Source of the DNA: a virus
Lineage: Duplodnaviria > Heunggongvirae > Uroviricota > Caudoviricetes
IMG/VR virus record: IMGVR_UViG_3300013383_000021
Coordinates: 27,767-91,766 of that record
Direction: 5' to 3' (one strand)
Length of the DNA: 64,000 bases
Part shown: piece by piece, positions 1 through 64,000 of the stretch
Position numbering within the stretch: position 1 is the stretch's first letter
Layout: every line of letters starts with the position of its first letter
The notes under the pieces: model-generated
Database searches by the model: none
What the model saw: only the letters and a program-made list of their open reading frames with translations
Told to the model about the DNA's origin: nothing
Made by a program: the position numbers and the translations under genes

Positions 1-250
1 GAAATCTAAGCGACTTGTCGTATGACAATTCCGTGCCAAGCCTTTAAGAGGAAGGTGTAACGACTATCCCCTGGCGGTGAGATTCCGCAATAGGAGTACG
101 GCTGAGTGAAACTCTCAGTGGGTGAGACCCCCTTAAATGGAAGCGCTGACTACCCGTACCTTACGGGTAATGATATAGTCTATTCCCTAACAAATATCCG
201 GAAACGGAGGGTGTAAAAGAGATTACGCAAAGACCGGAATCCTGTACCCT
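1..250 (+). ncRNA. 3' portion of a group I intron core (window begins inside it)
   Basis: P7-like pairing GACTAT (approx. 66-71) with ATAGTC (approx. 175-180); the second element lies in a GATATAGTC context resembling the group I S consensus. GAAA-tetraloop hairpin tccggaaacgga at approx. 196-207. Open frame continues into the ORF at 251. Confidence 0.45.
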
Positions 251-862
251 ATGCCACGTACTATTTCAAAATACGGACGCCCCCTCCCCTACTTTATGAA
301 GTATGCCTCTCCGTATTATGAAAGACTGAAGCTGTCCCGGTCACTGTCTAATATGAATAAACTGTGTTGGGAGATTGAGCATTGGAAGAAGAGCGTCAGG
401 TATAAAAGAGCTGACCAGGAATTCGATTATAACATCATGATCAACGATCAAATCCCTGTTTCGGACGAACTCTATAAGGAGATGGAGCAAGCCTATCGCT
501 CATTCTGCGCAGAGGTAAAGGAGCTGTCGCACGAATTGAAACAGCTCGACGGGGAGGACGCGGAGGCAGAACGTAAGAAAGCATACGCCCTGCTGTACGA
601 GCGGTACAGAAATCGCTGCTACTCTATTTGTGACGGCAATGCTTTGCTGGTTGCCAACGCCGCCGTCATGTTGTGCCACGATCACAAGACATGGAATCAA
701 CGCTTCAAGTGGATTGTCGGCGGGGCTGGTATCGTTAAGAATATCGAGCAGGTAGACATCAAGTTGCCAAAGCAGGATGATACAGGAGAACTCGAATACC
801 TAGGAAAGAGATACAAGATGATTGAAATAAAGAAGGAGGATGTACCCTCATTTGATAGATGA
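251..862 (+). CDS. hypothetical protein (possibly a downstream exon, or a gene following the intron)
   Basis: 203-aa ORF. Frame is open from 191. No strong RBS at 251. Confidence 0.45.
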   Translation: MPRTISKYGRPLPYFMKYASPYYERLKLSRSLSNMNKLCWEIEHWKKSVRYKRADQEFDYNIMINDQIPVSDELYKEMEQAYRSFCAEVKELSHELKQLDGEDAEAERKKAYALLYERYRNRCYSICDGNALLVANAAVMLCHDHKTWNQRFKWIVGGAGIVKNIEQVDIKLPKQDDTGELEYLGKRYKMIEIKKEDVPSFDR

Positions 863-1517
863 AGTATACGAAGTAAAAGAATACCTGGATGGAAAGAAAA
901 TAACTGAACGCGGGCGCTATCGCGCCGCATATATGATCGCTCGGTGGTACACCCAGGAAGGGTGTACCTTCCGGGAAACGCGGGACAAGATTTTTGAATG
1001 GGCAAAGAGAACGGACAACTTTCTAAAGTACAACGTAAACGACATTATTGAATCCGCGCGTAACTGCGATGACAGACTGAAGGACAATGTGACCTTGTAT
1101 ATCAGCGAGACAGATGTCAACAGAATCGTCACTTTGTTTGACGGGAAGAACACACGTAAGCTCGCCCTCGCATTACTTTGCTACGCTAAAGTATATGCTA
1201 ATAAGAACAAAGAATTTGATGTTTCCCTCTCCGCGCTTTCTGAGTGGTGTGGTGTGACACGGGCACATATTAGCCATACCTACCTGCCGGAGTTAGTTAA
1301 GCTCGGCTACATTACAAAGATAGACCCGTCAGCTACCACGGTGTGGCATCGAGCAAAGAAAACGACAACTAGCAAGTACGCTCAGACTAGACTGCGGATT
1401 GAAGTACCGCTTTACAACGCAGGGAAATTTCAGCTGATACATAACGATTTTAAGAAACTACACAGCGAAATATTTGAAAAGACACAACGCAATAGATTTT
1501 ATATCGAGGAGGACTAA
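840..1517 (+). CDS. hypothetical protein with putative winged-helix/HTH segment
   Basis: 225-aa ORF. RBS aaggagg 7 nt upstream of ATG. HTH-like stretch LSALSEWCGVTRAHISHTYLPELVKLGYI. Confidence 0.5.
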   Translation: MYPHLIDEVYEVKEYLDGKKITERGRYRAAYMIARWYTQEGCTFRETRDKIFEWAKRTDNFLKYNVNDIIESARNCDDRLKDNVTLYISETDVNRIVTLFDGKNTRKLALALLCYAKVYANKNKEFDVSLSALSEWCGVTRAHISHTYLPELVKLGYITKIDPSATTVWHRAKKTTTSKYAQTRLRIEVPLYNAGKFQLIHNDFKKLHSEIFEKTQRNRFYIEED

Positions 1518-1801
1518 TGGCAGTTTTATCTAGGGAAGAACGAGAGACTATCATCTTATATACGGAAGCTGATGATCGTGCGGAGGTGTACACTCATAAT
1601 AAGAAGATGATCAACCGGCTGGCAAAGCTTTATGCTGAACGTCCAGACGAAGTTGAGAAAATCAGAGAAGCAAACGCGGGAGCTGTGACATACACAGTCC
1701 CCCGCGACTGGGTAAGGATTGCTCCTAAGCGTAGAGTTTCCGAAGAGCAGCGAGCGGCAATAGCGGATCGGTTCGCCGCCCTACGTGCGAATCAGTCGTG
1801 A
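1517..1801 (+). CDS. hypothetical protein
   Basis: 94-aa ORF. RBS gaggagg. Start ATG overlaps previous stop. Confidence 0.5.
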   Translation: MAVLSREERETIILYTEADDRAEVYTHNKKMINRLAKLYAERPDEVEKIREANAGAVTYTVPRDWVRIAPKRRVSEEQRAAIADRFAALRANQS

Positions 1802-1870
1802 CACATATATTGACGAACAATGTAATATGTGGTAAAGTATTTCTATCATAAAATTGACGGAGGGAAATAT

Positions 1871-2641
1871 ATGAAAAAGATACTAAGCATTTTGCTTGTC
1901 GCTTGCATGGCTGTGTCGCTGGCGGGTTGTTCTAGCGGAAGCGATTTCACGGTGGGGGAATTCTGTGACGCATATAATAAAGGACTTGACGTTTGGAGTG
2001 GAAAATTTTCTGTAAGTTCTATCTCCATGTCTCACCTCGGAGTGATCAACGAAAACGGTGTTGTGCCATTAGACGATAGCGCTGAGATTAGAATTTATAC
2101 TAAAAATTCATCTGTCAGTAAGGACGATTCTATCCAGGAGATTATGTTCGTTTATGATGATGGTAACGGCAATTTTAGCAGCAACGAAAAGATTTTTTAC
2201 ACTCAGCTGTTCTCGTTCTTCGAAGCTGCGCTTCCGAACGCGACATCTGACAAAATATATCAATTGGTTGACTGTTATACTAAGCACGTAGATTCTCTTC
2301 CCGATTTAAGCGATGGTGAAATCATTGACAATGGCATTGGGTCGGTCATTGTTAATTACAGTGGTAAGAAAGCCCAAGATTACACCGGGAAGTATCACGG
2401 GGTTGCGTATTATGAATCGTCGAGCGCACAGACCGGGTTTAACCTGGAGATAAATAAATTTGGTAGCTGTAAGGTCAGTTTCGATGACGACGAGACAGCT
2501 GCAGATCCTGTGAATGTAGAGTGGCGTGTCAATGAAGACACTATTATTATTGGTTCTGGTAGCAGAGAGATATTTAGAGGCAAGATTAACAACAATTCTA
2601 TAACGCTTTCTGACAAAGATATAGTTTTAGAAAAAGAATAA
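1871..2641 (+). CDS. lipoprotein (signal peptide with lipobox LAGC)
   Basis: MKKILSILLVACMAVSLAGCSSG. RBS ggaggg 7 nt before ATG at 1871. Followed by a terminator. Confidence 0.7.
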   Translation: MKKILSILLVACMAVSLAGCSSGSDFTVGEFCDAYNKGLDVWSGKFSVSSISMSHLGVINENGVVPLDDSAEIRIYTKNSSVSKDDSIQEIMFVYDDGNGNFSSNEKIFYTQLFSFFEAALPNATSDKIYQLVDCYTKHVDSLPDLSDGEIIDNGIGSVIVNYSGKKAQDYTGKYHGVAYYESSSAQTGFNLEINKFGSCKVSFDDDETAADPVNVEWRVNEDTIIIGSGSREIFRGKINNNSITLSDKDIVLEKE

Positions 2642-2647
2642 CAACCA

Positions 2648-2679
2648 TAGCCCTGGTAATGCCGGGGCTATTTTTTTTG
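2648..2679 (+). terminator. rho-independent terminator
   Basis: tagccctggtaatgccggggcta followed by T8. Confidence 0.75.
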
Positions 2680-2726
2680 TAAATTTTCATCTGCCAAAAT
2701 TTTCTTCTATTATATGAGATTAAAAT

Positions 2727-2761
2727 AATGAACAACATTAAAGTTCATTTTTAATGTTCAC
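2727..2761. promoter_or_regulatory. inverted-repeat operator-like site
   Basis: atgaacaACATTAAAgttcattTTTAATGTtcac. It contains nested 8-bp and 5-bp inverted repeats and lies upstream of the metallophosphoesterase/recombinase operon. Confidence 0.35.
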
Positions 2762-2808
2762 TTTTCGGTTCTTTATTTGGTCTCAAATAGAATAAAAGGA
2801 GAAACGAA

Positions 2809-2992
2809 ATTGATTCAAATTTCAAAAGCAGAAGCTGCGGCAATCCGTAAGAACGTACGGCACGCAAACATCAGAAAGACGCGACATAAGTTCTACCTAG
2901 AAGAAAGTCGTACAGTTATGAGATTCCTAAATCGACTGCGAACAGAAGGCGTGGTCGCTACCTATGGTGAAACGGGGTGTCGTCGTCAGTGA
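2809..2992 (+). CDS. small basic hypothetical protein (TTG start)
   Basis: RBS aaaggag 7 nt before TTG. Product is approx. 61 aa, Lys/Arg-rich. Confidence 0.3.
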
Positions 2993-4176
2993 TCTCTTAC
3001 GACCGCTTGCGATATCTTGTCGATAGCAAACTTGTAACCCGCACTCTCCCGGACAGCTTTGAAGACATCAGTGAAGAGATTTTTGGTGAGGGCAATGCCT
3101 ACAGCTCATCCGAGGTTCGCCGACGGATGTACGGTATGAAACGGTTATTTGAAGTAATCGACAATGAGGGGTTGCTTATCCATAAGGTCAACGCGAAAGA
3201 CCCACTATACAGCCAAACAAAGAGGATTGAGCATGAACGCAAAGCGCTGCTCGACCAACAAAAAGTCCTAGACGCGAAACTGTCTCATGCAGGTAGATTG
3301 GAAGCGCTAGGCGACAGGCTGTTCGAGGCCGCGCTCACTTTAACCCCTAAATTGCACAACCTCTATCAGGAAGAATCGGCTGTAGACTGTGGAGATAATG
3401 AAGCTGTACTGGTGTTGGCGGATTGGCATTACGGGATGAAGACCTATAATGTTTGGAATGAGTATAGCACTGATATCTGTGTTAGCCGTGTCAGGAAGTT
3501 GATCGACGGCGCAGTCGAACGGATGAAGTTGCATAGGCCAGGTAAGCTGCACGTGCTTGTGTTAGGAGATATGATTAGCGGAGCTATTCATACAACCTCT
3601 AGGATTGAATCTGAGCAACTAGTATGTGACCAAATCATGCAAGTGTCAGAGATTATTGCTGAGACGGTTGCTGAATTATCGCAGTATGTGCCAGAGCTGA
3701 ATGTATATTGTACCTACGGTAATCACTCTCGAACGGTGCAGGATAAGCGAGACAGCATTCATGCAGATAATATGGAACGGCTGATCCCGTGGTGGCTTGA
3801 GTTGAGGCTGGCCGGATTTGAACATGTTCATATTATCAACTCTGAGTACCCAGAGTTCGCTACAATGGATGTCTGTGGCTATCATATTTGTGCGACGCAC
3901 GGCGATCTGGAGAGGAAGGTTAACACGGCTGGGAAGAATCTGTACGCGCTCTTTTCAAAGCGGTTTGGCGAAAAGATTGACTATGTTATCCTCGCCCATC
4001 GTCATCACCTAGAGGAATTTGAAGAGCTTGCTATTGAAACGATTTCTGTTCGAGCGTTGTGCGGCACTGACAACTATGCTAATACAAAAAGGCTATATAG
4101 CATTCCTGGCCAGACGCTGTTATTCTTCAATCCCGAGTGCGGACGGGATGCGTCATACAATATAAGACTAGACTAA
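2977..4176 (+). CDS. calcineurin-like metallophosphoesterase with N-terminal coiled-coil region
   Basis: Motifs LADWHYG (DxH), VLGDMISG (GDxxD), YGNHSR (GNH), ATHGD and AHRHH. Confidence 0.7.
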   Translation: MSSSVISYDRLRYLVDSKLVTRTLPDSFEDISEEIFGEGNAYSSSEVRRRMYGMKRLFEVIDNEGLLIHKVNAKDPLYSQTKRIEHERKALLDQQKVLDAKLSHAGRLEALGDRLFEAALTLTPKLHNLYQEESAVDCGDNEAVLVLADWHYGMKTYNVWNEYSTDICVSRVRKLIDGAVERMKLHRPGKLHVLVLGDMISGAIHTTSRIESEQLVCDQIMQVSEIIAETVAELSQYVPELNVYCTYGNHSRTVQDKRDSIHADNMERLIPWWLELRLAGFEHVHIINSEYPEFATMDVCGYHICATHGDLERKVNTAGKNLYALFSKRFGEKIDYVILAHRHHLEEFEELAIETISVRALCGTDNYANTKRLYSIPGQTLLFFNPECGRDASYNIRLD

Positions 4177-4210
4177 AATTAAATACTGCTAGAAAGCGAG
4201 GTGGGCGTAT

Positions 4211-5236
4211 ATGCCACGTAAGACAAAGTATAACAATATCACTAGCCCTGCGCTTTTAGAGCAGGTTAACCCGGAAAACAAAAGATTAAAGAATGACTTC
4301 CTTACTTATCTAAAGTCAGTACAAAGAAGTAATGGAACAATTGATGGGTACTCCCACGACCTCGACATCTTCTTTGTATGGAACTTACAGAATAACAATA
4401 ACAAGTTCTTCGTTGACTTATCAAAGCGCGATTTGATCTCGTATCAGAACTGGCTTATCTACGAGAACGAAAACTCCCCCGCGAGAGTCCGGCGTCTAAA
4501 GGCCGCCCTCTCTTCCCTATCCAATTACGTGGAGAATATTCTGGATGATGAGTACGAAGGGTATCGCCCTATTGTAAGAAAGATCGAGTCTCCAATTAAC
4601 CAGCCAGTTAGAGAGAAGACTGTGTTCTCCGATGAACAATTGCAGTCGTTGCTAGACGTCCTAGTAAAAGAAGAAAAGTTTACCCAGGCGTGTGCGCTAT
4701 CACTTGCTATGTGCAGTGGCAGAAGAAAGTCAGAGCTGTTACGTTTCAAGGTAGATTGGTTTACAAGAGACAATATTATCTACGGGTCGCTGTATAAGAC
4801 TCCGGAGAAAGTAAAGACAAAAGGTGCTGGCAACGGTAAGTATCTTTACTGCTACACCCTTTCAAAAGAGTTTGATCCTTATCTGAGTCTCTACATGGGC
4901 TGGAGAAAAGAAAATAACGTGGAGAGCGAATGGCTGTTTTACGACAAAGCCGATCCCACGAAACAAATGAATATTTCTACGCTGAACAGCTGGGCTGTTC
5001 GGTTTAGCAAAATATTGGGCGTGCCGTTCTATTGGCACGCCTTGCGTCATTTCTTCACCACGAAACTTGCGCGGCTTGGTTTGCCGGATAGTGTCGTGCA
5101 GACTGTTATCGGTTGGAGTTCTGCCGATATGGTGCGGCTATATGACGATACTCCCGATGACGAACAGCTGGAAAAGTATTTTGGTGAAGATGGAATTAAA
5201 ACAGATGTTAAGGCGGCTGGGTTAGCCGACCTGTAA
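4211..5236 (+). CDS. tyrosine recombinase (XerC/D-phage integrase family), second recombinase in window
   Basis: N-terminal SAM-like core-binding region. Catalytic motifs GRRKSELL (Arg I), WHALRHFF (HxxR) and VRLY (Tyr). RBS gaggtgg. Confidence 0.75.
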   Translation: MPRKTKYNNITSPALLEQVNPENKRLKNDFLTYLKSVQRSNGTIDGYSHDLDIFFVWNLQNNNNKFFVDLSKRDLISYQNWLIYENENSPARVRRLKAALSSLSNYVENILDDEYEGYRPIVRKIESPINQPVREKTVFSDEQLQSLLDVLVKEEKFTQACALSLAMCSGRRKSELLRFKVDWFTRDNIIYGSLYKTPEKVKTKGAGNGKYLYCYTLSKEFDPYLSLYMGWRKENNVESEWLFYDKADPTKQMNISTLNSWAVRFSKILGVPFYWHALRHFFTTKLARLGLPDSVVQTVIGWSSADMVRLYDDTPDDEQLEKYFGEDGIKTDVKAAGLADL

Positions 5237-5253
5237 CACGAACGAATGAAAGG

Positions 5254-5577
5254 TTGAATGAAATGATTAACAACAAGCAATTTGTAAGACGAGTATTGGA
5301 AATGGCAGAACATCTGTCTGGCGTTAAGTATAGAGTAAAGGATGGCGAGCTGATGGTAGACGCTGTTAAGTTCGCTATTGAAAAGGCTCTGGCCGAAGGT
5401 GAAGACATCTCTCTGCACGGCTTTGGTGCTTTCAAGGTGCATGAATATCCCGAACGCCAGGCGACAATCAACGGACAGACTTATAATGTTCCTCCTCGTA
5501 AGGGTGTGAAGTTTAGCCCTGGCAAGCGGCTGCGCGATGAAGTTGCAAAGGGTCGTTTCCAGACTATTGACCTGTAA
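5254..5577 (+). CDS. HU/IHF-family nucleoid DNA-binding protein
   Basis: GFGAFKVHEYPERQATINGQTYNVPPRKGVKFSPGKRLRDEV matches the HU arm/beta-ribbon signature. Confidence 0.85.
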   Translation: MNEMINNKQFVRRVLEMAEHLSGVKYRVKDGELMVDAVKFAIEKALAEGEDISLHGFGAFKVHEYPERQATINGQTYNVPPRKGVKFSPGKRLRDEVAKGRFQTIDL

Positions 5578-6551
5578 TGGCTAAACAGAGATTAGGGGCA
5601 GCCGAACCAGCGAGAGTTAAAGGTCAGTTCAAGTGTGTTGGCTGCGGCACCGTTTACTCTACGCAGGTTCGTAACTTTAAAACTGTCCAGAGTCCGTTAT
5701 ACAAAGGGAATAACAATTATCTGTGTTGGTGCAATAGATGCGTTGACGCTCTGTACATCAAGTATAGGGATAGCGGATTATCTGAAGCGGATGCCGCTAG
5801 GAAGGTGTGCTCTAAGTTTGATATCTATTGGGACAGGGACGCCTGGGATAAGGTTTCTACGGCAAAGAAAAGTGAAAGTTCAACGATAATCAGAACTTAT
5901 TTCGACCGGATGAATCTTAATCATCACACAAAAAAAACGTACGACAATACGCTTGTTGAAGAAGCACGCCAGCAGATGTTGCTAGAGAAGCAATCCTCTA
6001 TTGGTATGAACGCTGAAGAAGATCCCGAAGTCTCCCCGGAACTAGAAGAGTTCTGGGGTAAGGGTAGAGAGCCGTGGTGCTACGCCGAGCTTCAGCATAC
6101 ATATGACAGATTGACTAATGGGTATACTGTTGATACTCCCGCTAAGGCTCTCCTGGTCAAACAGGCTTGCCTGTCTGTGTTTGAGATTGATGAGCTTCAG
6201 AAGAACGGTAAGCCTTTCGAAAAGCAGCAAGCCTCTCTGGTTAATACGCTTGGTTCATTGAATCTGAAGCCTAGCCAGATTAAAGAAGACGAGCGGAACT
6301 CTGGATTAGATGATATGCCATTTGGTGTAGCGATCCAGAAGTGGGAGCAGACACGTCCCATCCCGGAGCCGCAATCGGACTGGGTTGACATTGATAATAT
6401 CAGAAAGTACAACATGACTTGGTTCCTAGGTCCGCTATGTAATATGGTTGGGGTGGATAACAAGTACAATGAGATGTACGAAGAAGCAATGAGTGAGTAC
6501 AGGGTTGATCGTCCGGATTACTCAGAAGATGAGGATGTGGTCGATGAATGA
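5577..6551 (+). CDS. putative terminase small subunit (position-based), N-terminal Cys4 zinc ribbon
   Basis: CVGCG...CWCNRC. Sits immediately upstream of the large terminase and overlaps it (ATGA). Confidence 0.35.
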   Translation: MAKQRLGAAEPARVKGQFKCVGCGTVYSTQVRNFKTVQSPLYKGNNNYLCWCNRCVDALYIKYRDSGLSEADAARKVCSKFDIYWDRDAWDKVSTAKKSESSTIIRTYFDRMNLNHHTKKTYDNTLVEEARQQMLLEKQSSIGMNAEEDPEVSPELEEFWGKGREPWCYAELQHTYDRLTNGYTVDTPAKALLVKQACLSVFEIDELQKNGKPFEKQQASLVNTLGSLNLKPSQIKEDERNSGLDDMPFGVAIQKWEQTRPIPEPQSDWVDIDNIRKYNMTWFLGPLCNMVGVDNKYNEMYEEAMSEYRVDRPDYSEDEDVVDE

Positions 6552-8323
6552 CAGAGTACACAAAGACACGACAGATAAGACTTGACCCTACTAAGTCAAG
6601 AGAGGAGCGCGTCTTCGAAGGTGTTGCCGCCTGGGCTGCTTTCTATCGAGCAAACCCACATAGATTTGCAAAAGATTATCTAGGCATCAGCCTAAAGCCG
6701 TTTCAACAGATACTTATGGTTGAGATGGATCAGTGCAACTATACTGCTTATATTGCAGCGAGAGGACAAGGCAAGAGCTTCCTTATCTCTCTTTACTGCT
6801 GTGTGCGGTGTATCTTGTACCCCGGTACAAAAGTCTGTGTCGCTGCTGGGCGTAGGTCTCAGAGTATCAATATTCTGGAGTATATTCAGAATCAGTTCAT
6901 GGTAAACTCGCCAGGACTGAAGCGCGAGATTAAGACTATTACGACAGCCCCTAACAACCCTATTTGTATCTTTGAAAACGGGTCAACGATTAAGGTTGTA
7001 ACTGCTAGTGATACAGCTCGTGGTAACAGAGCGAACATTATTATCTGTGATGAGTTTAGAATGATCCCTGAGTCAGCCATCAATGAGGTACTAAGGAGAT
7101 TTCTTTCTGACGAACGTCATCCCCCGTATATTGATAACCCAAAGTATGCTCATATTAAAGAAAGAAACAAAGAGATCTATTTAACCTCCGCCTGGTTTAA
7201 AGATCATTGGTCGTACAAGAAGGTCGAAGATTTTTATGCCAAGATGGTGCAGGCCGGTCCGTACTTTGTGTGTGGTCTCCCTTATCAACTCTCTATTAAA
7301 GAGGGACTGTATAGTGCAGAGCAGGCAATCGAAGAAATGTCCGAAGCAACATTTAATGAGTCCCAGTGGGCGAGAGAAATGGAGTGTTGTTGGACTGGCG
7401 ACGTCGAAGGTTCTTTCTTTAACTACGAAGCGATTAACCGTACACGGCGACTGAAGTTCCCAATGTTGCCGTCCTACGCATTGCCTGGCAAGCTGGCTGC
7501 CAAGGATATGGGAATCGTGAATAAGCAGGTAGGCGAGATAAGAATCATCTCTGTTGACGTTGCTTTAATGAGTTCTACTAAAAAATCAGAGAACGACGCG
7601 ACAGCAATCTTTGTGAATCGAATGACGCCAAATGCACACGGTCGCTACTATAGTAATATTGTTTATACGGAATCTCACGAAGGTGAGACGACACAAAGGC
7701 AGGCATTGCGTATACGACGGTTGTACGAGGAATACTCAGCAGACTATATCGTGATTGACGGCAAAGGTGTCGGCGCTGGTGTTGTTGACCTGCTGTTAGA
7801 TGACATCTACAATCCTGATACAGGAGAGACGTATGGCGCTCTCTCCTGTTATAACAACCCTGACCTTGCTGCTCGGTGTACCGACATGGACGCACCAAAA
7901 GCTCTGTGGGTAATAAATAATCAAACTGCACGCTTCAATTCGGAGTGTGCTTTTTCTTTGAGAGAAGGGTTCCGCTCTGGAAAGATTCGTTTGCTTGCAA
8001 ATGAATATGACGCGGAAGATTATCTTTCTGAGGTACGTGGTTGGGGGTCTATCAACCCGGTCGAGAAGACCGTAGTGCGGCTTCCATATGTGGACACTAC
8101 GTACCTAGTTGACGAAATTATTAACTTGAAATACGAAGACACTCAATCAGGTGTAAAGGTATACGAAAAATCTGGTTATCGAAAAGACCGGTATTCATCC
8201 CTTTCTTATAACTACTGGGTTGCGTGTCAGTTAGAAGACAAGTCGCGCATGAAGAGAAAGTCTAATATAGACATCTCTGAATTGCTGCGATGCCAAAGAG
8301 CACCCAGACTTAGAAGGAGGTGA
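6548..8323 (+). CDS. terminase large subunit
   Basis: Walker A-like AARGQGKSF and Walker B IIICDEF. C-terminal nuclease-like region. 591 aa. Confidence 0.85.
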   Translation: MTEYTKTRQIRLDPTKSREERVFEGVAAWAAFYRANPHRFAKDYLGISLKPFQQILMVEMDQCNYTAYIAARGQGKSFLISLYCCVRCILYPGTKVCVAAGRRSQSINILEYIQNQFMVNSPGLKREIKTITTAPNNPICIFENGSTIKVVTASDTARGNRANIIICDEFRMIPESAINEVLRRFLSDERHPPYIDNPKYAHIKERNKEIYLTSAWFKDHWSYKKVEDFYAKMVQAGPYFVCGLPYQLSIKEGLYSAEQAIEEMSEATFNESQWAREMECCWTGDVEGSFFNYEAINRTRRLKFPMLPSYALPGKLAAKDMGIVNKQVGEIRIISVDVALMSSTKKSENDATAIFVNRMTPNAHGRYYSNIVYTESHEGETTQRQALRIRRLYEEYSADYIVIDGKGVGAGVVDLLLDDIYNPDTGETYGALSCYNNPDLAARCTDMDAPKALWVINNQTARFNSECAFSLREGFRSGKIRLLANEYDAEDYLSEVRGWGSINPVEKTVVRLPYVDTTYLVDEIINLKYEDTQSGVKVYEKSGYRKDRYSSLSYNYWVACQLEDKSRMKRKSNIDISELLRCQRAPRLRRR

Positions 8324-8328
8324 GGCTT

Positions 8329-9828
8329 ATGAGTGAAAAATTTGTGGTAGATAGTATAGCGAAGGATAAACCTAAACAAGAGTTTGCTCTCAAGGATACG
8401 TTCAGGATGCCAGAGCGGTTTAAGGTTTTGAATCGTCTTATTATGCGAGATCTGAATCGGCGTGATTACAGACCCACATTTAAGAAGTACACCAAAGAAC
8501 AAATCCTGGACTTCCTAGAGGATCCCTACACGCATGAGAAACAGTTGCGGGATGCCTGCATCAATGTATACGGTGTTAGCTCTTACTTCCGTCGTCTCAT
8601 TCAGTATTTCGCTATGCTAAATGACCTGGCTTATGTTGTGTCTCCATTCGGGATAGATACATCAAAAGAAAATAAGACAAGTGTGAAGCGTAACTTTAAT
8701 AAAGTTCTCAAGGTAATGGAGTCATTTAATGTGAAGTCGCAGTTTAGAAAGATTCTAACTGTGTGCTTTAGAGAGGACGTCTATTACGGGACGCTATGGG
8801 TAACACAAGATAATATTACAATTCAAAGACTTCCGTCTGATTATTGCAGAATTTCTTCAATAGAGGGTAATGTTTACAATGTAAGCTTTAACTTCACATA
8901 CTTTGCAACATACCCCGACAGACTTCAATTCTTCCCAGAAGAGTTCCGTATAAAATACGATGAATACAAGAGGCGTTCTCTCGATAGATGGATTGATTTG
9001 GATTGCCCAACGTCTTTTGCCATTAAATGCACGAATGATATTGATTCCTATGCCCTTCCCCCATTCATTGGCATTATGCCTGAGATATATGACCTAGAGA
9101 GTTATAAAGAACTCAAGCTCACCAAGACGGAGCTAGAGAATTATGCAATCTTGGTTATGAAGCTTGGCCTTACTTCCGACGGCCAATGGCAAATGGATTT
9201 TGATAAGGCGAGAGAGTTTTGGATGAACCTTGACGATGTTCTTCCTGATGCGGTCGGTTCGGTCTTGACGCCGATGACGGTTGATAAAATCTCGTTCGAA
9301 AAATCTTCCAGCACAGATTCGAACGCGGTAGCTGATGCGGTCAGCTCATTGTTTGATTCCGCTGGTGTCTCTTCTCTGCTGTTCAATAACAGCAGCAAGT
9401 CATCCAGTAACGCTCTGCTGCTTTCCATTAAAGCCGACCAAGGTATTACTTATGGCGTTGTGAAGAGCATTGAAGATATGGTCAATCGGTATATCCAGTC
9501 ACTGAATTTTGGTAAGAAGTTTAGAGTTACGTTCCTAGACTCTTCTCCATTTAACAGAGACGAGCTAGGTAATCAGTATCTCAAGATGTGCCAGGTTGGT
9601 ATGCCTATGGTGTCTTATCTGGCTGCAACGTATGGTATGCCGCAAGCAGATATGAACTGTCTCAATTACCTTGAGGATGATATCTTGGATATTAAGAATC
9701 GCTTTATGCCTCTTCGCTCTACAAACACTATGAGTTCTGATTCACTAGCAGAAGCTGGTCGTCCAGAGGCATCTGCGCAGGATCTTAGTGACAACGGAGA
9801 AATCTCACAAGAGAGAGACGAAGGATAA
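8329..9828 (+). CDS. portal protein (putative)
   Basis: Approx. 500 aa. Immediately after terL. RBS gaaggaggtg 7 nt before ATG 8329. Acidic C-terminus. Confidence 0.6.
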   Translation: MSEKFVVDSIAKDKPKQEFALKDTFRMPERFKVLNRLIMRDLNRRDYRPTFKKYTKEQILDFLEDPYTHEKQLRDACINVYGVSSYFRRLIQYFAMLNDLAYVVSPFGIDTSKENKTSVKRNFNKVLKVMESFNVKSQFRKILTVCFREDVYYGTLWVTQDNITIQRLPSDYCRISSIEGNVYNVSFNFTYFATYPDRLQFFPEEFRIKYDEYKRRSLDRWIDLDCPTSFAIKCTNDIDSYALPPFIGIMPEIYDLESYKELKLTKTELENYAILVMKLGLTSDGQWQMDFDKAREFWMNLDDVLPDAVGSVLTPMTVDKISFEKSSSTDSNAVADAVSSLFDSAGVSSLLFNNSSKSSSNALLLSIKADQGITYGVVKSIEDMVNRYIQSLNFGKKFRVTFLDSSPFNRDELGNQYLKMCQVGMPMVSYLAATYGMPQADMNCLNYLEDDILDIKNRFMPLRSTNTMSSDSLAEAGRPEASAQDLSDNGEISQERDEG

Positions 9829-9830
9829 AA

Positions 9831-10010
9831 ATGAAATACATTTATGTGTTCGCCGAGACCGACAGGGATAAGCTGTTGGACCTTGGCTTTTTGCTGCTCG
9901 GACAAAAAGACAACACATCATCATGGGCGTTTGTAGATAAGACAGGGGCGAGTATTGATTTAGATAGTATGCTCTCTTCTTATGTAACGTCCAATGTTTT
10001 GATGTTTTGA
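9831..10010 (+). CDS. small hypothetical protein (59 aa, below ORF-track cutoff)
   Basis: RBS gaagga before ATG 9837-ish. Frame reads MKYIYVFAETDRDKLLDLGFLLLGQKD... Lies in the 218-nt portal-scaffold gap. Confidence 0.3.
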   Translation: MKYIYVFAETDRDKLLDLGFLLLGQKDNTSSWAFVDKTGASIDLDSMLSSYVTSNVLMF

Positions 10011-10045
10011 TATACAACACCTAACAGCAAGGAGGTGAGAAAAGA

Positions 10046-11473
10046 ATGAATGACAAGAATGTAAGACTTGTTTTCAACTCTGCACTAAAGAACATCATGT
10101 CATGCAACGAATCGTTTGACCAGGGTGTCCTGCGCATTGCTTACCACGGGGAGAACCGCAATGGTTCCTATATCAGTAAGGAAGTGTTTGAGAAGTGCTT
10201 ACCGTCTATGTACAACGTACCGGTTGTTGCTAACTACATGCGAGACGACGACATGATTGGCGGGCATGACACTGAGATTGTTCGCAAGAACAGACTCCCA
10301 AAGATGGTAAATATCACTCACCCCGTTGGTGTTATCCCCGAGTCAGCAACTAATTGGTGGGAGTTGGTTACGGAAGAAGATGGCTCTGTTCATGAATATC
10401 TGTGTACCGACGTCCTGCTTTGGAAGCGACAAGAGGCGTATGAAAAGATCGTCAGTGACGGAATCGTTTATGAATCTATGGAGATCAAAGTTAAAGAAGA
10501 TCACCTAGATAATGGCGTGTACGTAATTGATGATTTTGAATTTTTAGCATTTTGTTTGCTTGGCAATTGCGAGCCTTGTTTTGAATCTGCGTCCCTTACT
10601 ACCTTCAGTTCTGACGCATTTACAACAGAGCTATATGCAATGCTCGAAGAAGTGCCTATGGCAACTAGAAACTATTTAGAAGGGGTGACAAACAAGTTGG
10701 TTAATAAAAAGCTAAAGCTGGTCGAGAAGTATGGACTGACATTGGATGACCTGGATTTTGAACTGGCTGCTTATCCTGAAAGCGAAGTAGAAGATAAGTT
10801 GGCGGCAATCAGAGCGCGTCTTGGTATGCCTCAGATTGATGAAGAAGATCCCGTCGCGACTCCTCCGGAAGAGGAGGAGCCTGACACTCCCACTCCTCCC
10901 ACGCCAGAGAATCCAACTGAAGAGAACCCGACTGAACCCGGCACCGATCCTGATACTGACCCTGACACAGACGAGTCCCAAGACTCCGGCCAGGATGACA
11001 ACCAGGAAGATGTTGAAGAACATTCTTTGGAAGAAGATCAGGTAGATCATGCAAAGGATGATTCAGAGGATGAGGAAGATAAGAAACCTCATGACAACGA
11101 TGATGAGTTTGCTTGTGGTGAAGACGAAAAGAAAGCGTCTAATTCTATTTCTGAAGAAGACTTTGCTCTGCTAAAGAGAGAGCTTGAAGAACTCAGAGAG
11201 TTCAAGAATCAGATTCTATCAGAAAAGAAAGCAGAACTGTTCAATATGTTCTCTGACCTTGAATCAAATGAAGATTTCAAGAATCTAAAAAATGATGCGG
11301 ACAAGTATGACCTGGCCGCAATTGAAGAGAAGTGTTTCGCCATTCGTGGCCGAACTGCAACATTCTCTATGAATCAAACTTACAAGAAGGCACCTGTGCT
11401 ACCGGTGCTCGATCATGACCCCACCTATGAACCTTATGGTGGTGTTGTAAAGAAATACCTACATAACAAATAA
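10046..11473 (+). CDS. putative scaffolding/prohead-core protein with acidic Pro/Glu/Asp linker and C-terminal coiled coil
   Basis: Located between portal and capsid. Strong RBS aaggaggtg. Low-complexity PTPPTPENPTEENPTEPGTDPDTDPDTDE. Confidence 0.45.
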   Translation: MNDKNVRLVFNSALKNIMSCNESFDQGVLRIAYHGENRNGSYISKEVFEKCLPSMYNVPVVANYMRDDDMIGGHDTEIVRKNRLPKMVNITHPVGVIPESATNWWELVTEEDGSVHEYLCTDVLLWKRQEAYEKIVSDGIVYESMEIKVKEDHLDNGVYVIDDFEFLAFCLLGNCEPCFESASLTTFSSDAFTTELYAMLEEVPMATRNYLEGVTNKLVNKKLKLVEKYGLTLDDLDFELAAYPESEVEDKLAAIRARLGMPQIDEEDPVATPPEEEEPDTPTPPTPENPTEENPTEPGTDPDTDPDTDESQDSGQDDNQEDVEEHSLEEDQVDHAKDDSEDEEDKKPHDNDDEFACGEDEKKASNSISEEDFALLKRELEELREFKNQILSEKKAELFNMFSDLESNEDFKNLKNDADKYDLAAIEEKCFAIRGRTATFSMNQTYKKAPVLPVLDHDPTYEPYGGVVKKYLHNK

Positions 11474-11487
11474 GGAGGTAGACGAAA

Positions 11488-11988
11488 TTGGCCTACACTG
11501 TATTTCGCTGTGATAGCATGCCCGGCACCGATCAGCGCACAATGATTACTTCTGTTCTGGTGCGGGATGGCGATGGTAAGAACATCGCTGTTGAAAATGG
11601 CACCATCGTTGAGATTGGTGCTCTTGTTCCTGGTGAACACGATCTGTATTATGCAACTCTAGCAACCGCATCTTCTGCTCTGAAGAATTGCGCTGTGCTC
11701 GGCACCACTGAAATCGTTTACGACGAATGTACTCATAAGAATTTGGATGACTTCATTAACGAAGCTGGTAAGCCCGCCACCGCCTATAGACTAGGCCGTG
11801 AGGGCGTTTTTTCTGTCACCGCTGAGGGTTTTGTTGGAGGCACTGTCCCTACTGCTACAGCAGTTGCTGTGTCTCTGGGTGCTAATGGTAAGATTACCGC
11901 TCCTGCAGTCACTAGCGCAACTGCGCTTGGTAAGGTAATTGCCATTGATAAGACTGCTCGTTATACATTCTATGCGATTGAAATGTAA
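11488..11988 (+). CDS. head protein (decoration/scaffold-associated), TTG start
   Basis: RBS aaggaggt. 166 aa. Immediately upstream of the capsid gene. Confidence 0.4.
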   Translation: MAYTVFRCDSMPGTDQRTMITSVLVRDGDGKNIAVENGTIVEIGALVPGEHDLYYATLATASSALKNCAVLGTTEIVYDECTHKNLDDFINEAGKPATAYRLGREGVFSVTAEGFVGGTVPTATAVAVSLGANGKITAPAVTSATALGKVIAIDKTARYTFYAIEM

Positions 11989-12005
11989 GAAAGGAGGACT
12001 CGAAA

Positions 12006-13010
12006 ATGAATGTTGATATGAATCTGGTTCAGCTGGCCGTTGACGTTGTCAAGGGTAAACCTGAGAACTATTCTAAGGAACAGGGTCTGGAAGCTATGCG
12101 TAATGCCCTAATTGAAATTAACGGCGGCACCACTCTGGGCTATAAGCAGATGAGAGATGGTGCTTACAATGGTCTGTTTGCTCTGATCGAAGAGATTATT
12201 CCCCGCACCGTTGTTGAAGGTCTGCAGGGCGATGAGATGTTCACCTCTCTGGTTGACTTCCGTAACGTCGCAGAAGGCGATGAATCTACTTTCGTGGTAG
12301 AGGATGTAAACTGGTATGATGTCTCCACTGTGGCACCTGGTGTCCGTGGCCTGCGCCGTCAGAGACTGGGTGGGGCTACCACTAAGACTATCCACACCGA
12401 AATGCACGGTGTTCGCATTTACGAGCCTCTGCGTAGACTGCTGGCCGGTCGTGTTGACTTTAATGAGTTTATCAATAGAGTCGGTGAATCTTATCGTCAG
12501 AAGGTTCTGAATGATATCTACACTTGCTGGGCTGGTCTGACTTCTGACGACCTGGACGGGACTGCTTTCTTCCCTGCTGCTGGTTCTTATGACGAGGGTA
12601 CTGTGCTGGATGTCATTCAGCATGTCGAAGCTGCTTCTGGCAAGCAGGCAATCATCATGGGTACTATGAAGGCTCTGCGTAATCTGGCTCCCTCTATTCA
12701 GGGTCTGGAATACAAGTCTGATATGTACAACATGGGTTATGCTGGCAAGTTCTTCGGTACTCCTGTTATCAAGACTCCTCAGCGTCATAAGATTGGCACT
12801 CATGACTTCATCTTCCCTGATGACACTCTGCATATCATTGCTACTGACTCTAAGCCTATCAAGATGGTTTATGAGGGTAATAGCATTATCAAGCTAACTG
12901 ATGCTCTGGATAACGCAGATATGACTCAGGAATATGAATTCTACGACATGTATGGCATGGGCGTCGTGACTTCTTGCAACGACGGTATTGGCCGTATTCA
13001 GTTCTCTTAA
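12006..13010 (+). CDS. major capsid protein (putative)
   Basis: 334 aa. Strong RBS aaaggagg. High-expression codon usage. Followed by a strong terminator. Confidence 0.6.
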   Translation: MNVDMNLVQLAVDVVKGKPENYSKEQGLEAMRNALIEINGGTTLGYKQMRDGAYNGLFALIEEIIPRTVVEGLQGDEMFTSLVDFRNVAEGDESTFVVEDVNWYDVSTVAPGVRGLRRQRLGGATTKTIHTEMHGVRIYEPLRRLLAGRVDFNEFINRVGESYRQKVLNDIYTCWAGLTSDDLDGTAFFPAAGSYDEGTVLDVIQHVEAASGKQAIIMGTMKALRNLAPSIQGLEYKSDMYNMGYAGKFFGTPVIKTPQRHKIGTHDFIFPDDTLHIIATDSKPIKMVYEGNSIIKLTDALDNADMTQEYEFYDMYGMGVVTSCNDGIGRIQFS

Positions 13011-13024
13011 TTGACAACTATTTT

Positions 13025-13052
13025 AGCCGCCCCTTCTCAGGGGCGGCTTTTA
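13025..13052 (+). terminator. rho-independent terminator
   Basis: agccgcccc-ttctca-ggggcggct followed by ttta. Confidence 0.8.
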
Positions 13053-13071
13053 GGAAAGAAAGGATTTTAAA

Positions 13072-13653
13072 ATGGCAGCAAGTAAAACAGGCGTAAAGAA
13101 GGGCACACTGACCGGTACTCCTGCAGCTAGCGCAAAAGCGCCGGAAGAAACTGTGGCAGCTACCGAAGCGGTGGTTGAAAAGAAAAAGCCTTCAAAGCTG
13201 AAGGTTCGGAAAGCACTTGACCCTAATCTTTATGTAAGTGTTAAAAATGGTTTCCACGGATCTTTGTTTTATAAGGACGCAACGACTGGTGAGGAACATA
13301 GATGGTCTGAGTTCGGCGACGAGATCGAAATGACCTTTGGTTCACTGCAGAGAGCAAGAAGTGCTCAACGTAAGTTCTTCACGGAGAACTGGTGGTTGAT
13401 TGACGATCCGGAAGTGCTGGAAGCTCTGAATGCTACACAGTATTATAAGGACGCTTTGACCTATGAAGACTTTGAAGATCTGTTCTCTTTGAAGGCAGAC
13501 GAAGTTAAAGACAAAGTATCTGGTCTGTCTCGTAGTCAGAAGCGCGGAGTCGTGTACGTTGCAAAGCAAAAGATTGAAGATGGTAAACTAGCAGACCTTA
13601 ATGTTATTAGAGCTTTGGAAGAAGCACTAGGCACCGAGCTGATTTATAAGTGA
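13072..13653 (+). CDS. hypothetical head-associated protein
   Basis: 193 aa. RBS aggaaagaaagga. Confidence 0.5.
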   Translation: MAASKTGVKKGTLTGTPAASAKAPEETVAATEAVVEKKKPSKLKVRKALDPNLYVSVKNGFHGSLFYKDATTGEEHRWSEFGDEIEMTFGSLQRARSAQRKFFTENWWLIDDPEVLEALNATQYYKDALTYEDFEDLFSLKADEVKDKVSGLSRSQKRGVVYVAKQKIEDGKLADLNVIRALEEALGTELIYK

Positions 13654-13662
13654 GGTTGATTT

Positions 13663-14166
13663 ATGGCGACTTCATTCGATGTGTTTACCGGAGCGTTTTT
13701 GAACAAAATCACATCGTATGATTATGTCAATATGGAAGAAGATGTGTTCAACGAACAAGCTGATCAATTTCTTTTTTCCGCCTGCTCCGAATTTGAAAAT
13801 ATCTTTCGGCGTCGCACCGGCTTGTCCTTTTCCGACAAAGATTTAGAAGCCCGGCAATTCAACTGGGATCTCCCGGTGTGCATTACCGAATATCATGATA
13901 AACGTCTTGATGATTATATTACCTCTGATGAGGTAGTTGATATTATTTCTGAAGGTATGCTGCTCAAATGGTTGAGCGGCTTTTTATTTAGCGGAGATCA
14001 CTTTGTTCTGGGTAACTTTCTAAAGACAAAAGACTTCTCGCCCTACTCCCCTTCTAATTTCATCAGTAATATGCAGGGTCTTTACTCAACAACAAAGTCG
14101 AATTATAAAAACATGATTAACGAGTTTTCTTATAATCATGGGGCGCTGCACAAGCTGCATATGTGA
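13663..14166 (+). CDS. hypothetical structural protein (head-tail joining region)
   Basis: 167 aa. RBS gaggttga. Confidence 0.5.
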   Translation: MATSFDVFTGAFLNKITSYDYVNMEEDVFNEQADQFLFSACSEFENIFRRRTGLSFSDKDLEARQFNWDLPVCITEYHDKRLDDYITSDEVVDIISEGMLLKWLSGFLFSGDHFVLGNFLKTKDFSPYSPSNFISNMQGLYSTTKSNYKNMINEFSYNHGALHKLHM

Positions 14167-14179
14167 GCGGAGGTGTTTT

Positions 14180-14497
14180 ATGATACCAGACGCTATGATG
14201 CAGAAATACTTTGAGCGCACTGTGGGGAAGTTGTATAAGATTTTGCCGCTAAAAGAATGTGAAGAAGAGACTTTAAAAGAATACCTGGACACTTTATTGA
14301 CAGAGCTTATTGGTGTCGAGCTGTTAGATAATTTATCCTCGCAACCGTACTATATGAGTATCATTGGTATCGTATCTTACCTGTCCGACAATATATCAGA
14401 CTGCTCAGTAAAGAAAGTAAAGAAGAATGTTTTTCGAGCGATTGACCTGTGCAAGAAGCTAGAGGCATCGTATAAAGGTGGTGACGTTATTGAGTAG
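14180..14497 (+). CDS. hypothetical head-tail connector/adaptor-region protein
   Basis: RBS ggaggtg 5 nt before ATG 14180. Approx. 105 aa. Confidence 0.45.
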   Translation: MIPDAMMQKYFERTVGKLYKILPLKECEEETLKEYLDTLLTELIGVELLDNLSSQPYYMSIIGIVSYLSDNISDCSVKKVKKNVFRAIDLCKKLEASYKGGDVIE

Positions 14498-15482
14498 CCT
14501 AAGCAATTATAAACGTCGCCTATCTTATCTAAAAGACCCACCAAGAGAGCGTTGGTTGAAGAATACACAGAGTTGGATCAACAACAAACTACCAAACTCA
14601 TTGTCATTTCAAACAGCAGTCATTGATGGAGAAGAACGTAAGTGCGCTATTACTAGCACACAAAAGCTGAAGGAAAAGAACATTCATACTATGCCGGGCG
14701 AGACAATCTTTGCTGGCACATATGTAGAATGGGCTAATAGTATTTGGCTTATTACGTCCGTTGATGAATATAGCGAAGTGTATCAGACAGGACTAATGGT
14801 TCAGTGTAACTACAATCTAAAATGGGTGAATCCGAGCGGCGAAGTAGTGTCTCGTATGGTCGTCGCTATCGACGGCACTAAGTATCTGACCGGCGAATAC
14901 TCTCAGCAGTTTGTTACTGTCGGCGACGCTAGAATGCAGATTACAATGCCGAGGGACGAGGAGACTGCCTTGATAGATCGTGATGACAGATTTTTGATTG
15001 ACGACCCGAATGCGGAAGATATCCAGGCGTTTGAAGTTACCAAACTGAATAGAGCTAGTAGCGTTTACAACGGACATGGTGTCTATGTACATATGCTGGT
15101 TGAGAGTCCGCGTAATGACGAGGTTGATAATTACGAGCTGATGATTGCTAATTATTACGACCGAATTAAAAAGCCTGACGCGCCCAAGCCGGAGCCGACA
15201 AAAGATCATATTGAGATTATGGGTTTCGACAAGGGGTTCGTTTATATCGGTTCTAGGAACTCTTTGGTTGCTTCCGTTTATATTGACGGAGAGATCGCAA
15301 ATGAACAGGTCACGTATTCTGTTGATTGCGAGTCAAGTGTCGCGTTGGTAGCGCTGACAGGCGATCAAGCTATCCTGTCTGTTGGTAAGAACAGAGGTAA
15401 CATAGGCAAGAAGTTTGTCCTGACTGCTACATATGGTGAGTTAGAAGCAAAGAAAGAATTCACAGTAAAGGGGTGGTCATAA
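14478..15482 (+). CDS. hypothetical structural protein
   Basis: 334 aa. GTG/TTG start with aaaggtggtg RBS. Confidence 0.5.
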   Translation: MVTLLSSLSNYKRRLSYLKDPPRERWLKNTQSWINNKLPNSLSFQTAVIDGEERKCAITSTQKLKEKNIHTMPGETIFAGTYVEWANSIWLITSVDEYSEVYQTGLMVQCNYNLKWVNPSGEVVSRMVVAIDGTKYLTGEYSQQFVTVGDARMQITMPRDEETALIDRDDRFLIDDPNAEDIQAFEVTKLNRASSVYNGHGVYVHMLVESPRNDEVDNYELMIANYYDRIKKPDAPKPEPTKDHIEIMGFDKGFVYIGSRNSLVASVYIDGEIANEQVTYSVDCESSVALVALTGDQAILSVGKNRGNIGKKFVLTATYGELEAKKEFTVKGWS

Positions 15483-15970
15483 TGGGTCTATTGTATCCAG
15501 CACGTGTGTGCAAAGACAAAGCAATTGAGTGTATCCTATCTTCTCAAAAGATTGTTGATCTGCTCGGTGACGATGAGTTTAAGACTGCCCCAGCTCCTGG
15601 ACTTCTGTATAAGAAGGTCTTTCCTTTTGCCCGCATCCCAGAGACGACCGATATCGCGGCTCCATACATTTGTTGCGAGACGAATATTACAAGTATCAGT
15701 AGTGACACTGTGTGTGACGTCGAGCTTATGATCTTTGTTACATGCCATACGACTATGATGCGTGGCGAGTTTGGCACTCTTGTCGATATGATTGCTGATG
15801 CGATTGATGATGAGATCAATCACAAGCACGGGTTTGGTATTGGTAAGGTAACGCCTTCAGAACGCTACCCCGTTGGATATGTTCTGCCGAACTACAACTA
15901 TATCACAAGAAAGGTAGTGTACCTGTTTAAAGACTTCAACTTTAGACACGGGGCAAAAGATTATGGTTGA
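15482..15970 (+). CDS. hypothetical structural protein (neck/tail completion region)
   Basis: RBS aaaggggtgg before ATG 15482. Confidence 0.5.
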   Translation: MGLLYPARVCKDKAIECILSSQKIVDLLGDDEFKTAPAPGLLYKKVFPFARIPETTDIAAPYICCETNITSISSDTVCDVELMIFVTCHTTMMRGEFGTLVDMIADAIDDEINHKHGFGIGKVTPSERYPVGYVLPNYNYITRKVVYLFKDFNFRHGAKDYG

Positions 15971-16712
15971 TTCCTTCACAAAGCTGGAGCTGAACTACAC
16001 AGGTTCTTTACCGGTAGAGGGGGTCGGCCATATACGTTGCCCTACTACCAATGAGATTGTAGAAGCTGGCGGCGAGGACGTATACAACTGGCGGATCGGT
16101 ATGCTTCTATATACGAAGTCTCAACTAGCAGATAACTTAAACATAGAGCTAACGCCAGATGTTGTAGAAGAGCTAAACTCCACTCCCCTCTTTTTGTTCT
16201 TGGTTGCGCAACAGGATTTTCGTAATGCAGTCGCAGAAGCGTTGTCATTCTTTCTAGATGAACGTCTTGTGTTTGATGAGCCGTCGGCGTCCTTTTTGAC
16301 GCTACGTCCTGGTACAGATGATATTGTCGGGAATATCAATTGCAATAACTATGAGCAGGTACGAGATTTAATTTTGCAGCGCAACTATATGTCCCCTCCA
16401 AAAGAAGGGGCCGTTAAAAAGAAGAGTAAGAAAGAGCTGGAGCGTGAAGCAAAGATAGCAGCAGGCAGAAAGAGGTCTAAGAAATATAAGGACAGACAGG
16501 ATGCTATGCGGCTAGATAACGTCACATCTAAGTTGGCAGCAAGATCATACTCGATGAGCATTCAAGACGTTTACAACTTAACAGTGTATCAACTGTACGA
16601 TCAATTTAACGAAATCAATATGTCCCTACAGATTGACACCATCCTTACGCGCTGGAGCGTGTGGGGTAAAGATGACTTTGACTTCTCTGTTTGGTGTCGT
16701 CCGAATGAGTGA
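15963..16712 (+). CDS. hypothetical structural protein
   Basis: 249 aa. Overlapping start. Followed by a terminator. Confidence 0.5.
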   Translation: MVDSFTKLELNYTGSLPVEGVGHIRCPTTNEIVEAGGEDVYNWRIGMLLYTKSQLADNLNIELTPDVVEELNSTPLFLFLVAQQDFRNAVAEALSFFLDERLVFDEPSASFLTLRPGTDDIVGNINCNNYEQVRDLILQRNYMSPPKEGAVKKKSKKELEREAKIAAGRKRSKKYKDRQDAMRLDNVTSKLAARSYSMSIQDVYNLTVYQLYDQFNEINMSLQIDTILTRWSVWGKDDFDFSVWCRPNE

Positions 16713-16720
16713 CACTTGCT

Positions 16721-16748
16721 AACCGCCGTTATGGCGGTTTTATTTTTA
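16721..16748 (+). terminator. rho-independent terminator
   Basis: aaccgccgttatggcggtt followed by a T-run. Confidence 0.7.
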
Positions 16749-16770
16749 TATCTAATAGGAGGAATAAAAC

Positions 16771-17511
16771 ATGGGCGTTCCTAATATGGCGAACCGCGAG
16801 GTTTGTAATGCTGTTTTCTGTGAATATAAGACTAAAAAGCCTTTCCTGAATATGGACTACGCAAACGTGTCCACTGCCGAAATGACTGGTGAATCCGTTT
16901 ATGCTTATGGTGGCTGGGGCCATCCTAAGCGTGTCACTTTCTTTGGTGAGCGTGGCGGCACTATCAGCTTTGAAACTCAGATCACTCCGCTTGACCTGTA
17001 TTCTCTGATGACTGGTGGTGATATCGAGTCCGGTGCAAGCTGGCTGAAGCGTGAAGCGGTTACTGCAACCGAAGCGGGCAAGCTGACTGTCACCAGCCAG
17101 ACCGCAACTTCCGCAAACGTATTCAAGTTTGATGACGACTGCGGTACTGAGATCAGCGGTGCGCTGGCAAGCGGTACCTTCACTGCTGGTGAAGAAAATA
17201 AGATTGCCGTTGGCGATAAGTGCGTTGTCTATTACATGGAAGAGCTGACTTCCGCAAAGAAGATCTCTATCAAGTCTACTACCTTCCCCAAGTATTTCAC
17301 TGCCTACATGGAAACTAAGGATAAGACTGAGGCCGGTGAAGATGTCTGGTTCCGAATGATTGCTTACAAGTGCGCACCTCAGACTGACTTTACTCTGGAG
17401 ATGTCTAACAACGGCGATCCTGCAAGCGTTACTATCACCTGTGACCTGATGGTCGATACTGAAAACGATAACAACATCCTGGATATGATTTTGCTGGACG
17501 AGAACGATTAA
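16771..17511 (+). CDS. major tail (tube) protein (putative)
   Basis: RBS aataggagg. 246 aa. Flanked by strong terminators, i.e. highly expressed. Sits upstream of the chaperone/TMP genes. Confidence 0.55.
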   Translation: MGVPNMANREVCNAVFCEYKTKKPFLNMDYANVSTAEMTGESVYAYGGWGHPKRVTFFGERGGTISFETQITPLDLYSLMTGGDIESGASWLKREAVTATEAGKLTVTSQTATSANVFKFDDDCGTEISGALASGTFTAGEENKIAVGDKCVVYYMEELTSAKKISIKSTTFPKYFTAYMETKDKTEAGEDVWFRMIAYKCAPQTDFTLEMSNNGDPASVTITCDLMVDTENDNNILDMILLDEND

Positions 17512-17536
17512 CCGGATTCTATCCATACCTATTCTA

Positions 17537-17567
17537 GGGGTACGGAATATTCCGTACCCCTATTTTT
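17537..17567 (+). terminator. rho-independent terminator
   Basis: ggggtacgga-atat-tccgtacccc followed by tattttt. Confidence 0.85.
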
Positions 17568-17582
17568 AACCTAGGAGGAAAT

Positions 17583-18056
17583 ATGCGTATACTCGCGTTA
17601 GATCAGGCGACTGCTATTAGCGGGTACGCCGTATTGGAAGATGGCGTTTGTATTGAATCAGGCGTCATTGATTTAAGCAAGGACAAAGATGCCGAAAGGC
17701 GGATTGGGTATATGATGATCAGTCTTTGTCACATCATAGTAACTTCAAACGCAGACTTGGTAGTGTTTGAGGATATACAAAAACAAGTGAACGTAAGTAC
17801 ATACAAATCTTTAGCTCGTATACAAGGAGCGATTATGGCGTGGTGCTACTATCACGACATTGAGTTCTATTGCATCCTGCCGACGGCCTGGAGAAAGAAA
17901 TTAGGTTTTCATCAAGGGAAAGGTATTAAGAGTAAAGAGCTAAAACAACAGGCGATTGCCTATGTAAAAGACAAATTGGATAAAGATGTTGGGCCAGACG
18001 AAGCAGACGCAATTTGTATTGGATTGTCACACTTTGCTACACTGGCTAACGAATGA
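17583..18056 (+). CDS. RuvC-family Holliday junction resolvase
   Basis: MRILALDQATAISGYAVL (catalytic Asp7). VVFEDIQKQ (catalytic Glu). PDEADAICIGLSH (DxxD...H), which aligns to E. coli RuvC motifs. Confidence 0.7.
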   Translation: MRILALDQATAISGYAVLEDGVCIESGVIDLSKDKDAERRIGYMMISLCHIIVTSNADLVVFEDIQKQVNVSTYKSLARIQGAIMAWCYYHDIEFYCILPTAWRKKLGFHQGKGIKSKELKQQAIAYVKDKLDKDVGPDEADAICIGLSHFATLANE

Positions 18057-18706
18057 AAGGGATAATTATGAATAACGAAGAAAACAAGCGCATCAGTGTT
18101 GATGCTTTAAATAAATATTTCAAGGAACAAGATAATTCACCTAATGATATAGTTGTTGAGATCGGTGATGGGATTATGTTTCGCGTTAAAAAGAGTATTA
18201 CCGCAGATCAATTCGCTGCAGCAGTAGAAGCCGGAATCTCTTCTTGCTTTGCTAATGATGAGTATTTGCCTTGGCTTAAAGATGTCGCGTATATGCACGC
18301 TGTGCTAGTCGCATTTACTGATATTGATTTTGATGAGGCAGATGTGGAGTCAGAGTTCTTCCTTATGACTGCTACAGATGTTTACGACAAGGTGCTTGAT
18401 AAGGTGGATGAGAATCAGCTGTTTATTTTTGAAAACGCATTTGAGGAACAGTTGCAGGCACGCATTGATAAGATCAACAGCACAAGAGAAAAAGAGCTGA
18501 ATGAGGCATTGCTTATGCTGAAGTTCGTCACTCAGAAGTACAACGAAGTATCACTTGTGTTTAAGGAAATTATGGGTAGCGATTTGTCTGAGATCATTTC
18601 TGCTTTTTCAAAGAACGCTGAGTCTTTGAAGGCAAGCGTCAGCGCATTGGCAGAAGATTTCAGCAAGTATGTAGCTGAACAAGGTGGTAGCGGTGATAGT
18701 ATTTGA
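18053..18706 (+). CDS. tail assembly chaperone (acidic), putative
   Basis: 217 aa. Acidic. Sits directly upstream of the TMP. Confidence 0.5.
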   Translation: MKGIIMNNEENKRISVDALNKYFKEQDNSPNDIVVEIGDGIMFRVKKSITADQFAAAVEAGISSCFANDEYLPWLKDVAYMHAVLVAFTDIDFDEADVESEFFLMTATDVYDKVLDKVDENQLFIFENAFEEQLQARIDKINSTREKELNEALLMLKFVTQKYNEVSLVFKEIMGSDLSEIISAFSKNAESLKASVSALAEDFSKYVAEQGGSGDSI

Positions 18707-19112
18707 TAATTTCGCGGCTCTTGAAGCGCACATAATGGAAGAGCTTAGAGGTGTCATACATAACGAAATCCCAACTATGGTGGATGATGTTATAAAGGAA
18801 CATATCAACTCGGATGTCTACTCGTACAACCCCGAGTGGTATACACGCAGGGGTATGATGCAATCCGGAGCAAACCTAAAGCACTACGAAGGAGACTTAT
18901 CTCTTTTAGTGACAGATGAAACGCCAGGTAACACGCCGGTGTTCCCAGGTTATCAACCGTCTGGCACAGACCTAAGCTTCATTATAAACACAGGGGTACA
19001 AGGAAACGGGAATGGCATGTGGAGGAAAGCCTTTGCTAGACCATACATAGACAATGCACAAAAGGACGTCAATGCTAAAGTCATCGACGTCCTTCGTTCT
19101 AAATTTGGATAA
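18684..19112 (+). CDS. possible +1-frame extension of the tail assembly chaperone (GT-like), or a separate small gene
   Basis: Overlaps the 3' end of the chaperone in the +1 frame. That frame is open only from 18675. No canonical RBS. Confidence 0.3.
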   Translation: MVAVIVFDNFAALEAHIMEELRGVIHNEIPTMVDDVIKEHINSDVYSYNPEWYTRRGMMQSGANLKHYEGDLSLLVTDETPGNTPVFPGYQPSGTDLSFIINTGVQGNGNGMWRKAFARPYIDNAQKDVNAKVIDVLRSKFG

Positions 19113-19130
19113 TATCAAGGTGGTGAGATC

Positions 19131-22100
19131 GTGGCGGAAGAATTTGGTGTAAAGGTAAAACTTATACCTGAGTTTGATAGCAATGCTTTGAAGACTGCTG
19201 CTAGTGCGGCTGTTGGGAAGAACGGCGTGCAGGTAAATCTCCTGCCCGTAATTGATACTAAAGGACTGCAGAATGCCGTCAATGCCGCAGCAAAAAATCT
19301 AGTTCTAAATATAGATGATGTAAAGATCAACGGCAAGAATAGTCGGGGCGGCGGAGGTTCTGGCAGTGGTGGCAACTCTGGGAGTAAGAAGTCGTCCGCT
19401 ACTAATATCGAACCTCTTATTAAGTATTATAAAAATCTAGTAGACTATATCCGAAAGAACCCGTCTGTTCAAAGAGACAAGACTTTATCTGGTGATCTGT
19501 CTAATGAAAAGAAAGCGCTAGCTGGTATTGTCAGAGGCGCTATTCAGGCCGGATCTTACAACAAGAACGAGTTTACTAATAGCAAGAATAAGATTGCCGC
19601 AATACAAAATGCGGCTAGAATCCGGGGCTTGGAGGATACATCCACTCCAAATAAGGCGGTTGTAGCACTTCAAAAACAAGTCGATGCCATTCGTGAAAAA
19701 GCTGCCAAGTATAGCACATCGACGGCAGATACTGCGAAAGTAGAAGCTGAGTTAAAGAAGGCGGAGGGTGCGATCCACCAGCTCAGTCAACTAGGAACGG
19801 TATCCGCCGAAAGTTTTGGCAAGGTTGAATCTTCGGCGAGAGCAGCTATTACATCCGCTAAGGGAGCAATGGATAGCCTTTCTGCTTCAGTTAAAGATAC
19901 ATCTAACGATTTGGTTCCCGTATACAATCTGTTAAAGAAAATATCCAGCATGGATCAACCGAAGAAGTTGTCGTTGTTGGACGATACTGATGTTAATGAT
20001 CTAAAGTCTTATAAGGCGCAGCTTGAAGCAATTGTTGAGACTGGGGCATATAGCAAGTCGGATTTGAAGAAAATTACGTCGGGCGTTGCTGGGATTGATT
20101 ATAAGCAGAGTAGTGCCAATACCGGGTTTAAATCAGAAGTTCTTTCTATAGTACAGGGTGTAACTGCAGCCGAAGCAATACAGGGCGCTTTTTATAAAGC
20201 AAAGCAAGTTGCGACAGAAATGGTTAGTGCCGTCAAAGACATTAACGACGCACTAACCCAGCTTACCATTGTTACCGGGAAGAGCGGTTCAGAACTTGAT
20301 TCATTCTTCCAGAAGGCAGCAGATTCAGCTTATGATATGGGGCATAGTGTGACAGAGGTACTTGGGTCCGTCGAGACATTCTCTCGACTCGGCTATGGGT
20401 TGGAAGACGCCTCTACCCTCGCTGATGCTGCGACTGTTATGTCTAATGTTGCTGACACAACAGTGGACGCGTCAACGACTGGTTTAACTTCTATTATCAA
20501 GGGCTATGGCCTTGAAGCCTCCGACGCCACTCGTGTTTCTGATGTCTTGGCCAAGGTTGGCAAGGACTACGCCATTAGTGCTGAAGGACTGATGTCTGCG
20601 TTGGAACGTGGCGGTGCTGCTCTTAACGTGGCCAATACATCGTTTGAAGAATCTGTTGCTCTCGCAGCAGCCGGAAACGCCGCAATTCAGGACCCGGAAA
20701 AAATCGGAAATGCCTTGAAAACTGTTTCCGCAAGAATTCGCACATCTAAGCCAGAGCTTGAAGAACTCGGCGAAGATTACGACGATGTTGCGACATCAGC
20801 CGCAAAGTATCGCGCAGAGATTAAGGCGTTGTCTGGTGTTGATATTATGGAGAACGCCACTACCTATAAGTCGATTTACGATATTATGGTGGAAATTGCG
20901 AGCGTTTGGGATAAGATGTCCGACACAGATCAGGCAGCCCTGCTTGAGCGTATCGCTGGTAAGAATCAGTCCAACGTTGTTGCTGGCATCATCACCAATC
21001 TAAAGGATTTGACAGGTGCTTATGACGAAGCCCTAAGTGCTTCCGGAGAAACCGAAGCGGCTAATGAAGTTGTTATGAACTCAATCTCCGGTAAGGTCGG
21101 CCAATTTAAAGAGCAGTTTGAAGAACTGTCTTACAACACTATAAACTCAGATTTAGTAAAAGGTGTAGTGTCCGGCGGCACAGGTATTTTAGGATTCCTA
21201 AATAAAGCAATAGAGCTATTCCATCAGCTTGGCCCTGTCGCGACCGTGGCTGAAACTGCACTTGCTGGTATAGCGGGTGTTAAACTAGCAAAAGGCGGGG
21301 CGGATATAATTAAGCAACTCGCTACAGGTGACAACAAGGATTCCTTTAGCGGGATACTTGCTGGGAAGGCTTTGTCTGGTGTTGACAAGGCTAAAAGTGC
21401 AATCAGTGGCCTATGGGGTGTTATATCAGCTCATCCTGTTGCAGCTGCGGTAGTCGCCGTTGGTACATTGGCTACTGCGTTTGGCGTCACCGCAATGAAG
21501 GCTGAATCCCTCGATAGCAAGATTGAAAAATTGCAAGCGTCTACGGAGTCTTATAAGGCAGCCCAGACAGATGTAGATAATACGGAAACGCAGATAGAAG
21601 CTAATCAAAAGATCATTGATAACATACGAGATCAGGGTTATACGAGTCTTACTGATGAAGGCACGGTCGCGAAGCTCCAGAGGGAGAACGAAGGGCTTCG
21701 GCGTACACTTGCGTACAAAAAGGAAGTTGCTGAAACAGAATCTAAAAAGGTTCATGACGATGCATTAAGTGTTATAACATCAAGTGGCGGCGCGTGGGAT
21801 TCTATATCAGCAGCCTTCACTGGCGGTTATGACGGTCTTCTTGGAGAAAGACTTCTCGCTGCATCTGAAGATATCCTTAAAAGTAGCGAAGCTGTAAAAG
21901 AATCCAAGGAGGCGTTAGAAGACACCACTTTGCCAGAATGGCAAAGAACAGGTTACGAAAACGGCCTGACATTAAACGAAGAAAATCTTGAGTCAGCCAA
22001 AGCAGCCGCCCAGGAGTATGTCTCTGTTATTGAGGACACATTAAGTGGTTTTGAGGCGGCAACACCCGAAGAGCAAAAGTATGTTGATCTGCTCCGTGAG

Positions 22101-25100
22101 TCGGAGGCTGCTTATGTGCAGGCAATGGACGCTGCTGAGGGAAAGAGTATCGAAGAAATCATTGGTGATGGTTTCGCCGCAGACGGTACTTTGTCATCCT
22201 TGGTTGATGATTTTTACAACCTTGGTGACGCTGGGGATGTGACAAAGCAATCTATTCTAGCGCTTGCCAGTGAGTTCCCTGAATTGAACACGTTCATGCA
22301 AATGCATGGCATTACCGCACAGCAACTTTGTGATTACTATAACAACCTGGCAGACGCTACTGACCGTGTGTTGTCTTCTGAAGAACAGTATGGTTACGTG
22401 CTACAAGACGTGATCTCTTTCGGGAAGAGTATGCAAAATTATCAAAATATGTCGAAGTCTTATGCTCCGTATGATGAGACTGTAAAGGCATATGATAATA
22501 TGATGCAGTATCAAAAGACTGGGATGACTGGTCTCGGCAATGAGAGTTATTGGGGCTTCTTAAAAGAAAACTTTGTTGGCTTTGACGATGTTGATATTAG
22601 TAATGTTGGCGAGAAAAGAAAGCAGGCAGAGAAACTTCTAAAAGAGTACGACTCGATTTATAGGAATAGAGATAAGGACGGCAATTTAACTGCGTCTGGT
22701 CTTCAGGCATTCTTTGATAAGATAAACTCTAGTAAAGAGGCCCAGGCTGTACTAAAGAAATACGGCGACTCGTTCACCAAGGACAAAAACGGTGACTACG
22801 ACTGGAATATCCCGGTCAGTCATTTCAAAGAAGTAGCAGAAGCACTTGGTCTGTCGAGAGAAGGATTTGAGTCTCTGGTTGCTGCAGCTGGGAACTACAT
22901 TGATATAGACTGGTCCGACGATGCCGGGATGGATTATTTTGAGCGGCTCAAGAAACACGCGAAAGAGGCCGGTGACTCTATTGAGAGCACGAAAGAGTAC
23001 GTTGTTGCGTCTAAGGAAACTATCGAAAGAGCCGCGAAAGGATCAGGCAAATCCGAAGAAGAGTTTGCTAAAGAATATCAGAAAGAGAAAAAGAAGGTTC
23101 TGTACACGGATCTCGGAGGAGGGTACTATCAGGCTGACTATAGTTCTGTAGAGAAGGCTGCGCAGGAAGCTGGTAGAACCTTGCTAGGATATGTAAATAC
23201 GCTCGAATCTGAAACAGGTAAAAAAATTATTCTGTCTATGGATGTCGACACCGTAGACGCAGAAAAAGCGGTCGGCACATTTGTTGAAGACGAGAACGGT
23301 CAAGTCATTAAGGTTTACTCCGAGGTAGACAAAAACTCTATCGAACAAATAAAGAAAGAGTATGAGGGACAAAACGTCACTATTAAGGTCCGCACTGGAT
23401 ACGCCGGAGAAAAAGAAACGGTCGAAAAATCAAGCAGCGCTGATAAAGAAAACGAAATTAAAACTAAGGTTTCAGTAGTTGGCACGGAAGAAGCTAGCGC
23501 GAAGATTGATGCGCTTGAAGGAAAGTATGACGCGTTTCGATCTAAGCCAAATATCACAAAGACTATTACGACCAACTATGTAGAAAATCATACTGTTAAC
23601 AGGTCCGGCGGTTCCTCTTCGGGTAACTCTCATCGCTATGCTGGCCTGACTATAAATGGTAGTAGTGGTGGTGCTAGACGGAGACAGACAAACGGATCTA
23701 AGGCTAACGGTACTGCCTTCGCTCAAGGCACATCTGGTTTCTGGGGTGCTGGGGATTCCGGCACCGCTCTTGGCGGCGAGGTTGGCCCCGAACTGTTGGT
23801 ACGGGACGGCTCATTCTATGTAATTGGACAAGACGGCGCAGAGTTTTTTGACTACCGTTCTCATGATATAATTTTTAACGCTGCGCAGACAGAAGAACTC
23901 TTCAAGAAGGGCAAACTTCGCGGCTCTGACACTCGTGGCAAAACAGCCATGGCGGACGGTACTGCCTTTGCTGGTAGCACTACTGGCGGGAAAAAGAACT
24001 TCGGTAATCCTAACCCTGGTGTTCGTGGCGACAGTAGCTTAAAGTCGGAGGGTTCCTCTTCTAAGTCTAACTCCAGCAAGAAAAACAAAAAAAAATCTTC
24101 TAGTAAGAAAAAATCGTCTGGCAAGAAGAAGGGTTCCGGTTCAAAATCAGACGCCGAGTTTTTCGATTGGGTTGAAGTCAAGCTTCAGAGAATCGAGGAA
24201 GCTATTGAACTTGTTAAGATAACAGCTGATAGCGCTTATCAGCTGGTGGGGACGCGAAATGATGCCTTGCGAAAGAACATCAAGAATCTCAACAGTGAGA
24301 TTGTAACGCAAGGCAAGGCGTACGACTATTATATCAAGAAGGCAAACTCTGTTGGTTTAAGCAAAGCGTATAAAAAAAAAGTGCAAAACGGCGCGATTGA
24401 TATTGATAAGATCTCCAATAAGAAGCTGAAAGAAAAGATCAGTCAATATCAAGAGTGGTATAATAAAGCTCAAGACTGCAAGAAGCAGGTAGAGGAGCTG
24501 AAGGTAACTGTTGCCGACGCTTATAAAGAAATATTTGATAACTACTCCACTAGAGCACAGAACACTATTGACCGTGCGAAGGATTATCAGGAAGCATTCC
24601 AGGCATCTATCGACTTTTATGAAGAGGCAGGCTATAAAGCAAGTTCTAAGTATTACGATGCTTTGATTAAGTATGAAGCTAGGAATCAGAACAGGCTTGT
24701 GGCTAAACGAGCTGGCCTCGTGAAGAAGTTAAACGAGGCTGTTGATTCTGGGTCTGTGAAGATTGCTTCCGAGGCATGGTATGATATGCGGCATGAGATC
24801 GACCAACTCACAACTTCTATTATTGAGGCGGACGAAGCATTAGCAAGATATAAAAATGAGTTGCGGCAATTAGACTGGGATAAGTTTGACGATATGCAGG
24901 ATGGTTTCTCGAAACTAACAGACGAGGCAGATTTTCTCATTGACTTAATGAGCAAGAAGGATTTGTTTGATGACAACGGAGCGATTACTAACGAAGGTAT
25001 CGCTACCAAAGCGTTGCACGCTCAGAATTACGACGTGTATATGGCCCAGGCTGATCAGTATGCTAAGGCTATCGCTGAGATCAATAAGTCTATCGCAAAC

Positions 25101-26561
25101 GACCCGTACAACACAAAGCTTTTAGAGCGTCGTGAAGACTTAATTGAATCACATAGAGACGCTATCCTGGCAGCAAATGACGAGAAGGACGCGCTAAAGG
25201 ATTTAGCAGAGGACGGGTTCGACGCCCTGTTGGATTCTCTGAAGGATACTATTGATGAATACGAGAAAGCGTTAGATAGCGCAAAAGATCTGTACGACTA
25301 CCAGAAGAACATCGATGAGCAAGTTAAGAATATATCAAAGCTGGAGAAGCAGCTGTCGGCTTATTCTGGAGACACTTCAGAGGAATCTAAGAAGACTGTC
25401 CAACAGTTGAAGAACGACCTAAAGGAAGCAAAGGACGACCTGCAGGACACCCAGTATGATCAGTATATTTCTGACACAAAAGAACTTCTGGATGATCTTG
25501 TTGACAACTTTGAGGAGTTTATAAACGAACGTCTTGATGATATAGATAAGCTACTATCTGACGCTATTGAGTCTGCGAACAAGAATGCGTCAACAGTTTC
25601 CGATACAATTACTAGCGCGACCGAAGAGGTTGGGGCTACTCTTTCTGATTCGATGAAGACTATTTGGGATGAGAACAGCTCTAAGGATGTACTGGCTAAT
25701 TACAGTGACAACTTTAGTGAAGAGTGTACTACCTTAAATGGTATTCTGAATGAGATTAAAGAGTACGTCGCGCGTCTATATTCTAATGGTGACTCTGATG
25801 CTGCTGGTGATATAAAGGATGTTGAAAATCAGACTGACGAAGGCAAGGGCACTCCGAAGTCAAATACCGGTGGCGACACTACAACCACAACAAAGACTCC
25901 GCCAGATGATAAAAAAATGGACGGAATCTTCTATAAGAAGAAATACACCGGCAACAAGAAAAAGCTGCAGCCTAATAAATACTTCATCCATAGATTAAAG
26001 TACAAAGATTACGATTGGTCAATGAAGGCCCGAAACGAGTATTTCAAAAAGATGGGTTTCGAAAAGAAGTACGGAAAGAAATACGAAAAGATCGGCGGCA
26101 AGTATAACAAGCAGCTAATCGCATGGATGAAGAAGCGTGGCTATGCGTCTGGCATACAGAGTGTCCCCCGCGATGAGCTTACGTGGACTCAGGAGAATGG
26201 CCCGGAGACTATCATTCGTAAGTCTGACGGAGCTTTGCTTACTCAGCTCAAGAAAGGCGATAGCGTTTTGAATCGAGACGCTACGTCCAATATCTGGGAT
26301 ATGGCGAACAACCCTCGTGACTTCATCGCCCGCGCTATGAACTTCGGCGTTAGTTGGCCAGTTGCTAAAGTCCCTGGTAGCACTGGCAACAATATCAAAA
26401 ATTCTATCGACATGGAAATTGTTCTTCCGAACGTGTCAAACTACAATGACTTCATGAACTCAGCACGGTCTGATCCTAAGTTTGAAAAGTTGGTTCAGGC
26501 AATGACTGTTGATAGGCTGGCGGGTAGAAACGCAAAAGGAAAGAATAACATCAAATGGTAA
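19131..26561 (+). CDS. tail tape measure protein (2476 aa)
   Basis: GTG start with aaggtggtg RBS. Giant coiled-coil-rich ORF. Gly-rich and Lys/Ser low-complexity segments. Position between chaperones and Dit. Confidence 0.85.
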   Translation: MAEEFGVKVKLIPEFDSNALKTAASAAVGKNGVQVNLLPVIDTKGLQNAVNAAAKNLVLNIDDVKINGKNSRGGGGSGSGGNSGSKKSSATNIEPLIKYYKNLVDYIRKNPSVQRDKTLSGDLSNEKKALAGIVRGAIQAGSYNKNEFTNSKNKIAAIQNAARIRGLEDTSTPNKAVVALQKQVDAIREKAAKYSTSTADTAKVEAELKKAEGAIHQLSQLGTVSAESFGKVESSARAAITSAKGAMDSLSASVKDTSNDLVPVYNLLKKISSMDQPKKLSLLDDTDVNDLKSYKAQLEAIVETGAYSKSDLKKITSGVAGIDYKQSSANTGFKSEVLSIVQGVTAAEAIQGAFYKAKQVATEMVSAVKDINDALTQLTIVTGKSGSELDSFFQKAADSAYDMGHSVTEVLGSVETFSRLGYGLEDASTLADAATVMSNVADTTVDASTTGLTSIIKGYGLEASDATRVSDVLAKVGKDYAISAEGLMSALERGGAALNVANTSFEESVALAAAGNAAIQDPEKIGNALKTVSARIRTSKPELEELGEDYDDVATSAAKYRAEIKALSGVDIMENATTYKSIYDIMVEIASVWDKMSDTDQAALLERIAGKNQSNVVAGIITNLKDLTGAYDEALSASGETEAANEVVMNSISGKVGQFKEQFEELSYNTINSDLVKGVVSGGTGILGFLNKAIELFHQLGPVATVAETALAGIAGVKLAKGGADIIKQLATGDNKDSFSGILAGKALSGVDKAKSAISGLWGVISAHPVAAAVVAVGTLATAFGVTAMKAESLDSKIEKLQASTESYKAAQTDVDNTETQIEANQKIIDNIRDQGYTSLTDEGTVAKLQRENEGLRRTLAYKKEVAETESKKVHDDALSVITSSGGAWDSISAAFTGGYDGLLGERLLAASEDILKSSEAVKESKEALEDTTLPEWQRTGYENGLTLNEENLESAKAAAQEYVSVIEDTLSGFEAATPEEQKYVDLLRESEAAYVQAMDAAEGKSIEEIIGDGFAADGTLSSLVDDFYNLGDAGDVTKQSILALASEFPELNTFMQMHGITAQQLCDYYNNLADATDRVLSSEEQYGYVLQDVISFGKSMQNYQNMSKSYAPYDETVKAYDNMMQYQKTGMTGLGNESYWGFLKENFVGFDDVDISNVGEKRKQAEKLLKEYDSIYRNRDKDGNLTASGLQAFFDKINSSKEAQAVLKKYGDSFTKDKNGDYDWNIPVSHFKEVAEALGLSREGFESLVAAAGNYIDIDWSDDAGMDYFERLKKHAKEAGDSIESTKEYVVASKETIERAAKGSGKSEEEFAKEYQKEKKKVLYTDLGGGYYQADYSSVEKAAQEAGRTLLGYVNTLESETGKKIILSMDVDTVDAEKAVGTFVEDENGQVIKVYSEVDKNSIEQIKKEYEGQNVTIKVRTGYAGEKETVEKSSSADKENEIKTKVSVVGTEEASAKIDALEGKYDAFRSKPNITKTITTNYVENHTVNRSGGSSSGNSHRYAGLTINGSSGGARRRQTNGSKANGTAFAQGTSGFWGAGDSGTALGGEVGPELLVRDGSFYVIGQDGAEFFDYRSHDIIFNAAQTEELFKKGKLRGSDTRGKTAMADGTAFAGSTTGGKKNFGNPNPGVRGDSSLKSEGSSSKSNSSKKNKKKSSSKKKSSGKKKGSGSKSDAEFFDWVEVKLQRIEEAIELVKITADSAYQLVGTRNDALRKNIKNLNSEIVTQGKAYDYYIKKANSVGLSKAYKKKVQNGAIDIDKISNKKLKEKISQYQEWYNKAQDCKKQVEELKVTVADAYKEIFDNYSTRAQNTIDRAKDYQEAFQASIDFYEEAGYKASSKYYDALIKYEARNQNRLVAKRAGLVKKLNEAVDSGSVKIASEAWYDMRHEIDQLTTSIIEADEALARYKNELRQLDWDKFDDMQDGFSKLTDEADFLIDLMSKKDLFDDNGAITNEGIATKALHAQNYDVYMAQADQYAKAIAEINKSIANDPYNTKLLERREDLIESHRDAILAANDEKDALKDLAEDGFDALLDSLKDTIDEYEKALDSAKDLYDYQKNIDEQVKNISKLEKQLSAYSGDTSEESKKTVQQLKNDLKEAKDDLQDTQYDQYISDTKELLDDLVDNFEEFINERLDDIDKLLSDAIESANKNASTVSDTITSATEEVGATLSDSMKTIWDENSSKDVLANYSDNFSEECTTLNGILNEIKEYVARLYSNGDSDAAGDIKDVENQTDEGKGTPKSNTGGDTTTTTKTPPDDKKMDGIFYKKKYTGNKKKLQPNKYFIHRLKYKDYDWSMKARNEYFKKMGFEKKYGKKYEKIGGKYNKQLIAWMKKRGYASGIQSVPRDELTWTQENGPETIIRKSDGALLTQLKKGDSVLNRDATSNIWDMANNPRDFIARAMNFGVSWPVAKVPGSTGNNIKNSIDMEIVLPNVSNYNDFMNSARSDPKFEKLVQAMTVDRLAGRNAKGKNNIKW

Positions 26562-26615
26562 TAGAAAACGGGAGCGGCTGTGCCGCTCCCGTTCGTCATT
26601 ATTGGAGGAAATGGT

Positions 26616-26909
26616 TTGGATTACAAAAGAAGATATCAAGCTCAAAAGAACAAGTATGAGCGGCTAAGAGAGAAGTACGATAATATGCTGGCCGAGAAAG
26701 AGTTGTTCGAAGCGCGATATTCTGATTCATTAAACGAGATTGATTCGCTAAACGAAGAGGTCTCTAATCTGAAAGCAGAGCTAGCTAAAGCAATTCTCGA
26801 CGCGACAACGCAGAGCGACAACTATGCGGTCCTAAACAAAAAAATGGCTAGACTGCTCAAAGAGATTGAACGAGAGTTTTATAGACGCTACCAGACAGTA
26901 GCAGAATAA
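26616..26909 (+). CDS. small coiled-coil protein (TTG start likely)
   Basis: RBS ggagga, then TTG 26616. Heptad-rich sequence. Confidence 0.35.
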   Translation: MDYKRRYQAQKNKYERLREKYDNMLAEKELFEARYSDSLNEIDSLNEEVSNLKAELAKAILDATTQSDNYAVLNKKMARLLKEIEREFYRRYQTVAE

Positions 26910-26928
26910 ATGAATAGGAGGTTACTAT

Positions 26929-27744
26929 ATGAGAGCAACAGATTTCATATATGATGGCGTGCAACTTAGTAGCCTCGGCTACGTCGTATGCACGTTTGAT
27001 AGCGGCGGCACTGATAGTAGCTCCGCTGGGTCTGAGATTACTTTTAACTCCGTCAAGCAGCACGGCGGAGTTTACTATGCGCAGACGGGGACAGAATACG
27101 AGCAGTGTTTCTCCACTACATTCAGTATCTGTAGAGATATTACTGACGGCCCCGGCCAGGAGATCTCTCTGGCTGATTACCGCAAGTTGATGCGCTGGCT
27201 AAACCGTAAGCAGTTTCATGACTTTGTTTTGCTCGACCCGAAAGAAGATGATTGGAAGAATATCACTTTCCAAGGAAGCTTCAATGTGGAGAAGATTGAA
27301 TTCTCCGGCAATATCATCGGATTGAATCTTACGTTTAATACTAACCGACCGTTTGGTGTTGGCAAAGCGACAACCGTTGCGTTCTCTATAGAAGCCGCTA
27401 ATGGTACTTACAGTATAACAAACGACTCAGACGAAATTGGAGTTCTCTATCCTGACCTCTTTGAAATCACATGCAAGCAGGATGGCGACCTCACCATCAC
27501 TAATAATCCGGAGGGGCAGGTTACATTTATTACTGGTTGCACTTCTGGAGAAAAGGTAACGATGGATTGTGCGAATCAGATTATTACCTCTTCCCTAGCC
27601 TCTCACAAAAAGATTTATAACGATTTCAATTTCACTTTCTTCCGGCTTTATAATTCTTACTCAGAGCGTGTGAATGTTGTTACTTTCTCTATGCCATGCG
27701 ACGTAAAAATCGTCTATAGGCCGATACGGAAGGTGGTGTTCTAA
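26929..27744 (+). CDS. distal tail protein (Dit), putative
   Basis: 271 aa. Directly after the TMP. RBS aataggagg. Confidence 0.5.
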   Translation: MRATDFIYDGVQLSSLGYVVCTFDSGGTDSSSAGSEITFNSVKQHGGVYYAQTGTEYEQCFSTTFSICRDITDGPGQEISLADYRKLMRWLNRKQFHDFVLLDPKEDDWKNITFQGSFNVEKIEFSGNIIGLNLTFNTNRPFGVGKATTVAFSIEAANGTYSITNDSDEIGVLYPDLFEITCKQDGDLTITNNPEGQVTFITGCTSGEKVTMDCANQIITSSLASHKKIYNDFNFTFFRLYNSYSERVNVVTFSMPCDVKIVYRPIRKVVF

Positions 27745-30700
27745 TGGCTATTCGTATTCAGTTTGATGGGACTGGCTCGCCGGAATGCCCTACTTTAGTG
27801 CTAGCTAAACGAGGCGGCGAAAAGCTCGGTGTTTTAAACACAGTTGATAATATCAGCGTGTCAGATAGACTGAGTGACGCCTGCGAATTATCTTTCGACG
27901 TACATAAAGAGTTCGACGGTAAGGTCTGTCCTATATGGAATAAGATTGTTGACTTCAAATTGGTCTGGTGTAAAGAGTGGGACAAATGGTTCTCTATCTC
28001 TGTTAACACACAGGAATCTTCTAGGGTTATGAAGAGTGTGACCGCGACTAGTTTGGGAGAGGCCGAGTTGTCTCAGATTCTACTACACGACATTGAGATT
28101 AACACGGAAGACGACATCAACAGAGATGACTATGATGAGGACTTCCCTACTATTCTCTATCGTCCAGACAAGCCAGAGGCTTCCCTTCTCCATCGTCTGA
28201 TGGAGAAAGCGCCGCACTATTCTGTCGGTCATATGGACTCGACTATAGCAAAGCTTCAGCGCACTTTTTCTTTTGATGGCGATTCTATCAAGGACGCCTT
28301 TGACGCTATTGCAGAAGAGATTGGGTGTCTGTTTGTTTATCCTTCTAGGTCTACTGATAAAGGAACTCCATCTCGCACAGTGGAGGTGTATGACCTGGAA
28401 CGCACCTGTCTGGATTGTGGCTATAGAGGTGAATTTGACGGTAACTGCCCTGAGTGTAAGAGTTCTAATATTAACGAGGGCTACGGCCAAGACACAACAA
28501 TCTTTGTTTCCACGGAAAATCTTACCGATGAAGTATCTTACGAAACAGATACCGACTCTGTGAAAAATTGTTTTCGGCTAACTGCTGGTGACGATTTAAT
28601 GACGGCGACTGTCCGCCTATGTAACCCAAGTGGCGGCGGATATATCTGGTGTATCACGGATGACACCAAAGAGGACATGTCGGACGAGCTAGTAGCGAAA
28701 TTAAACAGTTATGACGAGCTGTGTCAGCATTACAACGAAGAGGCTGGCAGTTCTATTGACGCTACCATCCTAGCTTCCTACAACGAGCTTGTAGACAAGT
28801 ATAAGTCGATGAACGAAGACCTAGAGAAGATCACCTCTCCTATAGCAGGATACTCTAACCTGGTCAAAGCTTACTTTAGTGCGATAGAGTTTGGCAGCTA
28901 CTTGCAGACATCTATGATGCCAACCTATGAGCATCAGGAGACAAACGCTGCGTCGCAAGCTGCTCTGCTGACAGCGGATAACCTCTCCCCTATCGCGGTA
29001 TCTAAGCTGACTTCTGGGACATCAAAGGCTACAGTCGAAAGCGCACTAAAGGCAATGGTAAAAGTGTTTATCGACACAAGTAGATTTAAGTTTACTATTA
29101 ACACAATCTCGTGGGTAAACACGGAAGGCAAAACACCAACATGGACAGGCAACTTTACCGTTACTAGCTACACCGAGGAAGACGACGAGGCGACCTCGGC
29201 CACTATTTCCATTGTCGTGACAGATAACTACGCTGACTACGCGAAGCAGTTAGTGGAAAAGAAAATCGCTATCTCAGATACAGAGGATGTTAGTATCACC
29301 GGTTTGTTTAAGCTAGAGCTAGAGCAATTCACAAACAACCTAAAGAAGTACAGCATGGACTGTCTGAACGAGTTCGAGGATTGCTGCCAAGACGTCTTGA
29401 ATATCTTGACTGAGTCCGGCGGCGGCGAAACAACTTCGATTATGTACGACCAGTATTACCTACCGTACTATAATAAGCTACTTGCAATACAGGCAGAGAA
29501 GGATGTTCGCAGCTCAGAACTCAGGATTATATTGGGCGACGAGGAAACCGAAACAGATTCAGGCGAACCGGTGCTTGGAGTAAAGCAGTATATCGAAAGA
29601 GCGCAGGAAGAAATCCGGAGTGCTCTCGATTTAGAAACATACCTAGGTCATGATTTGTGGGTTGAGTTTTCTTCTTATCGCAGAGAAGATGAGTACTCTA
29701 ACGACAATTTCATCTCTGACGGGCTAACTGATTCAGAGCTTGTTGACCAAGCACTTCAGTTTATTGATAAAGCTAAGAAAGAAATCTATAAGTCCGCGAA
29801 CCTGCAGCACACTATCACGGCGACGTTGAAGAACCTTCTAATCATTCCGGCGTTTGCACCGATAGTTGATTATTTCTCTGTGGGCAATTGGATACGAGTA
29901 AGGGTTGACGACGCGGTATATAGGCTACGGCTTGTTAGCTACGACATCGACTACTCCGATATGGATAATCTATCTGTTGAGTTTTCCGATGTCACTAAGA
30001 CGCTTAGTGGTACGGCTGACGTGGCGGACATTTTATCTCGCGCGTCTTCCATGGCGTCCACTTTTGATTATGTAACAAAGCAAGCAGTTAAGGGTTCCGA
30101 TGCGTCTGGCGTTCTTTCTAACTGGACGGAGAATGGCTTAGCTGCAACGCATACAAAGATTATAGATAGCGCAGATAATCAGAACATGGTTGTTGACCAG
30201 CACGGGACTCTTTACAGAAAGTTCGACCCGATGACTGAGAAGTACGAAGACATTCAGATGAAGATTATCAACTCCACCATTGCTATCACGGACGACAACT
30301 GGAAGTCTACTCGCGCGGCTCTTGGCCGCTTCTTCTATGTTAATCCGAAGACCGGAGAGTATACAGAGGGGTATGGTATCAACGGCGAAGTTCTTTGCGG
30401 TAAGCTATTGCTAGGCGAGTCCCTAGGGATCTATAACTCTGACAATAGTATGCGGTTTGACGCTGATGGTTTGACAGTTACAAACGGCACGAACACGGTT
30501 ACTATTGATCCCAAGGGAGATTCGGTGCTGTCAATAGTTAGCGAAAATGGAACTGTGATTTCGTTTAATAAGGACGGCACGGCAAACTTTACTGGCAACG
30601 TTAACGCCACCTCCCTATCCACCGGCGGCAAGGATTCTATAACTTCTACAAAAAATGGCACTTATATTGCAGCAGATGGATCTATTTATGTTGGAGGAGA

Positions 30701-31652
30701 CAACGGCGTGAAGATCTTGTCTAACGGCACATTTAATTTTGGCGGTGGCAAGCTTGTCTTTAACGGTACGGACCTGAATATGAGCGGAAATATTGTGGGC
30801 GATGACATTTATATATCTTCCCAAAGACATAATAGTAGCGGAGTGCTAACGAGCTGGAGTCGTATTTTTACCCAGGATATTGATGATGGGTCTGACCGGA
30901 ATGGCAAGTATGGCCTTACATTCACGTCTGAAGCGTATTCTAATGGCACTACTGTCGCGTATTCGTCTATGATACGGGTATTCCCTTACTGGATTACAAT
31001 TAGTTCTGGAGAGACTTTAGACATTGATGCTACTAAGTCTATTGTTATTGGAGATAACTCATCATCTGTTAGAATTGGAAATTACAATAGCACTATCCAA
31101 ATTGGAGAAATGTTTCAGGATCCTGAAAAGATTTATTATTCAAAAATTAAAATGAACGGGCCGACAACGATCGACACTGAAAATGCGTACCTCACTATAA
31201 CTGATAATTCAATTGTCTTAGACGTAGATACCAGTAGCAACCAGTCAAATGAAATTTCTATTGGCAGTGAAGGGGCTATTGTGAACTTGTGCGGTAGCTG
31301 GATAAATGACACATCGTATTCATCCAAGTCTTACAGCGTGTCTGGTGCTGGCAGTCCAGCCACCGCTGGAACGATTACAGTTACGAAGAAGCTGGGCGTT
31401 TGCTACATTAACGGGAGTGTTACGCTGGAGGGGGCCGTTAGTGGCTGGGTTACGCTGTTAGATAGTAGCATTGTGCCGGGGTCGCAAACTATGGAAACGA
31501 TTATCATGACTCTGCCGTCTTGGAAGGAGCCTGCCACAAATCCAGCTAGATTGCGTATTCCAGCTGCTGGCGGTTTGCAGATCACAAGAGGGTCAGCTAA
31601 CGCATTCTGGATTAACTTAGCTTATCCTATCACGGACGTGCCTGGTGGCTAA
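27744..31652 (+). CDS. tail-associated/baseplate protein (Tal) with C-terminal beta-helix-like fibre region
   Basis: 1302 aa. Follows Dit. C-terminal repetitive G/T/N/S-rich segments (GTNTVTIDPKGD..., NGTFNFGGGKLVFNGTDLN). Confidence 0.6.
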   Translation: MAIRIQFDGTGSPECPTLVLAKRGGEKLGVLNTVDNISVSDRLSDACELSFDVHKEFDGKVCPIWNKIVDFKLVWCKEWDKWFSISVNTQESSRVMKSVTATSLGEAELSQILLHDIEINTEDDINRDDYDEDFPTILYRPDKPEASLLHRLMEKAPHYSVGHMDSTIAKLQRTFSFDGDSIKDAFDAIAEEIGCLFVYPSRSTDKGTPSRTVEVYDLERTCLDCGYRGEFDGNCPECKSSNINEGYGQDTTIFVSTENLTDEVSYETDTDSVKNCFRLTAGDDLMTATVRLCNPSGGGYIWCITDDTKEDMSDELVAKLNSYDELCQHYNEEAGSSIDATILASYNELVDKYKSMNEDLEKITSPIAGYSNLVKAYFSAIEFGSYLQTSMMPTYEHQETNAASQAALLTADNLSPIAVSKLTSGTSKATVESALKAMVKVFIDTSRFKFTINTISWVNTEGKTPTWTGNFTVTSYTEEDDEATSATISIVVTDNYADYAKQLVEKKIAISDTEDVSITGLFKLELEQFTNNLKKYSMDCLNEFEDCCQDVLNILTESGGGETTSIMYDQYYLPYYNKLLAIQAEKDVRSSELRIILGDEETETDSGEPVLGVKQYIERAQEEIRSALDLETYLGHDLWVEFSSYRREDEYSNDNFISDGLTDSELVDQALQFIDKAKKEIYKSANLQHTITATLKNLLIIPAFAPIVDYFSVGNWIRVRVDDAVYRLRLVSYDIDYSDMDNLSVEFSDVTKTLSGTADVADILSRASSMASTFDYVTKQAVKGSDASGVLSNWTENGLAATHTKIIDSADNQNMVVDQHGTLYRKFDPMTEKYEDIQMKIINSTIAITDDNWKSTRAALGRFFYVNPKTGEYTEGYGINGEVLCGKLLLGESLGIYNSDNSMRFDADGLTVTNGTNTVTIDPKGDSVLSIVSENGTVISFNKDGTANFTGNVNATSLSTGGKDSITSTKNGTYIAADGSIYVGGDNGVKILSNGTFNFGGGKLVFNGTDLNMSGNIVGDDIYISSQRHNSSGVLTSWSRIFTQDIDDGSDRNGKYGLTFTSEAYSNGTTVAYSSMIRVFPYWITISSGETLDIDATKSIVIGDNSSSVRIGNYNSTIQIGEMFQDPEKIYYSKIKMNGPTTIDTENAYLTITDNSIVLDVDTSSNQSNEISIGSEGAIVNLCGSWINDTSYSSKSYSVSGAGSPATAGTITVTKKLGVCYINGSVTLEGAVSGWVTLLDSSIVPGSQTMETIIMTLPSWKEPATNPARLRIPAAGGLQITRGSANAFWINLAYPITDVPGG

Positions 31653-31680
31653 CTTGTTTTTATAAAGAGAGGTGAACAGT

Positions 31681-31992
31681 TTGATCGAATACATACCTCA
31701 AGTGATCGTTCCTGTGCTTGTTTCCTTTTTAACCGGCGCGTGGGCAATCTTGTACAAAAAGCAGCAAACACTATTTCAACGTTATCATGCGGTTAACGAC
31801 GGGATGAAATGTTTGCTGCGAGCAGAAATCATTAGAGATCATTCGCATTACGTGAGTATGGGGTATATCCCGATGTACGCAATGCAGAATGTGCTGGAAA
31901 GTTATTGTGCGTACCACTCGCTTGGCGGGAACGGCACGATCACAAAAATGGTAGAGGAGCTTAAACAGCTCCCCACCAAGAACGAAGAGTAA
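31681..31992 (+). CDS. small membrane protein, holin-like (BhlA/UviB-like topology), TTG start
   Basis: Single N-terminal TMD VIVPVLVSFLTGAWAILY followed by a charged region. RBS gagaggtg. Confidence 0.4.
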   Translation: MIEYIPQVIVPVLVSFLTGAWAILYKKQQTLFQRYHAVNDGMKCLLRAEIIRDHSHYVSMGYIPMYAMQNVLESYCAYHSLGGNGTITKMVEELKQLPTKNEE

Positions 31993-32018
31993 CTGTACTA
32001 ACGGAAGGAGTAATAGTT

Positions 32019-32228
32019 ATGAAGCAAAGAGAATGGCTCCATAGAGCACTACGCACCGCACTGCAGGCTGCTGCTGGCGCTATCGCAGCAAACCTGGTAG
32101 CATGGGTTAACGGCGTCACTGACGTGGCAAGCGCAAAGACTGTGGCGATTAGTGCTGGTGCGGTTGTCGTCAGTGCTGTATTGGCAGCCCTTATGAATAT
32201 GGATAAGAACGAAGACCTGGAGGAATAA
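32019..32228 (+). CDS. holin-like protein with two TMDs
   Basis: LQAAAGAIAANLVAWV and VAISAGAVVVSAVLAALM, then a charged C-terminus NMDKNEDLEE. RBS ggaaggag. Confidence 0.5.
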   Translation: MKQREWLHRALRTALQAAAGAIAANLVAWVNGVTDVASAKTVAISAGAVVVSAVLAALMNMDKNEDLEE

Positions 32229-32275
32229 CCTTTAGGTCTTCTAGCGTTAGCTATGGCGAAAGGATGTGATTTAAT

Positions 32276-32467
32276 ATGGTGTCCTTGATTAAATATGGCG
32301 GACAGCAAAACAAAAACGATATGAGTTTTGTTGGCAAGTCTACTGACGAAAAGCCGATTAAAGTTTTTAACGGTATGCTTATCCCAAACGGAAGTACGTT
32401 TTATGAGATGGACTCAAAGATAGGATATATGTATGACGAGGAAGCTCATGAATGGCTAGAAGTATAA
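32276..32467 (+). CDS. small hypothetical protein
   Basis: 63 aa. RBS aaagga. Confidence 0.4.
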   Translation: MVSLIKYGGQQNKNDMSFVGKSTDEKPIKVFNGMLIPNGSTFYEMDSKIGYMYDEEAHEWLEV

Positions 32468-32478
32468 GGCGTGATTGA

Positions 32479-32730
32479 ATGGATTTTAATGTTGATTCGA
32501 TTATTAAGTGTAAAATGCTTGGACACGATCCGATTGGCTCTAGTGGCACAACCTACCCAAGCTATGTTGGCACGTACTCAGTTGAACCGGATGTAGAAGC
32601 TCAGATTCTGCTTACAAAAAAGCGCATCATGGAAGATAACTTAACTGTCCAGGCAATACCTCTTCATGAGGTATCAAATCAAGACGGTGGCACCACCGTC
32701 GTTATAGGAGGGAAAAAGTATGGCGTATAA
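32479..32730 (+). CDS. small fibre-associated protein ending in the GGTTVVIGG motif
   Basis: 83 aa. Its C-terminal motif is shared with the next gene. Confidence 0.4.
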   Translation: MDFNVDSIIKCKMLGHDPIGSSGTTYPSYVGTYSVEPDVEAQILLTKKRIMEDNLTVQAIPLHEVSNQDGGTTVVIGGKKYGV

Positions 32731-33295
32731 CAAAATAGTGTACGGTAGCAATGTGTTAATTGACTTAACCGCCGATACTATCAGCGCTGACAAACTACTG
32801 AAGGGGCTTACCGCCCACGACAAGAGCGGCGAAACTATCACTGGTACATGTGAATACGATGTTGACTCTACCGACGCTACCGTTGCGGTAGCCGAAATGC
32901 TTGAGGGGAAAACTGGCTACGCCAGAGGAGCGAAGCTGGTTGGTACTATGCCGAACCAAGGCTCTATCGCCGGTACAATTTCTAACAAGGATGACGCTTA
33001 CACTATTCCTATGGGCTTCCATGATGGCAGCGGTAATGTTGTTATTGCAGCGGACGAAAAGGAGAAACTGATTCCTGGCAACATCAAGCAAGGCATTACG
33101 CTCCTTGGTGTTGAGGGTGAGTACTCTGGTGCTGAAATTACAGCGCAGAGCAAGACTGCGACTCCGTCTGCGGTCGAGCAGACAATTCAACCCGACGAGG
33201 GGTATGATTACCTGTCCAGCGTGACCGTCGCAGCAATCCCTTACAACGAAGCTGAAAACGCAGCAGGCGGCACCACTGTCACTATCGGAGGCTGA
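32720..33295 (+). CDS. fibre-like protein, paralog A
   Basis: N-terminus MAYNKIVYGSNVLIDLTADTISADKLLKGLTAHDKSGETITGT is paralogous to 33300. Ends with GGTTVTIGG. Confidence 0.5.
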   Translation: MAYNKIVYGSNVLIDLTADTISADKLLKGLTAHDKSGETITGTCEYDVDSTDATVAVAEMLEGKTGYARGAKLVGTMPNQGSIAGTISNKDDAYTIPMGFHDGSGNVVIAADEKEKLIPGNIKQGITLLGVEGEYSGAEITAQSKTATPSAVEQTIQPDEGYDYLSSVTVAAIPYNEAENAAGGTTVTIGG

Positions 33296-33299
33296 GAAA

Positions 33300-33581
33300 A
33301 TGGGCGTCAGCAAAGTAGTCTACAATGGACAGGTACTGGTCGATCTTACAGGCGACACTGTAACGGCGGACTCGCTGGCGCAAGGAGTTACCGCTCATGA
33401 TGCAGCTGGTAACGAAATCACTGGTACTGTCCAACCTACTAAGATCGCCACCAACAGCACTCTCGGAATTGTAAAAGGTGGCGGTAATGTTTATATTCGT
33501 GATGACGGAACAATGTATATTTCCGAAGAAATCGGAATAGAGGCGCTTTCAGCCGAAGAGCTGGATGCGCTTTTAGTATAA
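33300..33581 (+). CDS. fibre-like protein, paralog B
   Basis: N-terminus MGVSKVVYNGQVLVDLTGDTVTADSLAQGVTAHDAAGNEITGT. C-terminus EELDALLV resembles the end of the next gene (EELDAICV). Confidence 0.5.
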   Translation: MGVSKVVYNGQVLVDLTGDTVTADSLAQGVTAHDAAGNEITGTVQPTKIATNSTLGIVKGGGNVYIRDDGTMYISEEIGIEALSAEELDALLV

Positions 33582-33610
33582 TATCATAACATATTAAGGA
33601 GAAAGCTATT

Positions 33611-34534
33611 ATGGATATCAATGAACTGAAGAATAAGTATATGAACGGTGCTCGCGTCCAACAGCTGTGGAATAAGATCAAGGATAAATTTGCGACTAAG
33701 GATGTGGCTACCACTTCCGCAGATGGCCTGATGTCTAGCGCCGACAAGACGAAGCTTGATGGCGTGGCAGAAAATGCTAATAAGTATGTCCACCCTGTAT
33801 ACACCGCTAAGGAATCTGGTTTGTACAAGGTCACTGTTGACGGCGAAGGACACGTTTCTGCCGCAGCAGCTGTAGAGAAGAGCGATATCACCGATCTTGG
33901 TATTCCCGCCCAAGATACTGTGTATACCCACCCTGCACATGTTGCTCATGACGCTGGCATGTACAAGATTACCGTTGACGACAAGGGTCATGTGTCTGCA
34001 GCAACCGCAATTGCCAAGGACGACATTACCGGTCTCGGCATTCCTGCACAAGATACGGTTTATAATCACCCTGTACATGACGCTCATACCTCTGGTCTGT
34101 ACAAAATCACTGTCGATGGTGAAGGCCATGTGTCTGGTGCCGAGAAGGTAACGAAAACTGACATCGAAGCTCTGGGTATCAATGGCGACGATCCTATCAA
34201 CTATCCTCCCGCATCTAGCACCACTGATGGTCTGATGGCGAAGGAGGATAAATCTAAGTTGGACGCTCTCCCCACCAATGCTTCTCTGGAGAGCACCTAT
34301 GCTAAGAAGTCTGATATCACTAATGTCTATAAGTTCCAAGGCAGCGTCGCTACCGAAGCTAATCTGCCTTCTGAAGGTCTGACAGCTGGTGACGTTTATA
34401 GCATTGAGGCCGAGTCTAGCTATGGCGCTCCTGGTATGAATGTCGGCTGGACTGGCGAGAAGTGGGATAACCTGGGCGGCCTGTTCTCTATTGATGCTAT
34501 CACTGAAGAAGAGCTGGATGCCATTTGTGTTTAA
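33611..34534 (+). CDS. tail fibre protein with three tandem His-rich ~40-aa repeats
   Basis: The unit HPxH-AHDxGxYKxTVDxxGHVS(A/G) is repeated three times. The DGLM..DK.KLD motif occurs twice. Confidence 0.55.
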   Translation: MDINELKNKYMNGARVQQLWNKIKDKFATKDVATTSADGLMSSADKTKLDGVAENANKYVHPVYTAKESGLYKVTVDGEGHVSAAAAVEKSDITDLGIPAQDTVYTHPAHVAHDAGMYKITVDDKGHVSAATAIAKDDITGLGIPAQDTVYNHPVHDAHTSGLYKITVDGEGHVSGAEKVTKTDIEALGINGDDPINYPPASSTTDGLMAKEDKSKLDALPTNASLESTYAKKSDITNVYKFQGSVATEANLPSEGLTAGDVYSIEAESSYGAPGMNVGWTGEKWDNLGGLFSIDAITEEELDAICV

Positions 34535-34545
34535 GGAGGTTTTTA

Positions 34546-35640
34546 ATGTCTTTTTTAAATAATATTATCCTTGCAAAACTTTGGGATAAAATTAAAACGC
34601 TTGTAAAAAATCATGTGCCTGATAAGGTTGAGTCTACAAAGGTTGGGGGTGGTGCGACTAGCACCACCTTCATCGCGGACGGTGTGACAACTATTTCTCG
34701 TAGTGACGACACTAATAGTTCTACTACGAGAACGGTGATTGATGGTGGCACTATAAAGATTAGCGGCGACCCCGTTAACACCAGCCAAGACAATGCTACC
34801 ACACTCAACATTAGCTCAACCGGCTTACAATGCGTCGATGAATTTACAATCTATACTTACGACGTCGTTAATTATGATCAGCCTCTGTTGAGATATTATG
34901 GACCTGACACCGGGAAGGGTGATAACAGCAAACTAATGCTTGGCAATAGTTATGTGAAAGTGTACGGCAACGACAACTTACTTTCTACTGACTCAAGTTC
35001 TTGTTTCGCAACAACTAAGTGGGTTGGTGATAAACTTTCTAGCGAACTTGGTAGCTACGCGAAGACGTCAGACCTAAACGGTTACGCAAAAACTTCTGCT
35101 TTGAGCGACTACGTTAAGACGACCGCTTTGTCTAGTTATGCAAAGAAGGATGACATCCCTACTTCTCTTCCCGCAAATGGAGGTAGCGCAAATTACGCTA
35201 CTTCTGCGGGGAGCGCAAATACCGCTACCTCTGCAACTTCCGCGACAACTGCAACCCAGATTATTAGCAGAACTACTGACGGTATGGGGACGCGTACGAC
35301 TTTCTACCCATATTATATTGCCGGAGACAGATTAACCGGCAAGTGGAAAGGGGGCGGTTATGTCACAACCGCTAAGAAAGAGGTCGTGTTTACAGTGCCG
35401 CTTGCAAGGCCGATTGTCGGCAGCCCGACCATTTCTGTGACCGCTTCATTGATTATTAGACAGGGGAGTAAGTATACTCATGGGTCGTCTTCATCTACAA
35501 AAGTTACGCCTTCCTCTTATGAAATTGAGCGTGGCATTGGCGATTCAATCTGCATTACTTGTGTTATGTCTGACCTGACTAACGCTGTCAACAACGATGC
35601 GTGCGCGGTGGCGGCGGACTTGACCATTACATTTAGCTAA
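34546..35640 (+). CDS. tail fibre protein
   Basis: RBS aaggagg. N-terminus is similar to 33611 (LWDKIK). YAKTS-type repeats. Ser/Thr/Ala-rich stretch. Confidence 0.5.
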   Translation: MSFLNNIILAKLWDKIKTLVKNHVPDKVESTKVGGGATSTTFIADGVTTISRSDDTNSSTTRTVIDGGTIKISGDPVNTSQDNATTLNISSTGLQCVDEFTIYTYDVVNYDQPLLRYYGPDTGKGDNSKLMLGNSYVKVYGNDNLLSTDSSSCFATTKWVGDKLSSELGSYAKTSDLNGYAKTSALSDYVKTTALSSYAKKDDIPTSLPANGGSANYATSAGSANTATSATSATTATQIISRTTDGMGTRTTFYPYYIAGDRLTGKWKGGGYVTTAKKEVVFTVPLARPIVGSPTISVTASLIIRQGSKYTHGSSSSTKVTPSSYEIERGIGDSICITCVMSDLTNAVNNDACAVAADLTITFS

Positions 35641-35705
35641 CGAAGGTCGGCTCTTGATTAGATGATAACTGACGAGTGCTGCCTTGGTATAAAAGGAGTG
35701 ATATA

Positions 35706-37019
35706 ATGCCGCTGAAAGGTATTGATGTATCTGTACATCAGGGAGTAATCGACTGGAAAAAGGTTGCGAAGGATGGCGTAAAATTCGCCATCCTTCGTGC
35801 TGGTTACGGGCGAGAGATCTCTCAGAAAGATAAATATTTTGAAACAAATTACACCGGGGCTAAGGCCGCTGGCATTAAGGTCGGAGCCTATTGGTACAGC
35901 TATGCTAACAGCGTGGCTCGTGGTGAGCAGGAGGCTAAGACCTTCCTGAAAGCAATCGAGGGGAAGAAGTTTGACCTCCCTCTCTTCTTCGATCAAGAAT
36001 ATGAAACGGCCATTTTGAAACTGTCTAACGCTACCAGAACAGACATCGTTTTGAAGTTTGTTCAGACGGTAAAGGCCGCTGGTTATGAGTGCGGGCTGTA
36101 TAGTTCTACCGACTTCTTGAAGAACAAGCTGGTTACTTCTAGAGTGTCTGGTCTAAAAATTTGGCTGGCCGAGTATGGCTCTAAGCTGCATTACACCGGT
36201 AAGGTTTGGGCTTGGCAGTACAGTAGCAAAGGCCGTGTGTCTGGTATCAGCGGCAATGTTGATATGAACCACGGGTACTTTAAGATTGATACGCCTGCAA
36301 AGACTCCGGCTAAAAATAGCGACAACCTACTGATGAAAGATGATACCGGCGACAAGGTCAAACTATTGCAGCATCGGCTAAATATTCTTGGCAACCAGCT
36401 AGTTGAGGACGGCATCTGGGGTATCAAGACCGAACAGGCCGTTCGTAATTTTCAGTATAATTACGGACTGGTCGTAGACGGTATTGTTGGCCCAAAGACA
36501 CAGGAGAAACTTATTTCGGAGGCGATAGTTGCGTCTGCAAAGACAATCAGCAACTATATGTTGAAGAATAAATGGCATTACAAGGGCAATGGTTACACGG
36601 CGAAGACTACGTTCGCCGCGACTAAGAAGCTGTCTAAGCCTGGTTCAAGCTGCGCACACTTTGTCTCCTGGGTGCTGCAGGATGTCGGTCTGCTGCAGGC
36701 TGGAAAGGTTCTCAGCCATACCAAGGCTGGCTATGGCGTCGGCGAAAAATCTATCGTCAACGCGGACAAGCTGATTGACTGTAAGGTCATATACCCGAAC
36801 AAGAGCATCGACTCTTATAAGGGTGAGCTGAAGCCCGGCGACGTAATTGTTCACGACTCCAGTATCGCTATTTACCTGCTAAAGGATAAGAAGCCCGCCG
36901 TGCTGACGGGTCGAAACGGATCATGTATCAATAGCAAAGGTCAGTATGTAAAGATGCTCGTTATGTCTGGTTATGAGTGGCGACACAATATCCTGGCTAT
37001 CGTAAGAGCAAAAGTATAA
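35706..37019 (+). CDS. modular endolysin (N-terminal GH25 muramidase, peptidoglycan-binding repeat, C-terminal Cys/His domain)
   Basis: GIDVSVHQGVIDWKKVAKDGVKFAILRAGYG (GH25). PGBD-like DGIWGIKTEQAVRNFQ and DGIVGPKTQEKL. C-terminal ...SSCAHFVSW...VIVHD. Confidence 0.85.
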   Translation: MPLKGIDVSVHQGVIDWKKVAKDGVKFAILRAGYGREISQKDKYFETNYTGAKAAGIKVGAYWYSYANSVARGEQEAKTFLKAIEGKKFDLPLFFDQEYETAILKLSNATRTDIVLKFVQTVKAAGYECGLYSSTDFLKNKLVTSRVSGLKIWLAEYGSKLHYTGKVWAWQYSSKGRVSGISGNVDMNHGYFKIDTPAKTPAKNSDNLLMKDDTGDKVKLLQHRLNILGNQLVEDGIWGIKTEQAVRNFQYNYGLVVDGIVGPKTQEKLISEAIVASAKTISNYMLKNKWHYKGNGYTAKTTFAATKKLSKPGSSCAHFVSWVLQDVGLLQAGKVLSHTKAGYGVGEKSIVNADKLIDCKVIYPNKSIDSYKGELKPGDVIVHDSSIAIYLLKDKKPAVLTGRNGSCINSKGQYVKMLVMSGYEWRHNILAIVRAKV

Positions 37020-37034
37020 AATGTAAAGTAAGTA

Positions 37035-37063
37035 TTGATAAACACACGGTCGTATGTTATATA
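37035..37063 (+). promoter_or_regulatory. near-consensus sigma-A promoter (TTGATA-17-TATATA)
   Basis: -35 TTGATA at 37035-37040, a 17-nt spacer, then -10 TATATA at 37058-37063. Confidence 0.45.
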
Positions 37064-37069
37064 TATAAG

Positions 37070-37219
37070 TGCAAGGCTCGCTCCTTGTGCAAGGTCTAAC
37101 TCCTTGCGTGCAGGTATGCTTTAGCGTACGACTGCTGGATTAAAAGAAAATAGCAAGCGTGTATTTTGACAAAGATGCACCAAGCGGAAAAAGAGGACCT
37201 CCGGAGGTCCTCTTTTTTT
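37070..37219 (+). ncRNA. candidate small RNA (promoter to bidirectional terminator, no ORF)
   Basis: An approx. 150-nt transcribed interval. It contains two similar hairpins (caagg-N6-ccttg and gcaagg-N7-ccttgc) and ends at the terminator at 37187. Confidence 0.3.
37186..37219. terminator. bidirectional rho-independent terminator
   Basis: aaaaagaggacctcc-gg-aggtcctcttttttt, with A- and T-runs on both sides. Separates the + structural/lysis block from the - block. Confidence 0.85.
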
Positions 37220-37472
37220 ACCCATTTTCTCTTTGCTTGGCGCGGCACATTCTAATGCGTAAGGCGTTTGTGGTAGGGAATTTAGCGTTATAAACACCTT
37301 TTACATACGGGGCGTTTCGATGCACGGCGCTTTCTGTTACTCTTTGCATCTCTGCTATTCTCTCAATAGGGACTCCTGCACGGGCAAGCGCTGCTTCAGG
37401 AGTGTTAAGCGCACCCACCGTCACTAAGAGTTTCTTTGCTTTATATGTTGAACATTTAAGTCCATCGGCCAC
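37218..37472 (-). CDS. hypothetical protein
   Basis: 84-aa ORF. Last gene of the - strand cluster before the bidirectional terminator. Confidence 0.4.
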   Translation of the reverse strand: MADGLKCSTYKAKKLLVTVGALNTPEAALARAGVPIERIAEMQRVTESAVHRNAPYVKGVYNAKFPTTNALRIRMCRAKQRENG

Positions 37473-37561
37473 ACTACGGATCGACCCACACTCTTTGTAG
37501 ACTTAAGCAGCTATCATCGCCTCGATTGGCATGTCGTTATTGTGGTAGCGTTGCGCCATAG

Positions 37562-38095
37562 CTACTCATACCTCCAAACCATTCTTGATTTCCTGCCGGA
37601 GTTTTTGAAATACACTCTGTTTACTTCTTTTGCTACCCTGTCTACCCATGCGGGGGAGCCATCTGGCTCCTCAGAATATGGAGAGCCGCGATCCAAATAT
37701 TCTTCCATCGACCGTCTGAACCCGGCAAGCCATTTTTTATTTTGACGCAAGAAGTGAGGAATACAGTGCCAGGCGGCATTATGGGCTAAGTCCATTTTTG
37801 TAATAACAACTTCGATAGTCTTAGCCCTTTCATTATAACTTCCCGGAATGTACCTACACGTGTTCCATTCTTTTTTGTATTCCGAGTACGGCATACGCCT
37901 CACGTTAACCTCGTCGCTCCGCCCTTTCTTTCGTAGCTCTTTCTTGTACCAACATAGGTAACACGTTGTTTCTTCTTTTTGTATCTTTGTTTTCCACCAG
38001 TCTCTTTGTCCCGTGGATGAGCACACTTTTTCACGACGGACTAGGCAGCCGCACATGACACATTCTTTATCAACGCGAGCATTTACCATCTTCAA
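37562..38095 (-). CDS. hypothetical Cys-rich (putative zinc-binding) protein
   Basis: 177 aa. CVMCGC...C...CYLC pattern. Confidence 0.45.
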   Translation of the reverse strand: MKMVNARVDKECVMCGCLVRREKVCSSTGQRDWWKTKIQKEETTCYLCWYKKELRKKGRSDEVNVRRMPYSEYKKEWNTCRYIPGSYNERAKTIEVVITKMDLAHNAAWHCIPHFLRQNKKWLAGFRRSMEEYLDRGSPYSEEPDGSPAWVDRVAKEVNRVYFKNSGRKSRMVWRYE

Positions 38096-38522
38096 CCTGG
38101 CCCTTCACGTTCACAATTCTGGGAACTAATTCTTCCTTCCCTACCGGAATCGGAGGAAGCCATCTTAACTCCAGTCTTTTATCGCCGCGCTTTTCTGACC
38201 CTACCCAATAGTGGTGCCAATGGGCGCGACGAACGTAGGACTTTGCGCTGGCTCGTAGTTTTTGGCCAACGGATTTACCCACAAAAATAACTCCGTTGCT
38301 AGACTTACTGGTGTCTGTGTTAGCGGACAACAAATATAACACAAATTGAAGCATCTCTTGTATTACATTGAACTGCATATCTTCTTTTGTTATTGACTTC
38401 GGAAGATCTAAAGGCTCATATTTCTTAACGGTGGTGGTAGGCCCTCTTTCAGGAGTCAGTCTAAATGAGGCGGATAAATACCCAACACTGTTAGAAGCAC
38501 CTTTTGTTTTAATAAGTAACAA
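38070..38522 (-). CDS. hypothetical protein
   Basis: 150 aa. Overlaps the downstream gene by 26 nt (operon). Confidence 0.45.
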   Translation of the reverse strand: MLLIKTKGASNSVGYLSASFRLTPERGPTTTVKKYEPLDLPKSITKEDMQFNVIQEMLQFVLYLLSANTDTSKSSNGVIFVGKSVGQKLRASAKSYVRRAHWHHYWVGSEKRGDKRLELRWLPPIPVGKEELVPRIVNVKGQVEDGKCSR

Positions 38523-38682
38523 GCGTATACATACGTCTTCTTTTTTCAGATTTGTAGTCCGTCCAACAGAAGAACCCAGGGCTTTCTATGATAGGAACAG
38601 CAGCCTCAACGAAGAAACACCTGTGTGGAAGTTTAGATAACAGTTCTTCTGGCAGGGTAACTTTGTCCTTATACCTGTCTAC

Positions 38683-38994
38683 TTAAGCGATCAATTCGCT
38701 AGCAAGAGTGTAGTCAAAGCGGTACACAATGCGCTCTTTATCCCACGCCCAAGCCGCGGCAAGCTCAGAACATAGGCTCCTGGCGATCTTATCGCCACGT
38801 TGTTCTTTTAATACAGAGTAAGCTACATAAGTCGGAACTGTGCATTGGCTAGGCCATGTATTAGTCTTTGTTGCTTCTTCGGCAGCTCGTGACATGGCAC
38901 CCCATATGCCACGAGTCTCTGGGTTGTATCGCCAATAGCTGACCACTGTTGTGGGAAGTAATTTCGATACGGATTTACTTTTTCGTTTCTTCAT
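38683..38994 (-). CDS. hypothetical protein with basic N-terminus
   Basis: 103 aa (MKKRKSKS...). Preceded by a poly-A16 tract on its strand. Confidence 0.45.
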   Translation of the reverse strand: MKKRKSKSVSKLLPTTVVSYWRYNPETRGIWGAMSRAAEEATKTNTWPSQCTVPTYVAYSVLKEQRGDKIARSLCSELAAAWAWDKERIVYRFDYTLASELIA

Positions 38995-39015
38995 TCGTAA
39001 CGCCCCGTTAAATCC

Positions 39016-39031
39016 TTTTTTTTTTTTTTTT
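39016..39031. repeat. homopolymeric tract T16 (A16 on - strand)
   Basis: Sixteen consecutive T, approx. 20 nt upstream of the start of the 38994 gene. Confidence 0.9.
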
Positions 39032-39039
39032 CGCCCCTG

Positions 39040-39525
39040 TCAGTACTCAACTAAATCCGTGACTTCGCAGTTAAGCACTCCAGCCAGTTTCCCTAACTGC
39101 TCAATACTCTTAGGAGACCTCCTTCGGGCCTCCCAGTCCGCGATCGTGCGTACCGGGACACCGGATGCCTTAGCCAGCTCTGCACGAGACAAACCGTGCT
39201 CCTTACGCTTCCTCTCTATCTTAGTCCCAATCCCTCGCACAGTGCGGTAATACGCGAGCTGCCAGGTGCCTTGCTGCTCTAAGTTCAGATGTGTCCGAAA
39301 ATCCTTTTTCATATGCTCCGGTGTGAGCGAATCAACTCTTTCTGCGATCAAATCAGTGATGTCGTCATCACTTTTATGAAGCTGGTGCAATTTTTGCACA
39401 GCGAAAGTGAAACCCCGAAGCGGCCAACACATTGCGTTATACCGATCCGTTTCGTTCCATCCTACTCTCTGTTCGATGAGAGCATAGGCTTCCGCAAGTC
39501 CCTGAATCTGTTCTGTTGTAAGCAT
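39040..39525 (-). CDS. transcriptional regulator with C-terminal XRE-family HTH
   Basis: GLSRAELAKASGVPVRTIADWEARRRSPKSIEQLGKLAGVLNCEVTDL at the C-terminus. The N-terminal approx. 100 aa are unknown. Confidence 0.65.
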   Translation of the reverse strand: MLTTEQIQGLAEAYALIEQRVGWNETDRYNAMCWPLRGFTFAVQKLHQLHKSDDDITDLIAERVDSLTPEHMKKDFRTHLNLEQQGTWQLAYYRTVRGIGTKIERKRKEHGLSRAELAKASGVPVRTIADWEARRRSPKSIEQLGKLAGVLNCEVTDLVEY

Positions 39526-39548
39526 TTAAAATCTCCTCCTTCTGGATA

Positions 39549-39619
39549 AATGCGTCTATTTACAGGCAAATTATAACGCGATTGCGTCTATTTGTCAACG
39601 GTTTTAGACGCATTTTTTG
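39549..39619. promoter_or_regulatory. three copies of a TGCGTCTATTT operator-like repeat (two direct, one inverted)
   Basis: aatgcgtctatttacagg (39549-39566). attgcgtctatttgtcaacgg (39581-39601). Inverted copy tagacgcatttttt (39606-39619). All lie upstream of the XRE gene start. Confidence 0.45.
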
Positions 39620-39641
39620 ACCGCGTCCGTCTCGACACGAT

Positions 39642-39667
39642 AAAAGCCCGGCCAGTTGGCCGGGCTA
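39642..39667 (-). terminator. rho-independent terminator (minus-strand orientation)
   Basis: aaagcccggcc-agtt-ggccgggct. The U-run is present only on the - strand side. Confidence 0.6.
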
Positions 39668-39715
39668 AAAAGTAAAGCATCCTCAAGAATATAATATAAG
39701 ATCTTTCTTGAGTGG

Positions 39716-39748
39716 CATTTATTAAGATTTATTTAAGAATTTATTATG
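39716..39748. repeat. three direct ATTTATT(A/T)AAGA-like repeats (candidate integrase arm-type sites)
   Basis: catttattaaga, tttatttaagaa and tttattatg in an AT-rich region beside the att core. Confidence 0.3.
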
Positions 39749-39897
39749 TATAGATTAAAATTGATATGCAAAGTCAGGTCGCATCCACAAAATTCAATTA
39801 CCACCATTTAAATACTTCTATTTAGAAATTGTTTTGGGTCAAAAGACAATTTTCCTTTATTACGCTGACGAAATATTTATTCCAAAATGGTTATGAA

Positions 39898-39930
39898 AAA
39901 AGCCTAGAATATAAAAATTCTAGGCTTTTC
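39898..39930 (-). terminator. rho-independent terminator downstream of int (minus strand)
   Basis: aagcctagaat-ataaaaa-ttctaggctt, with a T6 run on the - strand. Confidence 0.7.
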
Positions 39931-39953
39931 CCTTACACCTTACGCACCTTATC

Positions 39954-40003
39954 TGGTGGAGATAAGCGGGATCGAACCGCTGACCTCTTGAATGCCATTC
40001 AAG
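39954..40003 (-). tRNA. 3' half of tRNA-Ala(GGC), anticodon stem to CCA, forming the attP core
   Basis: Reverse complement reads cttga-atggcat-tcaag aggtc agcgg-ttcgatc-ccgct tatctcc a cca. Anticodon GGC. T-loop TTCGATC. U70 present for the G3:U70 Ala identity pair. No D-arm or 5' acceptor strand upstream. Confidence 0.6.
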
Positions 40004-40030
40004 AAAAACCTTATATTTTTTATCATCCTA

Positions 40031-41116
40031 TTAGCTACATTTGAAAAATTTTTCTATGCCGCTTACAGCGTTTTCTTTTGTGTTCTTAGAAATATGAGTA
40101 TAATGTAGGGACATTTTCATATTGCTATGCCCCGCAAGTTCTTGTATAGTTTTGATGTCAACTCCACTTTCTGCAAGCATTGTAATATATGTATGCCTGC
40201 AGCTGTGCGGAGTTAAAACGCGGACTCCGGGAACCAGCTTTAAGGTAGCCATAAATGTTCTTCGAAAATAACTTTGGCTTACGATTTTGGTTGGGTCTTT
40301 CCCAGGCCATATGAATTCTTTATTCCCAGAGTTTCTAAGTTTCATAACATACTTCTGAACCTCTTTTGGGACCGGCACGTCCCTAACGCCGCGCTCACTT
40401 TTTGTGCATCCGATGATCACTGAGCCTTTAACAGATTTGACAGCTTGCCTAACGTGTATTACACTGCCGTCTTTTTCTATGTGTTCTGGGGTCAGTGCTA
40501 GTATCTCTTGAGATCTCAGCCCTGTTGCTATCATAACCCTGATCGCAACTCCCATCTTGTTTATTGGCAGATTCGACATCAGAAGCTTTATTTCTTCTGG
40601 AGAAAAAACTTCTTTTTCTTTTGTCGTGTTAGTGTTCTTTATCTTCTTGGCAAGTCTAACAGGGTTTTTACTAATCAAGTCGTTGCTTTCTGCACTCATC
40701 ATAATTTGATAAAGCATCCCTCGTAGTTTAGACGTGTATGATTTTGATCTGCCAGCCCTCGCCGCCGCTTTTAAAAACTCCTCGATGTGCATCGCTTTAA
40801 TTTCGTCGAGTCTTGTGTTCCCAAAATAATCAACTAGTATATTTAATGTGTACTTATACCCTTCATATGTTGTTGCGGAAACCTCCCCTTCATAGTCCCT
40901 GTACCATTGTAACGCCCATACTGCAAAATTAGGAGGAAGGCCGTTAAGCCCAACTGATATATTCCTTTGTACCGTGTGTGCCTTTGCTTCGACCCCACTT
41001 TTTGTGCTGCCATAGAAATATCGGTAAAGGGGCTTGTTGTTATCATCTCTGCCAATTTCTATACGGCATTCCCATCTTCCATCCTTACTCTTCTTTACAT
41101 AATAAGATCCTTCCAA
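40031..41116 (-). CDS. int: phage tyrosine integrase with N-terminal AP2-like arm-binding domain
   Basis: YYVKKSKDGRWECRIEIG arm domain. Catalytic R...HxxR...Y (HSCRHTYITMLAESG...LAGHSNMKMSLHYTH). Adjacent to the tRNA-derived att core. Confidence 0.85.
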   Translation of the reverse strand: MEGSYYVKKSKDGRWECRIEIGRDDNNKPLYRYFYGSTKSGVEAKAHTVQRNISVGLNGLPPNFAVWALQWYRDYEGEVSATTYEGYKYTLNILVDYFGNTRLDEIKAMHIEEFLKAAARAGRSKSYTSKLRGMLYQIMMSAESNDLISKNPVRLAKKIKNTNTTKEKEVFSPEEIKLLMSNLPINKMGVAIRVMIATGLRSQEILALTPEHIEKDGSVIHVRQAVKSVKGSVIIGCTKSERGVRDVPVPKEVQKYVMKLRNSGNKEFIWPGKDPTKIVSQSYFRRTFMATLKLVPGVRVLTPHSCRHTYITMLAESGVDIKTIQELAGHSNMKMSLHYTHISKNTKENAVSGIEKFFKCS

Positions 41117-41173
41117 AGAAACAATCCTTTCATATAAGAGGGGCGAAACAACCGCCCCTCTTGTTTTTACTTG

Positions 41174-41920
41174 TTAAGATTTGATTGCCTGGTACTTCCC
41201 TTGCATTTCTTCATACTTGCCGCAACTCATATTGCCTTCCGGACATTTGCCCTCAGCCACACAGCTAGGCCCAGCCTTTGCAAACAAGTTCGGTGCTACG
41301 GGGTAAACAAGCTCCAGCATCTTATCTGCCAGTTCTCTGACTTCCCACTGAGCGCGATTACAACATCGGAGTTCGAACAAATGCAACAGAGATCTCGCGT
41401 TCATGGTCACAATCATTCTTGTCGTCGCCGCATTCGGTAGAACGAATCTTGCATCTTCATTTGCAACCTTGTCAGCCGCAGACTTCTTCATACCGGCTTC
41501 GACATACTTTTTAGACAGCCTGTCCTGGAGGACTTCGTACACTCTGTTTTCCATTGTCATCGTTTCAGAGAATAGAACGTTCAGTTCCTCGTCGTCTTCT
41601 ACAGCTGGCGGGGTAACGAAATCAAACCCATTCATGCTGACGTACCGCTGACTCTGCACTGAGTAAGAGGCGATACGGTGACGAGTCAGCTGCGCAAGCA
41701 GAGCGCGGGATACTCCCTCGATACCAAACATGAAAGACACGTGCTCGATAGGAGACTGGTGCCCCATGTTTGAAAGATGCTGAATGAACTTAGATACAGA
41801 CTCATCCGTCAGGCCGTTCATCAGGGTCTCAATGCTGTCCGCGCTTGAGTAACACAGCTTGGCTGCAGCTGCGACAACCTTTTCCGGTTCCGGCGTATGT
41901 GTAATTAGAGTAACCTTCAT
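41174..41920 (-). CDS. thyX: flavin-dependent thymidylate synthase ThyX
   Basis: ThyX signature RHRIASYSVQS (RHRx7S). 248 aa. Confidence 0.85.
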   Translation of the reverse strand: MKVTLITHTPEPEKVVAAAAKLCYSSADSIETLMNGLTDESVSKFIQHLSNMGHQSPIEHVSFMFGIEGVSRALLAQLTRHRIASYSVQSQRYVSMNGFDFVTPPAVEDDEELNVLFSETMTMENRVYEVLQDRLSKKYVEAGMKKSAADKVANEDARFVLPNAATTRMIVTMNARSLLHLFELRCCNRAQWEVRELADKMLELVYPVAPNLFAKAGPSCVAEGKCPEGNMSCGKYEEMQGKYQAIKS

Positions 41921-41929
41921 TTACAAACC

Positions 41930-42832
41930 TCACTTATCCATTCCAACCATGATGTTTCCGTCCTTTGATGTGACGACGCTGGGCATTTTGCCGTCCCATT
42001 TTTCAATGTACTGGCTCTTAATAACGTTATCAGTCAAAGATTTTTCCAACATCTTGTTTGCTTTAGACTCAGCTTCAGCATTTTTGATCTTTACTTCTGC
42101 TTCAGCTTCTGCTTTAGCGATATTTTTCTTATTGAGAATCTCTTGTTCCTCTGCTTCAAGCTGTGCTTTCTGCTTTTTAGCGATAGCTTTGCTATAGCTA
42201 TCCTCGAAGTCAGCACCGTTGATGACAATCCTGTTAACCACAACGACATCCTTGCTGTATTTTTCGTCCAGCGCCTCTTGCAGACGCTTCATAGTAAGCG
42301 GTTCAATCTTTGTTCTAGACGTTGCATCAGTGTCCTGCAGTTCCTTACTTGCAGACTTGACCGCAGAAGATACAATTCCAGCAGAAACCAGCATATCTTT
42401 ATAGTCTGAGACATTAGCGTAGACCCAAAAGGACTTGTCCGGGTTAATTTGATAGGTCACTGTCACATCTTCGTAGTACACAGCAGTTCTATTTGTAGTC
42501 TCAGACCAAATCTTGCCCTCAAAAGTGATATCTTGCTGCTTGTTATTTACCACTTCAATCTTCTGGATGAACGGAACCTTCCAATTGACCCCATTCTGAA
42601 CGGTCTCTTCTGAAATCTGGCCGAACGTACTACGTACACCGGTATACCCGGTGGGAACAATGGTGAGCGCTTGGGTAAACAATGCCAAAATAAAGCCGAC
42701 CACAACAAGGGGAACGCAAAGTTTTGCAAATTTTGCTGTGACTTCGCGATCTCTATCAACATAGCTAACAAAGAACAGCACTCCGGCTCCAGTTAACACA
42801 AAAACTGCAGCAACAACACTCAAAAATACCAT
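41930..42832 (-). CDS. SPFH/band-7 (HflK/C-, prohibitin-like) membrane protein
   Basis: N-terminal TMD. SPFH core (VPTGYTGVRSTFGQI...). C-terminal Ala/Glu/Lys coiled coil. Confidence 0.7.
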   Translation of the reverse strand: MVFLSVVAAVFVLTGAGVLFFVSYVDRDREVTAKFAKLCVPLVVVGFILALFTQALTIVPTGYTGVRSTFGQISEETVQNGVNWKVPFIQKIEVVNNKQQDITFEGKIWSETTNRTAVYYEDVTVTYQINPDKSFWVYANVSDYKDMLVSAGIVSSAVKSASKELQDTDATSRTKIEPLTMKRLQEALDEKYSKDVVVVNRIVINGADFEDSYSKAIAKKQKAQLEAEEQEILNKKNIAKAEAEAEVKIKNAEAESKANKMLEKSLTDNVIKSQYIEKWDGKMPSVVTSKDGNIMVGMDK

Positions 42833-42842
42833 ATAGCCCTCC

Positions 42843-43448
42843 TTATTTATCTACTTCATCTAGATGACTTGCCATCATATCTGCCATATGCAGCATAAAT
42901 CCGAGCGGATACTTCTCCCACGCCTTATTAAGAGACCTATCCCCGCCTTTCACGGCGTTATCAAACTCACCCATATGCCATCTAATAGCAATCGCCTCTT
43001 CCGGCTTCAGCTTCATGTAGTTCTGGATAATAAAGTTGGTCTTCTCGCCGTGACCAATCGGGAATCTTTCGTTAATCACGTAGGTTGGAACCGTTTCCCA
43101 TCTGCCAGTGTCCGGATTCTTTACATTCCGTGTGCTAGACTGGTAAAAATGAATCTTGCACAGGTCGTGCAGGAGCGCCGAGATAGCAACCATCTCGTTA
43201 ACCTCTTCGTCTGGTGTTCCAGCGGGGAAGCAACGCTCCTTGTCTGCCTGATTATCAAGCAACTGAACTAGTCTATCGTACACGTTCAGGCTATGGATAC
43301 ATAGACCTCCATCGCAGGATAGGTGAAACCGAGTGCTGGCCGGTGCCGTGAAGAAATCAGACCGCTCCAGGTACGACAGGAGCCGATCGCTCCCGTCGCG
43401 GTGAATGTTATCTTTAAACACTTCAATAAATCTTTCTTTGTAGTCCAT
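42843..43448 (-). CDS. HD-domain phosphohydrolase
   Basis: H...HD (LLHDLCK) and downstream D (HMADMMASHLD). Confidence 0.6.
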   Translation of the reverse strand: MDYKERFIEVFKDNIHRDGSDRLLSYLERSDFFTAPASTRFHLSCDGGLCIHSLNVYDRLVQLLDNQADKERCFPAGTPDEEVNEMVAISALLHDLCKIHFYQSSTRNVKNPDTGRWETVPTYVINERFPIGHGEKTNFIIQNYMKLKPEEAIAIRWHMGEFDNAVKGGDRSLNKAWEKYPLGFMLHMADMMASHLDEVDK

Positions 43449-43456
43449 GCTCCTCC

Positions 43457-44098
43457 TTATTCTTTGTTGACGTCATTGCCCTCGAACATAGTCTTGCAGT
43501 TTCTTTTCATATTTTCTGCAAGCATGTTGACCATAAACTCCCAATTATCGCGAGCTTTCTTTTTCTCTAGCTCACGGACTCTCTGTTTGGCCGCACGCTT
43601 TCTCTTCTCTTTCTCCTTGGCTTTCTCCTTCTCAATCTTGAAGGCGTCTTTCTTTTTTAGGGCTTCTCTCAGCATATTGTTGTACAAATTCGTGCCGGAC
43701 TTATCGCCAAACTTTTTAAACATCAGCCGGAGGATTCTTTTCATAAGGCAAATCGTCACACCGGTTTCAATTGAAAATGTATCGCCCTCGCGGCAGATAG
43801 CTTTCTCCTGTGTGCTATCAGTAAATGTGACGATAGTAACTTTGTCGTTCACAGCCGTTACATCCGCAACCTCTGGGTCAATGCCATGAGGAGTCTGATG
43901 CTTGGTTGCACCGCGCCAGTCTGCGACAAGGCACGCACAGCCATTATCAAGTGCGCAGGTAAGACCTTCTTTATCGTCATAGTTGATAAATTTCACCTCC
44001 TCGTTGGTTACGCCAGACACTGGTTCTACGAGTTCAAGATATGTATCGCCAAGAAAAGGAATGTTAATTTCGTAAGTATTGTTGCATTCATAGCCCAT
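43457..44098 (-). CDS. hypothetical protein with Lys/Glu-rich C-terminal coiled coil
   Basis: 213-aa ORF. Confidence 0.45.
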   Translation of the reverse strand: MGYECNNTYEINIPFLGDTYLELVEPVSGVTNEEVKFINYDDKEGLTCALDNGCACLVADWRGATKHQTPHGIDPEVADVTAVNDKVTIVTFTDSTQEKAICREGDTFSIETGVTICLMKRILRLMFKKFGDKSGTNLYNNMLREALKKKDAFKIEKEKAKEKEKRKRAAKQRVRELEKKKARDNWEFMVNMLAENMKRNCKTMFEGNDVNKE

Positions 44099-44175
44099 TT
44101 AATTACCTCTTTCTGTTGTATTGTATTTATGTTTGTGGTATCATGAAATTATACTTTCATGAAAGGAATGAGAAT

Positions 44176-44391
44176 ATGGCAAGAGCCAGAAAAACCCTGG
44201 AACAGCAGCTTATTGACATCGACGAGAAAATTGCTTTTTACGAAAACAAGATTGCAGAGCTTAAAATGAAGCGAGAAGCTCTTCTCGCTCCGTCTCCCGC
44301 CGAAATTATCGCCATGGCTAAGAGCAAAGGCATGACTATTACTGATATCATGGATGTGCTTGGCGTCAACCCTAACGAAACTGCTGAATAA
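44176..44391 (+). CDS. small coiled-coil protein encoded on the opposite strand within the leftward operon
   Basis: RBS aaagga before ATG (MARARKTLEQQ...). Followed by a GC hairpin and a T-run at approx. 44397-44432. Confidence 0.4.
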   Translation: MARARKTLEQQLIDIDEKIAFYENKIAELKMKREALLAPSPAEIIAMAKSKGMTITDIMDVLGVNPNETAE

Positions 44392-44418
44392 CCTTTAACG
44401 CGCGTCGCTTGTCGGCGC

Positions 44419-45633
44419 TTATTTTTTATTTAGCTTACGGATGATCTTATCAATCTCAATCGCACATCCTACGAAGTCAAGCGGGCCGAACCCCTTAGTC
44501 GTCATAGCCGCGCATCCAATTCTGATTCCGCTGGTTTCTGACGGGGATCTCTTGTCGCCCGGCACACAATTCTTGTTTACTGCAACGCCTTTCTTTTCCA
44601 AGGCGTCCTGAACCATCTTACCGGTAACATTAGGATGGGTGTTAGTCAGGTCAATCATGAACAGGTGGTTGTCTGTTCCGCCGGATACAATCTCGTAGCC
44701 CATCTTTTTGAACTGTTCGCACATAGTGTATGTATTCAGAATCACATTGGAGATATACTCCTCATACTCTTTTGTACAAGCTTCTTCTGCCGCTACTGCT
44801 TTGCCTGCGATAACGTGCATTAGAGGGCCGCCCTGGTTTCTAGGGAACACCGCACTGTTGATTTTCTTTGCCAGCTCTTCCGTGCGAGAGAAGATCATGC
44901 CGCCCCGCGTGGATCGAAGAGTTTTGTGCGTGGTAGTTGTAATTACATCCGCAAGACCGAACGGGGATACGTGCTCGCCGCCGACAATCAGCCCGGCGAT
45001 ATGTGCCATATCCACCATAAAGATGGGACGGTAATCAGGGTCAACAGACATTTCGATGTTAATGATTTTTCTAATCAATCCAAACTTAATTTCTCTTGAG
45101 TAAGAACTTGCACCAGCTAGGATTAGCTTAGGCTTGTAAGTTCTTATTTTTTTACTGAGATCGTAATAGTCAATAATCCCGTCTTCATCCAGCCCATAAA
45201 AAATCGGGTTGTAAAGCTTGCCGGAAATACTGGCTGGCGAAAAGTGTGACAGATGCCCACCACAATCCAGTGACATACTCAAGACCGTATCTCCTGGATT
45301 AAGTAGCGCATAGTAGACCGCTTCGTTTGCTTGAGTACCGGAATGTGGCTGAACATTTACGAAGTAGTCTGTATTAAAAGCTTCCTGCCATTTCTTTTGG
45401 CAGTAAAGCTCAAGCTCGTCTACCACTTCGCAGCCACCATAATACCGGTGGCCTGGATACCCTTCTGCGTATTTATTGGTAAGACAGGAGCCAACCGCTC
45501 TCATCACATCTTCTGAGCAGAAGTTCTCCGATGCAATTAGATTGATCTGGTTTTCTTGTCTCTGCTGTTCTTCTGCGATTAAATCAAATACTCTTTTCGT
45601 TACTACACACCTCCGTTTGTTATATGTATGTTG
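44419..45633 (-). CDS. glyA: serine hydroxymethyltransferase (full conserved frame; canonical start codon absent)
   Basis: TTTTHKTLRSTRGG (PLP-Lys motif). LIASENFCSEDVMRAVGSCLTNKYAEGYPG. The in-frame extension upstream of the listed GTG encodes the conserved SHMT N-terminus up to the stop at 45634-45636. Confidence 0.8.
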   Translation of the reverse strand, partial: QHTYNKRRCVVTKRVFDLIAEEQQRQENQINLIASENFCSEDVMRAVGSCLTNKYAEGYPGHRYYGGCEVVDELELYCQKKWQEAFNTDYFVNVQPHSGTQANEAVYYALLNPGDTVLSMSLDCGGHLSHFSPASISGKLYNPIFYGLDEDGIIDYYDLSKKIRTYKPKLILAGASSYSREIKFGLIRKIINIEMSVDPDYRPIFMVDMAHIAGLIVGGEHVSPFGLADVITTTTHKTLRSTRGGMIFSRTEELAKKINSAVFPRNQGGPLMHVIAGKAVAAEEACTKEYEEYISNVILNTYTMCEQFKKMGYEIVSGGTDNHLFMIDLTNTHPNVTGKMVQDALEKKGVAVNKNCVPGDKRSPSETSGIRIGCAAMTTKGFGPLDFVGCAIEIDKIIRKLNKK

Positions 45634-46185
45634 TTAATTAACCCAACGCACAATCGGGTCGCCTTGGAACCCTTTCTCCCAGACGAACCATGCGTATGCA
45701 ACAGCGTTATTCTTTCGATCAAACACACCATTCTTGCCGCAGCATACACGCGATGAGAACACGTATATTATTTTAGGTGGATACTTTTGAAACAGTTGCT
45801 TACGAGCCTTTCCTTCCAAGAAGGTAAGCTTCAGAAACATTGCAACCTTGTGTCCATTACCCACACACTTCAAAGACTTCTCGACGAACTCCCGTGCATG
45901 CTTATAAGGGGGGTTGGTTATGATGTCGATATCATCTGCCTCTGTGAAGCTCTCGTTTAAAAAATCAACGGGAAGTTTGAAACCAAAACCTCTATACACT
46001 AGATCCGTGCTTAACACATCATACCCTCTCTCAAGCAAGACTTTTGATATGTGCCCTTCACCACAAGCTGGCTCCCAGACATTCTTAGAGAAAGTTTCGT
46101 GGTCGAGTAAAATCTCTACTGCTCTCGGTTCTGTGGCATAGTAGTCGTTGATTTCTGCATCGTCTTTTCTGTTGTTACCGGACAA
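45634..46185 (-). CDS. DNA N6-adenine methyltransferase (orphan)
   Basis: Motif I-like EPACGEGH. Motif IV NPPY. Confidence 0.6.
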   Translation of the reverse strand: MSGNNRKDDAEINDYYATEPRAVEILLDHETFSKNVWEPACGEGHISKVLLERGYDVLSTDLVYRGFGFKLPVDFLNESFTEADDIDIITNPPYKHAREFVEKSLKCVGNGHKVAMFLKLTFLEGKARKQLFQKYPPKIIYVFSSRVCCGKNGVFDRKNNAVAYAWFVWEKGFQGDPIVRWVN

Positions 46186-46213
46186 AATAAACTGTTGCGT
46201 CCCAACCCAGTCT

Positions 46214-46678
46214 TTATTCTTTATTGCTCAACAGCTCCTTTGCGAGATCTACAAGCGGCCAAAGGTCTCGCTCGAAGTCTGGAATTCCACAGTAGTCAAA
46301 CCAGATGTCGTCTATTTGTTCTGGAAACCCTGCGGATCTATAGATTAACAGCGCTTGTTGCTTGGACGCCCTTCCGCCAAGCTCGCTAACAATCAAATCA
46401 CATACCTCTCTAACCCAAACACTGTATCGTCCTTCTCGATCTTGCACAGTCTTTTCATATTCCGCTTGGAATTCTTTGTTTCTCTGGGCGAGCTGCTCTC
46501 TGTTCCATTTAACAGACTTGTTTTCGTCAATCACGGTGTCAACGCCACATTGCTTGCGCACCGGCCTGTTATTCTTAATCCGATATATTTCTTCTCTGAG
46601 CCGACCCCATGTTGCTTTGTAAATCATAAGCCCTCCTTTTTGACCGCCGCCCGTATGGGCGGCGGTTCCGTAAATCAT
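46214..46678 (-). CDS. hypothetical protein
   Basis: ORF of 154 aa. The likely true start is internal (MIYKATWGRL). Confidence 0.35.
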   Translation of the reverse strand: MIYGTAAHTGGGQKGGLMIYKATWGRLREEIYRIKNNRPVRKQCGVDTVIDENKSVKWNREQLAQRNKEFQAEYEKTVQDREGRYSVWVREVCDLIVSELGGRASKQQALLIYRSAGFPEQIDDIWFDYCGIPDFERDLWPLVDLAKELLSNKE

Positions 46679-46986
46679 CTGTCTGTCTTATCGTAAGCTG
46701 TCTTTACGACGGTCCCGATACGAACACTTTTAACAACCTTGTAAGGCTGCCCGGTCATTTGATAACCGAGAAGGTCCCACGTCCAGGGGATGCACCACAG
46801 GTTGTTACCAGCCTTAATGATGGTCTGCATTTCTTTAGCTGACCGACCTTCTCCTTTTTCTACCACATCAAATTCTTCGTACTTGCCTGGTTCTGTGTTA
46901 CACCTGTCATCATAGCCAAGCGCTAAGTAGCAGAGTTCTTCTTCGTCAAGAGGGATGCCGTGTAGCATCTTTTCAATGATTGTCAT
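46675..46986 (-). CDS. hypothetical protein (start trimmed to avoid out-of-frame overlap with dut)
   Basis: The listed ORF 46675-47220 overlaps dut in another frame. The internal start MTIIEKML gives approx. 103 aa. Confidence 0.3.
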   Translation of the reverse strand: MTIIEKMLHGIPLDEEELCYLALGYDDRCNTEPGKYEEFDVVEKGEGRSAKEMQTIIKAGNNLWCIPWTWDLLGYQMTGQPYKVVKSVRIGTVVKTAYDKTDR

Positions 46987-47563
46987 CAGGCTCACCACCT
47001 TCTTTGCTTGTGCTGCCGAACCCGCCAGCTCTTTCTTCAATACCATACAGCTCCACGTTTTTGTTATCGTATTCAGGAAGAGTGGAGTACGGGACAATGA
47101 TTCCCTGCACAAAACCATCGTTAAAATGGAAGGTGACTGCTTCATGGTGGTCGTGGTTGAATAGCTTGACCATGATATGCCCTTCGCTTCTAGTGTCGGG
47201 GTTGTAGTAATCACTATCAATAACGCCGACCGTATTTGCGAGACTTACGCCGTACTTAAAACCGCTGCCACTTCTAGGAACGATCAGGAGCACAGCTGAC
47301 TCCGGCATAACAATTCTCACGCCAGTAGGGATTGTAACCGAACCACCTGGCTGAATTGTCACATCGAACGGGATAAAGAAATCATACCCGGCAGAACCAG
47401 GCGTTGCCCTTGCTGGCAATCTGAATTCTTCATAGGAACCTTGGATTCTTCGATTGAACGCTGCGTCATCCTCGCAGAGGCTTTGCATCTCTGGGATTTT
47501 TGCGCAGTCTGTTCTGAAGGTCTCGAATGGAACCTTTTCAAAATAGCCTTTACATCCGATCAA
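46973..47563 (-). CDS. dut: dUTP diphosphatase
   Basis: AGYDFFIP, RSGSG and GVIDSDYYNPD motifs of trimeric dUTPase. Confidence 0.8.
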   Translation of the reverse strand: MIGCKGYFEKVPFETFRTDCAKIPEMQSLCEDDAAFNRRIQGSYEEFRLPARATPGSAGYDFFIPFDVTIQPGGSVTIPTGVRIVMPESAVLLIVPRSGSGFKYGVSLANTVGVIDSDYYNPDTRSEGHIMVKLFNHDHHEAVTFHFNDGFVQGIIVPYSTLPEYDNKNVELYGIEERAGGFGSTSKEGGEPDDNH

Positions 47564-47578
47564 TTCGTACCTCTCTTT

Positions 47579-48112
47579 CTAGTTTGTAATCCATTTGACC
47601 CATACGCCATCTTGCTTCTTCCAAACAATCTGGTTACTGCTACCACGGAACTGCAGGGTGACATCTCGCTTATCAATCTCAAACCTTCCGTCTACCACCA
47701 CATCACAGCTCCCAATCACATCTCTTCTCAAAAGGAGGCTCTCGTTTGCCTTCCTGTTGCAGATGTTCAGATTCGGGTTAAGGATTTCTTCCATGGTGTA
47801 TCCCGTATAAATCCAAATTGTTTTTTCAGGGAACGCACCCTTCAACTCTCTTGCTAATTCCAAAACGTCTTGCAAATTTTCATATGCAAGTGGCTCTCCC
47901 CCAAGGATTGAAACCCTCTTTATATACGGTTTACTTGCAAGTATTAAGAGCTTATTTTTCACCTCAGTTGTAAACTCTTTGCCGCCATCGAACGCCCACG
48001 CCCCAGGGTTAAAGCACCCTGGGCAGCGGAACGAACATCCTTGCACAAAGACGGAGACGCCTGCGTGTTTGCCATTGCATATTTCAAACGGAACAATCTG
48101 CGCATATCTCAT
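47579..48112 (-). CDS. nrdG: anaerobic ribonucleotide reductase activating protein (radical SAM)
   Basis: CSFRCPGC CxxxCxxC cluster. Overlaps the nrdD stop (ATGA). Confidence 0.8.
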   Translation of the reverse strand: MRYAQIVPFEICNGKHAGVSVFVQGCSFRCPGCFNPGAWAFDGGKEFTTEVKNKLLILASKPYIKRVSILGGEPLAYENLQDVLELARELKGAFPEKTIWIYTGYTMEEILNPNLNICNRKANESLLLRRDVIGSCDVVVDGRFEIDKRDVTLQFRGSSNQIVWKKQDGVWVKWITN

Positions 48113-48591
48113 TACAGAATCACCCCGCTATGTTTTGTTCTCATAGAAACCTCTTGCTGTTTACCTTCATTAAACGCTGTCGTGTAATCGCCTGTGAGAT
48201 ACCCGGTCACTCTTCTCAATCTCTGGATCTTGTTGCCGCCGCACATAGGACAAACATCTGAGATTTCATCCGTATAACCGCAGCCCATACAAGTATCGTT
48301 CGGGACATTCACCGCAAAATAGGGGATGTCCTTATCTATTGCGTAGTTAACAATGTCCTCTAGCGCCTCCAGGTTGTTTTTTACTGTTGAGTCTAACTCG
48401 ATATATGTGATGCATCCAGCGCTTGAATACCCGGTCAACTGGGCTTCAAGGTCAATCTTTTCGTAAGGGGTCATTTCCTCCCATACGGGGATATGCATCG
48501 AGTTAGTAAAGAATTTTTTGTCTGACACGTTCGGAATTTCGCCGTATTTTTCTTTGAACTTCTTCATAGATGTGTAACAAAGATTTTCCGC
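48112..48591 (-). CDS. nrdD: nrdD exon 4 (C-terminal Zn ribbon and glycyl-radical domain)
   Basis: AENLCY... CMGCGYTDEISDVCPMCGG... RRVTGYLTG (glycyl radical motif RVxGY). Confidence 0.75.
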   Translation of the reverse strand, partial: AENLCYTSMKKFKEKYGEIPNVSDKKFFTNSMHIPVWEEMTPYEKIDLEAQLTGYSSAGCITYIELDSTVKNNLEALEDIVNYAIDKDIPYFAVNVPNDTCMGCGYTDEISDVCPMCGGNKIQRLRRVTGYLTGDYTTAFNEGKQQEVSMRTKHSGVIL

Positions 48592-49568
48592 CATAAATGG
48601 ACTATGTTTTCACCCTAGGCACTCTAGGGGCCTGGTCTTTCGGGCTTGCACCCTACTCTACTCGCTTCTTACTTTCGATAGTCTCTACACATTTACAATA
48701 AACATTTTAGATTTTTATTCTTTTAAACCAAACGGGTGCTTTGCTCCATTCGGCTTTCCCTCTTTTTATCATGCCGTTAATATTAGAAATGCCATAGTGC
48801 CGTTCTGCTAAAGCCGCGCTGGCAAAACGCTTGACTTCTTCATCCGTCTCACGATCATAAGCCGCAACAATCTCATGTTCTCTCGGGCCCTCACCGTGAA
48901 ATGTGAAGTATGTCTGTTTTCTTAGCTTGTCACCTTTGTCCCTACATTGCCGCGCGATTGTCGAGGCATGAATACCTGTTGCCCGCGCCGCCTCTTTAAC
49001 CGACCCAAATTCTGCTATAAGTATATTTGTTGCAGAGTCATATTGATCAACAGGCATACTTTGGGAGTCTTCCCAACCCATGTCGTTTTTTGCTAGCCCG
49101 TCATCAAACGCTTGCTTTGTATTTTCTGAGATAGTTCCCCATCTTAGATTACTCATGTCGTTATTTTTCTTGTCATTGTCAATATGCATTACTATTGGCA
49201 AGCCACATGGATTAGGAATAAATGCGTTAGCCACAAGTCTATGTACTCGTTTACTAATGTTCTTACCGGGGTATTTTATTCCGCAATACCAATAGCCGTG
49301 GTTTGAATATTTTGCCTTAAGAAAATATTCCCCTAGACGTGGATTACCTTGTCTAGTTTCTACTCCATACACATTACCTCTTGGGTCTATGTAATCCAAC
49401 GCTCCTTCAATCAGAGCCGCGTCTTCTGGTAGCTTGTTTATGTAATTTGTCAAACAACCACCTTTCTTTTTTTATGTAAAATGTTTATTGATTTAGCACG
49501 GCGTTCTTGGATTCGCCGTTTTAGCCAGGTTTTTCATTTCACCTTTCGATGAAAGCCCCCACGGATTC
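48592..49568 (-). mobile_element. group I intron 3 of nrdD carrying an HNH homing endonuclease
   Basis: Exon frames are rejoined as YFTP|AENLCY (T4 NrdD: STPAENLCY). 5' splice site follows U. The intron ends in G. R-like gagactatcg and S-like atagtcc elements lie on the - strand. Confidence 0.65.
48707..49453 (-). CDS. HNH homing endonuclease (intron-encoded) with C-terminal NUMOD-like DNA-binding region
   Basis: HRLVANAF...HIDNDKKNNDMSNLRWGTISEN. Confidence 0.8.
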   Translation of the reverse strand: MTNYINKLPEDAALIEGALDYIDPRGNVYGVETRQGNPRLGEYFLKAKYSNHGYWYCGIKYPGKNISKRVHRLVANAFIPNPCGLPIVMHIDNDKKNNDMSNLRWGTISENTKQAFDDGLAKNDMGWEDSQSMPVDQYDSATNILIAEFGSVKEAARATGIHASTIARQCRDKGDKLRKQTYFTFHGEGPREHEIVAAYDRETDEEVKRFASAALAERHYGISNINGMIKRGKAEWSKAPVWFKRIKI

Positions 49569-50117
49569 AGGGGTAAAATACACACCAAAGTTCAATTTAT
49601 ATTTTTCTTTAAACTTCGCGCATCTCTCCTTAAATAAAGCCTCGATATGTTTTGCTAAGGCCATACCTTGCGGTGTTGTGTGATTACACCCGATAAGAAT
49701 TTGTAAAGCTTCCGCTAGGCCGATCTGGCCCACGGCCAAAGTTCCATGTTTTAGGGCAGATTGGATACCCTCTTCGGGGATATACCCCTCCATAATTCTG
49801 TTATCATACATAAACTTTGCAGACTCCGGTGGCTGAGAACAAACCAGCTCAAATCGCTCAAGCAGCATGTCTTTAGCTTCGTAGATTTTCTTATCAAGCA
49901 AACTCATAAACTCTCTCACGCAATCGTATAGCATTACGTCGTCGCAATTTGTTCTGTCAATGATCGCTAACGGGGTAAATCTATTGTCCTCCTCGACCTT
50001 CTTCACTGCCTCAATAGCAAGGGTTGGGAGAATAATTGTGACCGGGCAGATATTACCTCTGCCGTCTTTCAGTTGGCCAAGACCGTTGATATCAAACCCG
50101 TTTGCAGTACGGCATCC
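49569..50117 (-). CDS. nrdD: nrdD exon 3
   Basis: GCRTANGFDINGLGQLKDGRGNICPVTIILPTLAI... and TLAVGQIGLAEAL...FGVYFTP align with T4 NrdD MGCRSF...DGRNNLGVVTLNLPRIAL and SLGYIGIHE...FSLYSTP. Confidence 0.7.
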
Positions 50118-50446
50118 CCAATATGTTCATACAAGTTCGCTACGCTTGTACCGTCCTCCAAGGACCGCTATATGTTGCCATATAGTTCAGACTATGTCAT
50201 ACCCCTGTATTGCTCTATCCTTTACAGGGGCCTCATCTTTTCGCGTCGCTTGACGCTACTCTACTCACTTCTTTGCACCAGTGTTTCTCTTGTGCTATGT
50301 TTTCGATAGTCGTTTAGCTTTTAACCAGCCTCAAACAGGTATTTAGCACGTGGTTATCCTTATGCCGATTTTATAAGGACTTCCCATGTTTAGATGAGTT
50401 TTTCAAAACACATTGCTGCGTTAAGCCACAGTTTCTTTATGGTGCT
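50118..50446 (-). mobile_element. group I intron 2 of nrdD (ORF-less, approx. 330 nt)
   Basis: Removes the in-frame stop between exon 2 (...DNPCTYF) and exon 3 ((G)CRTANGF). Carries R-like cgactatcg and S-like atagtct elements, and the ctactctactc motif shared with intron 3. Confidence 0.6.
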
Positions 50447-50738
50447 AAAGTATGTACAAGGATTATCTTTGTCATACCCTTCGTTACCTGACCAGTCTAC
50501 ATTCGCGTAGTTCGGGTACAACCTTTGCGCGGTAGACTTCAGTGCTAATTGAAACAAGTCATAGTTTGGATCTCCAGGTTTTCTGTTAATACCTCGTTTA
50601 CACTGAAAGATTCCGCAAGGAAAAATAGGAGTCTTGTGCAGCTTCCCCGTCCCGTTAATAGAGTTCTCTAGAAGTGCTTTAATTACCATCCTGCCCTCTG
50701 GGAGTGTACAAGTCCCATAATTCAATGAAGTGAAAGGT
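50447..50738 (-). CDS. nrdD: nrdD exon 2
   Basis: PFTSLNYGTCTLPEGRMVIKALLEN...KTPIFP...DPNYDLFQLAL...YP aligns with T4 NrdD TPFVTITFGTGTDWTERMIQKAILKN...ITPIFPK...DPNYDIKQLAL. Confidence 0.7.
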
Positions 50739-51903
50739 CAAATTTGTTATCATAAAAGTTTATTATCTTTTACCTCCGGAGCTTTCGCCCTTTTACCCAC
50801 CATCATTTGGTGGCGGTTCAGCATACGTATTCATCTTCGGCTTCACCCGTTAAGATGCGGACACTCTTGGCGGTATTATATTCTCTATACGAGGGTCAAC
50901 CGCTATGCGTTACGATACCATAGGATTTTTATTTCCTTTGGTTATCTCGGCGCTACCATATTTGTACGCTTCTGCGTACACTAAATCACAAAGACGCTTT
51001 TTTCTTTCCATATACACATGTGCGTCATCATACATATAATCTATTAGCTTTAACATGCTACTGTTTTTTCTATATGCTATCGACCACAGGTTATCTTTTT
51101 CTCTATAAAGGTTCACCTTTTCAACCTCGGCATTAGCGAATAGGAACTCGACCAAGTCTTCTAGAAATTGTTTGTTCCCTTTGCAAAAACGAACCGCTTT
51201 CGTGTGGGACTTTCTTCCATGTGCCGCTCTTGAGTAATACGACACAGAACCGTCCCCGTCCAGTACCCCTCTGATAAAATGTCTGTAGAACTGTTTCGGG
51301 ATATTTTTGGGGAACGCAACAGAAAGAGATCTGTCCGGTGCGATACCATACTGCTTTAAATCAGTCACCATCTTACTCGACAGTATGCTTAACGAACAAC
51401 AGCCCCGCCCATCTCCTGTCACTCTTTTGTTCGAATTAAGCTCTTCTTTTAGCTTCTCTAGTAAGTAGGCGTCTGATTTTTGGAGCGTCAGCGAGACTAG
51501 TGGTTGTCTGCCTTTTGTGCTATGAATACAGCCGTCTGTTATGATCAGCCCTAAAAAGTACGCTTTACATTCTGTGTTAATCGTCTCGAAATAATCCTCT
51601 ATTAAATCAGGCGAAAACAAACGCACTTTTGAGTATCTCTTAACGCGGTATTCATTCAGCACCTTTATTACGGATGGTATACTAATATTGAACGTCTCCA
51701 CAAGATGCTCAAGAGTCATTGGTCTGCTCTTGTAGTATCTAACCAGCGCTTCTTTCACTTCCTTTGTTATATGCTTTGGTATATCTCTCACCTTCTTTCT
51801 GCGACATACAGCGATGATATAAAATGATTTGTGATTTATTAGGCTCCGCCGATATTGCCCTTTATTGTTTCAGTATATTTCTATAAAGCCAGCCACTTAT
51901 CTT
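50739..51903 (-). mobile_element. group I intron 1 of nrdD carrying a LAGLIDADG homing endonuclease
   Basis: Proposed junction ...SRSGNQ(L)|PFTSLNYG. 5' splice site after tt. The intron ends in G. Stop codons lie on both sides of the endonuclease ORF, so this is not an intein. Confidence 0.6.
50910..51791 (-). CDS. double-motif LAGLIDADG homing endonuclease (intron-encoded)
   Basis: AYFLGLIITDGCI and FIRGVLDGDGSV. Confidence 0.85.
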   Translation of the reverse strand: MRDIPKHITKEVKEALVRYYKSRPMTLEHLVETFNISIPSVIKVLNEYRVKRYSKVRLFSPDLIEDYFETINTECKAYFLGLIITDGCIHSTKGRQPLVSLTLQKSDAYLLEKLKEELNSNKRVTGDGRGCCSLSILSSKMVTDLKQYGIAPDRSLSVAFPKNIPKQFYRHFIRGVLDGDGSVSYYSRAAHGRKSHTKAVRFCKGNKQFLEDLVEFLFANAEVEKVNLYREKDNLWSIAYRKNSSMLKLIDYMYDDAHVYMERKKRLCDLVYAEAYKYGSAEITKGNKNPMVS

Positions 51904-52886
51904 AACTGGTTTCCACTTCTTGATTGCAGTGTGTTAAGGTTATGGTACATGCCCTCAGCCGCTTGCATGGTTTCACGTTCCGTCATTTTCAAAGCATACC
52001 GATATACCCTGTCGTTTTTCTTCCAGAACGGATCGTCAATACTCCTATCTTTGTCCGAGCCTTTCATAGAGAAGAGTTTCGAATTAGTATCGTCGCATAA
52101 CCATTCAAGTCCATCCCTGTAGTGTTTCCAAAAACTCTTTCTTACATATGGAACCATTGTCCAGTCAATATGGCTCGCAGAGACACCACCATATTGCTGG
52201 AGGCTCTGCAGCTGGAAGATAACAGCAACCAACTGAAAGGCCGTCCCTACAGAACCAGCAGAACGAATGTCGGTTTGCCTTGTATCAAATCCATTTTCCA
52301 GCAATTTATCAAAAGGAATTGTGAGACAGTTGTGACTGCCCACCGCATAGCTTGACAAGTCATGGATATAAATCTCATTGTTCAAATGATTATTTCTCGC
52401 CATCTCTGACATGCAATAATCCAGCGCGTATTGCTTCATAACAACAGCGTTTGCCTCGCCCATACGCCCACCAAACGATCTCTCGTCAACATTTGCATTC
52501 TGGTTTTGCACGTTGCTCGCCATAAGCTTCTCAGATACGGCTTTAATTAGGTCACTGCCACGCTCTCTAGCTTTCGTCCGCTCATTTCTATATAAGATGT
52601 ACGCTTTCGCCACATCTTTTCTGTCGGACTCCATAAGTTTGGCTTCAACAATGTCCTGAATTTCCTCGACAGACTTGCTTTGCTTCATTTCAGCAGTCAC
52701 AGCAACCGCAATTTCCCTTGCAACAGCTGCACATTGCCCATTTTCTTCCCCATCGACGCTCACAAACGCCTTCTTCACCGCTTCTTCTATCTTTTTAGGG
52801 GAAAATTTCTCTAACCGACCGTCTCTTTTGATTACAAATAGCTCGATAATCAACCACAACCTTCCACAATTTCGCTTGCGACCCAA
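51904..52886 (-). CDS. nrdD: nrdD exon 1 (ATP-cone and N-terminal catalytic region)
   Basis: VIKRDGRLEKFSPKKIEEAV (ATP-cone). NANVDERSFGG. IYIHDL. The start codon is uncertain because the region upstream of the ATP-cone is poorly defined. Confidence 0.75.
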
Positions 52887-53395
52887 TCTGCAGCCGATTC
52901 CAGGCTTTCCAGCGTCAAATTTTCGACCACATAGTCAAAATCGTAGTCGTCAAGCTCGTTTTCTGATTTATGTCTACGCCAAAACGCCGTTTCATCACCG
53001 CAATCCATTCTCTCAATACGCACAGTCACGGTTTTGAACGCCGTTTTCACTTTTTCTACTTCATTTTTGAACCGAGCGTCGGAAATCAGCACGATATCCC
53101 ACCGATATCCGATAGAGTGCAGGGTGTCAATCATAAAGTTCACAAAAAAGTCCTCATTGTTTGCTCTGAATGCGTCCCCAGTTACCTGGAGAAGCTCTCT
53201 GCCGCAAGGATCCTTCTTACCGTCCCAGCTAAAGTAACTACGGAGAATGTATTTTAAAGAATCGGCATAATGAGTCGTGCAAACCTTCTTCTCGTACGCC
53301 TGCTCAAGCTCGTTTGTCAGCATTTTCGCAAACGTGTCCTTGCCAGAACCGGCTTTTCCTGAAATCAGGACGACCAAAGGGTCTTGACTCTTCAT
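52850..53395 (-). CDS. deoxynucleoside monophosphate kinase (T4 gp1-like)
   Basis: P-loop LISGKAGSGKDT resembles T4 dNMP kinase LSGVKRSGKDT. Confidence 0.65.
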   Translation of the reverse strand: MKSQDPLVVLISGKAGSGKDTFAKMLTNELEQAYEKKVCTTHYADSLKYILRSYFSWDGKKDPCGRELLQVTGDAFRANNEDFFVNFMIDTLHSIGYRWDIVLISDARFKNEVEKVKTAFKTVTVRIERMDCGDETAFWRRHKSENELDDYDFDYVVENLTLESLESAADWVASEIVEGCG

Positions 53396-53718
53396 ACTAC
53401 TCCCTCCTCGGTCAAATTACTTAGCACTAACCACACTTCGTCGTCCGGAATGTCCTTATTGCTGACCATTGGAGATCTTTCAATCCAATCATACTGGCAC
53501 TTCGCGTCCCAGCTCTTCTTCTGCGGACTGTACCGGTCAACTCTGTTCTGCATATACAGCAGGAGCTTATAGCAATTACCTTCACTCATGTAAACGTCTA
53601 GCGGAGAAGCGTGAAGGCGGTTCATATCGTAGGACAACCCCTCCACACCCTTAAAGAAATCCGCCACACACGTAATTAGTTTGAATTCTTCAATGTCGTA
53701 CTTGTATTTCTTGATCAT
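53392..53718 (-). CDS. hypothetical protein
   Basis: 108-aa ORF. Translationally coupled to its neighbours. Confidence 0.45.
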   Translation of the reverse strand: MIKKYKYDIEEFKLITCVADFFKGVEGLSYDMNRLHASPLDVYMSEGNCYKLLLYMQNRVDRYSPQKKSWDAKCQYDWIERSPMVSNKDIPDDEVWLVLSNLTEEGVV

Positions 53719-53924
53719 TCTTCCTCCATGAATGGGTCAACCGCAAAATCAATACGGTTTACAATTTTATCAAAGCATTTGTAACACAAAGTGCAGCTGA
53801 ACCGCAGCCCGTCATAGATACTGCCATATCCAACCTCTCCGAGGTCAATATCGAAGTGGTTGACCAAGCCGGACTCGTTTAGTTTGCGGCCACACACGTT
53901 ACATTTCTTATGTATATTATTCAT
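53715..53924 (-). CDS. small Cys4 zinc-ribbon protein
   Basis: CNVCGRKL...CTLCYKCF. Confidence 0.45.
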   Translation of the reverse strand: MNNIHKKCNVCGRKLNESGLVNHFDIDLGEVGYGSIYDGLRFSCTLCYKCFDKIVNRIDFAVDPFMEEE

Positions 53925-54004
53925 TTTATAAAAACTCCTGTTGTAATAGTTGCTCCCACCAGCAAGGCGGGCTTCTGTTGTTCAAAAACTTTTCTGCGAT
54001 TGCA

Positions 54005-57000
54005 TCACTCCAATACTTTGTAGTCGTTCAAATACCAATACCCCTTCTTGTTTTTGTACAGACCCGCACCAAACAGGATATTGTATTGAGCGAAAGGCTT
54101 CTTATCAAAAATAGACTTACGAACCGTGAGTCTTGCCTCGTTACCAGTGCCGATAGACCGCACTGTCGTGGCAACACCCCACACTCCGCTAGGTCCGTTC
54201 AGGTCAAACGTCTCAAGAACAAGTAACTTTCTTCTATCTTGCGGATCATTGGTCGTGATATCTATGTACCCCATTAGTCCAAGCTGATCCATGATCCTGC
54301 TCCTCACATCAGCCTCTTCAATACCAAGACTTAGAACATTGCGCTCACATTCCTCCAACAAGCCGGGCATATCTGTGATTGTATAAGACTTTAGCTCATT
54401 GCTTTTCACGCCAACGTCTGTAGCGTGTCGCTTTACGATTTTACACATCGGCCCTTCTTTAAGCTTTGTCTTCTTAATAGATTTGGCCACGCCATCATTA
54501 AAGAACTTGAAGATGTCGTACATTCTTTGCAACTCACGGGTGTTGCCATACTCAGAAAAAAAGCCTATCCGAATTAGATTTAGCAGTTGCCGCTCATTGC
54601 ATGACGTCTCTGACCGAATTCTAAGAAGTGTTTCCATAAATGACTCCGGTTTCTTCTGGTGATACATGGCATAGAGTTGCTGCGGCACAACTTTGTTAAG
54701 ATACTTTACAGAGCTGATGCCTTTAGACACAATCTTTCTATCCGGGTCAAACATGTACTGGTCAGATGATGCACCAAACACCGGAGGTGTAATCTTCAGC
54801 CCGTATATCTGTGCAAGCTTAGTGCCATTTCTAATATCCTCATCTTTCGCAGGGTTGTTCAGATAACTTGTCACGAATTCATACGGATGATAGCAACGCA
54901 ACCACGCGCACAAAAAGCCGACCAGACAATAGCTGATAGAGTGATTGTAGTTAAACATATATCTTGAGCTGTCCTTGATAACCTGGATGAACTCTTTTGC
55001 TTCCTCCTCGGCGATGACCCTTGGTTTATCTGACTTCTGACAATAGCCCTCTAAGATTTTAGGAAGAGCGGCCTCCAGTTCGTCTTCATGCTTTCTTGCA
55101 ATGTGACAACGTACTGTATCGGCCTCACCACCAGATAGCCCACAAACCTCCTGCAAGAACTTGATAATGTCTTCCTGATACACTAGTCTGCCATACTGAT
55201 CTTTTAGCAGTTCGTCAATCAGTGGGGACGGATTCTTATGTGGGATTCTAGCGATCAATTCTTCTCTGTATGATGCACCACCAGGTCGAATGCACGCTGT
55301 CACCAACGACATATCAAAGATTGACTTTGTGTTAAAGTCCTTCAGCATCTTACCTGCAAAGGGAGACTCCATCTGGAAGATACCAATGTTGGAAACCATC
55401 ATATCTTCCCAAACTCTCTGGTCGTCCCAATCTATTTCGTGTGACTTTGGGTATGGAATGTTCGCCAGTTTGCAAGCATCACGAATAATTTGTAGTGTGT
55501 TTAGAACAAGCATGTCATACTTAACGAGAGATACTTCGTGGATTTCTTCCATGTCAATCTGGAGCACAATACCACTATCCTTGTGATGAAAAACGCCATA
55601 GTTATCATCTAGTGTAACCGGGCTAATTACGATGCCAGCCGGGTGTACAGATTGTGACACTCTTGTATTCAGGAACCCGTCAAAATAATAGAACATTTCC
55701 TTGTATTTCCCTCTGCACGTCTCTGCGTCCTTTCCGTAATCTGCTTTTATCTTTGCCGCTAGACTCACTGGATATGGGTTTTCGTTTTTGTCCGCTTCCG
55801 GATGTTGCTCTGTCCATTTATGTCTTAACCCACGCACAATCTCTTCGATAGTCGCCAAGCCTTTTAATGTGCCGCATGATGGAACGAACGCAGTCTTCCG
55901 TTGCCCGAATCGTTCAATAATGTAATTGAAGATCTTAGGCCGGTCATCTTCAATAACGTCTGTGTCGATATCACCCACTTCAATTCGGTCCTCATTGCAA
56001 AAGCGGCTGAATACCGTGTGCCATGTTTCCGGGTTAACGTCTGTAATATCTGTCACATAAGCAACTCTTGACCCAGCTACACTGCCACGCCCAGGACCTG
56101 TTACAATCCCATTCTCATGGCACCATGTAAGGATCTCGCTCATGGATTGCATGAACCCGCACATCCCAAGTTTTGTGAATACTCTAAGTTCTTCTTTAAT
56201 TGCGTCTCGGAACGCTTGCTCTTGCTCTCTTGGGATGATTCCGGCCTCTAACTTTGCTTCTAGCTTTTCGTTAATATTCTGGATAAATTTTTCTCTATCC
56301 TCTTCTGCAGACCCATAAAGGATTGGGTATTTCAAAGAAGTGTCTAATTCAAACTCCTCAACCTGATTTGCCATCAAGACTGTATTGTCTATCGCGGCTT
56401 GCCACACTTCTTCTGGGATAGAGTCCTGCTTTCTAAATGCTTCTTCCAATTCCTCGCGCGACTTATACGTTAGATCAAAATCATCTTCCGTGTCATAATG
56501 TTTGTTCTTTGCATAAGCAAGTAACGATCGGCATTCAGCGTAGTATTGGTCGATGCTGTGTGTGTCTGTTGCCGCAATCAAAGGAATGCCATACCTCTGA
56601 GACAACGCTGCCAGATGTCTGTTGTAGACAACCTGATCTTCACAGTCGTGCGGTTGAATCTCGAGGTAGTCATACTTCTTTACGAGCTTCTCGTAGTACG
56701 GGTGGCTTACATCCAGCTTGTTCAGCGGCGAAGCTAAACAAGCGGACATCTTGATAATGTTCGGAGAGATATTCAAGAACTCATCAAATGAAAGCCGCCC
56801 AACATAGTATTTGTGATCCTCGTCGGTTGACATACTGAGCAACTTATTGAGTTCCAAAAAACCTTGCCGGTTCTTCGCTATCAGAATTGTGTGGTAGTTA
56901 TCTCTTACTTTCTCCTGCAGAGAGTCCGTTAAATAAATCTCCACACCATGCAGGTACTTGATACCTGCTGCATCGCAAGCCATCTTCTTGGCAACCCATC

Positions 57001-57139
57001 CACGGGTATTGCCGTGCTCAGTAAAACAAATAGCTTTTTGTCCGAGCTGCTTTGCCTTCTCTACGTAAAGGTTAAAATCTGTCGTCGAGTCCAACAGCGA
57101 ATAGTCACTGTGAACATGGTACGCAACATAGTTGTCCAA
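54005..57139 (-). CDS. DNA polymerase III alpha-subunit-like replicative polymerase (DnaE/PolC family)
   Basis: N-terminal PHP domain AYHVHSDYSLLDSTTDF...CFTEHGN. 1044 aa, uninterrupted. Confidence 0.85.
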   Translation of the reverse strand: MDNYVAYHVHSDYSLLDSTTDFNLYVEKAKQLGQKAICFTEHGNTRGWVAKKMACDAAGIKYLHGVEIYLTDSLQEKVRDNYHTILIAKNRQGFLELNKLLSMSTDEDHKYYVGRLSFDEFLNISPNIIKMSACLASPLNKLDVSHPYYEKLVKKYDYLEIQPHDCEDQVVYNRHLAALSQRYGIPLIAATDTHSIDQYYAECRSLLAYAKNKHYDTEDDFDLTYKSREELEEAFRKQDSIPEEVWQAAIDNTVLMANQVEEFELDTSLKYPILYGSAEEDREKFIQNINEKLEAKLEAGIIPREQEQAFRDAIKEELRVFTKLGMCGFMQSMSEILTWCHENGIVTGPGRGSVAGSRVAYVTDITDVNPETWHTVFSRFCNEDRIEVGDIDTDVIEDDRPKIFNYIIERFGQRKTAFVPSCGTLKGLATIEEIVRGLRHKWTEQHPEADKNENPYPVSLAAKIKADYGKDAETCRGKYKEMFYYFDGFLNTRVSQSVHPAGIVISPVTLDDNYGVFHHKDSGIVLQIDMEEIHEVSLVKYDMLVLNTLQIIRDACKLANIPYPKSHEIDWDDQRVWEDMMVSNIGIFQMESPFAGKMLKDFNTKSIFDMSLVTACIRPGGASYREELIARIPHKNPSPLIDELLKDQYGRLVYQEDIIKFLQEVCGLSGGEADTVRCHIARKHEDELEAALPKILEGYCQKSDKPRVIAEEEAKEFIQVIKDSSRYMFNYNHSISYCLVGFLCAWLRCYHPYEFVTSYLNNPAKDEDIRNGTKLAQIYGLKITPPVFGASSDQYMFDPDRKIVSKGISSVKYLNKVVPQQLYAMYHQKKPESFMETLLRIRSETSCNERQLLNLIRIGFFSEYGNTRELQRMYDIFKFFNDGVAKSIKKTKLKEGPMCKIVKRHATDVGVKSNELKSYTITDMPGLLEECERNVLSLGIEEADVRSRIMDQLGLMGYIDITTNDPQDRRKLLVLETFDLNGPSGVWGVATTVRSIGTGNEARLTVRKSIFDKKPFAQYNILFGAGLYKNKKGYWYLNDYKVLE

Positions 57140-57142
57140 CCA

Positions 57143-59968
57143 TCAGCCTCCTCCCTGTATCATGCCATACACTTCCGACTCAGCATCCAATGGAGCACAT
57201 GGAACGCGGGTAGTGTAAATCTTGTCATCCCATTTATATCTGCGGTCGTACTCTTCATAGTTCGTGAAGAACCTCCGGCACGCCTCGTCGTAGTACAACC
57301 CAAGTTCAAAGCCAGCTCTCCCTCGCATACGATCCTTTGTTACGGACACAACACAGGAATACTGCGAGAACTTTGACGTTCCTTGCTCTTTCTCGTCCTG
57401 CCGTACTCTCCGTAGAGACAATGTACGGTGCGCGAGATTTGGGAGGTTCGACGTGCCGCCGATGTCATACAACGCGACCGCCCCCGGCGTTGTCCCGCTG
57501 GGAATCTTTCTCGGATGTGCAACCAGAATCACACACACATTGAATTTTGACGCGAACTGAATCAGCCAGTTGACCAGCTCGGTCTGCTTGTCATACTTGT
57601 TCTCGTCAGAAGAATGCAAGTCTATGGTCATTAGGTTGTCCAACAGGAACAACTTGCTGCCATACTTTCTGGCTGACGCTTCCATAGATTCTTGGATCGA
57701 CTCGATGTCGTTCGGCCACTCGTTCTTATACACGAACCACTGGCCTCTGTAACACTCATTGATTTTCTCTTTCGCTTCTCTCGAAGCAACCCAATAGATT
57801 GCGCCGTTCTTGCCGGTATGTTCTTCGACGTTTCTCGGCCCGGCAAGTAAGTAGTTCATCCACGCCTTACTCATGAAGTCCGGCAACTCTCTTGAAAAGA
57901 TCCAAGCACCTCTGTTTTGCTCAAGCGCATTACAGATAAGCTGGTACAAGAAGCTGGTCTTACCGGAACCCGGCGTGCCAGTCACGAGCGTTAACGTCCC
58001 GAAGAACAGCTTGAATAATTCTCTATCAAGACTTTCAATGCCAAAGTAAATCCCATCCAAGTCACTAATGTTAACATCCTCGACGTCGCTAAGATCCATT
58101 ACACTGTCAATCGGAGATTCTTTCGCGCTAAGGATTGCGTTCATCACTGCCTCTTTCCCCTGGTAATAAAGCAGCTCGTTCAAATCTTTAATATGCTTGC
58201 CAGTCGCTTCATCTACCGGAGGGATATCTACGACCTTTGTTCTCCAAGAACCAAGTCTAGGGCATACATCTTTCGCCATTTGATAGCCCGCCTTATCATT
58301 GTCAGAGCAGATGATAATCTCGGAAAACTGGTCTAGCCAATCCATATTCTCTTCAATCCAGTGGTGATTCTGAGAGCCTAAAGGAACGCTCACCGCATTC
58401 GTGTAGCCGGACTCAATAGCAGCCATCGCATCGCAATTACCCGTAACAAAAATCGTCCCGTACTGCCTTACTAAGATCATTCCGCTTGGCACTGTCACAC
58501 AATAAACGGTACCAACGTAGTGTTCTGTTTCATATGTAATGTCGTTTAGGTCTGCTTTTTTCTTACCTGTAATCGATACTCGATAGATCCCATCCAGCGT
58601 AGATAGCCGGTACCTAACAGAGCATTGCTGCCCGCTTGTGTGAGCAATCGTCTGTATTACATTAGCGTTGCTCAACTTACAGGCATAACCCGCAGTCCAC
58701 TTCTGAAACCGCCGAAGAATTATGAGCTTTTGTACCTCAGACGTGGTGCTAACCCACGAATAAGAGATTGGTTCTATATGAACGTGTGGCGGAATCCTGA
58801 ACAATATTCTGGAACCATAGTCAGAGAGTGGTATCTCGGTGTGATCAACAGACAATTTCTTGAGAAGCCGTCGCAGTCTGCGCCGTTTTCTTTTCTCTGT
58901 TGTCAAGAACCTGTACTCGCTATTGTTTTTGTCGTAACTGCAATTCTCCGATATGGCAATTGATAACTCAATCTCGTCTCTAGAGAGAGAAAACCCATTA
59001 CCTGAATGACTTGTTGTGATTGGAGCCGATTTATACCAGCCATCCGTCAGCTTTCCCGGCTTCGTCTTTTCCAAAAAACCGAGAGCGTTATAAGTTACAA
59101 CATTGTGGCCTCCAGTTACACACGACACATAGTTGTCTGTAGCAATAAAGGAGAGAAAACCTTCGTAGTGCTCGTTAATAATTGCGGTTGGTCTTACAAA
59201 TTTGCCGTGCAGCTTCGACCAAGTACCAGCAAAGAGGTCGTCCGCCCACACCGAATACACGTCCTGCCCGTGATACTCATCAAACCGAACCCACCCGTCA
59301 GGCGTTAGAATTTCTGCGTCGCCAGGAAAGCATTCGCCTTCAGTTATCAATAACGGCTGACTTATGTTTACCCTGTTCATATTGAAAAGGAGCGGACGAG
59401 TGTCCGCTCCTTTCTGACACCAGTTCTTAACCTCACCTTTTGACTTGTCGATTTTTCTAGCCGGTCGGTACTTCACCATCGTCAACACGTCGTTCGTATC
59501 GTAGTAGTTGAACACGGCGTTACCATGTTCGTCTTCCCGTACATCACAATGATCTAGTGTTTTCTCACTAATCTTTCTCGTAGCCATATACTGGTTTACG
59601 ATTGACCGGTCTCTTAACGGGGTCTGCTGGGGATACCGATAACCCCTGTGAGTCTTGATGCCTTTCTCGCCAAAGCTATAAGCCATCCCAGCTTCTTCAA
59701 AAGTTTTCTCCGCTGCTTCAAGATATGTATTACCAGACATCACATAGGCGTCAATGATATCAATGTTGCAGCCGCACCCAAAGCAGTGGAAGCTATAGGC
59801 TTTCGGGTTGTAAATAAAGCTCGGAGTGTCTTCCTGATGTACCGGGCACAATGATTTCAAGTTAGACGGATCAAACAATTTAAGGTTAAGCGTTTCAGCA
59901 ATCAAGAATGGAGTCCTATCTCCGATTTTCTCTTTCGCCTTCTGTAATTTCTCCTTTTCAATCAGCAC
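57143..59968 (-). CDS. primase-helicase (DnaG-type zinc finger plus TOPRIM, and DnaB-like helicase) containing an intein
   Basis: Zinc finger CPVHQ...HCFGCGC. TOPRIM LLITEGE[intein]CDAMAAIESG. Walker A GTPGSGKTS. Walker B LFLLDN. Confidence 0.8.
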   Translation of the reverse strand: MLIEKEKLQKAKEKIGDRTPFLIAETLNLKLFDPSNLKSLCPVHQEDTPSFIYNPKAYSFHCFGCGCNIDIIDAYVMSGNTYLEAAEKTFEEAGMAYSFGEKGIKTHRGYRYPQQTPLRDRSIVNQYMATRKISEKTLDHCDVREDEHGNAVFNYYDTNDVLTMVKYRPARKIDKSKGEVKNWCQKGADTRPLLFNMNRVNISQPLLITEGECFPGDAEILTPDGWVRFDEYHGQDVYSVWADDLFAGTWSKLHGKFVRPTAIINEHYEGFLSFIATDNYVSCVTGGHNVVTYNALGFLEKTKPGKLTDGWYKSAPITTSHSGNGFSLSRDEIELSIAISENCSYDKNNSEYRFLTTEKRKRRRLRRLLKKLSVDHTEIPLSDYGSRILFRIPPHVHIEPISYSWVSTTSEVQKLIILRRFQKWTAGYACKLSNANVIQTIAHTSGQQCSVRYRLSTLDGIYRVSITGKKKADLNDITYETEHYVGTVYCVTVPSGMILVRQYGTIFVTGNCDAMAAIESGYTNAVSVPLGSQNHHWIEENMDWLDQFSEIIICSDNDKAGYQMAKDVCPRLGSWRTKVVDIPPVDEATGKHIKDLNELLYYQGKEAVMNAILSAKESPIDSVMDLSDVEDVNISDLDGIYFGIESLDRELFKLFFGTLTLVTGTPGSGKTSFLYQLICNALEQNRGAWIFSRELPDFMSKAWMNYLLAGPRNVEEHTGKNGAIYWVASREAKEKINECYRGQWFVYKNEWPNDIESIQESMEASARKYGSKLFLLDNLMTIDLHSSDENKYDKQTELVNWLIQFASKFNVCVILVAHPRKIPSGTTPGAVALYDIGGTSNLPNLAHRTLSLRRVRQDEKEQGTSKFSQYSCVVSVTKDRMRGRAGFELGLYYDEACRRFFTNYEEYDRRYKWDDKIYTTRVPCAPLDAESEVYGMIQGGG
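58436..59332 (-). mobile_element. intein (approx. 299 aa) inserted in the primase TOPRIM E-G-x-x-D motif
   Basis: Block A CFPGDAEILTPDGW. Block B-like ...TGGHNVV. Blocks F/G VYCVTVPSGMILVRQYGTIFVTGN followed by +1 Cys. Removal restores ITEGECDAMAAIE. Confidence 0.7.
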
Positions 59969-59995
59969 TTAGTTCTCACCATCTATCACACTCCT

Positions 59996-60619
59996 TTACT
60001 CCATTGTTGTATCCGCACTCTCTACATTCATCCTCGCTCCGCAATTTGGGCAATATCTTGCGAATGTATACGGCTTGGGGCTTTCTAAAAACCTCTCTAA
60101 AGCTTTTTGCTTTTCTGCTTCTAAATCCCATTCATACGTATACTCTTCTCCGTCCGGCGCATATAGTCTGTGCGACCATACTACTGCATTATTTGGATGC
60201 CTTTCCCCGCACCCAGAACACACTGCCGTGATGGATACAGAAAGTTCTCTTTCCTCAGACATTGTATCCATATAAAAAGCTCTTGGCACCAACTTCCACT
60301 GCTGCCATCTATAGCAGAAACACGCAGGAAGAACATCCGCCGCCGGAGCATTTTCTATAGCACTAATCACATCTGCAGGATCAAAATTCCCTTCCGGATA
60401 TTTCATCGGCGGCCCATATACACCGCCTCCATCTTCCCACCATGTCGGCAGATCTTTTATGTATGCTAAAAGCGATTCTCTCTCAATATATTCAGGCACT
60501 CTTATATCTCCTATTGTTCTTGGCTCTAAACGGACAGCTCTCAGCGGTATCACAAATGTATGTGCATCTGAAGAACTCAGGGTCTGGTTCGAACTCTCTT
60601 TCATTTTTAATCTCTTCAA
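59996..60619 (-). CDS. hypothetical Cys-rich protein (start uncertain)
   Basis: CSGCGERHPNN...CPNCGARM. The listed start overlaps the upstream gene by approx. 128 nt, so a later start is possible. Confidence 0.35.
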   Translation of the reverse strand: MKRLKMKESSNQTLSSSDAHTFVIPLRAVRLEPRTIGDIRVPEYIERESLLAYIKDLPTWWEDGGGVYGPPMKYPEGNFDPADVISAIENAPAADVLPACFCYRWQQWKLVPRAFYMDTMSEERELSVSITAVCSGCGERHPNNAVVWSHRLYAPDGEEYTYEWDLEAEKQKALERFLESPKPYTFARYCPNCGARMNVESADTTME

Positions 60620-61415
60620 TCCGATCCAGCACCCACTGTTTTACTTGCTCAAGCCGCTCTTCATCAAACGCTTCCGTGATAAACCGCCCGTGTCGGTAAC
60701 AGTTAAAGTCCAATGTAGCAGGCCACTCTCCATACTCTTCTTTGATAGGGATTGAGTAAATATAAGGCTGTCTGTAATACCTATCTAGCTCCTTGTCATA
60801 TTCCGTCTGGAACTTCCTATTGCTTCTGAATCTCAATCCATGTGACTTGTGATCTGTTATATGGAAGCCGTTCTCTTCAGCCACTACGTCTATAAATCCG
60901 ACAAATTCGTACGGACCAATCTTAAAACGAATCTCTTTTTCAGTAGCGACGATATTCTCAATGGCGTACGGGAAGTCAATACCCTCCAAATATGAAAGAG
61001 CATTATTGAAGAAATTATCTTCAACCTTTTTGCTGGGCGCTTTCCCTACAACCTGCTCGTCATAGTGATCCAAGAAATACGGTACAAGTTCTTCCTTTGC
61101 CAAAGCTCGTGACAAGTATTGCTCCAAGATATGGTGCATAAACGTACCGTACGTGGAAAAGAAGTGCGGCTCCGGCTTGATCCTTACCGCCGTGTGTTCA
61201 ACAACCTTCTGGTAAGTCTCATCGTCGAACCTCTCCTTCATCCACTCCATGACCTTTCTATAGATCTGGTCGAGGTTTTTGTTGTATGCTATATATCGAA
61301 CGAACCAGCCATACTTGCAGTCATCAAACGAGGACAGTCTAGAATAACTCCATAGCATAGCTGAAATTGCTCTTTCATATTCCGGGTCAGAGACGATCTC
61401 AAAAGGGATCGTCAT
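60492..61415 (-). CDS. PD-(D/E)xK (RecB/Cas4-like) nuclease with C-terminal Cys cluster
   Basis: GFIDVVAEENGFHITDHKS (D...D.K). C-terminus CTYICDTAESCPF. Confidence 0.5.
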   Translation of the reverse strand: MTIPFEIVSDPEYERAISAMLWSYSRLSSFDDCKYGWFVRYIAYNKNLDQIYRKVMEWMKERFDDETYQKVVEHTAVRIKPEPHFFSTYGTFMHHILEQYLSRALAKEELVPYFLDHYDEQVVGKAPSKKVEDNFFNNALSYLEGIDFPYAIENIVATEKEIRFKIGPYEFVGFIDVVAEENGFHITDHKSHGLRFRSNRKFQTEYDKELDRYYRQPYIYSIPIKEEYGEWPATLDFNCYRHGRFITEAFDEERLEQVKQWVLDRIEEIKNEREFEPDPEFFRCTYICDTAESCPFRAKNNRRYKSA

Positions 61416-61758
61416 CTGTTACGGTAGGCTGACTTGCCGGAATCGCGCCACTTTCAGAGTTACCTCTGGAGTTATCAGCGGACTCAAAGGAGAACACAGC
61501 AAAATTGTAGTACCGCTTGTTCGTTTCCTTGTTGTAGCTGTTGGTTGCGTCCATGTCGCCGATACGAATTCTGTCTCTCGGTTTCAGTTCCTTCGCGTTA
61601 GCGTGCGCCGCGCCAACAAAGTTTACAAAGTCGCTAAACTTTGTCTCGTACTCGCCAGTGTTTTTATTCTTCTGGCTAACAGACAGGTTTACCTTCGTGT
61701 AGTTACCCTTGTCTTCGACAGACCAAATTGTTGCATATGCACCAGTATGAAAACCCAT
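61399..61758 (-). CDS. ssb: single-stranded DNA-binding protein
   Basis: OB-fold-sized ORF. Acidic tail ending DDDPF. Confidence 0.8.
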   Translation of the reverse strand: MGFHTGAYATIWSVEDKGNYTKVNLSVSQKNKNTGEYETKFSDFVNFVGAAHANAKELKPRDRIRIGDMDATNSYNKETNKRYYNFAVFSFESADNSRGNSESGAIPASQPTVTDDDPF

Positions 61759-61761
61759 GTA

Positions 61762-62472
61762 TTATTCCTCCGTATGTAGTTTATTTAAATCTCTCAGCAG
61801 AGCAGTCGCTCTTGCTTTCTTTGTAATCTGTTTGTAGTCTCCGGTGGGAACCAGCTTGCCCTTTTCATCACGCTTATCCACGTGCTTCGTGACCAGCTCT
61901 CTAATCTTTTCTCTCTTACTAGGATCTTTCGCCACAATATCATTGGCGACCGCGTCGATTTCTTCGATAATAGAAGCGAGTTCGTTCTTGGATTTCTCTT
62001 CTTTCTGCTTCGAGCGGATGAAGTCCGGGTCGTCGGTCGTAGTAGCACACTGGAAGTATTTCAGCAGGAAGTATCTGTTGCTATAGGTAAGAGCCGAGCC
62101 AAACGCTTGACTGCTATCTGCCTGATTGCCGGTCATTGTCCAAGGGACAACGATCTTTTCTTCCGGATTGTCGTTGTTGACCCAGGTATAAACCATGTCA
62201 GCAGAGACCAGAAATTCATTCACTTTTTCTGTCTTGCCGCCCTTCGTTTTCTCGTAGCTAAAAGGCCGCACATCAGCTGTACCGTGGACAATCCCAGGAA
62301 CCAGCGTCAGGCCGTACTCCGCGACAGCACTGTTAATTTTAGGCAACAGCTCTACGTCAGAAGTATAGCTATACCCATATCCCTTCTTATCTTTCTTGAC
62401 AACATCTACAGCTTTCTGTACTGCCGCAAGCTTCTGATAGATGTTCAACGTTGCATGATTTTCTTTTTCCAT
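61762..62472 (-). CDS. Erf-family single-strand annealing protein
   Basis: IYQKLAAVQKAV...KGYGYSYTSDVELLPKI and LTYSNRYFLLKYF align with P22 Erf FYARLAEIQEHL...GKYKYRSCEDILEGVKPLL and SSYARKYCLNGLF. Confidence 0.6.
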   Translation of the reverse strand: MEKENHATLNIYQKLAAVQKAVDVVKKDKKGYGYSYTSDVELLPKINSAVAEYGLTLVPGIVHGTADVRPFSYEKTKGGKTEKVNEFLVSADMVYTWVNNDNPEEKIVVPWTMTGNQADSSQAFGSALTYSNRYFLLKYFQCATTTDDPDFIRSKQKEEKSKNELASIIEEIDAVANDIVAKDPSKREKIRELVTKHVDKRDEKGKLVPTGDYKQITKKARATALLRDLNKLHTEE

Positions 62473-62586
62473 ATTTCACCTCATCTCATTTTTTCGCGCT
62501 AGCTGTGTTGTAAAATAACCTTATATTTTTTAACCGCTCAGCGTGATTATATTATATAGCTTTATTTTTCAAATGTCTACCCCTTT

Positions 62587-62613
62587 TCGCGAAACTCGTC
62601 TGACGAGTTTCGC
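62587..62613. promoter_or_regulatory. perfect 13-bp inverted repeat (operator-like palindrome)
   Basis: cgcgaaactcgtc-t-gacgagtttcgcg. No U-tract on either side. Confidence 0.4.
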
Positions 62614-62633
62614 GGAGGAGCAGCCAGTTAAAA

Positions 62634-63047
62634 TCACAGTCCTTGAATCCTTTTTGACTCTTTCCACACATCCAGCAGTTCCTCTTCGGAGAGAAGGGCG
62701 ATAGCCGAGGAAGACAGGACGTTCCCAATAGCTACGCTCTTAATGTCCTCCTCTTTCAGAGAGCCGAGATATTTCAGCAGCCTCGCCTTCGACATCCTCT
62801 GCGGGTTCTCGCACAGGACAAGGCTGTCCGCCAGCAGGTTGTATTTCTCTGCCGGGAGGAGCACGTGTGTGGGTTGAGTCAGATTCTTAATTCTGGTTGT
62901 GAGTGGCAGCGCTATGACGTTCGGGCTTCTATCATTCCCGACATCATTTTGGAAGATGACTCCTGGTCTAATTCCCTTCTGTTCACTGCCTACCCCGCTA
63001 AAACTCATTAGGTATATGTCGCCTAGTCGTGGATTATCGTATTCCAT
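62634..63047 (-). CDS. MazF/PemK (EndoA-like) endoribonuclease toxin
   Basis: GDIYLMSFSGVGSEQKGIRPGVIFQNDVGNDRSPNVIALPLTTRIK...THVLL resembles B. subtilis EndoA [36 protein letters not shown]...PTHV. RBS gaaggagg before ATG 63047. Confidence 0.7.
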   Translation of the reverse strand: MEYDNPRLGDIYLMSFSGVGSEQKGIRPGVIFQNDVGNDRSPNVIALPLTTRIKNLTQPTHVLLPAEKYNLLADSLVLCENPQRMSKARLLKYLGSLKEEDIKSVAIGNVLSSSAIALLSEEELLDVWKESKRIQGL

Positions 63048-63110
63048 AAAACCTCCTTCTACCCGACAGTTAGACTTCACTAACACACGGGTAGAAAAGG
63101 AGGCGTTCAA

Positions 63111-63287
63111 TTATTACTTTTCTTCCGTGTTCTTAGGCGAAGCGTCAGGCTTTTCCTTAAATCTATCTGTTACTTGTCTCCATGTGCAGGCAACCCACGC
63201 CTGCCAGTCAGGGCACTGACGGGTACATTTCCAGTCTCTATCGCACAATCTACAAGGACTAGTATCCAAAATATTCTCCGGCATTAT
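63111..63287 (-). CDS. small Cys-rich protein (59 aa, 6 Cys), translationally coupled upstream of the MazF-like gene
   Basis: MPENILDTSPCRLCDRDWKCTRQCPDWQAWVACTW... Start overlaps the upstream stop (TAATG). Ends 1 codon before the mazF-like region. Confidence 0.35.
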
Positions 63288-63556
63288 TCCACTACCTCCA
63301 GCCTTTTCAGTCCAAGAGTTTTAATAACAACGTACACTGCAGACGGCGTCACCTTGATCTTTCTTGCAATATCGCTGGCACTCATTCCATCCAGATACAA
63401 AGACGCTACCTCGTCGATATCAATCTTAATACGGCCATCTCTCACTTTATTCTTTCGCTTTCTATGTACCTGCTCATTCGGGCGATTCTGCGCTACCCAC
63501 TGGCCGTAACTCAATCCAGCTTCCTTGGCCGCAGCCGCCACTTCATTAACCGTCAT
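63284..63556 (-). CDS. small HTH DNA-binding protein (sigma-70 region-4-like)
   Basis: ASLYLDGMSASDIARKIKVTPSAVYVVIK. Confidence 0.5.
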   Translation of the reverse strand: MTVNEVAAAAKEAGLSYGQWVAQNRPNEQVHRKRKNKVRDGRIKIDIDEVASLYLDGMSASDIARKIKVTPSAVYVVIKTLGLKRLEVVE

Positions 63557-63587
63557 TCGATTACAGTTCGTAATAGTTATTTCCTCC

Positions 63588-64000
63588 TTATTTCGTTATG
63601 TAATTATTTAAAAATCCTTCTTCCGAAAGAATCGGGATCCCCATGCTAATAGCTTTCTTGACCTTCGAGCTTCCGCTCTGCGGGTCATTGCAAACCAAAC
63701 AAGTCGTGTCTTTCGTCACGCTTGACGACACGTTCCAGCCAGCATCCTTCACGACTTTCTCAAACTCTCTTCTTGACTTGAACGCCTCCAGCTTACCTGT
63801 CACGCAGACTGTCATCCCCGTGCTTTTCTTACTTTCTCTAATAGTGATAGCTAAATAGTAATTCAGCACCGCAATCTCTGCAGAATGTTTTTTGATATAG
63901 GCGTTGATTCCTTCACTGGTCTTCACACCAATTCCACTAAGACCGCTCCAATCCGTCTCAGCATTCGCCATATCACATAGCGCCTCGATAAACGAACGTC
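63588..64000 (-). CDS. ligA: NAD-dependent DNA ligase, C-terminal HhH/BRCT portion (gene continues beyond the window edge)
   Basis: BRCT TVCVTGKLEAF.SRREFEKVVKDAGWNVSSSVTKDTTCLVCND...GSSKVKKAISMGIPILSEEGFL. The frame is open through position 64000. Confidence 0.6.
   Translation of the reverse strand, partial: RSFIEALCDMANAETDWSGLSGIGVKTSEGINAYIKKHSAEIAVLNYYLAITIRESKKSTGMTVCVTGKLEAFKSRREFEKVVKDAGWNVSSSVTKDTTCLVCNDPQSGSSKVKKAISMGIPILSEEGFLNNYITK

Follow-up and report, generated by a model that had tools for sequence, protein, structure and literature searches.

AcrVA2, encoded by a Moraxella bovoculi prophage (PDB 7CI1/7CI2), is so far the sole bacterial example of recognition of a nascent polypeptide with removal of its mRNA. 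It has ~1800 homologues on mobile elements. AcrVA2 activity requires W79, D89, R288 and H291, and is lost in the H286A mutant (bioRxiv 10.1101/2022.11.29.518452). FinQ, which inhibits fertility, belongs to IncI / F-like plasmids such as R621a and is among the listed fertility-inhibition factors (PMC5696584), has been reported as an AcrVA2-family member lowering the mRNA of a rival element's genes, the relationship being that given in the paper (bioRxiv 10.1101/2022.11.29.518452). As FinQ acts on the mRNA of a rival element, the family serves mobile-element conflicts beyond CRISPR. Operons of the acr-aca type combine an HTH gene and an effector gene, with a strong promoter overlapped by repeated boxes, and in AcrIIA1 the HTH is fused to an effector domain.

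Here, an AcrVA2-like gene was found in a gut-type Firmicutes phage, within a conserved four-gene operon with a predicted XRE control. The window, which is the whole 64-kb stretch of DNA analysed, belongs to a temperate, SPbeta-like phage. The operon is encoded on the minus strand between a convergent GH25 endolysin gene (35676-37019, plus strand) and a tyrosine integrase gene (41116-40031, minus strand) with attP. The initial annotation had described this cluster as an XRE regulator plus four unknown genes, carried as accessory cargo with terminators on both sides. Its layout was borne out: all five minus-strand ORFs were located, at 39525-39040 (161 aa), 38994-38683 (103 aa), 38522-38070 (150 aa), 38095-37562 (177 aa) and 37472-37218 (84 aa); both terminators were real hairpins followed by U-tracts; and the cluster, with its own consensus promoter and a terminator at either end, is accessory cargo that a temperate phage carries at its att-proximal end. 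No gene showed homology to virion or core phage functions in Pfam, PHROG, NCBIfam or PADLOC. The gene count had to be revised, however, as the operon contains four genes in all: a single gene has been split into the 103-aa and 150-aa ORFs, and the 84-aa ORF is what is left of a 113-aa gene cut by a TAA at 37505-37503.

The upstream terminator (39645-39666, minus strand) has a 9-bp GC-rich stem followed by a U-tract (-20.4 kcal/mol, z=-4.5) and insulates the operon from transcription on the integrase side. At the other end, a bidirectional terminator (37188-37217, both strands), made up of an A-run, a 13-bp stem and a T-run (-21.2 kcal/mol on the minus strand and -20.2 kcal/mol on the plus strand), is common to the operon and the endolysin gene and is kept in the intact relative L001. 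The probable attP core is a segment resembling tRNA-Ala(GGC) where the integrase gene stops (39957-40027, minus strand; Rfam tRNA 31.5 bits, gathering score 29). The 3′ two-thirds of this segment are tRNA-like and its 5′ part is degenerate; ARAGORN identified no intact tRNA there, and a phage collection search matched positions 39951-39998 to tRNA-Ala / phage att ends. Its place next to attP puts the operon at one end of the prophage, and this position, with the lysin gene on one side and the prophage end on the other, resembles that of the Listeria acrIIA loci.

The 103-aa and 150-aa ORFs matched the same PHROG profile (phrog_6160) at opposite ends; these two partial matches and the HTH were the only ones returned for the single ORFs by Pfam (a set without PF26125), PHROG, NCBIfam and PADLOC. 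The fused sequence aligned end to end with intact homologues of 302-315 aa, and tblastn placed residues 14-153 and 152-309 of the intact homologue P0001 in adjacent frames. These three results show the two ORFs to be one gene, a pseudogene (38070-38994, minus strand) with a repaired product of ~307-309 aa. P0001 (309 aa) showed 82% identity and 100% coverage to the repaired gene. A nonsense mutation and a frameshift had split one known gene into two 'unknown' ones, which is a lesson for annotation. A tblastn search revealed no second AcrVA2-like copy in the window.

None of the genes had been considered recognisable, but the fused gene can be assigned, on the basis of its sequence, to the AcrVA2/FinQ family (Pfam PF26125, named AcrVA2-like). 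PF26125 was carried by 75/75 homologue matches, and the 150-aa fragment itself is tagged with it in L019-L022. A profile of the clade matched AcrVA2 (7CI1) at E=1.8e-5 and a family profile of 56 sequences matched it over residues 7-319, its full length, at E=2e-40. The AF2 model of P0001, which represents the intact 82%-identical homologue and not the broken window sequence, had a pLDDT of 82; a Foldseek search of the PDB with this model gave only 7CI1/7CI2 as significant matches (E=3e-11, probability 1.0, TM ~0.5). The product here and AcrVA2 therefore share family, full-length profile homology and fold at ~17% identity, and both are accessory cargo of temperate phages. They differ in that the window copy is a pseudogene, and in that AcrVA2 acts alone, beside AcrVA1, whereas the gene described here shares its four-gene operon with a regulator of the XRE type and two partner genes that are conserved. 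FinQ differs in being borne by plasmids of Enterobacteria rather than by a phage.

Four residues of the repaired protein that do not vary within the clade, W84, D94, R256 and H259, correspond in the alignment to AcrVA2 W79, D89, R288 and H291 respectively, so that the equivalents of these four required residues are kept. The equivalent of H286 is a Tyr in the window, P0001-P0004 and P0010 (SYVRRAHWHHYW), where the His of the HxR motif is replaced; it is a His in P0005-P0009 and in at least 90% of the wider family.

The first gene of the operon encodes the intact XRE regulator (39040-39525, minus strand; 161 aa). As initially described, it has a C-terminal HTH (Pfam HTH_3, residues 103-158, E=1.4e-12) and an N-terminal part of ~100 aa (residues 1-~95) that had no match. 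Its family matches were generic XRE/HTH_3 only; PADLOC returned weak generic HTH matches (RmrA, CapH and similar, E >= 1.6e-6) for this protein only, and its dN/dS was ~0.05. The sigma-70 promoter of the operon (39570-39598, minus strand) reads TTGACA-17 nt-TATAAT, with 12/12 consensus matches, and is kept in L001-L004, L007, L019-L021 and L023. Three operator-like TAGACGCA boxes (39551-39612, minus strand) were found around it, two direct and one inverted. The direct boxes (AAATAGACGCA) lie within the promoter spacer (39591-39583) and just downstream of the -10 (39559-39551), and the inverted box (TGCGTCTAA) lies upstream of the -35 (39612-39604). Both direct boxes are retained in L023, where the XRE is only 50% identical, and L005 encodes another HTH protein and has another palindrome in its promoter. 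The boxes are predicted XRE binding sites and the XRE a predicted Aca-like autorepressor. The arrangement is like that of acr-aca operons in having an HTH gene in the operon of the effector, a strong promoter overlapped by repeated boxes, and accessory genes that differ between relatives; the XRE is also two-domain, like AcrIIA1. It differs in that the regulator is first and not last, its HTH is C-terminal, and repression is a prediction here.

The third gene is intact and encodes a zinc-ribbon protein (37562-38089, minus strand; CxxC...CxxC) of 175 aa from ATG 38089, the 177-aa form of the ORF starting at TTG 38095. A conserved N-terminal module of ~100 aa is followed by a variable C-terminal part, and dN/dS was 0.04-0.12. 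The protein had no Pfam, PHROG, PDB or PADLOC match, and profile searches of PDB and Pfam gave weak zinc-finger noise only. Homologues with 30-33% identity adjoin AcrVA2-like genes in L005 and L023. The AF2 structure (pLDDT 51) was too poor for use, and two long repetitive 'homologues', P0086 and P0087, were set aside as they look like low-complexity artefacts. The fourth gene, also a pseudogene (37218-37559, minus strand; 113 aa), starts at ATG 37559 with a GGAGG ribosome-binding site. Its intact homologues reach 93-94% identity; in L003 and L023, homologues with 44-55% identity come after AcrVA2-like genes or accompany them. The family had no PDB relative. P0001, the zinc-ribbon protein and the 113-aa protein had no PADLOC match.

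Intact relatives encode the XRE, an AcrVA2-like protein (~305 aa), the zinc-ribbon protein (~175 aa) and a ~110-113-aa protein, with overlapping stops and starts (translational coupling) and with the promoter and boxes kept. This four-gene set recurs down to 30-50% identity with its order shuffled and the promoter boxes conserved; in L023 all four families are present at 31-50% identity, in a changed gene order. An HTH gene lies alongside in the same orientation, both in the window and in 6/6 relative architectures. As relatives conserve the ORFs with dN/dS of 0.03-0.2 for all four genes, indicating strong purifying selection, they are genes and not chance ORFs; dN/dS was not raised for the broken genes of the window. 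Partner genes were absent from L008-L018, which encode distant AcrVA2-like family members, and P0088, a 21%-identical relative of the zinc-ribbon protein, has no adjacent AcrVA2-like gene, so the four-gene association is clade-specific. GTDB species representatives contained no close relative, only distant ones (<=27% identity). With this locus, a regulator and two partner families that are uncharacterised become available for testing with an AcrVA2-like protein, and the useful material for this is in the intact relatives L001, L002 and L023, the window copy being a recent pseudogene.

The AcrVA2-like gene of the window has an in-frame TAA at codon 104 (38683-38685, minus strand) derived from CAA (Gln); this codon is CAA in L001 and CAG in L002, and a Gln is found at this position in 9/10 aligned homologues. 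Approximately 50 codons past the TAA, an A6 run (38540-38545, minus strand) carries a +1 A insertion that causes the frameshift (window CTGAAAAAAGAAGAC versus CTG-AGAAGGAAGAC in L001), and tblastn placed the frame switch at 38546-38542. In place of the stop/start overlap of the relatives, the XRE and AcrVA2-like genes are separated by a 45-nt spacer (38995-39039, minus strand), which is located at a mosaic boundary. The ancestral AcrVA2-like start has been mutated there from ATG to AGG (39038-39036), and a poly-A tract (A16 at 39031-39016) is hypervariable, with lengths of A16, A15, A9 and A9 among the otherwise near-identical copies L019-L022. The 113-aa gene has an in-frame TAA at codon 19 (37503-37505, minus strand), likewise from CAA (Gln). 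Both nonsense changes share one 8-base context, GCT[C>T]AAGT (GCTCAAGT sites), which is not predicted by neutral decay.

Deaminase-driven mutagenesis was considered and rejected, since substitutions of the window lineage showed no C>T or TC-context excess against L001, L002 and L007. A methylation motif as the site of systematic error or of editing was also rejected: with 33 occurrences against 24 expected, CTCAAG showed no depletion, and CTTAAG was rare and not enriched.

The identical broken allele was present in ERZ27300205, ERZ808259, ERZ26859192 (762x coverage), SRR29834479 and JGI/IMG data. At least four independent metagenome assemblies, for which different assemblers were used, thus contain it, and it is therefore not a sequencing error; exact-pattern scans of IMG/VR for both lesion sites gave no match. 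These are real lesions of recent origin. Intact genes in the window operon are limited to those for the XRE and the zinc-ribbon protein and, with the AcrVA2-like and fourth genes inactivated, the cassette here is probably not fully functional.

We consider it probable that the cassette is an acr-aca-like conflict operon under XRE autoregulation which was recently inactivated in this phage lineage. Driven by the consensus sigma-70 promoter and helped by a strong ribosome-binding site, expression would start once the DNA enters the cell, and the XRE would then bind the promoter-overlapping AAATAGACGCA boxes and lower the promoter, as Aca does at anti-CRISPR promoters. By analogy with AcrVA2, the AcrVA2-like protein may recognise the polypeptide of one specific target and lower the mRNA and protein of that target. 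The target would most likely be a host immune effector and less likely a function of a rival mobile element. It is probably other than Cas12a, because most members of the family come from settings that lack Cas12a (bioRxiv 10.1101/2022.11.29.518452). Counting against the conflict operon, the window and its closest intact relatives have a Tyr for H286, and AcrVA2 works alone in a heterologous host, which leaves the co-conservation of the partners unexplained. The regulator is also first in the operon, unlike in most described acr-aca operons, and this too counts against it, as does the 8-base context common to the two nonsense mutations.

The cluster had initially been put forward as a superinfection-exclusion or defence cassette. 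A conflict cassette in the broad sense stands, but the AcrVA2 relative points to counter-defence and PADLOC found no defence-system protein. Exclusion of a rival plasmid by FinQ leaves some probability for such a role here, and we regard as an unlikely but serious alternative that the operon serves for FinQ-like exclusion or for protection of the lysogen. Its expression from the end of the prophage would lower a function of an invading phage or plasmid and so guard both lysogen and prophage against competitors. FinQ inhibits F-plasmid transfer and lowers tra mRNA, and family members are mostly found without Cas12a (bioRxiv 10.1101/2022.11.29.518452), both of which fit this role, as do the moron position and the cassette's own promoter and terminators. 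On the other hand, the sole mechanistically studied member is an anti-CRISPR, and the direction of the conflict is not readable from sequence. Immediate-early counter-defence loci typically have a strong, autorepressed promoter, which also speaks against exclusion.

It is improbable that the four families form one multi-component machine in Firmicutes phages and that the triple hit represents selected loss or sequence-specific mutation. The triple hit consists of two CAA->TAA changes in the same 8-mer and one frameshift. In such a machine the partners would add functions missing from AcrVA2, such as a ribosome link, an RNA decay link or the choice of target (through the variable C-terminus of the zinc-ribbon protein), and its loss could, for instance, be an escape from a host immune sensor detecting these proteins.

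More doubtful still is a toxin-antitoxin or abortive infection system, in which the XRE would serve as DNA-binding antitoxin. Its N-domain would neutralise an AcrVA2-like toxin acting by the silencing of an essential host gene, and the lesions would be the inactivation that toxins usually undergo. Regulator-first autoregulated operons resemble HipBA- or XRE-led type II toxin-antitoxin loci, the XRE carries an extra N-terminal domain, and selection for loss would fit the finding of several lesions in the putative effector. However, there are four genes and not two, the HTH protein of L005 has no N-terminal domain and the AcrVA2-like gene is still kept there, and matches to toxin-antitoxin families were to the generic HTH only, far below cut-off. 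Additionally, AcrVA2 is non-toxic and highly specific in P. aeruginosa (bioRxiv 10.1101/2022.11.29.518452).

There is very little chance that the genes are alive, either through programmed recoding (TAA read as Gln and a +1 shift on AAA-A) or with the fragments acting as separate proteins. Both TAA codons do stand in for Gln codons, the A6 run is followed by AGA AGA such that a +1 Lys-tRNA slip is conceivable, the allele persists across several samples and genomic backgrounds, and the C-terminal fragment retains the conserved RRAHWHHYW motif. Recoding would nevertheless require two independent low-efficiency events, the 150-aa ORF starts at a TTG without a ribosome-binding site, intact relatives need no recoding, and the start region is damaged too. 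Stop-codon reassignment was rejected, as the window encodes no suppressor tRNA, many of its ordinary genes end with TAA, and the frameshift would remain.

That the stops and frameshift are sequencing or assembly errors in an intact operon can be dismissed almost outright for, although one lesion is a homopolymer-length change, the same three lesions recur in the independent assemblies listed above and no other gene is disrupted in the 64-kb window. The flanking genes have lengths equal to those in relatives and the remainder of the window is tightly packed with intact ORFs, including two of 2482 aa and 1310 aa, which places the lesions locally within the cassette.

The initial annotation described five genes between 39525 and 37218. 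All five are present as mechanical open reading frames on the minus strand, but frame translation, homologue alignment and tblastn resolved them into an operon of four genes, two of which are broken. The 103-aa and 150-aa ORFs matched a single profile, PHROG 6160 (322 positions), at positions 21-101 and 282-318 respectively. Three-frame translation showed that the 103-aa frame stays open for ~57 further codons past its TAA and that the 150-aa frame resumes AcrVA2-like coding after an A6 run. The fused 103-aa and 150-aa sequence retrieved intact homologues 302-315 aa long; the best match shared 82% identity over 100% of the length. A tblastn search with the intact 309-aa homologue P0001 put residues 14-153 in one frame and 152-309 in the adjacent one; it found no second AcrVA2-like copy in the 64-kb window. 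DNA alignment with the related loci L001 and L002 located two lesions in this gene: a premature TAA at 38685-38683, which is CAA in L001 and CAG in L002 (Gln in 9/10 aligned homologues), and a +1 frameshift caused by one extra A in the run at 38545-38540. The 84-aa ORF was found to be the tail of a 113-aa gene; this starts at ATG 37559, 2 nt past the preceding stop and with GGAGG ahead of it, and is interrupted at codon 19 (37505-37503) by a CAA to TAA change.

The view that none of the genes was recognisable does not stand for the fused gene. All 75 homologues of its repaired form carried PF26125, which is named AcrVA2-like. A profile of the close clade matched the C-terminal RRxHWHxYWxG...RW.P motif of AcrVA2 (PDB 7CI1; E=1.8e-5), and a 56-sequence family profile matched residues 7-319 of 7CI1 (E=2e-40). 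The fold comparison was made on P0001 rather than on the broken window sequence; no PDB entries other than 7CI1/7CI2 (E=3e-11) were significant neighbours of its AF2 model (pLDDT 82). The activity of AcrVA2 depends on W79, D89, H286, R288 and H291, its homologues include the plasmid fertility inhibitor FinQ, and ~1800 orthologues are found on mobile elements, mostly without Cas12a present (Marino et al., bioRxiv 10.1101/2022.11.29.518452). Alignment showed that the equivalents of W79, D89, R288 and H291 are retained in the window fragments. The H286 equivalent is Tyr in the window (~38240) and in its nearest intact relatives (P0001-P0004 and P0010); P0005-P0009, which form the sister clade, have His there, as do at least 90% of family members.

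Several independent assemblies have yielded exactly the same 103-aa, 150-aa, 175-aa and 84-aa products. Two copies of the window allele from other assemblies, L019 and L020, showed 99.96% identity to the window over 8 kb. In two more, L021 (762x coverage) and L022, all three lesions recurred, and the operon otherwise differed by only three SNPs. Sequencing error is therefore excluded as their source. General decay of the phage is excluded as well, because the rest of the window is dense with intact ORFs, including those of 2482, 1310, 1045 and 941 aa, and the genes flanking the cassette are equal in length to those in relatives. As read from its sequence, the window allele cannot yield the AcrVA2-like effector; XRE and the zinc-ribbon protein, whose genes are intact, may still be expressed. 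Recoding that yields a full-length product across the two lesions is given low weight, as is the idea that the fragments are functional as such.

Both premature stops are CAA to TAA changes within GCT[C>T]AAGT(A/C)(G/T)AC. The sequence ACTTAAGC (GCTTAAGT on the minus strand) occurs twice in the window, at 37501-37508 and 38681-38688, and these copies are exactly the two premature stops; relatives read GCTCAAGT at both sites. Of all the sites in the two repaired genes where a nonsense mutation could arise, no other pair shares an 8-mer (1/6946 pairs, or 1/150 if transitions alone are counted, in a post hoc test). Each mutation also creates CTTAAG, a hexamer that the phage otherwise avoids (3 seen vs ~19 expected). 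The shared context might be coincidental, reflect a sequence-specific hot spot or result from selection for loss; the substitution spectrum of the window lineage was ordinary.

The cassette also lies between integrase/attP and endolysin in L001, L002, L003/L004 and L007, where its genes have stop/start overlaps; in L005/L006 it is beside the endolysin and the contigs end before any integrase. L001 and L002 encode the XRE, AcrVA2-like, 177-aa and 113/132-aa proteins in that order. L007 has the first three followed by a 29-codon remnant of the 113-aa gene (2070-2144), of which just the first ~29 codons are left. This deletion, together with the nonsense mutation in the window, means that the 113-aa gene was lost independently at least twice. 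In L003 and L004, XRE and AcrVA2-like genes are followed by genes for a 110-aa protein (a 55% homologue of the 113-aa protein) and a 125-aa protein. L005 and L006 encode a 159-aa protein (a 30-33% homologue of the 177-aa protein), a 286-aa protein, the AcrVA2-like protein and a 79-aa HTH protein. All four families are present in L023 in a different order: XRE (50%), 162 aa (31%), AcrVA2-like (41%) and 101 aa (44%). The 113-aa family had no detected relatives beyond the cassette clade. In the zinc-ribbon family, to which the 177-aa protein belongs, a ~100-aa N-terminal module is conserved (CxxC...CxxC then M.Y..YK...SYD..TKTI.V) and the C-terminal part varies; none of the family's 54 representative relatives was annotated, and PDB and Pfam profile searches gave no assignment. 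Purifying selection on all four genes is strong (dN/dS 0.03-0.2), with no dN/dS excess in the two broken genes of the window, which were therefore functional until recently.

The operon promoter is a perfect TTGACA-17-TATAAT with three AAATAGACGCA boxes: a direct copy within the spacer, a second direct copy past the -10, and an inverted one upstream of both. The promoter and both direct boxes are retained even in L023, and L005, which has a different HTH protein, has a different palindrome at the same site. An operon under autoregulation, with the XRE protein binding the boxes, would be expected to look like this. In the window lineage a 45-nt spacer (38995-39039) separates the XRE stop from the AcrVA2-like start; in relatives the two overlap or lie 1-4 nt apart. 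The spacer's poly-A tract (39016-39031) has length A16 in the window; L019-L022 have A16, A15, A9 and A9, respectively. An ancestral ATG in the spacer is AGG in the window and kept in the other copies; with a tract of A9 or A15 it opens a short uORF ending in ATGA on the main start, and with the L019 tract length it fuses in frame to give a 118-aa gene call. A mosaic boundary falls at the spacer: the window XRE gene is closest to that of L003 and the AcrVA2-like gene to that of L001.

We infer that an intact operon would fire from its strong promoter until XRE shut this down, as Aca does at acr promoters, and that the AcrVA2-like protein would lower one specific target via the target's polypeptide. 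We prefer a host immune effector as this target, a reading to which we give roughly even chances. By analogy with FinQ, it might instead be a function of a rival element, which we think rather unlikely. A TA-like module is given low weight. Rather than a new kind of system, the window locus is an AcrVA2/FinQ family member that has degenerated, set in an acr-aca-like operon. The advance on what is known is at clade level: a two-domain XRE and two uncharacterised partner families accompany the AcrVA2-like gene. The window copy contributes a documented example of recent inactivation by multiple hits.

Domain matches and hairpins bore out the setting originally described, with an endolysin on one side, an integration module on the other and terminators on both. 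A GH25 endolysin with a PG_binding_1 domain, the last gene of the structural arm, ends at 37019 (plus strand), followed by a bidirectional A-run/stem/T-run terminator (37217-37188, both strands). On the other side are a hairpin at 39666-39645 (-20.4 kcal/mol, z=-4.5) and a tyrosine integrase (41116-40031, minus strand, by domain match). The sign of the GC skew changes at ~37 kb, which puts the cassette last on the leftward arm, where the two arms converge. The integrase stop is followed immediately by a tRNA-like segment (anticodon GGC, Ala; Rfam 31.5 bits), well formed in its 3′ two-thirds and degenerate in its 5′ part, which matched tRNA-Ala and phage att ends in a phage collection; ARAGORN called no tRNA there. 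It looks like an attP core in a tRNA gene and, from the orientation, the cassette would lie at one end of the integrated prophage, just downstream of the rebuilt tRNA gene. In the endolysin 3′ half, L021 (a 106-kb contig from ERZ26859192, compared with window 36000-37000) differed at 112 sites, vs three SNPs in the adjacent operon, which points to recent mosaic exchange at the lysis/cargo boundary.

On the identity of its terminase (6548-8323, plus strand), 43% to YonF of Bacillus phage SPbeta and 48% to a human-faecal phage contig, the phage is placed as SPbeta-like. The contigs that carry it are 93-109 kb long; the 64-kb window therefore holds only a portion of its genome. Many 6-bp palindromes are absent or rare across 1-64000: ATTAAT was seen 0 times vs 28 expected, and AGGCCT, GAGCTC, GTGCAC, CCCGGG, CGGCCG, GCCGGC, GCGCGC and GGCGCC do not occur, a depletion that looks like restriction-site avoidance. 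At 33611-34534 (plus strand) is a 307-aa tail- or head-fibre-like protein with three tandem ~35-aa repeats (…DITxLGIPAQDTVYxHPxHxAHxxGxYKITVDxxGHVSxA…), whose L001 homologue gave a faint Phage_head_fibr match. Just upstream of the integrase (41174-43448, minus strand) are thyX (PF02511) and genes for a 300-aa Band_7/SPFH protein and a 201-aa protein, a trio also kept in L002 and L019-L021.

Follow-up and report, generated by a model that had tools for sequence, protein, structure and literature searches.

NrdD, the anaerobic (class III) ribonucleotide reductase (RNR), is an oxygen-sensitive enzyme that produces the building blocks of DNA. In phage T4, nrdD (sunY) precedes nrdG and is interrupted by a single mobile group IA2 intron that carries the gene for I-TevII, a GIY-YIG endonuclease. 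Of 104 genomes of Jug (jumbo gut) phages, 95 have an nrdD broken up by group I introns or endonucleases, in one example into four fragments; some of the junctions are confirmed as spliced by metatranscriptome reads, and one showed no splicing (PMC12880540). Staphylococcus phage Twort has three group I introns in orf142 and two in nrdE, Brochothrix phage A9 has an nrdE in four fragments (PMC3653736), and DNA polymerase and terminase genes of Bastillevirinae contain two or three introns (PMC11878797). The usual phage endonuclease types are, according to reviews, GIY-YIG, HNH, PD-(D/E)xK, and EDxHD; a LAGLIDADG ORF is uncommon in phage group I introns, with one case in the Bastillevirinae survey (PMC11878797).

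The window analyzed here, 64,000 nt from a ~93-kb gut phage contig, contains a nucleotide-metabolism operon (DNA polymerase, dNMP kinase, nrdD, nrdG, dUTPase). Gene callers report its nrdD as fragments only, of 318, 99, 122, and 160 aa. We assign a probability of roughly 0.88 to the reading that three mobile group I introns, independent of one another, interrupt this class III RNR gene and that it is spliced to a functional NrdD. A sequence-only reading had placed nrdD in four exons separated by three group I introns, two with different endonucleases, and this central claim is borne out by empty sites, an end-to-end NrdD match, an Rfam match to intron 2, and covariation in introns 1 and 3. The features are as follows (^, splice junction).

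47579..48112, minus strand: nrdG, the radical-SAM activase of NrdD (Pfam Fer4_12 at 137 bits and Radical_SAM; PHROG 626, anaerobic RNR small subunit)
48112..48591, minus strand: nrdD exon 4, aa 601-759; AENLCY..., Cys4 zinc ribbon, glycyl-radical motif RRVTGYL, stop codon
48592..49568, minus strand: intron 3, group I, IA-type, 977 nt (exact absence in L002; truncated Rfam match; same-site homologues)
48707..49453, minus strand: predicted HNH homing endonuclease ORF, 248 aa, I-HmuI-like, with NUMOD1 as DNA-binding motif, within the intron-3 P6 loop (Pfam HNH_3 and NUMOD1)
49569..50118, minus strand: nrdD exon 3, aa 417-600; last base of the Met417 codon, GCRTANG (active-site Cys419), to ...LNFGVYFTP
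50119..50438, minus strand: intron 2, group I, IA-type, 320 nt, ORF-less (Rfam RF00028; empty sites in L001 and L002; last base G50119)
50439..50738, minus strand: nrdD exon 2, aa 317-417; PFTSLNYG...PIFPCG...DPNYD...TYFST, then AU, the first two bases of the Met417 codon
50739..51903, minus strand: intron 1, group I, IA-like, 1165 nt (exact absence in L001; covarying family; last base G50739)
50910..51791, minus strand: predicted LAGLIDADG homing endonuclease ORF, 293 codons from GTG, in the P5 loop of intron 1 (Pfam and PHROG matches)
51904..52853, minus strand: nrdD exon 1, aa 1-317; TTG start, ATP-cone, N-terminal half of the NRDD domain; codon 317 split tt^a

As in T4, a phage nrdD is followed by nrdG and hosts mobile group I introns with endonuclease genes, but here there are three introns rather than one, the endonucleases are of the LAGLIDADG and HNH types, and the T4 site, which corresponds to about aa 256-290 of the window NrdD, coincides with none of the three. 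T4 NrdD also gives no ATP-cone match in its alignment with the window protein. The Jug phages belong to another lineage (360–402 kb, Bacteroides hosts), whereas the window contig is ~93 kb and its nearest cultured relative infects Thomasclavelia (PMC12880540). The Twort, A9, and Bastillevirinae genes likewise combine several group I introns, some of them HNH-bearing, near functionally critical residues, in other host genes and other phage lineages (PMC3653736, PMC11878797). Multi-intron phage genes, including three-intron ones, are thus already known, and this nrdD belongs to a well-known kind. The earlier description of its introns as unusually dense was overstated, as two or three introns or inteins occur in nrdD of related phage contigs and a Jug nrdD is reported in four fragments (PMC12880540).

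The exon/intron boundaries are fixed to the nucleotide by natural empty sites in related contigs, which also reveal a presence/absence polymorphism for each intron. Contig L001 lacks all three introns, with introns 1 and 2 absent exactly; in L002 only intron 1 is retained, and the sites of introns 2 and 3 are exactly empty. Together they set the 3′ end of exon 1 at U51904, and at the intron-2 site window position 50439 abuts 50118 directly in both (in L001 the join lies between its positions 6211, on the window-50439 side, and 6212, on the window-50118 side). Two of the junctions proposed from the sequence, GNQL^PFTS for intron 1 (cag tt^a cct) and YFTP^AENLCY for intron 3 (cct^gcg), are exact. 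The third, DNPCTY(F/L)^GCR, was wrong by 9–10 nt: the intronless L001 and L002 DNA, together with the TYFSTMGCR that every homologue has here, places the true 5′ splice site downstream, at TYFSTM^GCR (ACCAU^...G^GGGA). The predicted lengths of approximately 1165 and 977 nt for introns 1 and 3 are exactly those observed (51903-50739 and 49568-48592), and their contents, a double-motif LAGLIDADG ORF and an HNH ORF, are as proposed; intron 2 is ORF-less as stated, with a length of 320 nt (50438-50119) instead of approximately 330 nt.

The four exons, joined (52853-51904, 50738-50439, 50118-49569, 48591-48112), give a stop-free 759-codon frame. Its start, MIIELF, is the one picked by the gene caller in relative P0001. 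The spliced protein carries an ATP-cone at aa 6-93, PIFPCG at aa 354, DPNYD at aa 373, GCR at aa 418-420, the Cys4 ribbon (CMGCG at aa 701, CPMCG at aa 714), and RRVTGYL at aa 726, so that the four collinear minus-strand pieces, each ended by a stop codon, are at the coordinates first given for them and hold the motifs ascribed to them. Alignment to NrdD profiles is end to end: the protein matches Pfam PF13597 NRDD at 475 bits over profile positions 2–562 of 562, as well as ATP-cone and Gly_radical, and the solved NrdD structure PDB 8p23 over residues 7–753. Uninterrupted homologues, 70–96% identical, align gap-free over every junction. The 5-kb locus has 100% identity in two other public assemblies and 99.98% in a third; its recovery in independent assemblies shows that it is not an assembly artefact.

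All three insertions have a group I core architecture. A default Rfam scan of the window reported no intron. In the covariance search, intron 2 scored 59.3 bits against RF00028 (Intron_gpI; E 1.4e-13, at 50448-50168), above the gathering score of 50, intron 3 gave a weak, partial match confined to its 3′ half (14.7 bits, E 0.084), and intron 1 was missed by the model in the window, whole or in pieces. Intron 2 folds into P1 (CCAU/GUGG, with the U.G at the splice site), P3 (CUCAUCU/AGAUGAG), P7 (GACUA/UAGUC), P7.1, P7.2, P8 (CCCCUGUA/UACAGGGG), P9 with a GCAA loop, P9.1 (GUCCU/AGGAC), and P9.2 (UACAAG/CUUGUA). Its homologue occupies the identical position (ACCAU^...AUAUUG^GGG) in nrdD of Thomasclavelia phage TR-TP1, which with TR-TP2 (PQ571309, PQ571310) is the closest cultured relative (NrdD 65% identical). 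The two introns have P1, P3, and P7 sequences in common, with compensated changes in P2, P5, P7.1, P7.2, P8, and P9; the TR-TP1 intron, the sole interruption of that gene, is 877 nt long with an HNH ORF in P6, and intron 2 is an ORF-less version of it. In the TR-TP1 record, the annotation gives two CDSs for NrdD and one for HNH, and no intron.

Intron 3 contains P1 (CCCCU/GGGGG; IGS 49560-49556), P2 (CUUUC/GAAAG), P3 (CCUGG/CCAGG), P4 (ACGGCG/CGCCGU), P7 (GACUA/UAGUC), P7.2 (GGGU-GCAA-GCCC), and P8 (CCCUAG/CUAGGG), and its P6, CAAUAAACAUUU/AAAUGUUUAUUG (49490-49479 with 48707-48696), flanks the ORF on both sides. Same-site homologues (L053, L204, L205) show compensatory changes in P1–P4, P7.2, and P8. 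In the intron 2 and 3 families, the helices are 97% paired, a count that is not independent of the model since the helices were picked by hand, and the U.G at the 5′ splice site is present in 6/6 sequences. The core motif said to be common to introns 2 and 3, GACTATCG / GAGTAGAGTAG, is indeed in both; it is a class-wide phage-intron motif, found at at least 120 IMG/VR loci, and so indicates no special link between them.

Intron 1 has P1 (CCAGUU/GGCUGG; IGS 51894-51889), P3 (GGGCA/UGUCC), P4 (UCGGCG/CGCCGA), a P5, AAAUCACAAA/UUUGUGAUUU (51837-51828 with 50992-50983), that flanks the ORF on both sides, P6 (GAU/AUC plus a distal hairpin), P7 (GCAUA/UAUGC, 50908.. with ..50821), P7.1 (GCGGU/ACCGC), P8 (CAUCUU/AAGAUG), a GAAA-capped P9 hairpin, and a terminal hairpin. 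A core-pattern search gathered a family of at least 14 loci that has the group I P3/P7 pseudoknot with covariation. Pairing in its anchored core (P3, P4, P6, P7, P7.1; 24 bp) is 99.3%, 10 pairs have double changes, the observed value was attained in 0/500 shuffles, and slid controls are 30–47% paired. RNAalifold on an unguided MAFFT alignment of the family returned 52 pairs, 37 of them compensatory. The best Rfam group I score of an ORF-less member is 24.9 bits (E 0.034).

After transcription, each intron would fold into its group I core, an external guanosine would attack after the U of the P1 U.G pair (U51904, U50439, U49569), and the freed exon would attack after the terminal G (G50739, G50119, G48592), joining the four exons into an mRNA for the 759-aa NrdD, to be activated by NrdG. 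The cores thus predict self-splicing. It is unlikely, though the most credible of the alternatives, that intron 3 or 1 is not self-sufficient and needs a protein helper, such as its own endonuclease in the role of a maturase or a host chaperone, or splices inefficiently and throttles NrdD. Intron 3 lacks a P9 hairpin and has just 8 nt after P7′, ending in G48592, and the last ~110 nt of the LAGLIDADG ORF also serve as P5′, P4′, and P6 of the intron-1 ribozyme; a bacterial LAGLIDADG maturase is known from the Thermotoga 23S intron (PMC3984707). Against such dependence, the very short tail is kept in L053, L204, and L205, across very divergent NrdD hosts (23–63% identity), and therefore appears compatible with function, and the intron-1 family has members, among them L098, L086, and L091, that lack an ORF and persist with no encoded protein.

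Far less probable is a gene in pieces, whose parts yield separate polypeptides that come together as an active enzyme, with no RNA splicing, as for Aeromonas phage Aeh1 nrdA, split by mobE (PMC3653736). Beyond this precedent, nrdD in L001, L075, and L079 is seemingly split into ORFs with new start codons, and intron 3 terminates in an AUG in frame with exon 4. Yet exons 2 and 3 have no 5′ start codon or ribosome-binding site, two junctions lie inside codons (tt^a, aU^g), and separate products of exon 2 (100 aa) and exon 3 (183 aa) would break the barrel core next to the active-site Cys; covariation supports group I cores in the inserts, each of which also has a U.G at its 5′ splice site and ends in G. 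Similarly improbable is a decaying pseudogene, broken by selfish endonuclease gene insertions and yielding no functional NrdD: the fragmentary gene calls and the empty default Rfam scan would suit it, but no exon has the frameshift or internal stop that would mark pseudogene fragments, joining the exons recovers the frame with nucleotide precision in agreement with intronless alleles, all catalytic motifs are present, nrdG, directly 3′ of nrdD, is itself intact, with translational coupling through an ATG that overlaps the stop of nrdD (TAATG), and codon differences from L002 show a strong synonymous bias in every exon (synonymous/non-synonymous: 51/6, 14/5, 49/11, and 33/6 for exons 1–4). The nrdD frame is intact and under constraint, its mostly synonymous divergence in all four exons marking a working gene rather than debris.

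The introns would spread by homing: the LAGLIDADG and HNH endonucleases, whose activity and specificity are predicted, would cut or nick intronless nrdD alleles in co-infection, and repair would copy the introns in. The LAGLIDADG ORF carries the motifs LGLIITDGC and RGVLDGDGS and matches Pfam LAGLIDADG_3 (35 bits), LAGLIDADG_1, and PHROG 4645 (187 bits). Compared with the L002 copy, its identity is 88%, and the codon differences are 63 synonymous vs 35 non-synonymous. The substitution rate is 13.8% over its first 770 nt and 2.7% over its last 112 nt; across the ribozyme portions of intron 1, the window and L002 diverge by ~3%, vs 13.8% for the endonuclease ORF. Because the ATG start of the L002 copy reads ATA in the window, this endonuclease may be poorly or not expressed in the window phage. 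The HNH ORF has a TTG start with AAAGGTGG just upstream and matches PHROG 59 (131 bits) and residues 45–119 of I-HmuI (PDB 1u3e, E 1e-4), from the Bacillus phage SPO1 DNA polymerase intron; the two have an HNH_3 and NUMOD architecture in common, with low similarity and a different target gene and intron. A protein identical to this HNH endonuclease occurs on 4 contigs.

Six sizeable ORFs lie on the minus strand between positions 48112 and 52886. Four encode parts of an anaerobic ribonucleotide reductase; the other two, a 293-codon ORF bearing two LAGLIDADG motifs and a 248-aa HNH ORF, lie in between. Joining the pieces at 51904|50738, 50439|50118, and 49569|48591 from a TTG at 52853 yields 2280 nt, that is, 759 codons and a stop, with no internal stop codon and no frameshift inside the exons. 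The features of the locus, including its empty sites (intronless alleles at the same position) in the relatives L001, which lacks all three introns, and L002, which keeps intron 1 only, are as follows.

Features of the nrdD locus
52853-51904, minus strand: nrdD exon 1
51903-50739, minus strand: intron 1, 1165 nt; empty site in L001
51791-50910, minus strand: putative LAGLIDADG endonuclease ORF in intron 1; two motifs in one chain, LGLIITDGC and RGVLDGDGS
50738-50439, minus strand: nrdD exon 2
50438-50119, minus strand: intron 2, 320 nt; empty sites in L001 and L002
50118-49569, minus strand: nrdD exon 3
49568-48592, minus strand: intron 3, 977 nt; empty site in L002
49453-48707, minus strand: putative HNH endonuclease ORF in the P6 loop of intron 3; 248 aa, I-HmuI-type
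48591-48112, minus strand: nrdD exon 4
47579-48112, minus strand: nrdG, radical-SAM activase, directly after nrdD; its own ATG overlaps the nrdD stop

As the sequence-only reading had led us to expect, the spliced product aligns end to end with NrdD profiles: scored on an earlier spliced version three residues short at the second junction, it covers Pfam PF13597 NRDD from profile position 2 to 562 of 562 (475 bits) and also matches Gly_radical and ATP-cone (83 bits), as well as T4 NrdD (PDB 1h78; E 2e-77) and, over residues 7-753, a solved NrdD of the Prevotella type (PDB 8p23; E 1e-118). All catalytic motifs of a class III NrdD are present, namely GCR at aa 418-420 with the active-site Cys of the finger loop, a Cys4 zinc site at 701-718, and the glycyl-radical motif RVxGY at 726-732. 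The four exons are predicted to encode one intact 759-aa NrdD. The 3' end of intron 3 (...UUAUG|GCG) places an in-frame AUG at 48592-48594 (minus) right before exon 4, which is why the ORF finder reports a 160-aa ORF with an ATG start for exon 4; this AUG is not preceded by a convincing ribosome-binding site.

Codon differences between the window and L002, an IMG/VR relative, are mostly synonymous in each exon (synonymous/non-synonymous: exon 1, 51/6; exon 2, 14/5; exon 3, 49/11; exon 4, 33/6), for a total of 147 synonymous and 28 non-synonymous; by its coding sequence, nrdD reads as a working gene and not as debris. Two further public assemblies contain the 5-kb locus at 100% identity and a third (93-kb contig) at 99.98%, so the arrangement is not an assembly artefact. 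A dNMP kinase and a PolIII-alpha-type DNA polymerase are encoded upstream and a dUTPase downstream (PHROG), and the nrdD/nrdG setting is a nucleotide-metabolism module of the phage.

Uninterrupted NrdD homologues at 70-75% identity numbered in the thousands in a search of 5.8 billion proteins, which also gave one at 96% (P0001, the NrdD encoded by L001). The gene order of L001 is that of the window, with DNA ~88% identical and without introns; at its positions 6211/6212 the counterpart of window 50439 directly abuts that of 50118, and those of 51904 and 50738 are likewise adjacent. In L002 (~90% identical), introns 2 and 3 are missing at exactly the predicted nucleotides. These empty-site alleles fix the boundaries and hence the exact coordinates and sizes of the introns; their intronless junction sequences, the predicted homing targets, are GGAAACCAGTTACCTTTCAC and TATTTTACCCCTGCGGAAAATC. 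Across the second junction all uninterrupted homologues read ...DNPxTYFSTMGCRTANG...; the exon-2 frame runs on through FST, and the true join, acc aU|...G|g gga, gives Met417 followed by Gly-Cys-Arg. Judged against these homologues and alleles, the sequence-only reading had placed GNQL|PFTS and YFTP|AENLCY exactly and had given the sizes of introns 1 and 3 to the nucleotide, whereas its third splice site, TY(F/L)|GCR, is wrong because all homologues read TYFSTMGCR. A first spliced model with TYL|GCR was dropped on the homologues and the L001 DNA, which fixed the junction, and an alternative, TYLTYWGCR, was discarded on the same evidence.

L001 has the intron-3 target rewritten at its positions 6736-6797 (window 49594-49569 plus 48591-48588), where the 31 nt for the near-invariant LNFGVYFTPAE are swapped for ~63 unrelated nt. 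This divides its nrdD between a 595-aa ORF (...KYKYRKQ-stop) and a 175-aa ORF (MKKMDFLNLFIQMENQKKNLCY...), which overlap in ATGA; the cluster of the 595-aa form has 16 member sequences. The rewritten target may represent a scar or a split gene that resists homing.

For all three introns, precise excision restores the frame, allelic empty sites exist, a U.G wobble lies in P1 at the 5' splice site, where the intron's guide strand pairs with the end of the 5' exon, and the last intron nucleotide is G.

P1 pairing and 3' end of each intron
Intron 1: CCAGUU|/GGCUGG; ends ..UUUG|
Intron 2: CCAU|/GUGG; ends ..AUUG|
Intron 3: CCCCU|/GGGGG; ends ..UAUG|

The guide covaries with the exon in related phage loci (GUCAGGU/GCCUGAC in L098, a relative of intron 1; CUCCU/GGGAG in L053, a relative of intron 3). 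A gene in pieces, each piece translated separately, is argued against by exons 2 and 3, which have no start signals, and this reading was rejected. As to group II introns, no family matched in the region at E up to 10 (Rfam), and intron 1 has only ~280-400 nt outside or overlapping its ORF versus at least ~400-600 nt for the RNA structure of such an intron. Inteins are dismissed because the inserts are closed by stop codons, two of them inside codons; an intein would be inserted in frame, with an N-terminal Cys/Ser, a C-terminal HN, and a +1 nucleophile. The window nrdD is very probably split by three group I introns, two with putative endonuclease genes, as the sequence-only reading had it; that reading erred in one splice site and in its claim of rarity. 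From the helices between P7 and P3', we take all three introns to belong to subgroup IA of the Michel-Westhof scheme.

An Rfam scan of the whole window with default filters found a tRNA only; intron 2 was seen in permissive mode, where it matches RF00028 Intron_gpI with 59.3 bits (gathering score 50; E 1.4e-13) at 50448-50168 over the full model, positions 1-253. It has no ORF, and two further hairpins, GUCCU/AGGAC and UACAAG/CUUGUA, follow the modelled P9 before the terminal G. Intron 3 gave a truncated 3'-half match only (14.7 bits, E 0.084; search stretch cut at the ORF). All helices from P1 to P8 can nevertheless be drawn for it: beyond P1, the 5' part has P2, P3 CCUGG, P4 ACGGCG/CGCCGU, and the start of P6, and the HNH ORF lies between the strands of a perfect 12-bp P6 stem, CAAUAAACAUUU/AAAUGUUUAUUG; the 3' part has P7 GACUA, P7.2 with a GCAA loop, P3' CCAGG, P8 CCCUAG/CUAGGG, and P7' UAGUC. 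Only 8 nt separate P7' from the terminal G, and there is no P9 hairpin. L053, L204, and L205 carry homologues with the same short tail, inserted at exactly the same position, CCU|GC; the NrdD of L205 is only 23% identical to that of the window. Compensating changes occur among these introns in P1 (exon CUCCU, guide GGGAG), P2, P3, P4, P7.2, and P8. The P7/P7.1 motif of intron 3 is that of the Rfam-positive intron 2, and the shared GACUAUCGAAA...AGUAGAGUA motif occurs in at least 120 IMG/VR loci. When introns 2 and 3 were compared with four relatives, 97% of cells in the chosen helices were paired (slid controls, 34-52%) and 25 of 35 pairs had changed on both sides; with strands hand-chosen by the analyst, this count is supportive, not independent.

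Intron 1 returned nothing in Rfam, whole or in two halves cut at the ORF, nor did scans of L001-L004. Relative to L002, its substitution rate is 3.5% over the 5' non-coding 113 nt, 2.9% over the 3' non-coding 171 nt, 13.8% over the first 770 nt of the ORF, and 2.7% over its last 112 nt; since these last 112 nt diverge like the non-coding parts, the end of the ORF is structural RNA as well. A core pattern derived from the window and two related loci (L059 and L060) retrieved 14 IMG/VR loci, several with compact, ORF-less introns of ~250-300 nt. L098 and L094 carry theirs at exactly the window site (..GU|A CCU UUU), L085, L087, L088, and L090 carry theirs 5 nt upstream (GGAAAU|CAA UUG CC), and the remaining loci lie in genes other than nrdD. 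With helices P3, P4, P6, P7, and P7.1 anchored by conserved flanks (24 bp in 13 sequences), 99.3% of cells are paired and 10 pairs have changed on both sides, against 30-47% pairing in slid controls; the observed values were reached by 0 of 500 shuffles. From an unguided MAFFT alignment of the ORF-deleted window intron 1 with seven natural members that lack an ORF, RNAalifold independently recovered P3, P4, P6, P6a, P7.1, P8, P9, and a terminal hairpin (52 pairs, 37 compensated). P3 and P7 cross in this family, forming the defining pseudoknot of the group I core, and for intron 1 the P3/P7, P4-P6, and P8 core is thus given by family covariation. The window copy has P7 GCAUA/UAUGC and holds its LAGLIDADG ORF in the P5 loop on the stem AAAUCACAAA/UUUGUGAUUU. 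Family comparison showed a first hand-drawn P3 (GGGCAA/UUGACCC) and a bulged P4 to be wrong: P3' is UGUCC, beyond the P7.1 helix, and P4 pairs in the register UCGGCG/CGCCGA.

The putative lineage of intron 1 is marked by one P7.1 helix, whose loop UGAAUAAAUAUAAU is conserved, and by an endonuclease gene in the P5 loop, the 3' end of that gene doubling as P5'-P4'-P6; its members lie across several phage genes and score at most 25 bits with the standard Rfam model. ORF-less L086 gives a full-length match below threshold (24.9 bits, E 0.034). In that locus two group I introns, at 4272-4494 and 4548-4814 (minus; 24.9 and 33.3 bits), are only ~50 nt apart, and L093 has a second group I intron (8599-8903, plus; 68 bits) in addition to its family member. 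In L085 (~1880-1910) and L087 (~5350-5380), on the intron strand, a near-consensus sigma-70 promoter-like sequence (TTGACA, 17 nt, TATAAT) lies inside the intron at the GGAAAU| site, upstream of the endonuclease ORF.

By motifs and profiles, the intron-1 ORF is assigned as a LAGLIDADG homing endonuclease (LAGLIDADG_3, 35.2 bits, cutoff 22.5; LAGLIDADG_1, 23.1 bits, cutoff 23.1; PHROG 4645, 187 bits); a PDB search with the protein gave no matches, hence no solved relative by sequence. Phage group I introns less commonly carry a LAGLIDADG gene (PMC11878797). Against the L002 copy the ORF shows 63 synonymous and 35 non-synonymous differences, which indicates that it has been under constraint. The ATG start of that copy, behind a GAGGTGA ribosome-binding site (L002 2995-3010), is ATA in the window (51780-51791, minus), so expression of the window ORF is uncertain; only two in-frame starts remain, a GTG overlapping the ribosome-binding site and, 24 codons further downstream, an ATG from which gene callers predict 269 aa. 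Two loci with a 30% identical LAGLIDADG protein (L003 and L004) were set aside as relatives of the locus, the protein sitting there in an unrelated gene. The intron-3 ORF, with an HNH and NUMOD module in an intron loop, is classed as an I-HmuI-type HNH homing endonuclease (HNH_3, 34.7 bits, cutoff 24.8; NUMOD1, 23.5 bits, cutoff 22.8; I-HmuI, PDB 1u3e, E 1e-4; PHROG 59). Its start is a TTG behind AAAGGTGG, and peptide patterns found no relatives of the protein in IMG/VR.

Among 80 related IMG/VR loci, nrdD is uninterrupted in 59 and interrupted in about 20, at no fewer than 8 insertion sites in the phage clade. Near aa 317 (GNQL) two sites 5 nt apart, one of them that of the window, are used by two related introns. 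At G418|C419, 4 nt from window intron 2, another intron family occurs in 8 or more loci, and inteins (L077 and the proteins P0003 and P0038) have the active-site Cys as +1 residue; three different elements are found no more than 4 nt from this Cys. Site-2 introns of L066, L078, L080, and others were rejected as intron-2 homologues; they are members of the other family, whose insertion point is 4 nt further downstream. One position at aa 600 (CCU|GC) is shared by two intron families, and further sites lie near aa 176 (intein), 225, 308, 549, and 731. The P0003 and P0038 inteins are 364 aa long (STMG|C...SHN|CRTANG), at the DNA position of the L066-type introns; intein loci in nrdD are L077 ~7278-8128 and L047 6510-7417, the latter in-frame at ...HNC near aa 176. 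In L075 (7194-8038) and L079 (7203-8338), nrdD is interrupted at ~aa 400-414 by inserts unlike introns or inteins, and the downstream part has a fresh ATG and ribosome-binding site shortly before ...STMGCR; these may be genes in pieces.

The claim of the sequence-only reading that three introns are unusually dense does not stand, given relatives with two or three interruptions and precedents in the literature. Three group I introns interrupt the nrdD of L083, and L064, L144, L171, L194, and L134 have two interruptions each. nrdD is the RNR gene most often split in phages (PMC3653736); it is fragmented in 95 of 104 Jug phage genomes, in one example into four pieces, and reads show splicing at some of the junctions (PMC12880540); phage genes with two or three introns have been described in Twort and Bastillevirinae (PMC3653736; PMC11878797). 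The single intron of T4 nrdD, at ~aa 256-290, differs in site from all window introns. In a megablast against cultured phages, the locus matched TR-TP1 and TR-TP2 alone, and these over only 358 bp. The closest cultured relative, Thomasclavelia phage TR-TP1 (NrdD 65% identical), has an intron-2 homologue at the same nucleotide, of 877 nt with an HNH ORF in P6, whereas window intron 2 is ORF-less; its GenBank record (L099; PQ571309, 62758-65881) lists two nrdD CDSs and an HNH CDS only.

It is tentatively suggested, though we think it rather unlikely, that intron 1 represents a distinct phage group I (IA-like) lineage and that nrdD is an arena for unrelated introns and inteins competing over the same nucleotides. 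The known picture of how group I introns work is unchanged by the window nrdD. For annotation, gene callers and the default Rfam scan miss the intron-split gene; what appears instead is at least six fragments, with CDSs labelled "HNH endonuclease" or "hypothetical", as the GenBank record of TR-TP1 illustrates. The poor scores of the whole intron-1 family mark a blind spot of the standard covariance model. The zero-, one-, and three-intron alleles of close relatives form a natural series with nucleotide-exact predicted homing sites for a LAGLIDADG and an HNH enzyme, which could be characterised or repurposed, and the locus adds further cases of introns and inteins coinciding at catalytic residues of ribonucleotide reductase.

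Elsewhere in the window, a tRNA gene lies at 39957-40027 (minus; 31.5 bits, Rfam threshold 29) with several non-canonical stem pairs. At positions 1-213 (plus) a fourth group I intron is represented by its 3' part alone, truncated by the window's left edge (Rfam Intron_gpI, 5'-truncated match, 21.2 bits). It shows P7 ACGACUA, GAUAUAGUCU, and P9 AUAUCCGGAAACGGAGGG as in introns of the type found in L171, and ends ..GUAAAAG just before an ORF region starting at ~214-251.

Follow-up and report, generated by a model that had tools for sequence, protein, structure and literature searches.

A TOPRIM-site intein with a predicted inactive LAGLIDADG domain in a phage primase-helicase

The window, a 64,000-nucleotide stretch of a Caudoviricetes genome (IMG/VR record IMGVR_UViG_3300013383_000021, positions 27,767 to 91,766), derives from a phage of gut origin with a GC content of ~45%. 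It encodes a primase-helicase whose TOPRIM motif is divided by 299 additional residues. Is this insert an intein able to restore the enzyme by splicing, and can the endonuclease domain within it still mobilize it? The insert is very probably a splicing-competent intein, class 1 by its signature, that splits TOPRIM, carries an inactive endonuclease domain and is inherited vertically.

The 941-aa open reading frame (Table 1) matches the Pfam models Zn_ribbon_DnaG (PF01807), Toprim_2 (PF13155) and DnaB_C (PF03796). The host protein is a bifunctional primase-helicase of the T7 gp4/Twinkle type, with a CHC2 zinc ribbon, a TOPRIM domain and a DnaB_C/RecA-like helicase in one chain. An earlier examination of the letters alone (the sequence-only reading) had proposed that excision recreates the TOPRIM motif and had named alignment of the extein to T7 gp4-like primases as a check; both hold. 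In silico removal of residues 213–511 yields a 642-aa protein reading ...LLITEGE-CDAMAAIESG... and raises the Toprim_2 score (Pfam) from 31.0 to 38.9 bits; in the PDB, the spliced sequence matches T7 gp4 (5ikn/6n7i), Aquifex DnaG (2au3) and Twinkle (8e2l). The reading frame is uninterrupted, and the gene adjoins DnaE in a conserved replication module. An NCBI nr entry from the same 90% cluster is named "DNA directed DNA polymerase," with no mention of an intein in the name. When 24 kb of the window were compared by megablast with deposited phage genomes, only a short nrdD match appeared, in Thomasclavelia phages.

The insertion point is located between Glu212 and Cys512, inside the first TOPRIM motif (E-G-E/x-D; a slash marks an intein junction here and below), and the first Glu of EGE in the N-extein occupies the position of the TOPRIM glutamate. 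BLASTP against a 638-aa intein-less homologue (MT835469.1) aligns residues 1–212 with residues 1–212 (61% identity, no gaps) and residues 512–923 with residues 213–625 (47% identity). The 299-residue insert has no counterpart in this homologue; the insertion is in frame and its boundaries are exact, and the limits given in the sequence-only reading proved correct to the base. The intein-less alleles (P0162, P0164, MT835469) carry Ala, Leu or Thr before the Asp (EGE/A, L or T-D), while intein-bearing alleles read EGE/intein/C-D; the empty site of P0164 is ...GAAGGCGAG/CTTGAC.... Among the 120 best homologues, 69 lack an intein, 42 carry one at the TOPRIM site (33 there only, and 9 together with one at Walker A) and another 9 carry one at Walker A only.

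Table 1. Features of the primase-helicase gene and its intein in the window. Residue numbers of blocks, motifs and loop count from intein Cys1; those of exteins and intein, and Cys512, count from the start of the precursor.
Feature	Position	Strand	Details	Basis
Primase-helicase precursor	57143..59968	minus	941 aa; stop codon included	ORF list
N-extein	59333..59968	minus	Residues 1-212; C-terminal end ...NISQPLLITEGE	Gap-free alignment to MT835469.1 homologue
Intein	58436..59332	minus	Residues 213-511, 299 aa; starts CFPGDAEILTPDGW, ends ...VYCVTVPSGMILVRQYGTIFVTGN, then Cys512	
Block A	59291..59332	minus	CFPGDAEILTPDGW; Cys1 = N-terminal nucleophile	Family conservation
Loop	59210..59236	minus	LFAGTWSKL, 9 residues, 33-41	137-143/143 representatives gapped per position
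Block B	59096..59119	minus	VTGGHNVV; T73 (B:7), H76 (B:10), V78 (B:12)	Conservation
LAGLIDADG-fold domain, predicted catalytically inactive	58559..59002	minus	Residues about 111-258	AF2 and Foldseek
LAGLIDADG motif 1 remnant	58940..58972	minus	IELSIAISENC (family ..AVSAD..); Asp130 to Asn, Ala129 to Glu	
LAGLIDADG motif 2 remnant	58682..58723	minus	IILRRFQKWTAGYA (family ..E...WDGN..); D213T, G214A, N215G, E208R	
Block F	58463..58513	minus	GTVYCVTVPSGMILVRQ; Cys278 at F:4, no block F histidine	Conservation
Block G plus +1	58433..58456	minus	TIFVTGN/C; Thr297 (G:5), Gly298 (G:6), Asn299 (G:7), Cys512 (+1)	Conservation
C-extein	57146..58435	minus	Residues 512-941; remaining TOPRIM (CDAMAAIESG...DND), linker, helicase	Alignment and Pfam
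Walker A of helicase, within C-extein	57956..57979	minus	GTPGSGKT	

At E ≤ 1, the insert matched no Hint, intein or LAGLIDADG model of Pfam or NCBIfam, phmmer against PDB sequences gave a chance match only (E 0.34), and a word-indexed search for homologues of the insert by itself yielded no more than 3 proteins. No Pfam Hint profile thus matches the insert directly; the evidence that it is an intein is drawn from its relatives and its fold. The missing Hint match, which the sequence-only reading had listed as a possible refutation, is overturned by these relatives: 9 sequences of a 34-sequence intein alignment match Pfam Intein_splicing (PF14890) and 9 match LAGLIDADG_3, all of them relatives, and the family profile has its top PDB sequence match in the AceL NrdHF intein (6zgq, E 3.5e-5). 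This profile, built from 33 relatives with the window sequence left out (304 model positions), matches residues 213–511 end to end with 247 bits (E 1.5e-71 at Z = 1e6), far above chance. Searched exhaustively with phmmer, 1.84 billion cluster representatives yielded 260 matches at E ≤ 1e-10 and 1422 at E ≤ 1e-3. The full-length matches number 143, of which 104 have the arrangement EGE/C...GN/CD. The same element also occurs at unrelated host sites, namely Walker A, ribonucleotide reductase and RDF phosphoesterase.

Members of this family are known from mycobacteriophages. In tblastn, residues 171–612 align in one piece with mycobacteriophage primases (E 6e-35, about 30% identity), such as Turj99 gp53, annotated as "intein-containing topoisomerase primase." The junctions of its intein, AEGE/CLRGDAEVLTPEGW...VTGN/CDT (residues 113–424), agree with the published coordinates, residues 113–424 (Kelley et al., 2016, mBio, PMC5050341, supplement). 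The cluster A1 "TOPRIM" intein (Turj99 gp53, BillKnuckles gp54) has the same insertion point (..EGE/C-D..), is homologous over its whole length (Turj99, 356 bits against the family profile) and likewise contains Cys1, Cys at F:4, terminal Gly-Asn, Cys+1 and an inserted LAGLIDADG domain. Its host, however, is a stand-alone TOPRIM primase of ~210 aa in high-GC actinophages rather than a fused zinc-ribbon/TOPRIM/helicase protein, and the mycobacteriophage copies retain both LAGLIDADG Asp residues (SADA, WDGN) that the window copy has lost. Judged by these alignments, the window intein is a further member of the family already catalogued at the TOPRIM site in mycobacteriophages.

The residues expected to perform splicing are strongly conserved in the family. 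In block A, C1, T10, G13 and W14 are each kept in 131–143 of the 143 members, Cys1 in all of them. In block B, whose register was set by profile alignment to the AceL NrdHF intein, T73 is found in 141 members and H76 in all 143, and both are present in the window copy. Position B:12, Val78 in the window, is occupied by Met in 51, Leu in 49, Ile in 28, Val in 8 and Trp in 1 of the members. Block F is marked by C278 (141/143) and R289 (137/143); in most class 1 inteins F:4 is Asp. The intein ends with VTGN, followed by the +1 residue Cys512. A penultimate His is common in inteins and optional; the window has Gly298 at this position (G:6). The terminal GN, taken in the sequence-only reading for a less frequent variant, is instead a family signature present in 140 of 143 members (Gly at G:6 and Asn at G:7 in 141 each). 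Thr or Ser occupies G:5 in 112 members (S57, T55), and position +1 is filled by Cys in 121 members, by Ser in 18 and by Thr in 4. The penultimate Gly and Cys at F:4 characterize this intein family and are not defects. The loop at residues 33–41 has no counterpart in the 143 representatives except a few scattered residues; it is variable in the close relatives P0153–P0156 (LFAGTWSKL in P0153, LLSVRSTKL in P0154), and this region is of low confidence in the structural model (pLDDT 66 for residues 31–40).

The AlphaFold (AF2) model of the intein (pLDDT 92.8, pTM 0.91) supports a HINT fold with an inserted LAGLIDADG domain. The best Foldseek matches in the PDB are the endonuclease-containing inteins TliVMA/PhoVMA (7qsu/7qst), PI-SceI (1vde) and PI-PfuI (1dq3), with E-values of 3e-11 to 2e-6, query TM-scores of 0.57–0.66 and sequence identities of 8–13%, all with the same placement of LAGLIDADG between blocks B and F of HINT. 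Further matches include a hedgehog Hint domain, I-DmoI, I-Tsp061I and WhiA. In the solved class 1 inteins F:4 is Asp, the penultimate residue is His and the endonuclease sites are active, and the window intein differs in each of these features, for endonuclease activity by prediction; it is also smaller, without the additional DNA-recognition region found in PI-SceI. The predicted secondary structure of the inserted domain is alpha-beta-beta-alpha-beta-beta, with LAGLIDADG helices at residues 118–130 and 199–213 flanking beta hairpins, so that the two-helix LAGLIDADG core is present in the AF2 model and in the Foldseek matches.

The embedded endonuclease or linker domain that the sequence-only reading had suspected from the size of the insert has the fold of an endonuclease, but its catalytic Asp residues are replaced. 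An active LAGLIDADG enzyme has an acidic residue that binds metal where each of the two helices ends; the window copy has N130 and T213 instead, and both substitutions (D130N and D213T) are located at the C-terminal ends of the predicted helices. The column of Asp130 contains D in 139 of 143 family members, and in motif 2 Asp213 is kept in 137, Gly214 in 133, Asn215 in 115 and Glu208 in 139. Both Asp residues are lost in 8 of 43 sequences compared (the window and 7 of 42 homologues); the two acidic residues are both retained in 34, and in one (P0118) just the first is. The dipeptide Glu129-Asn130 is found in the window, P0153–P0158 and P0004, while the motif 2 core has diverged differently in each Asp-less lineage (TAG, TGG, TRR, SGG, GNG), always without an acidic residue. 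Other family-conserved basic or structural positions are altered or charge-reversed (R136N, K146E, K187E, G247D, W249I). The domain is thus predicted to be catalytically inactive, and since both metal-binding Asp and several basic residues are replaced, the element has most likely stopped homing. Two plus-strand open reading frames antisense to the intein (58625..58963 and 59006..59308) were considered as antisense homing endonucleases; this idea was dropped because neither has a Pfam match.

The host gene appears functional, as supported by an extein dN/dS of 0.010–0.015. For the intein, dN/dS is 0.07–0.09 in the splicing domain and 0.07–0.11 in the endonuclease-fold domain (five pairs), differing from neutrality at p ≤ 1e-18 in all five pairs; purifying selection on the endonuclease-fold domain is as strong as on the splicing domain. 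Synonymous sites are saturated across the Asp-less clade, which looks monophyletic with its exteins, and Glu129-Asn130 is invariant in this "dead" clade, across both sub-clades without Asp130. The window intein is an outlier in its 90% cluster, with 84–86% identity against 96–100% among most other members (89–90% for P0276). Its divergence from the P0154 intein is larger than expected from the exteins, which is only suggestive of a mosaic history. Intein-specific horizontal transfer was considered for the pair P0153/P0278, because its dS is lower in the intein than in the extein, and was rejected: a sliding-window count shows the extein divergence to be concentrated at codons about 780–915, and this 3' segment looks like general phage mosaicism.

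On translation, the 941-aa precursor would have its primase active site split. The HINT domain, which folds from the first ~110 and the last ~40 residues of the intein, would then excise the intein and join the exteins into a 642-aa enzyme reading ...ITEGECDAM.... In the class 1 pathway, Cys1 would form a thioester at the N-terminal junction with the assistance of T73 and H76, the N-extein would move to Cys+1, Asn299 would cyclize, and an S-to-N acyl shift would produce the peptide bond. The central ~150 residues have the LAGLIDADG homing-endonuclease fold, with homing most likely ended. The element would be passed on vertically as a compulsory passenger in an essential gene, purifying selection keeping both intein domains foldable and splicing-competent. 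Experimental support for splicing was obtained with a relative residing in a different protein: the RDF (metallophosphoesterase) intein of Bethlehem gp51. It belongs to the same superfamily (the Turj99 orthologue gp50 matches the profile with E 2.8e-28) and shares Cys1, Cys at F:4 (VWC) and terminal Gly-Asn, but its insertion site is different and its +1 residue is Ser. The Bethlehem intein splices completely with its penultimate Gly, better than a Gly-to-His mutant, and its endonuclease is active enough to be toxic on cloning (PMC5050341).

Could the insert be a native accessory domain, or a non-splicing Hint or bacterial-intein-like (BIL) domain, retained in the mature protein? The lack of a direct Pfam Hint match would be consistent with this. 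However, the insert splits the TOPRIM motif two residues past the Glu at the TOPRIM glutamate position, is precisely absent from the 69 homologues mentioned above, occurs at unrelated sites and possesses all splicing residues, among them the terminal Asn and a +1 Cys where empty alleles have Ala, Leu or Thr; the probability of this explanation is close to nil. Loss of splicing, with the primase-helicase gene being a pseudogene, is hardly more credible: the decayed endonuclease motifs and the outlier position of the intein would fit it, but all catalytic splicing residues are intact, the uninterrupted frame stands next to DnaE, and dN/dS is 0.01 in the extein and 0.07–0.09 in the splicing domain. 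A class 3-like or hybrid mechanism, in which Cys278 (F:4) instead of Cys1 would either attack at the N-terminal junction or pass on the acyl group, with a block F branched intermediate preceding transfer to Cys+1, deserves more attention, although we regard it as unlikely. With Cys278 at F:4 and Thr297 at G:5, and without His at G:6 or in block F, the intein is class 3-like in these positions, which makes it uncertain in what order its thioester intermediates form. The triplet of the family, (M/L/I/V)-C-(T/S), corresponds to M-C-T in the AceL NrdHF intein, a proven class 3 intein whose first nucleophile is Cys at F:4 (Hoffmann et al., 2020, PMC7891396). Like the family, AceL NrdHF has an aliphatic B:12 residue and Thr at G:5 and lacks His at both F:13 and G:6; unlike the window intein, it starts with Ala, is naturally split, lacks an endonuclease domain and resides in another host protein. 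Trp at B:12 (HNW), as in class 3, occurs in some close relatives but is absent from nearly all family members, the window having Val. Cys1, unneeded in class 3, where position 1 is not Ser, Thr or Cys, is invariant in the family; position +1 is Cys, although in class 3 it is nearly always Ser or Thr (PMC5222942); and Kelley et al. (PMC5050341) dealt with the related RDF intein as one of the phage inteins of class 1. Class 1 splicing is thus the preferred reading.

An intein that is still mobile, its endonuclease acting through a non-canonical site such as a Glu129 nickase and homing into intein-less alleles, would account for the full-sized and confidently folded domain, its dN/dS of about 0.1, the invariant Glu129-Asn130, the patchy presence of the intein among close orthologues and the disproportionate divergence from P0154. 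This is rather improbable, given that both canonical metal-binding Asp are gone, that motif 2 has no acidic residue and varies by lineage, and that five further family-conserved positions are changed; moreover, the P0153/P0278 divergence is concentrated in the mosaic 3' extein segment, and the Asp-less clade seems to have descended together with its exteins. Against a vertically inherited element without endonuclease activity, it may be noted that simple decay predicts neither the maintained selection on the endonuclease-fold domain nor the invariance of Glu129-Asn130. The loss of Asp together with long retention, evident from saturated synonymous sites, low dN/dS and the invariant Glu-Asn, therefore makes exaptation possible, either as a DNA-binding or nicking module or by making primase maturation conditional, but we consider it doubtful. 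If true, the intein would be a domesticated rather than a selfish one.

Inteins are concentrated in replisome proteins, where they sit at catalytic motifs, and a published list includes 14 in DnaG (Novikova et al., 2016, PMC4760082); the bacterial DnaG and DnaB inteins resemble the present case in theme and lie in cellular genes. For intein specialists these findings hold no surprise. The gene would be better annotated as an intein-containing primase-helicase. The TOPRIM-site intein listed for a few mycobacteriophages is part of a family of >1400 clusters at 50% identity, widespread in metagenomic phage primase-helicases and with sister copies in the Walker A motif. Its signature (Cys1, Cys at F:4, aliphatic B:12, Gly-Asn) lies between class 1 and the atypical class 3 intein AceL NrdHF, and the family is a candidate set for testing how class 3 chemistry arose. 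The window clade offers a natural case in which the endonuclease active site is gone, by prediction, and the domain is still under selection, and it bears on how inteins persist after homing ends.

The primase-helicase precursor comprises a DnaG-type CHC2 zinc ribbon (residues 25-98), a TOPRIM domain and a DnaB_C/RecA-type helicase, as identified with Pfam. Its translation contains everything that the sequence-only reading had described for the intein: the N-terminus is CFPGDAEILTPDGW, and the C-terminus is VYCVTVPSGMILVRQYGTIFVTGN, followed by Cys. Deletion of the intein leaves 642 residues with the junction ...LLITEGE-CDAMAAIESG... The Pfam Toprim_2 match, which in the precursor begins only at residue 510 (profile position 5, 31.0 bits), begins at profile position 2 in the spliced sequence (38.9 bits), and the Toprim_4 score rises from 20.5 to 26.5 bits. 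The spliced sequence matches the solved structures of T7 gp4 primase-helicase (5ikn, 6n7i), as well as Aquifex DnaG (2au3) and human Twinkle (8e2l). In the alignment with DnaG, LITEGECDAMAAIESG stands opposite ILVEGYFDLLRLFSEG, which places the insertion point two residues past the Glu at the TOPRIM glutamate position.

The neighbouring genes form a phage replication module (ERF-type recombinase, PD-(D/E)XK nuclease, primase-helicase and DnaE-type polymerase), and this order is repeated in related contigs. The nearest NCBI nr entry, DAT55605.1, from the same 90%-identity cluster, is titled "DNA directed DNA polymerase" and the JGI copy of the protein "KaiC/GvpD/RAD55 family RecA-like ATPase"; neither title mentions primase or intein. 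Two antisense ORFs within the intein coding region were considered as homing-endonuclease genes, but neither matches Pfam and they are probably chance ORFs.

Coordinates in the window of the intein, its host gene and nearby elements
Feature	Coordinates	Strand	Remarks
Primase-helicase precursor ORF	57143..59968	-	941 residues; ORF list
Intein	58436..59332	-	residues 213-511; translation, exact coordinate match
Loop LFAGTWSKL	59210..59236	-	intein residues 33-41, N-terminal splicing domain
Antisense ORF	58625..58963	+	112 aa
Antisense ORF	59006..59308	+	100 aa
Walker A GTPGSGKT	57956..57979	-	residues 664-671; uninterrupted
DnaE-type polymerase	54005..57139		1044 aa; uninterrupted
Fragmented nrdD region	48707..52886	-	anaerobic ribonucleotide reductase
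nrdD piece	51897..52886	-	ATP-cone and NRDD profile positions 2-157
nrdD piece	49539..50006	-	NRDD positions 297-414
Free-standing LAGLIDADG ORF	50910..51791	-	among/after nrdD pieces
Group I intron	50168..50448	-	Rfam RF00028, 59.3 bits, E 1.8e-13
HNH_3+NUMOD1 endonuclease ORF	48707..49453	-	among/after nrdD pieces

The insert is almost certainly not a native domain of homologous primases. The 638-aa homologue on the human-gut phage contig MT835469.1 aligns gap-free to residues 1-212 (61% identity) and, at 47% identity, to residues 512-923, and has no counterpart of the intein. Three intein-less alleles have the DNA sequence ...GAAGG(C/G)GA(A/G), then GCA, CTT or ACG, then GAC, encoding EGE followed by Ala, Leu or Thr and Asp, while in the window and in four of its close relatives that bear the intein, the insert is followed by TG(C/T) GA(T/C), encoding Cys-Asp. 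Of the best 120 homologues, 69 are intein-free, 33 carry an intein at the TOPRIM site only, nine at Walker A only and nine at both; such patchy presence at catalytic motifs is typical of inteins. The second, related intein separates Gly from Ser in the Walker A motif of the helicase (..TPG/C...GN/SGKT) in 18 of these 120, including the close relatives P0158, P0160, P0163, P0167 and P0004.

Scanned directly, the insert gave nothing relevant against Pfam and NCBIfam even at E<=1, and no match to PDB sequences with phmmer. The absence of a Hint-domain match, which had been proposed as decisive against an intein, is thus literally what was found, yet it would wrongly reject the finding, since the evidence at family level is strong. 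When 1.84 billion cluster representatives were searched exhaustively with phmmer, 1422 proteins matched at E<=1e-3, of which 260 reached E<=1e-10. Of the best 150 matches, 143 are full-length; in these the N-terminus is always Cys (143/143), the C-terminus is Gly-Asn in 140, and the junctions are EGE/C...GN/CD in 104; other insertion sites in the family are EGEFD/C (TOPRIM, two residues deeper), Walker A G/SGK(T/S) and ribonucleotide reductase. A profile of 33 relatives, excluding the window sequence, aligned with residues 213-511 along its full length of 304 positions (247 bits; E 1.5e-71 at an assumed database size of one million) and had no other match in the window translated in six frames. 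With the window included, the profile matches the solved AceL NrdHF intein (E 3.5e-5). In the 34-sequence alignment nine relatives match Pfam Intein_splicing and nine match LAGLIDADG_3 (best E 3.4e-9), while the window sequence matches neither.

In a tblastn search of deposited phage genomes, residues 171-612 matched cluster A1 mycobacteriophage primases as a single piece (about 30% identity, E 6e-35). One of them, Turj99 gp53, is annotated as "intein-containing topoisomerase primase" and reads ...VAIAEGE/CLRGDAEVLTPEGW...VYCVSVPSTAFLVRMGGCISVTGN/CDTIAA. The family profile matches its residues 113-424 with 356 bits, and this span of 312 residues equals the 936-nt intein interval (39932..38997) in the supplement of Kelley et al. 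(PMC5050341). These authors counted eight "TOPRIM" inteins and noted that the site of insertion falls within the active site (mBio 2016, PMC5050341). DnaG-type primases with inteins have also been catalogued in bacteria (PMC4760082) and actinobacteriophages (bioRxiv 10.1101/2025.01.02.630785). The intein reading is strongly supported by the homology to an intein already published for this TOPRIM site, the precise absence from orthologues and the family profile match. The window intein is a new member, from an uncultivated gut phage, of a family already described at the TOPRIM site in mycobacteriophages.

Column counts across the 143 relatives show that the window keeps all the splicing residues considered: Cys1 (143), Thr10 (141), Gly13 (143), Trp14 (131), Thr73 at B:7 (141), His76 at B:10 (143), Cys278 at F:4 (141), Arg289 (137), Gly298 at G:6 (141) and Asn299 at G:7 (141). 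The terminal Gly-Asn, previously taken for a less frequent variant, is therefore the family rule (140/143). Mycobacteriophage inteins frequently carry Gly, Lys or Ser in place of the penultimate His, and the Bethlehem RDF intein, ending in Gly-Asn, splices completely, a Gly-to-His change slowing the reaction (Kelley et al., PMC5050341). Its orthologue in Turj99 gp50 (CSWTN...VWCLRV...LTGN/S) fits the family profile (E 2.8e-28), so splicing is proven by experiment within the superfamily, but for an intein outside the TOPRIM site.

By the standard signature the intein would be assigned to class 1, because Cys1 is present. Several residues are class 3-like: F:4 is Cys rather than Asp, G:5 is Thr, and B:12 is aliphatic (Val in the window; Met, Leu or Ile in the family), and His is missing at G:6 and from block F. 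An identical set of deviations is found in AceL NrdHF, the best PDB sequence match of the family and an atypical class 3 intein with an M-C-T triplet and both histidines missing (PMC7891396). The family signature of Gly-Asn with Cys at F:4 thus shows class 3-like traits, as judged from sequence, and splicing might be relayed through Cys278. This route is, however, unlikely: the two defining class 3 features, absence of the N-terminal nucleophile and Trp at B:12, both fail, although a few close relatives do have Trp at B:12. For this reason the element is filed as a class 1 intein with Cys at F:4.

The AlphaFold2 model built from the 34-sequence alignment (mean pLDDT 92.8, pTM 0.91) has beta-rich ends (about 105 N-terminal and 35 C-terminal residues) and an alpha-beta-beta-alpha-beta-beta middle with long helices 118-130 and 199-213. 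The top Foldseek matches in the PDB are endonuclease-containing inteins, namely TliVMA 7qsu (E 3.1e-11, query TM-score 0.66), PhoVMA, PI-SceI and PI-PfuI, followed by free-standing LAGLIDADG proteins (WhiA N-domain, I-Tsp061I, I-DmoI), mini-inteins and the hedgehog Hint domain. The middle, roughly intein residues 111-258, is predicted to be a LAGLIDADG-fold domain, in line with the embedded endonuclease or linker domain suggested from the insert size. The LFAGTWSKL loop coincides with the lowest block of the model (residues 31-40, pLDDT 66); each of its positions is gapped in 137-143 of the 143 representatives, and the close relatives P0153-P0156 carry a loop that varies in sequence and length.

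Homing elements are abundant in this genome. The related contig L003 likewise has a split nrdD with a LAGLIDADG ORF. In L008, the contig of the intein-less homologue P0164, the DnaE-type gene beside the primase-helicase (4944..7929) is called in two pieces, one of 626 aa with PHP and DNA_pol3_alpha and, after a 300-nt gap, a finger-domain piece, which suggests another intervening element.

The window protein also occurs in a public collection, on ENA contigs of up to 106 kb, and its 90%-identity cluster has 116 members, including DAT55605.1 ("MAG TPA: DNA directed DNA polymerase [Caudoviricetes sp.]"). Exteins in this cluster are 98-100% identical. The common intein type is 95-100% identical among its carriers, the P0276 intein is about 90% identical to it, and the window type is 84-86% identical to all others. 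Together with dN values of 0.04-0.10 for the intein vs 0.008-0.012 for the host protein, these identities indicate that the intein changes its amino acids at about five to ten times the host rate. In one pair the intein seemed to have too much synonymous identity, which was considered as a sign of intein transfer but is explained by a mosaic 3' extein segment. No close phage genome is deposited, the sole match being 358 nt of nrdD in Thomasclavelia phages. Given this match and an intein-less homologue in a Holdemanella biformis genome (53% identity by BLASTP, aligned locally over 46% of the query), a host among Erysipelotrichales is at most a plausible guess.

The first LAGLIDADG helix of the family ends in ..AVSAD (Asp130 in 139/143) and the second in ..E...WDGN (Glu208 139/143, Asp213 137/143, Gly214 133/143, Asn215 115/143). 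In the window they end in ..AISEN and ..R...WTAG, Asn130 and Thr213 being the final residues of the two predicted helices, and other conserved positions are altered or charge-reversed (R136N, Y139E, K146E, K187E, P190S, G247D, W249I). Among 43 TOPRIM-site inteins (the window and 42 from its closest homologues), 34 retain both acidic residues, P0118 retains the first only, and eight lack both: the window, P0153-P0156 (73-94% identical proteins) and the P0157/P0158/P0004 group. Since all eight share Glu-Asn in motif 1 while motif 2 varies by lineage (TAG, TGG, TRR, SGG, GNG), the active site was probably lost once, in the ancestor of this clade, and cleavage-dependent homing has probably stopped.

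Nei-Gojobori dN/dS values for five pairs drawn from the window, P0153, P0276 and P0278 are 0.010-0.015 for the exteins, 0.07-0.09 for the splicing domain and 0.07-0.11 for the endonuclease-fold domain, and in every region of each pair the non-synonymous proportion is far below the synonymous one (Fisher p<=1e-18). With Glu-Asn invariant and both domains equally constrained, the endonuclease-fold domain may have kept a function or gained a new one, although we consider this improbable. The simplest account of the constraint would be lethality: if the essential primase is inactive until spliced, mutations that misfold the inserted domain would be lethal. The LAGLIDADG domain of this intein thus appears to be catalytically stripped but is still under selection.
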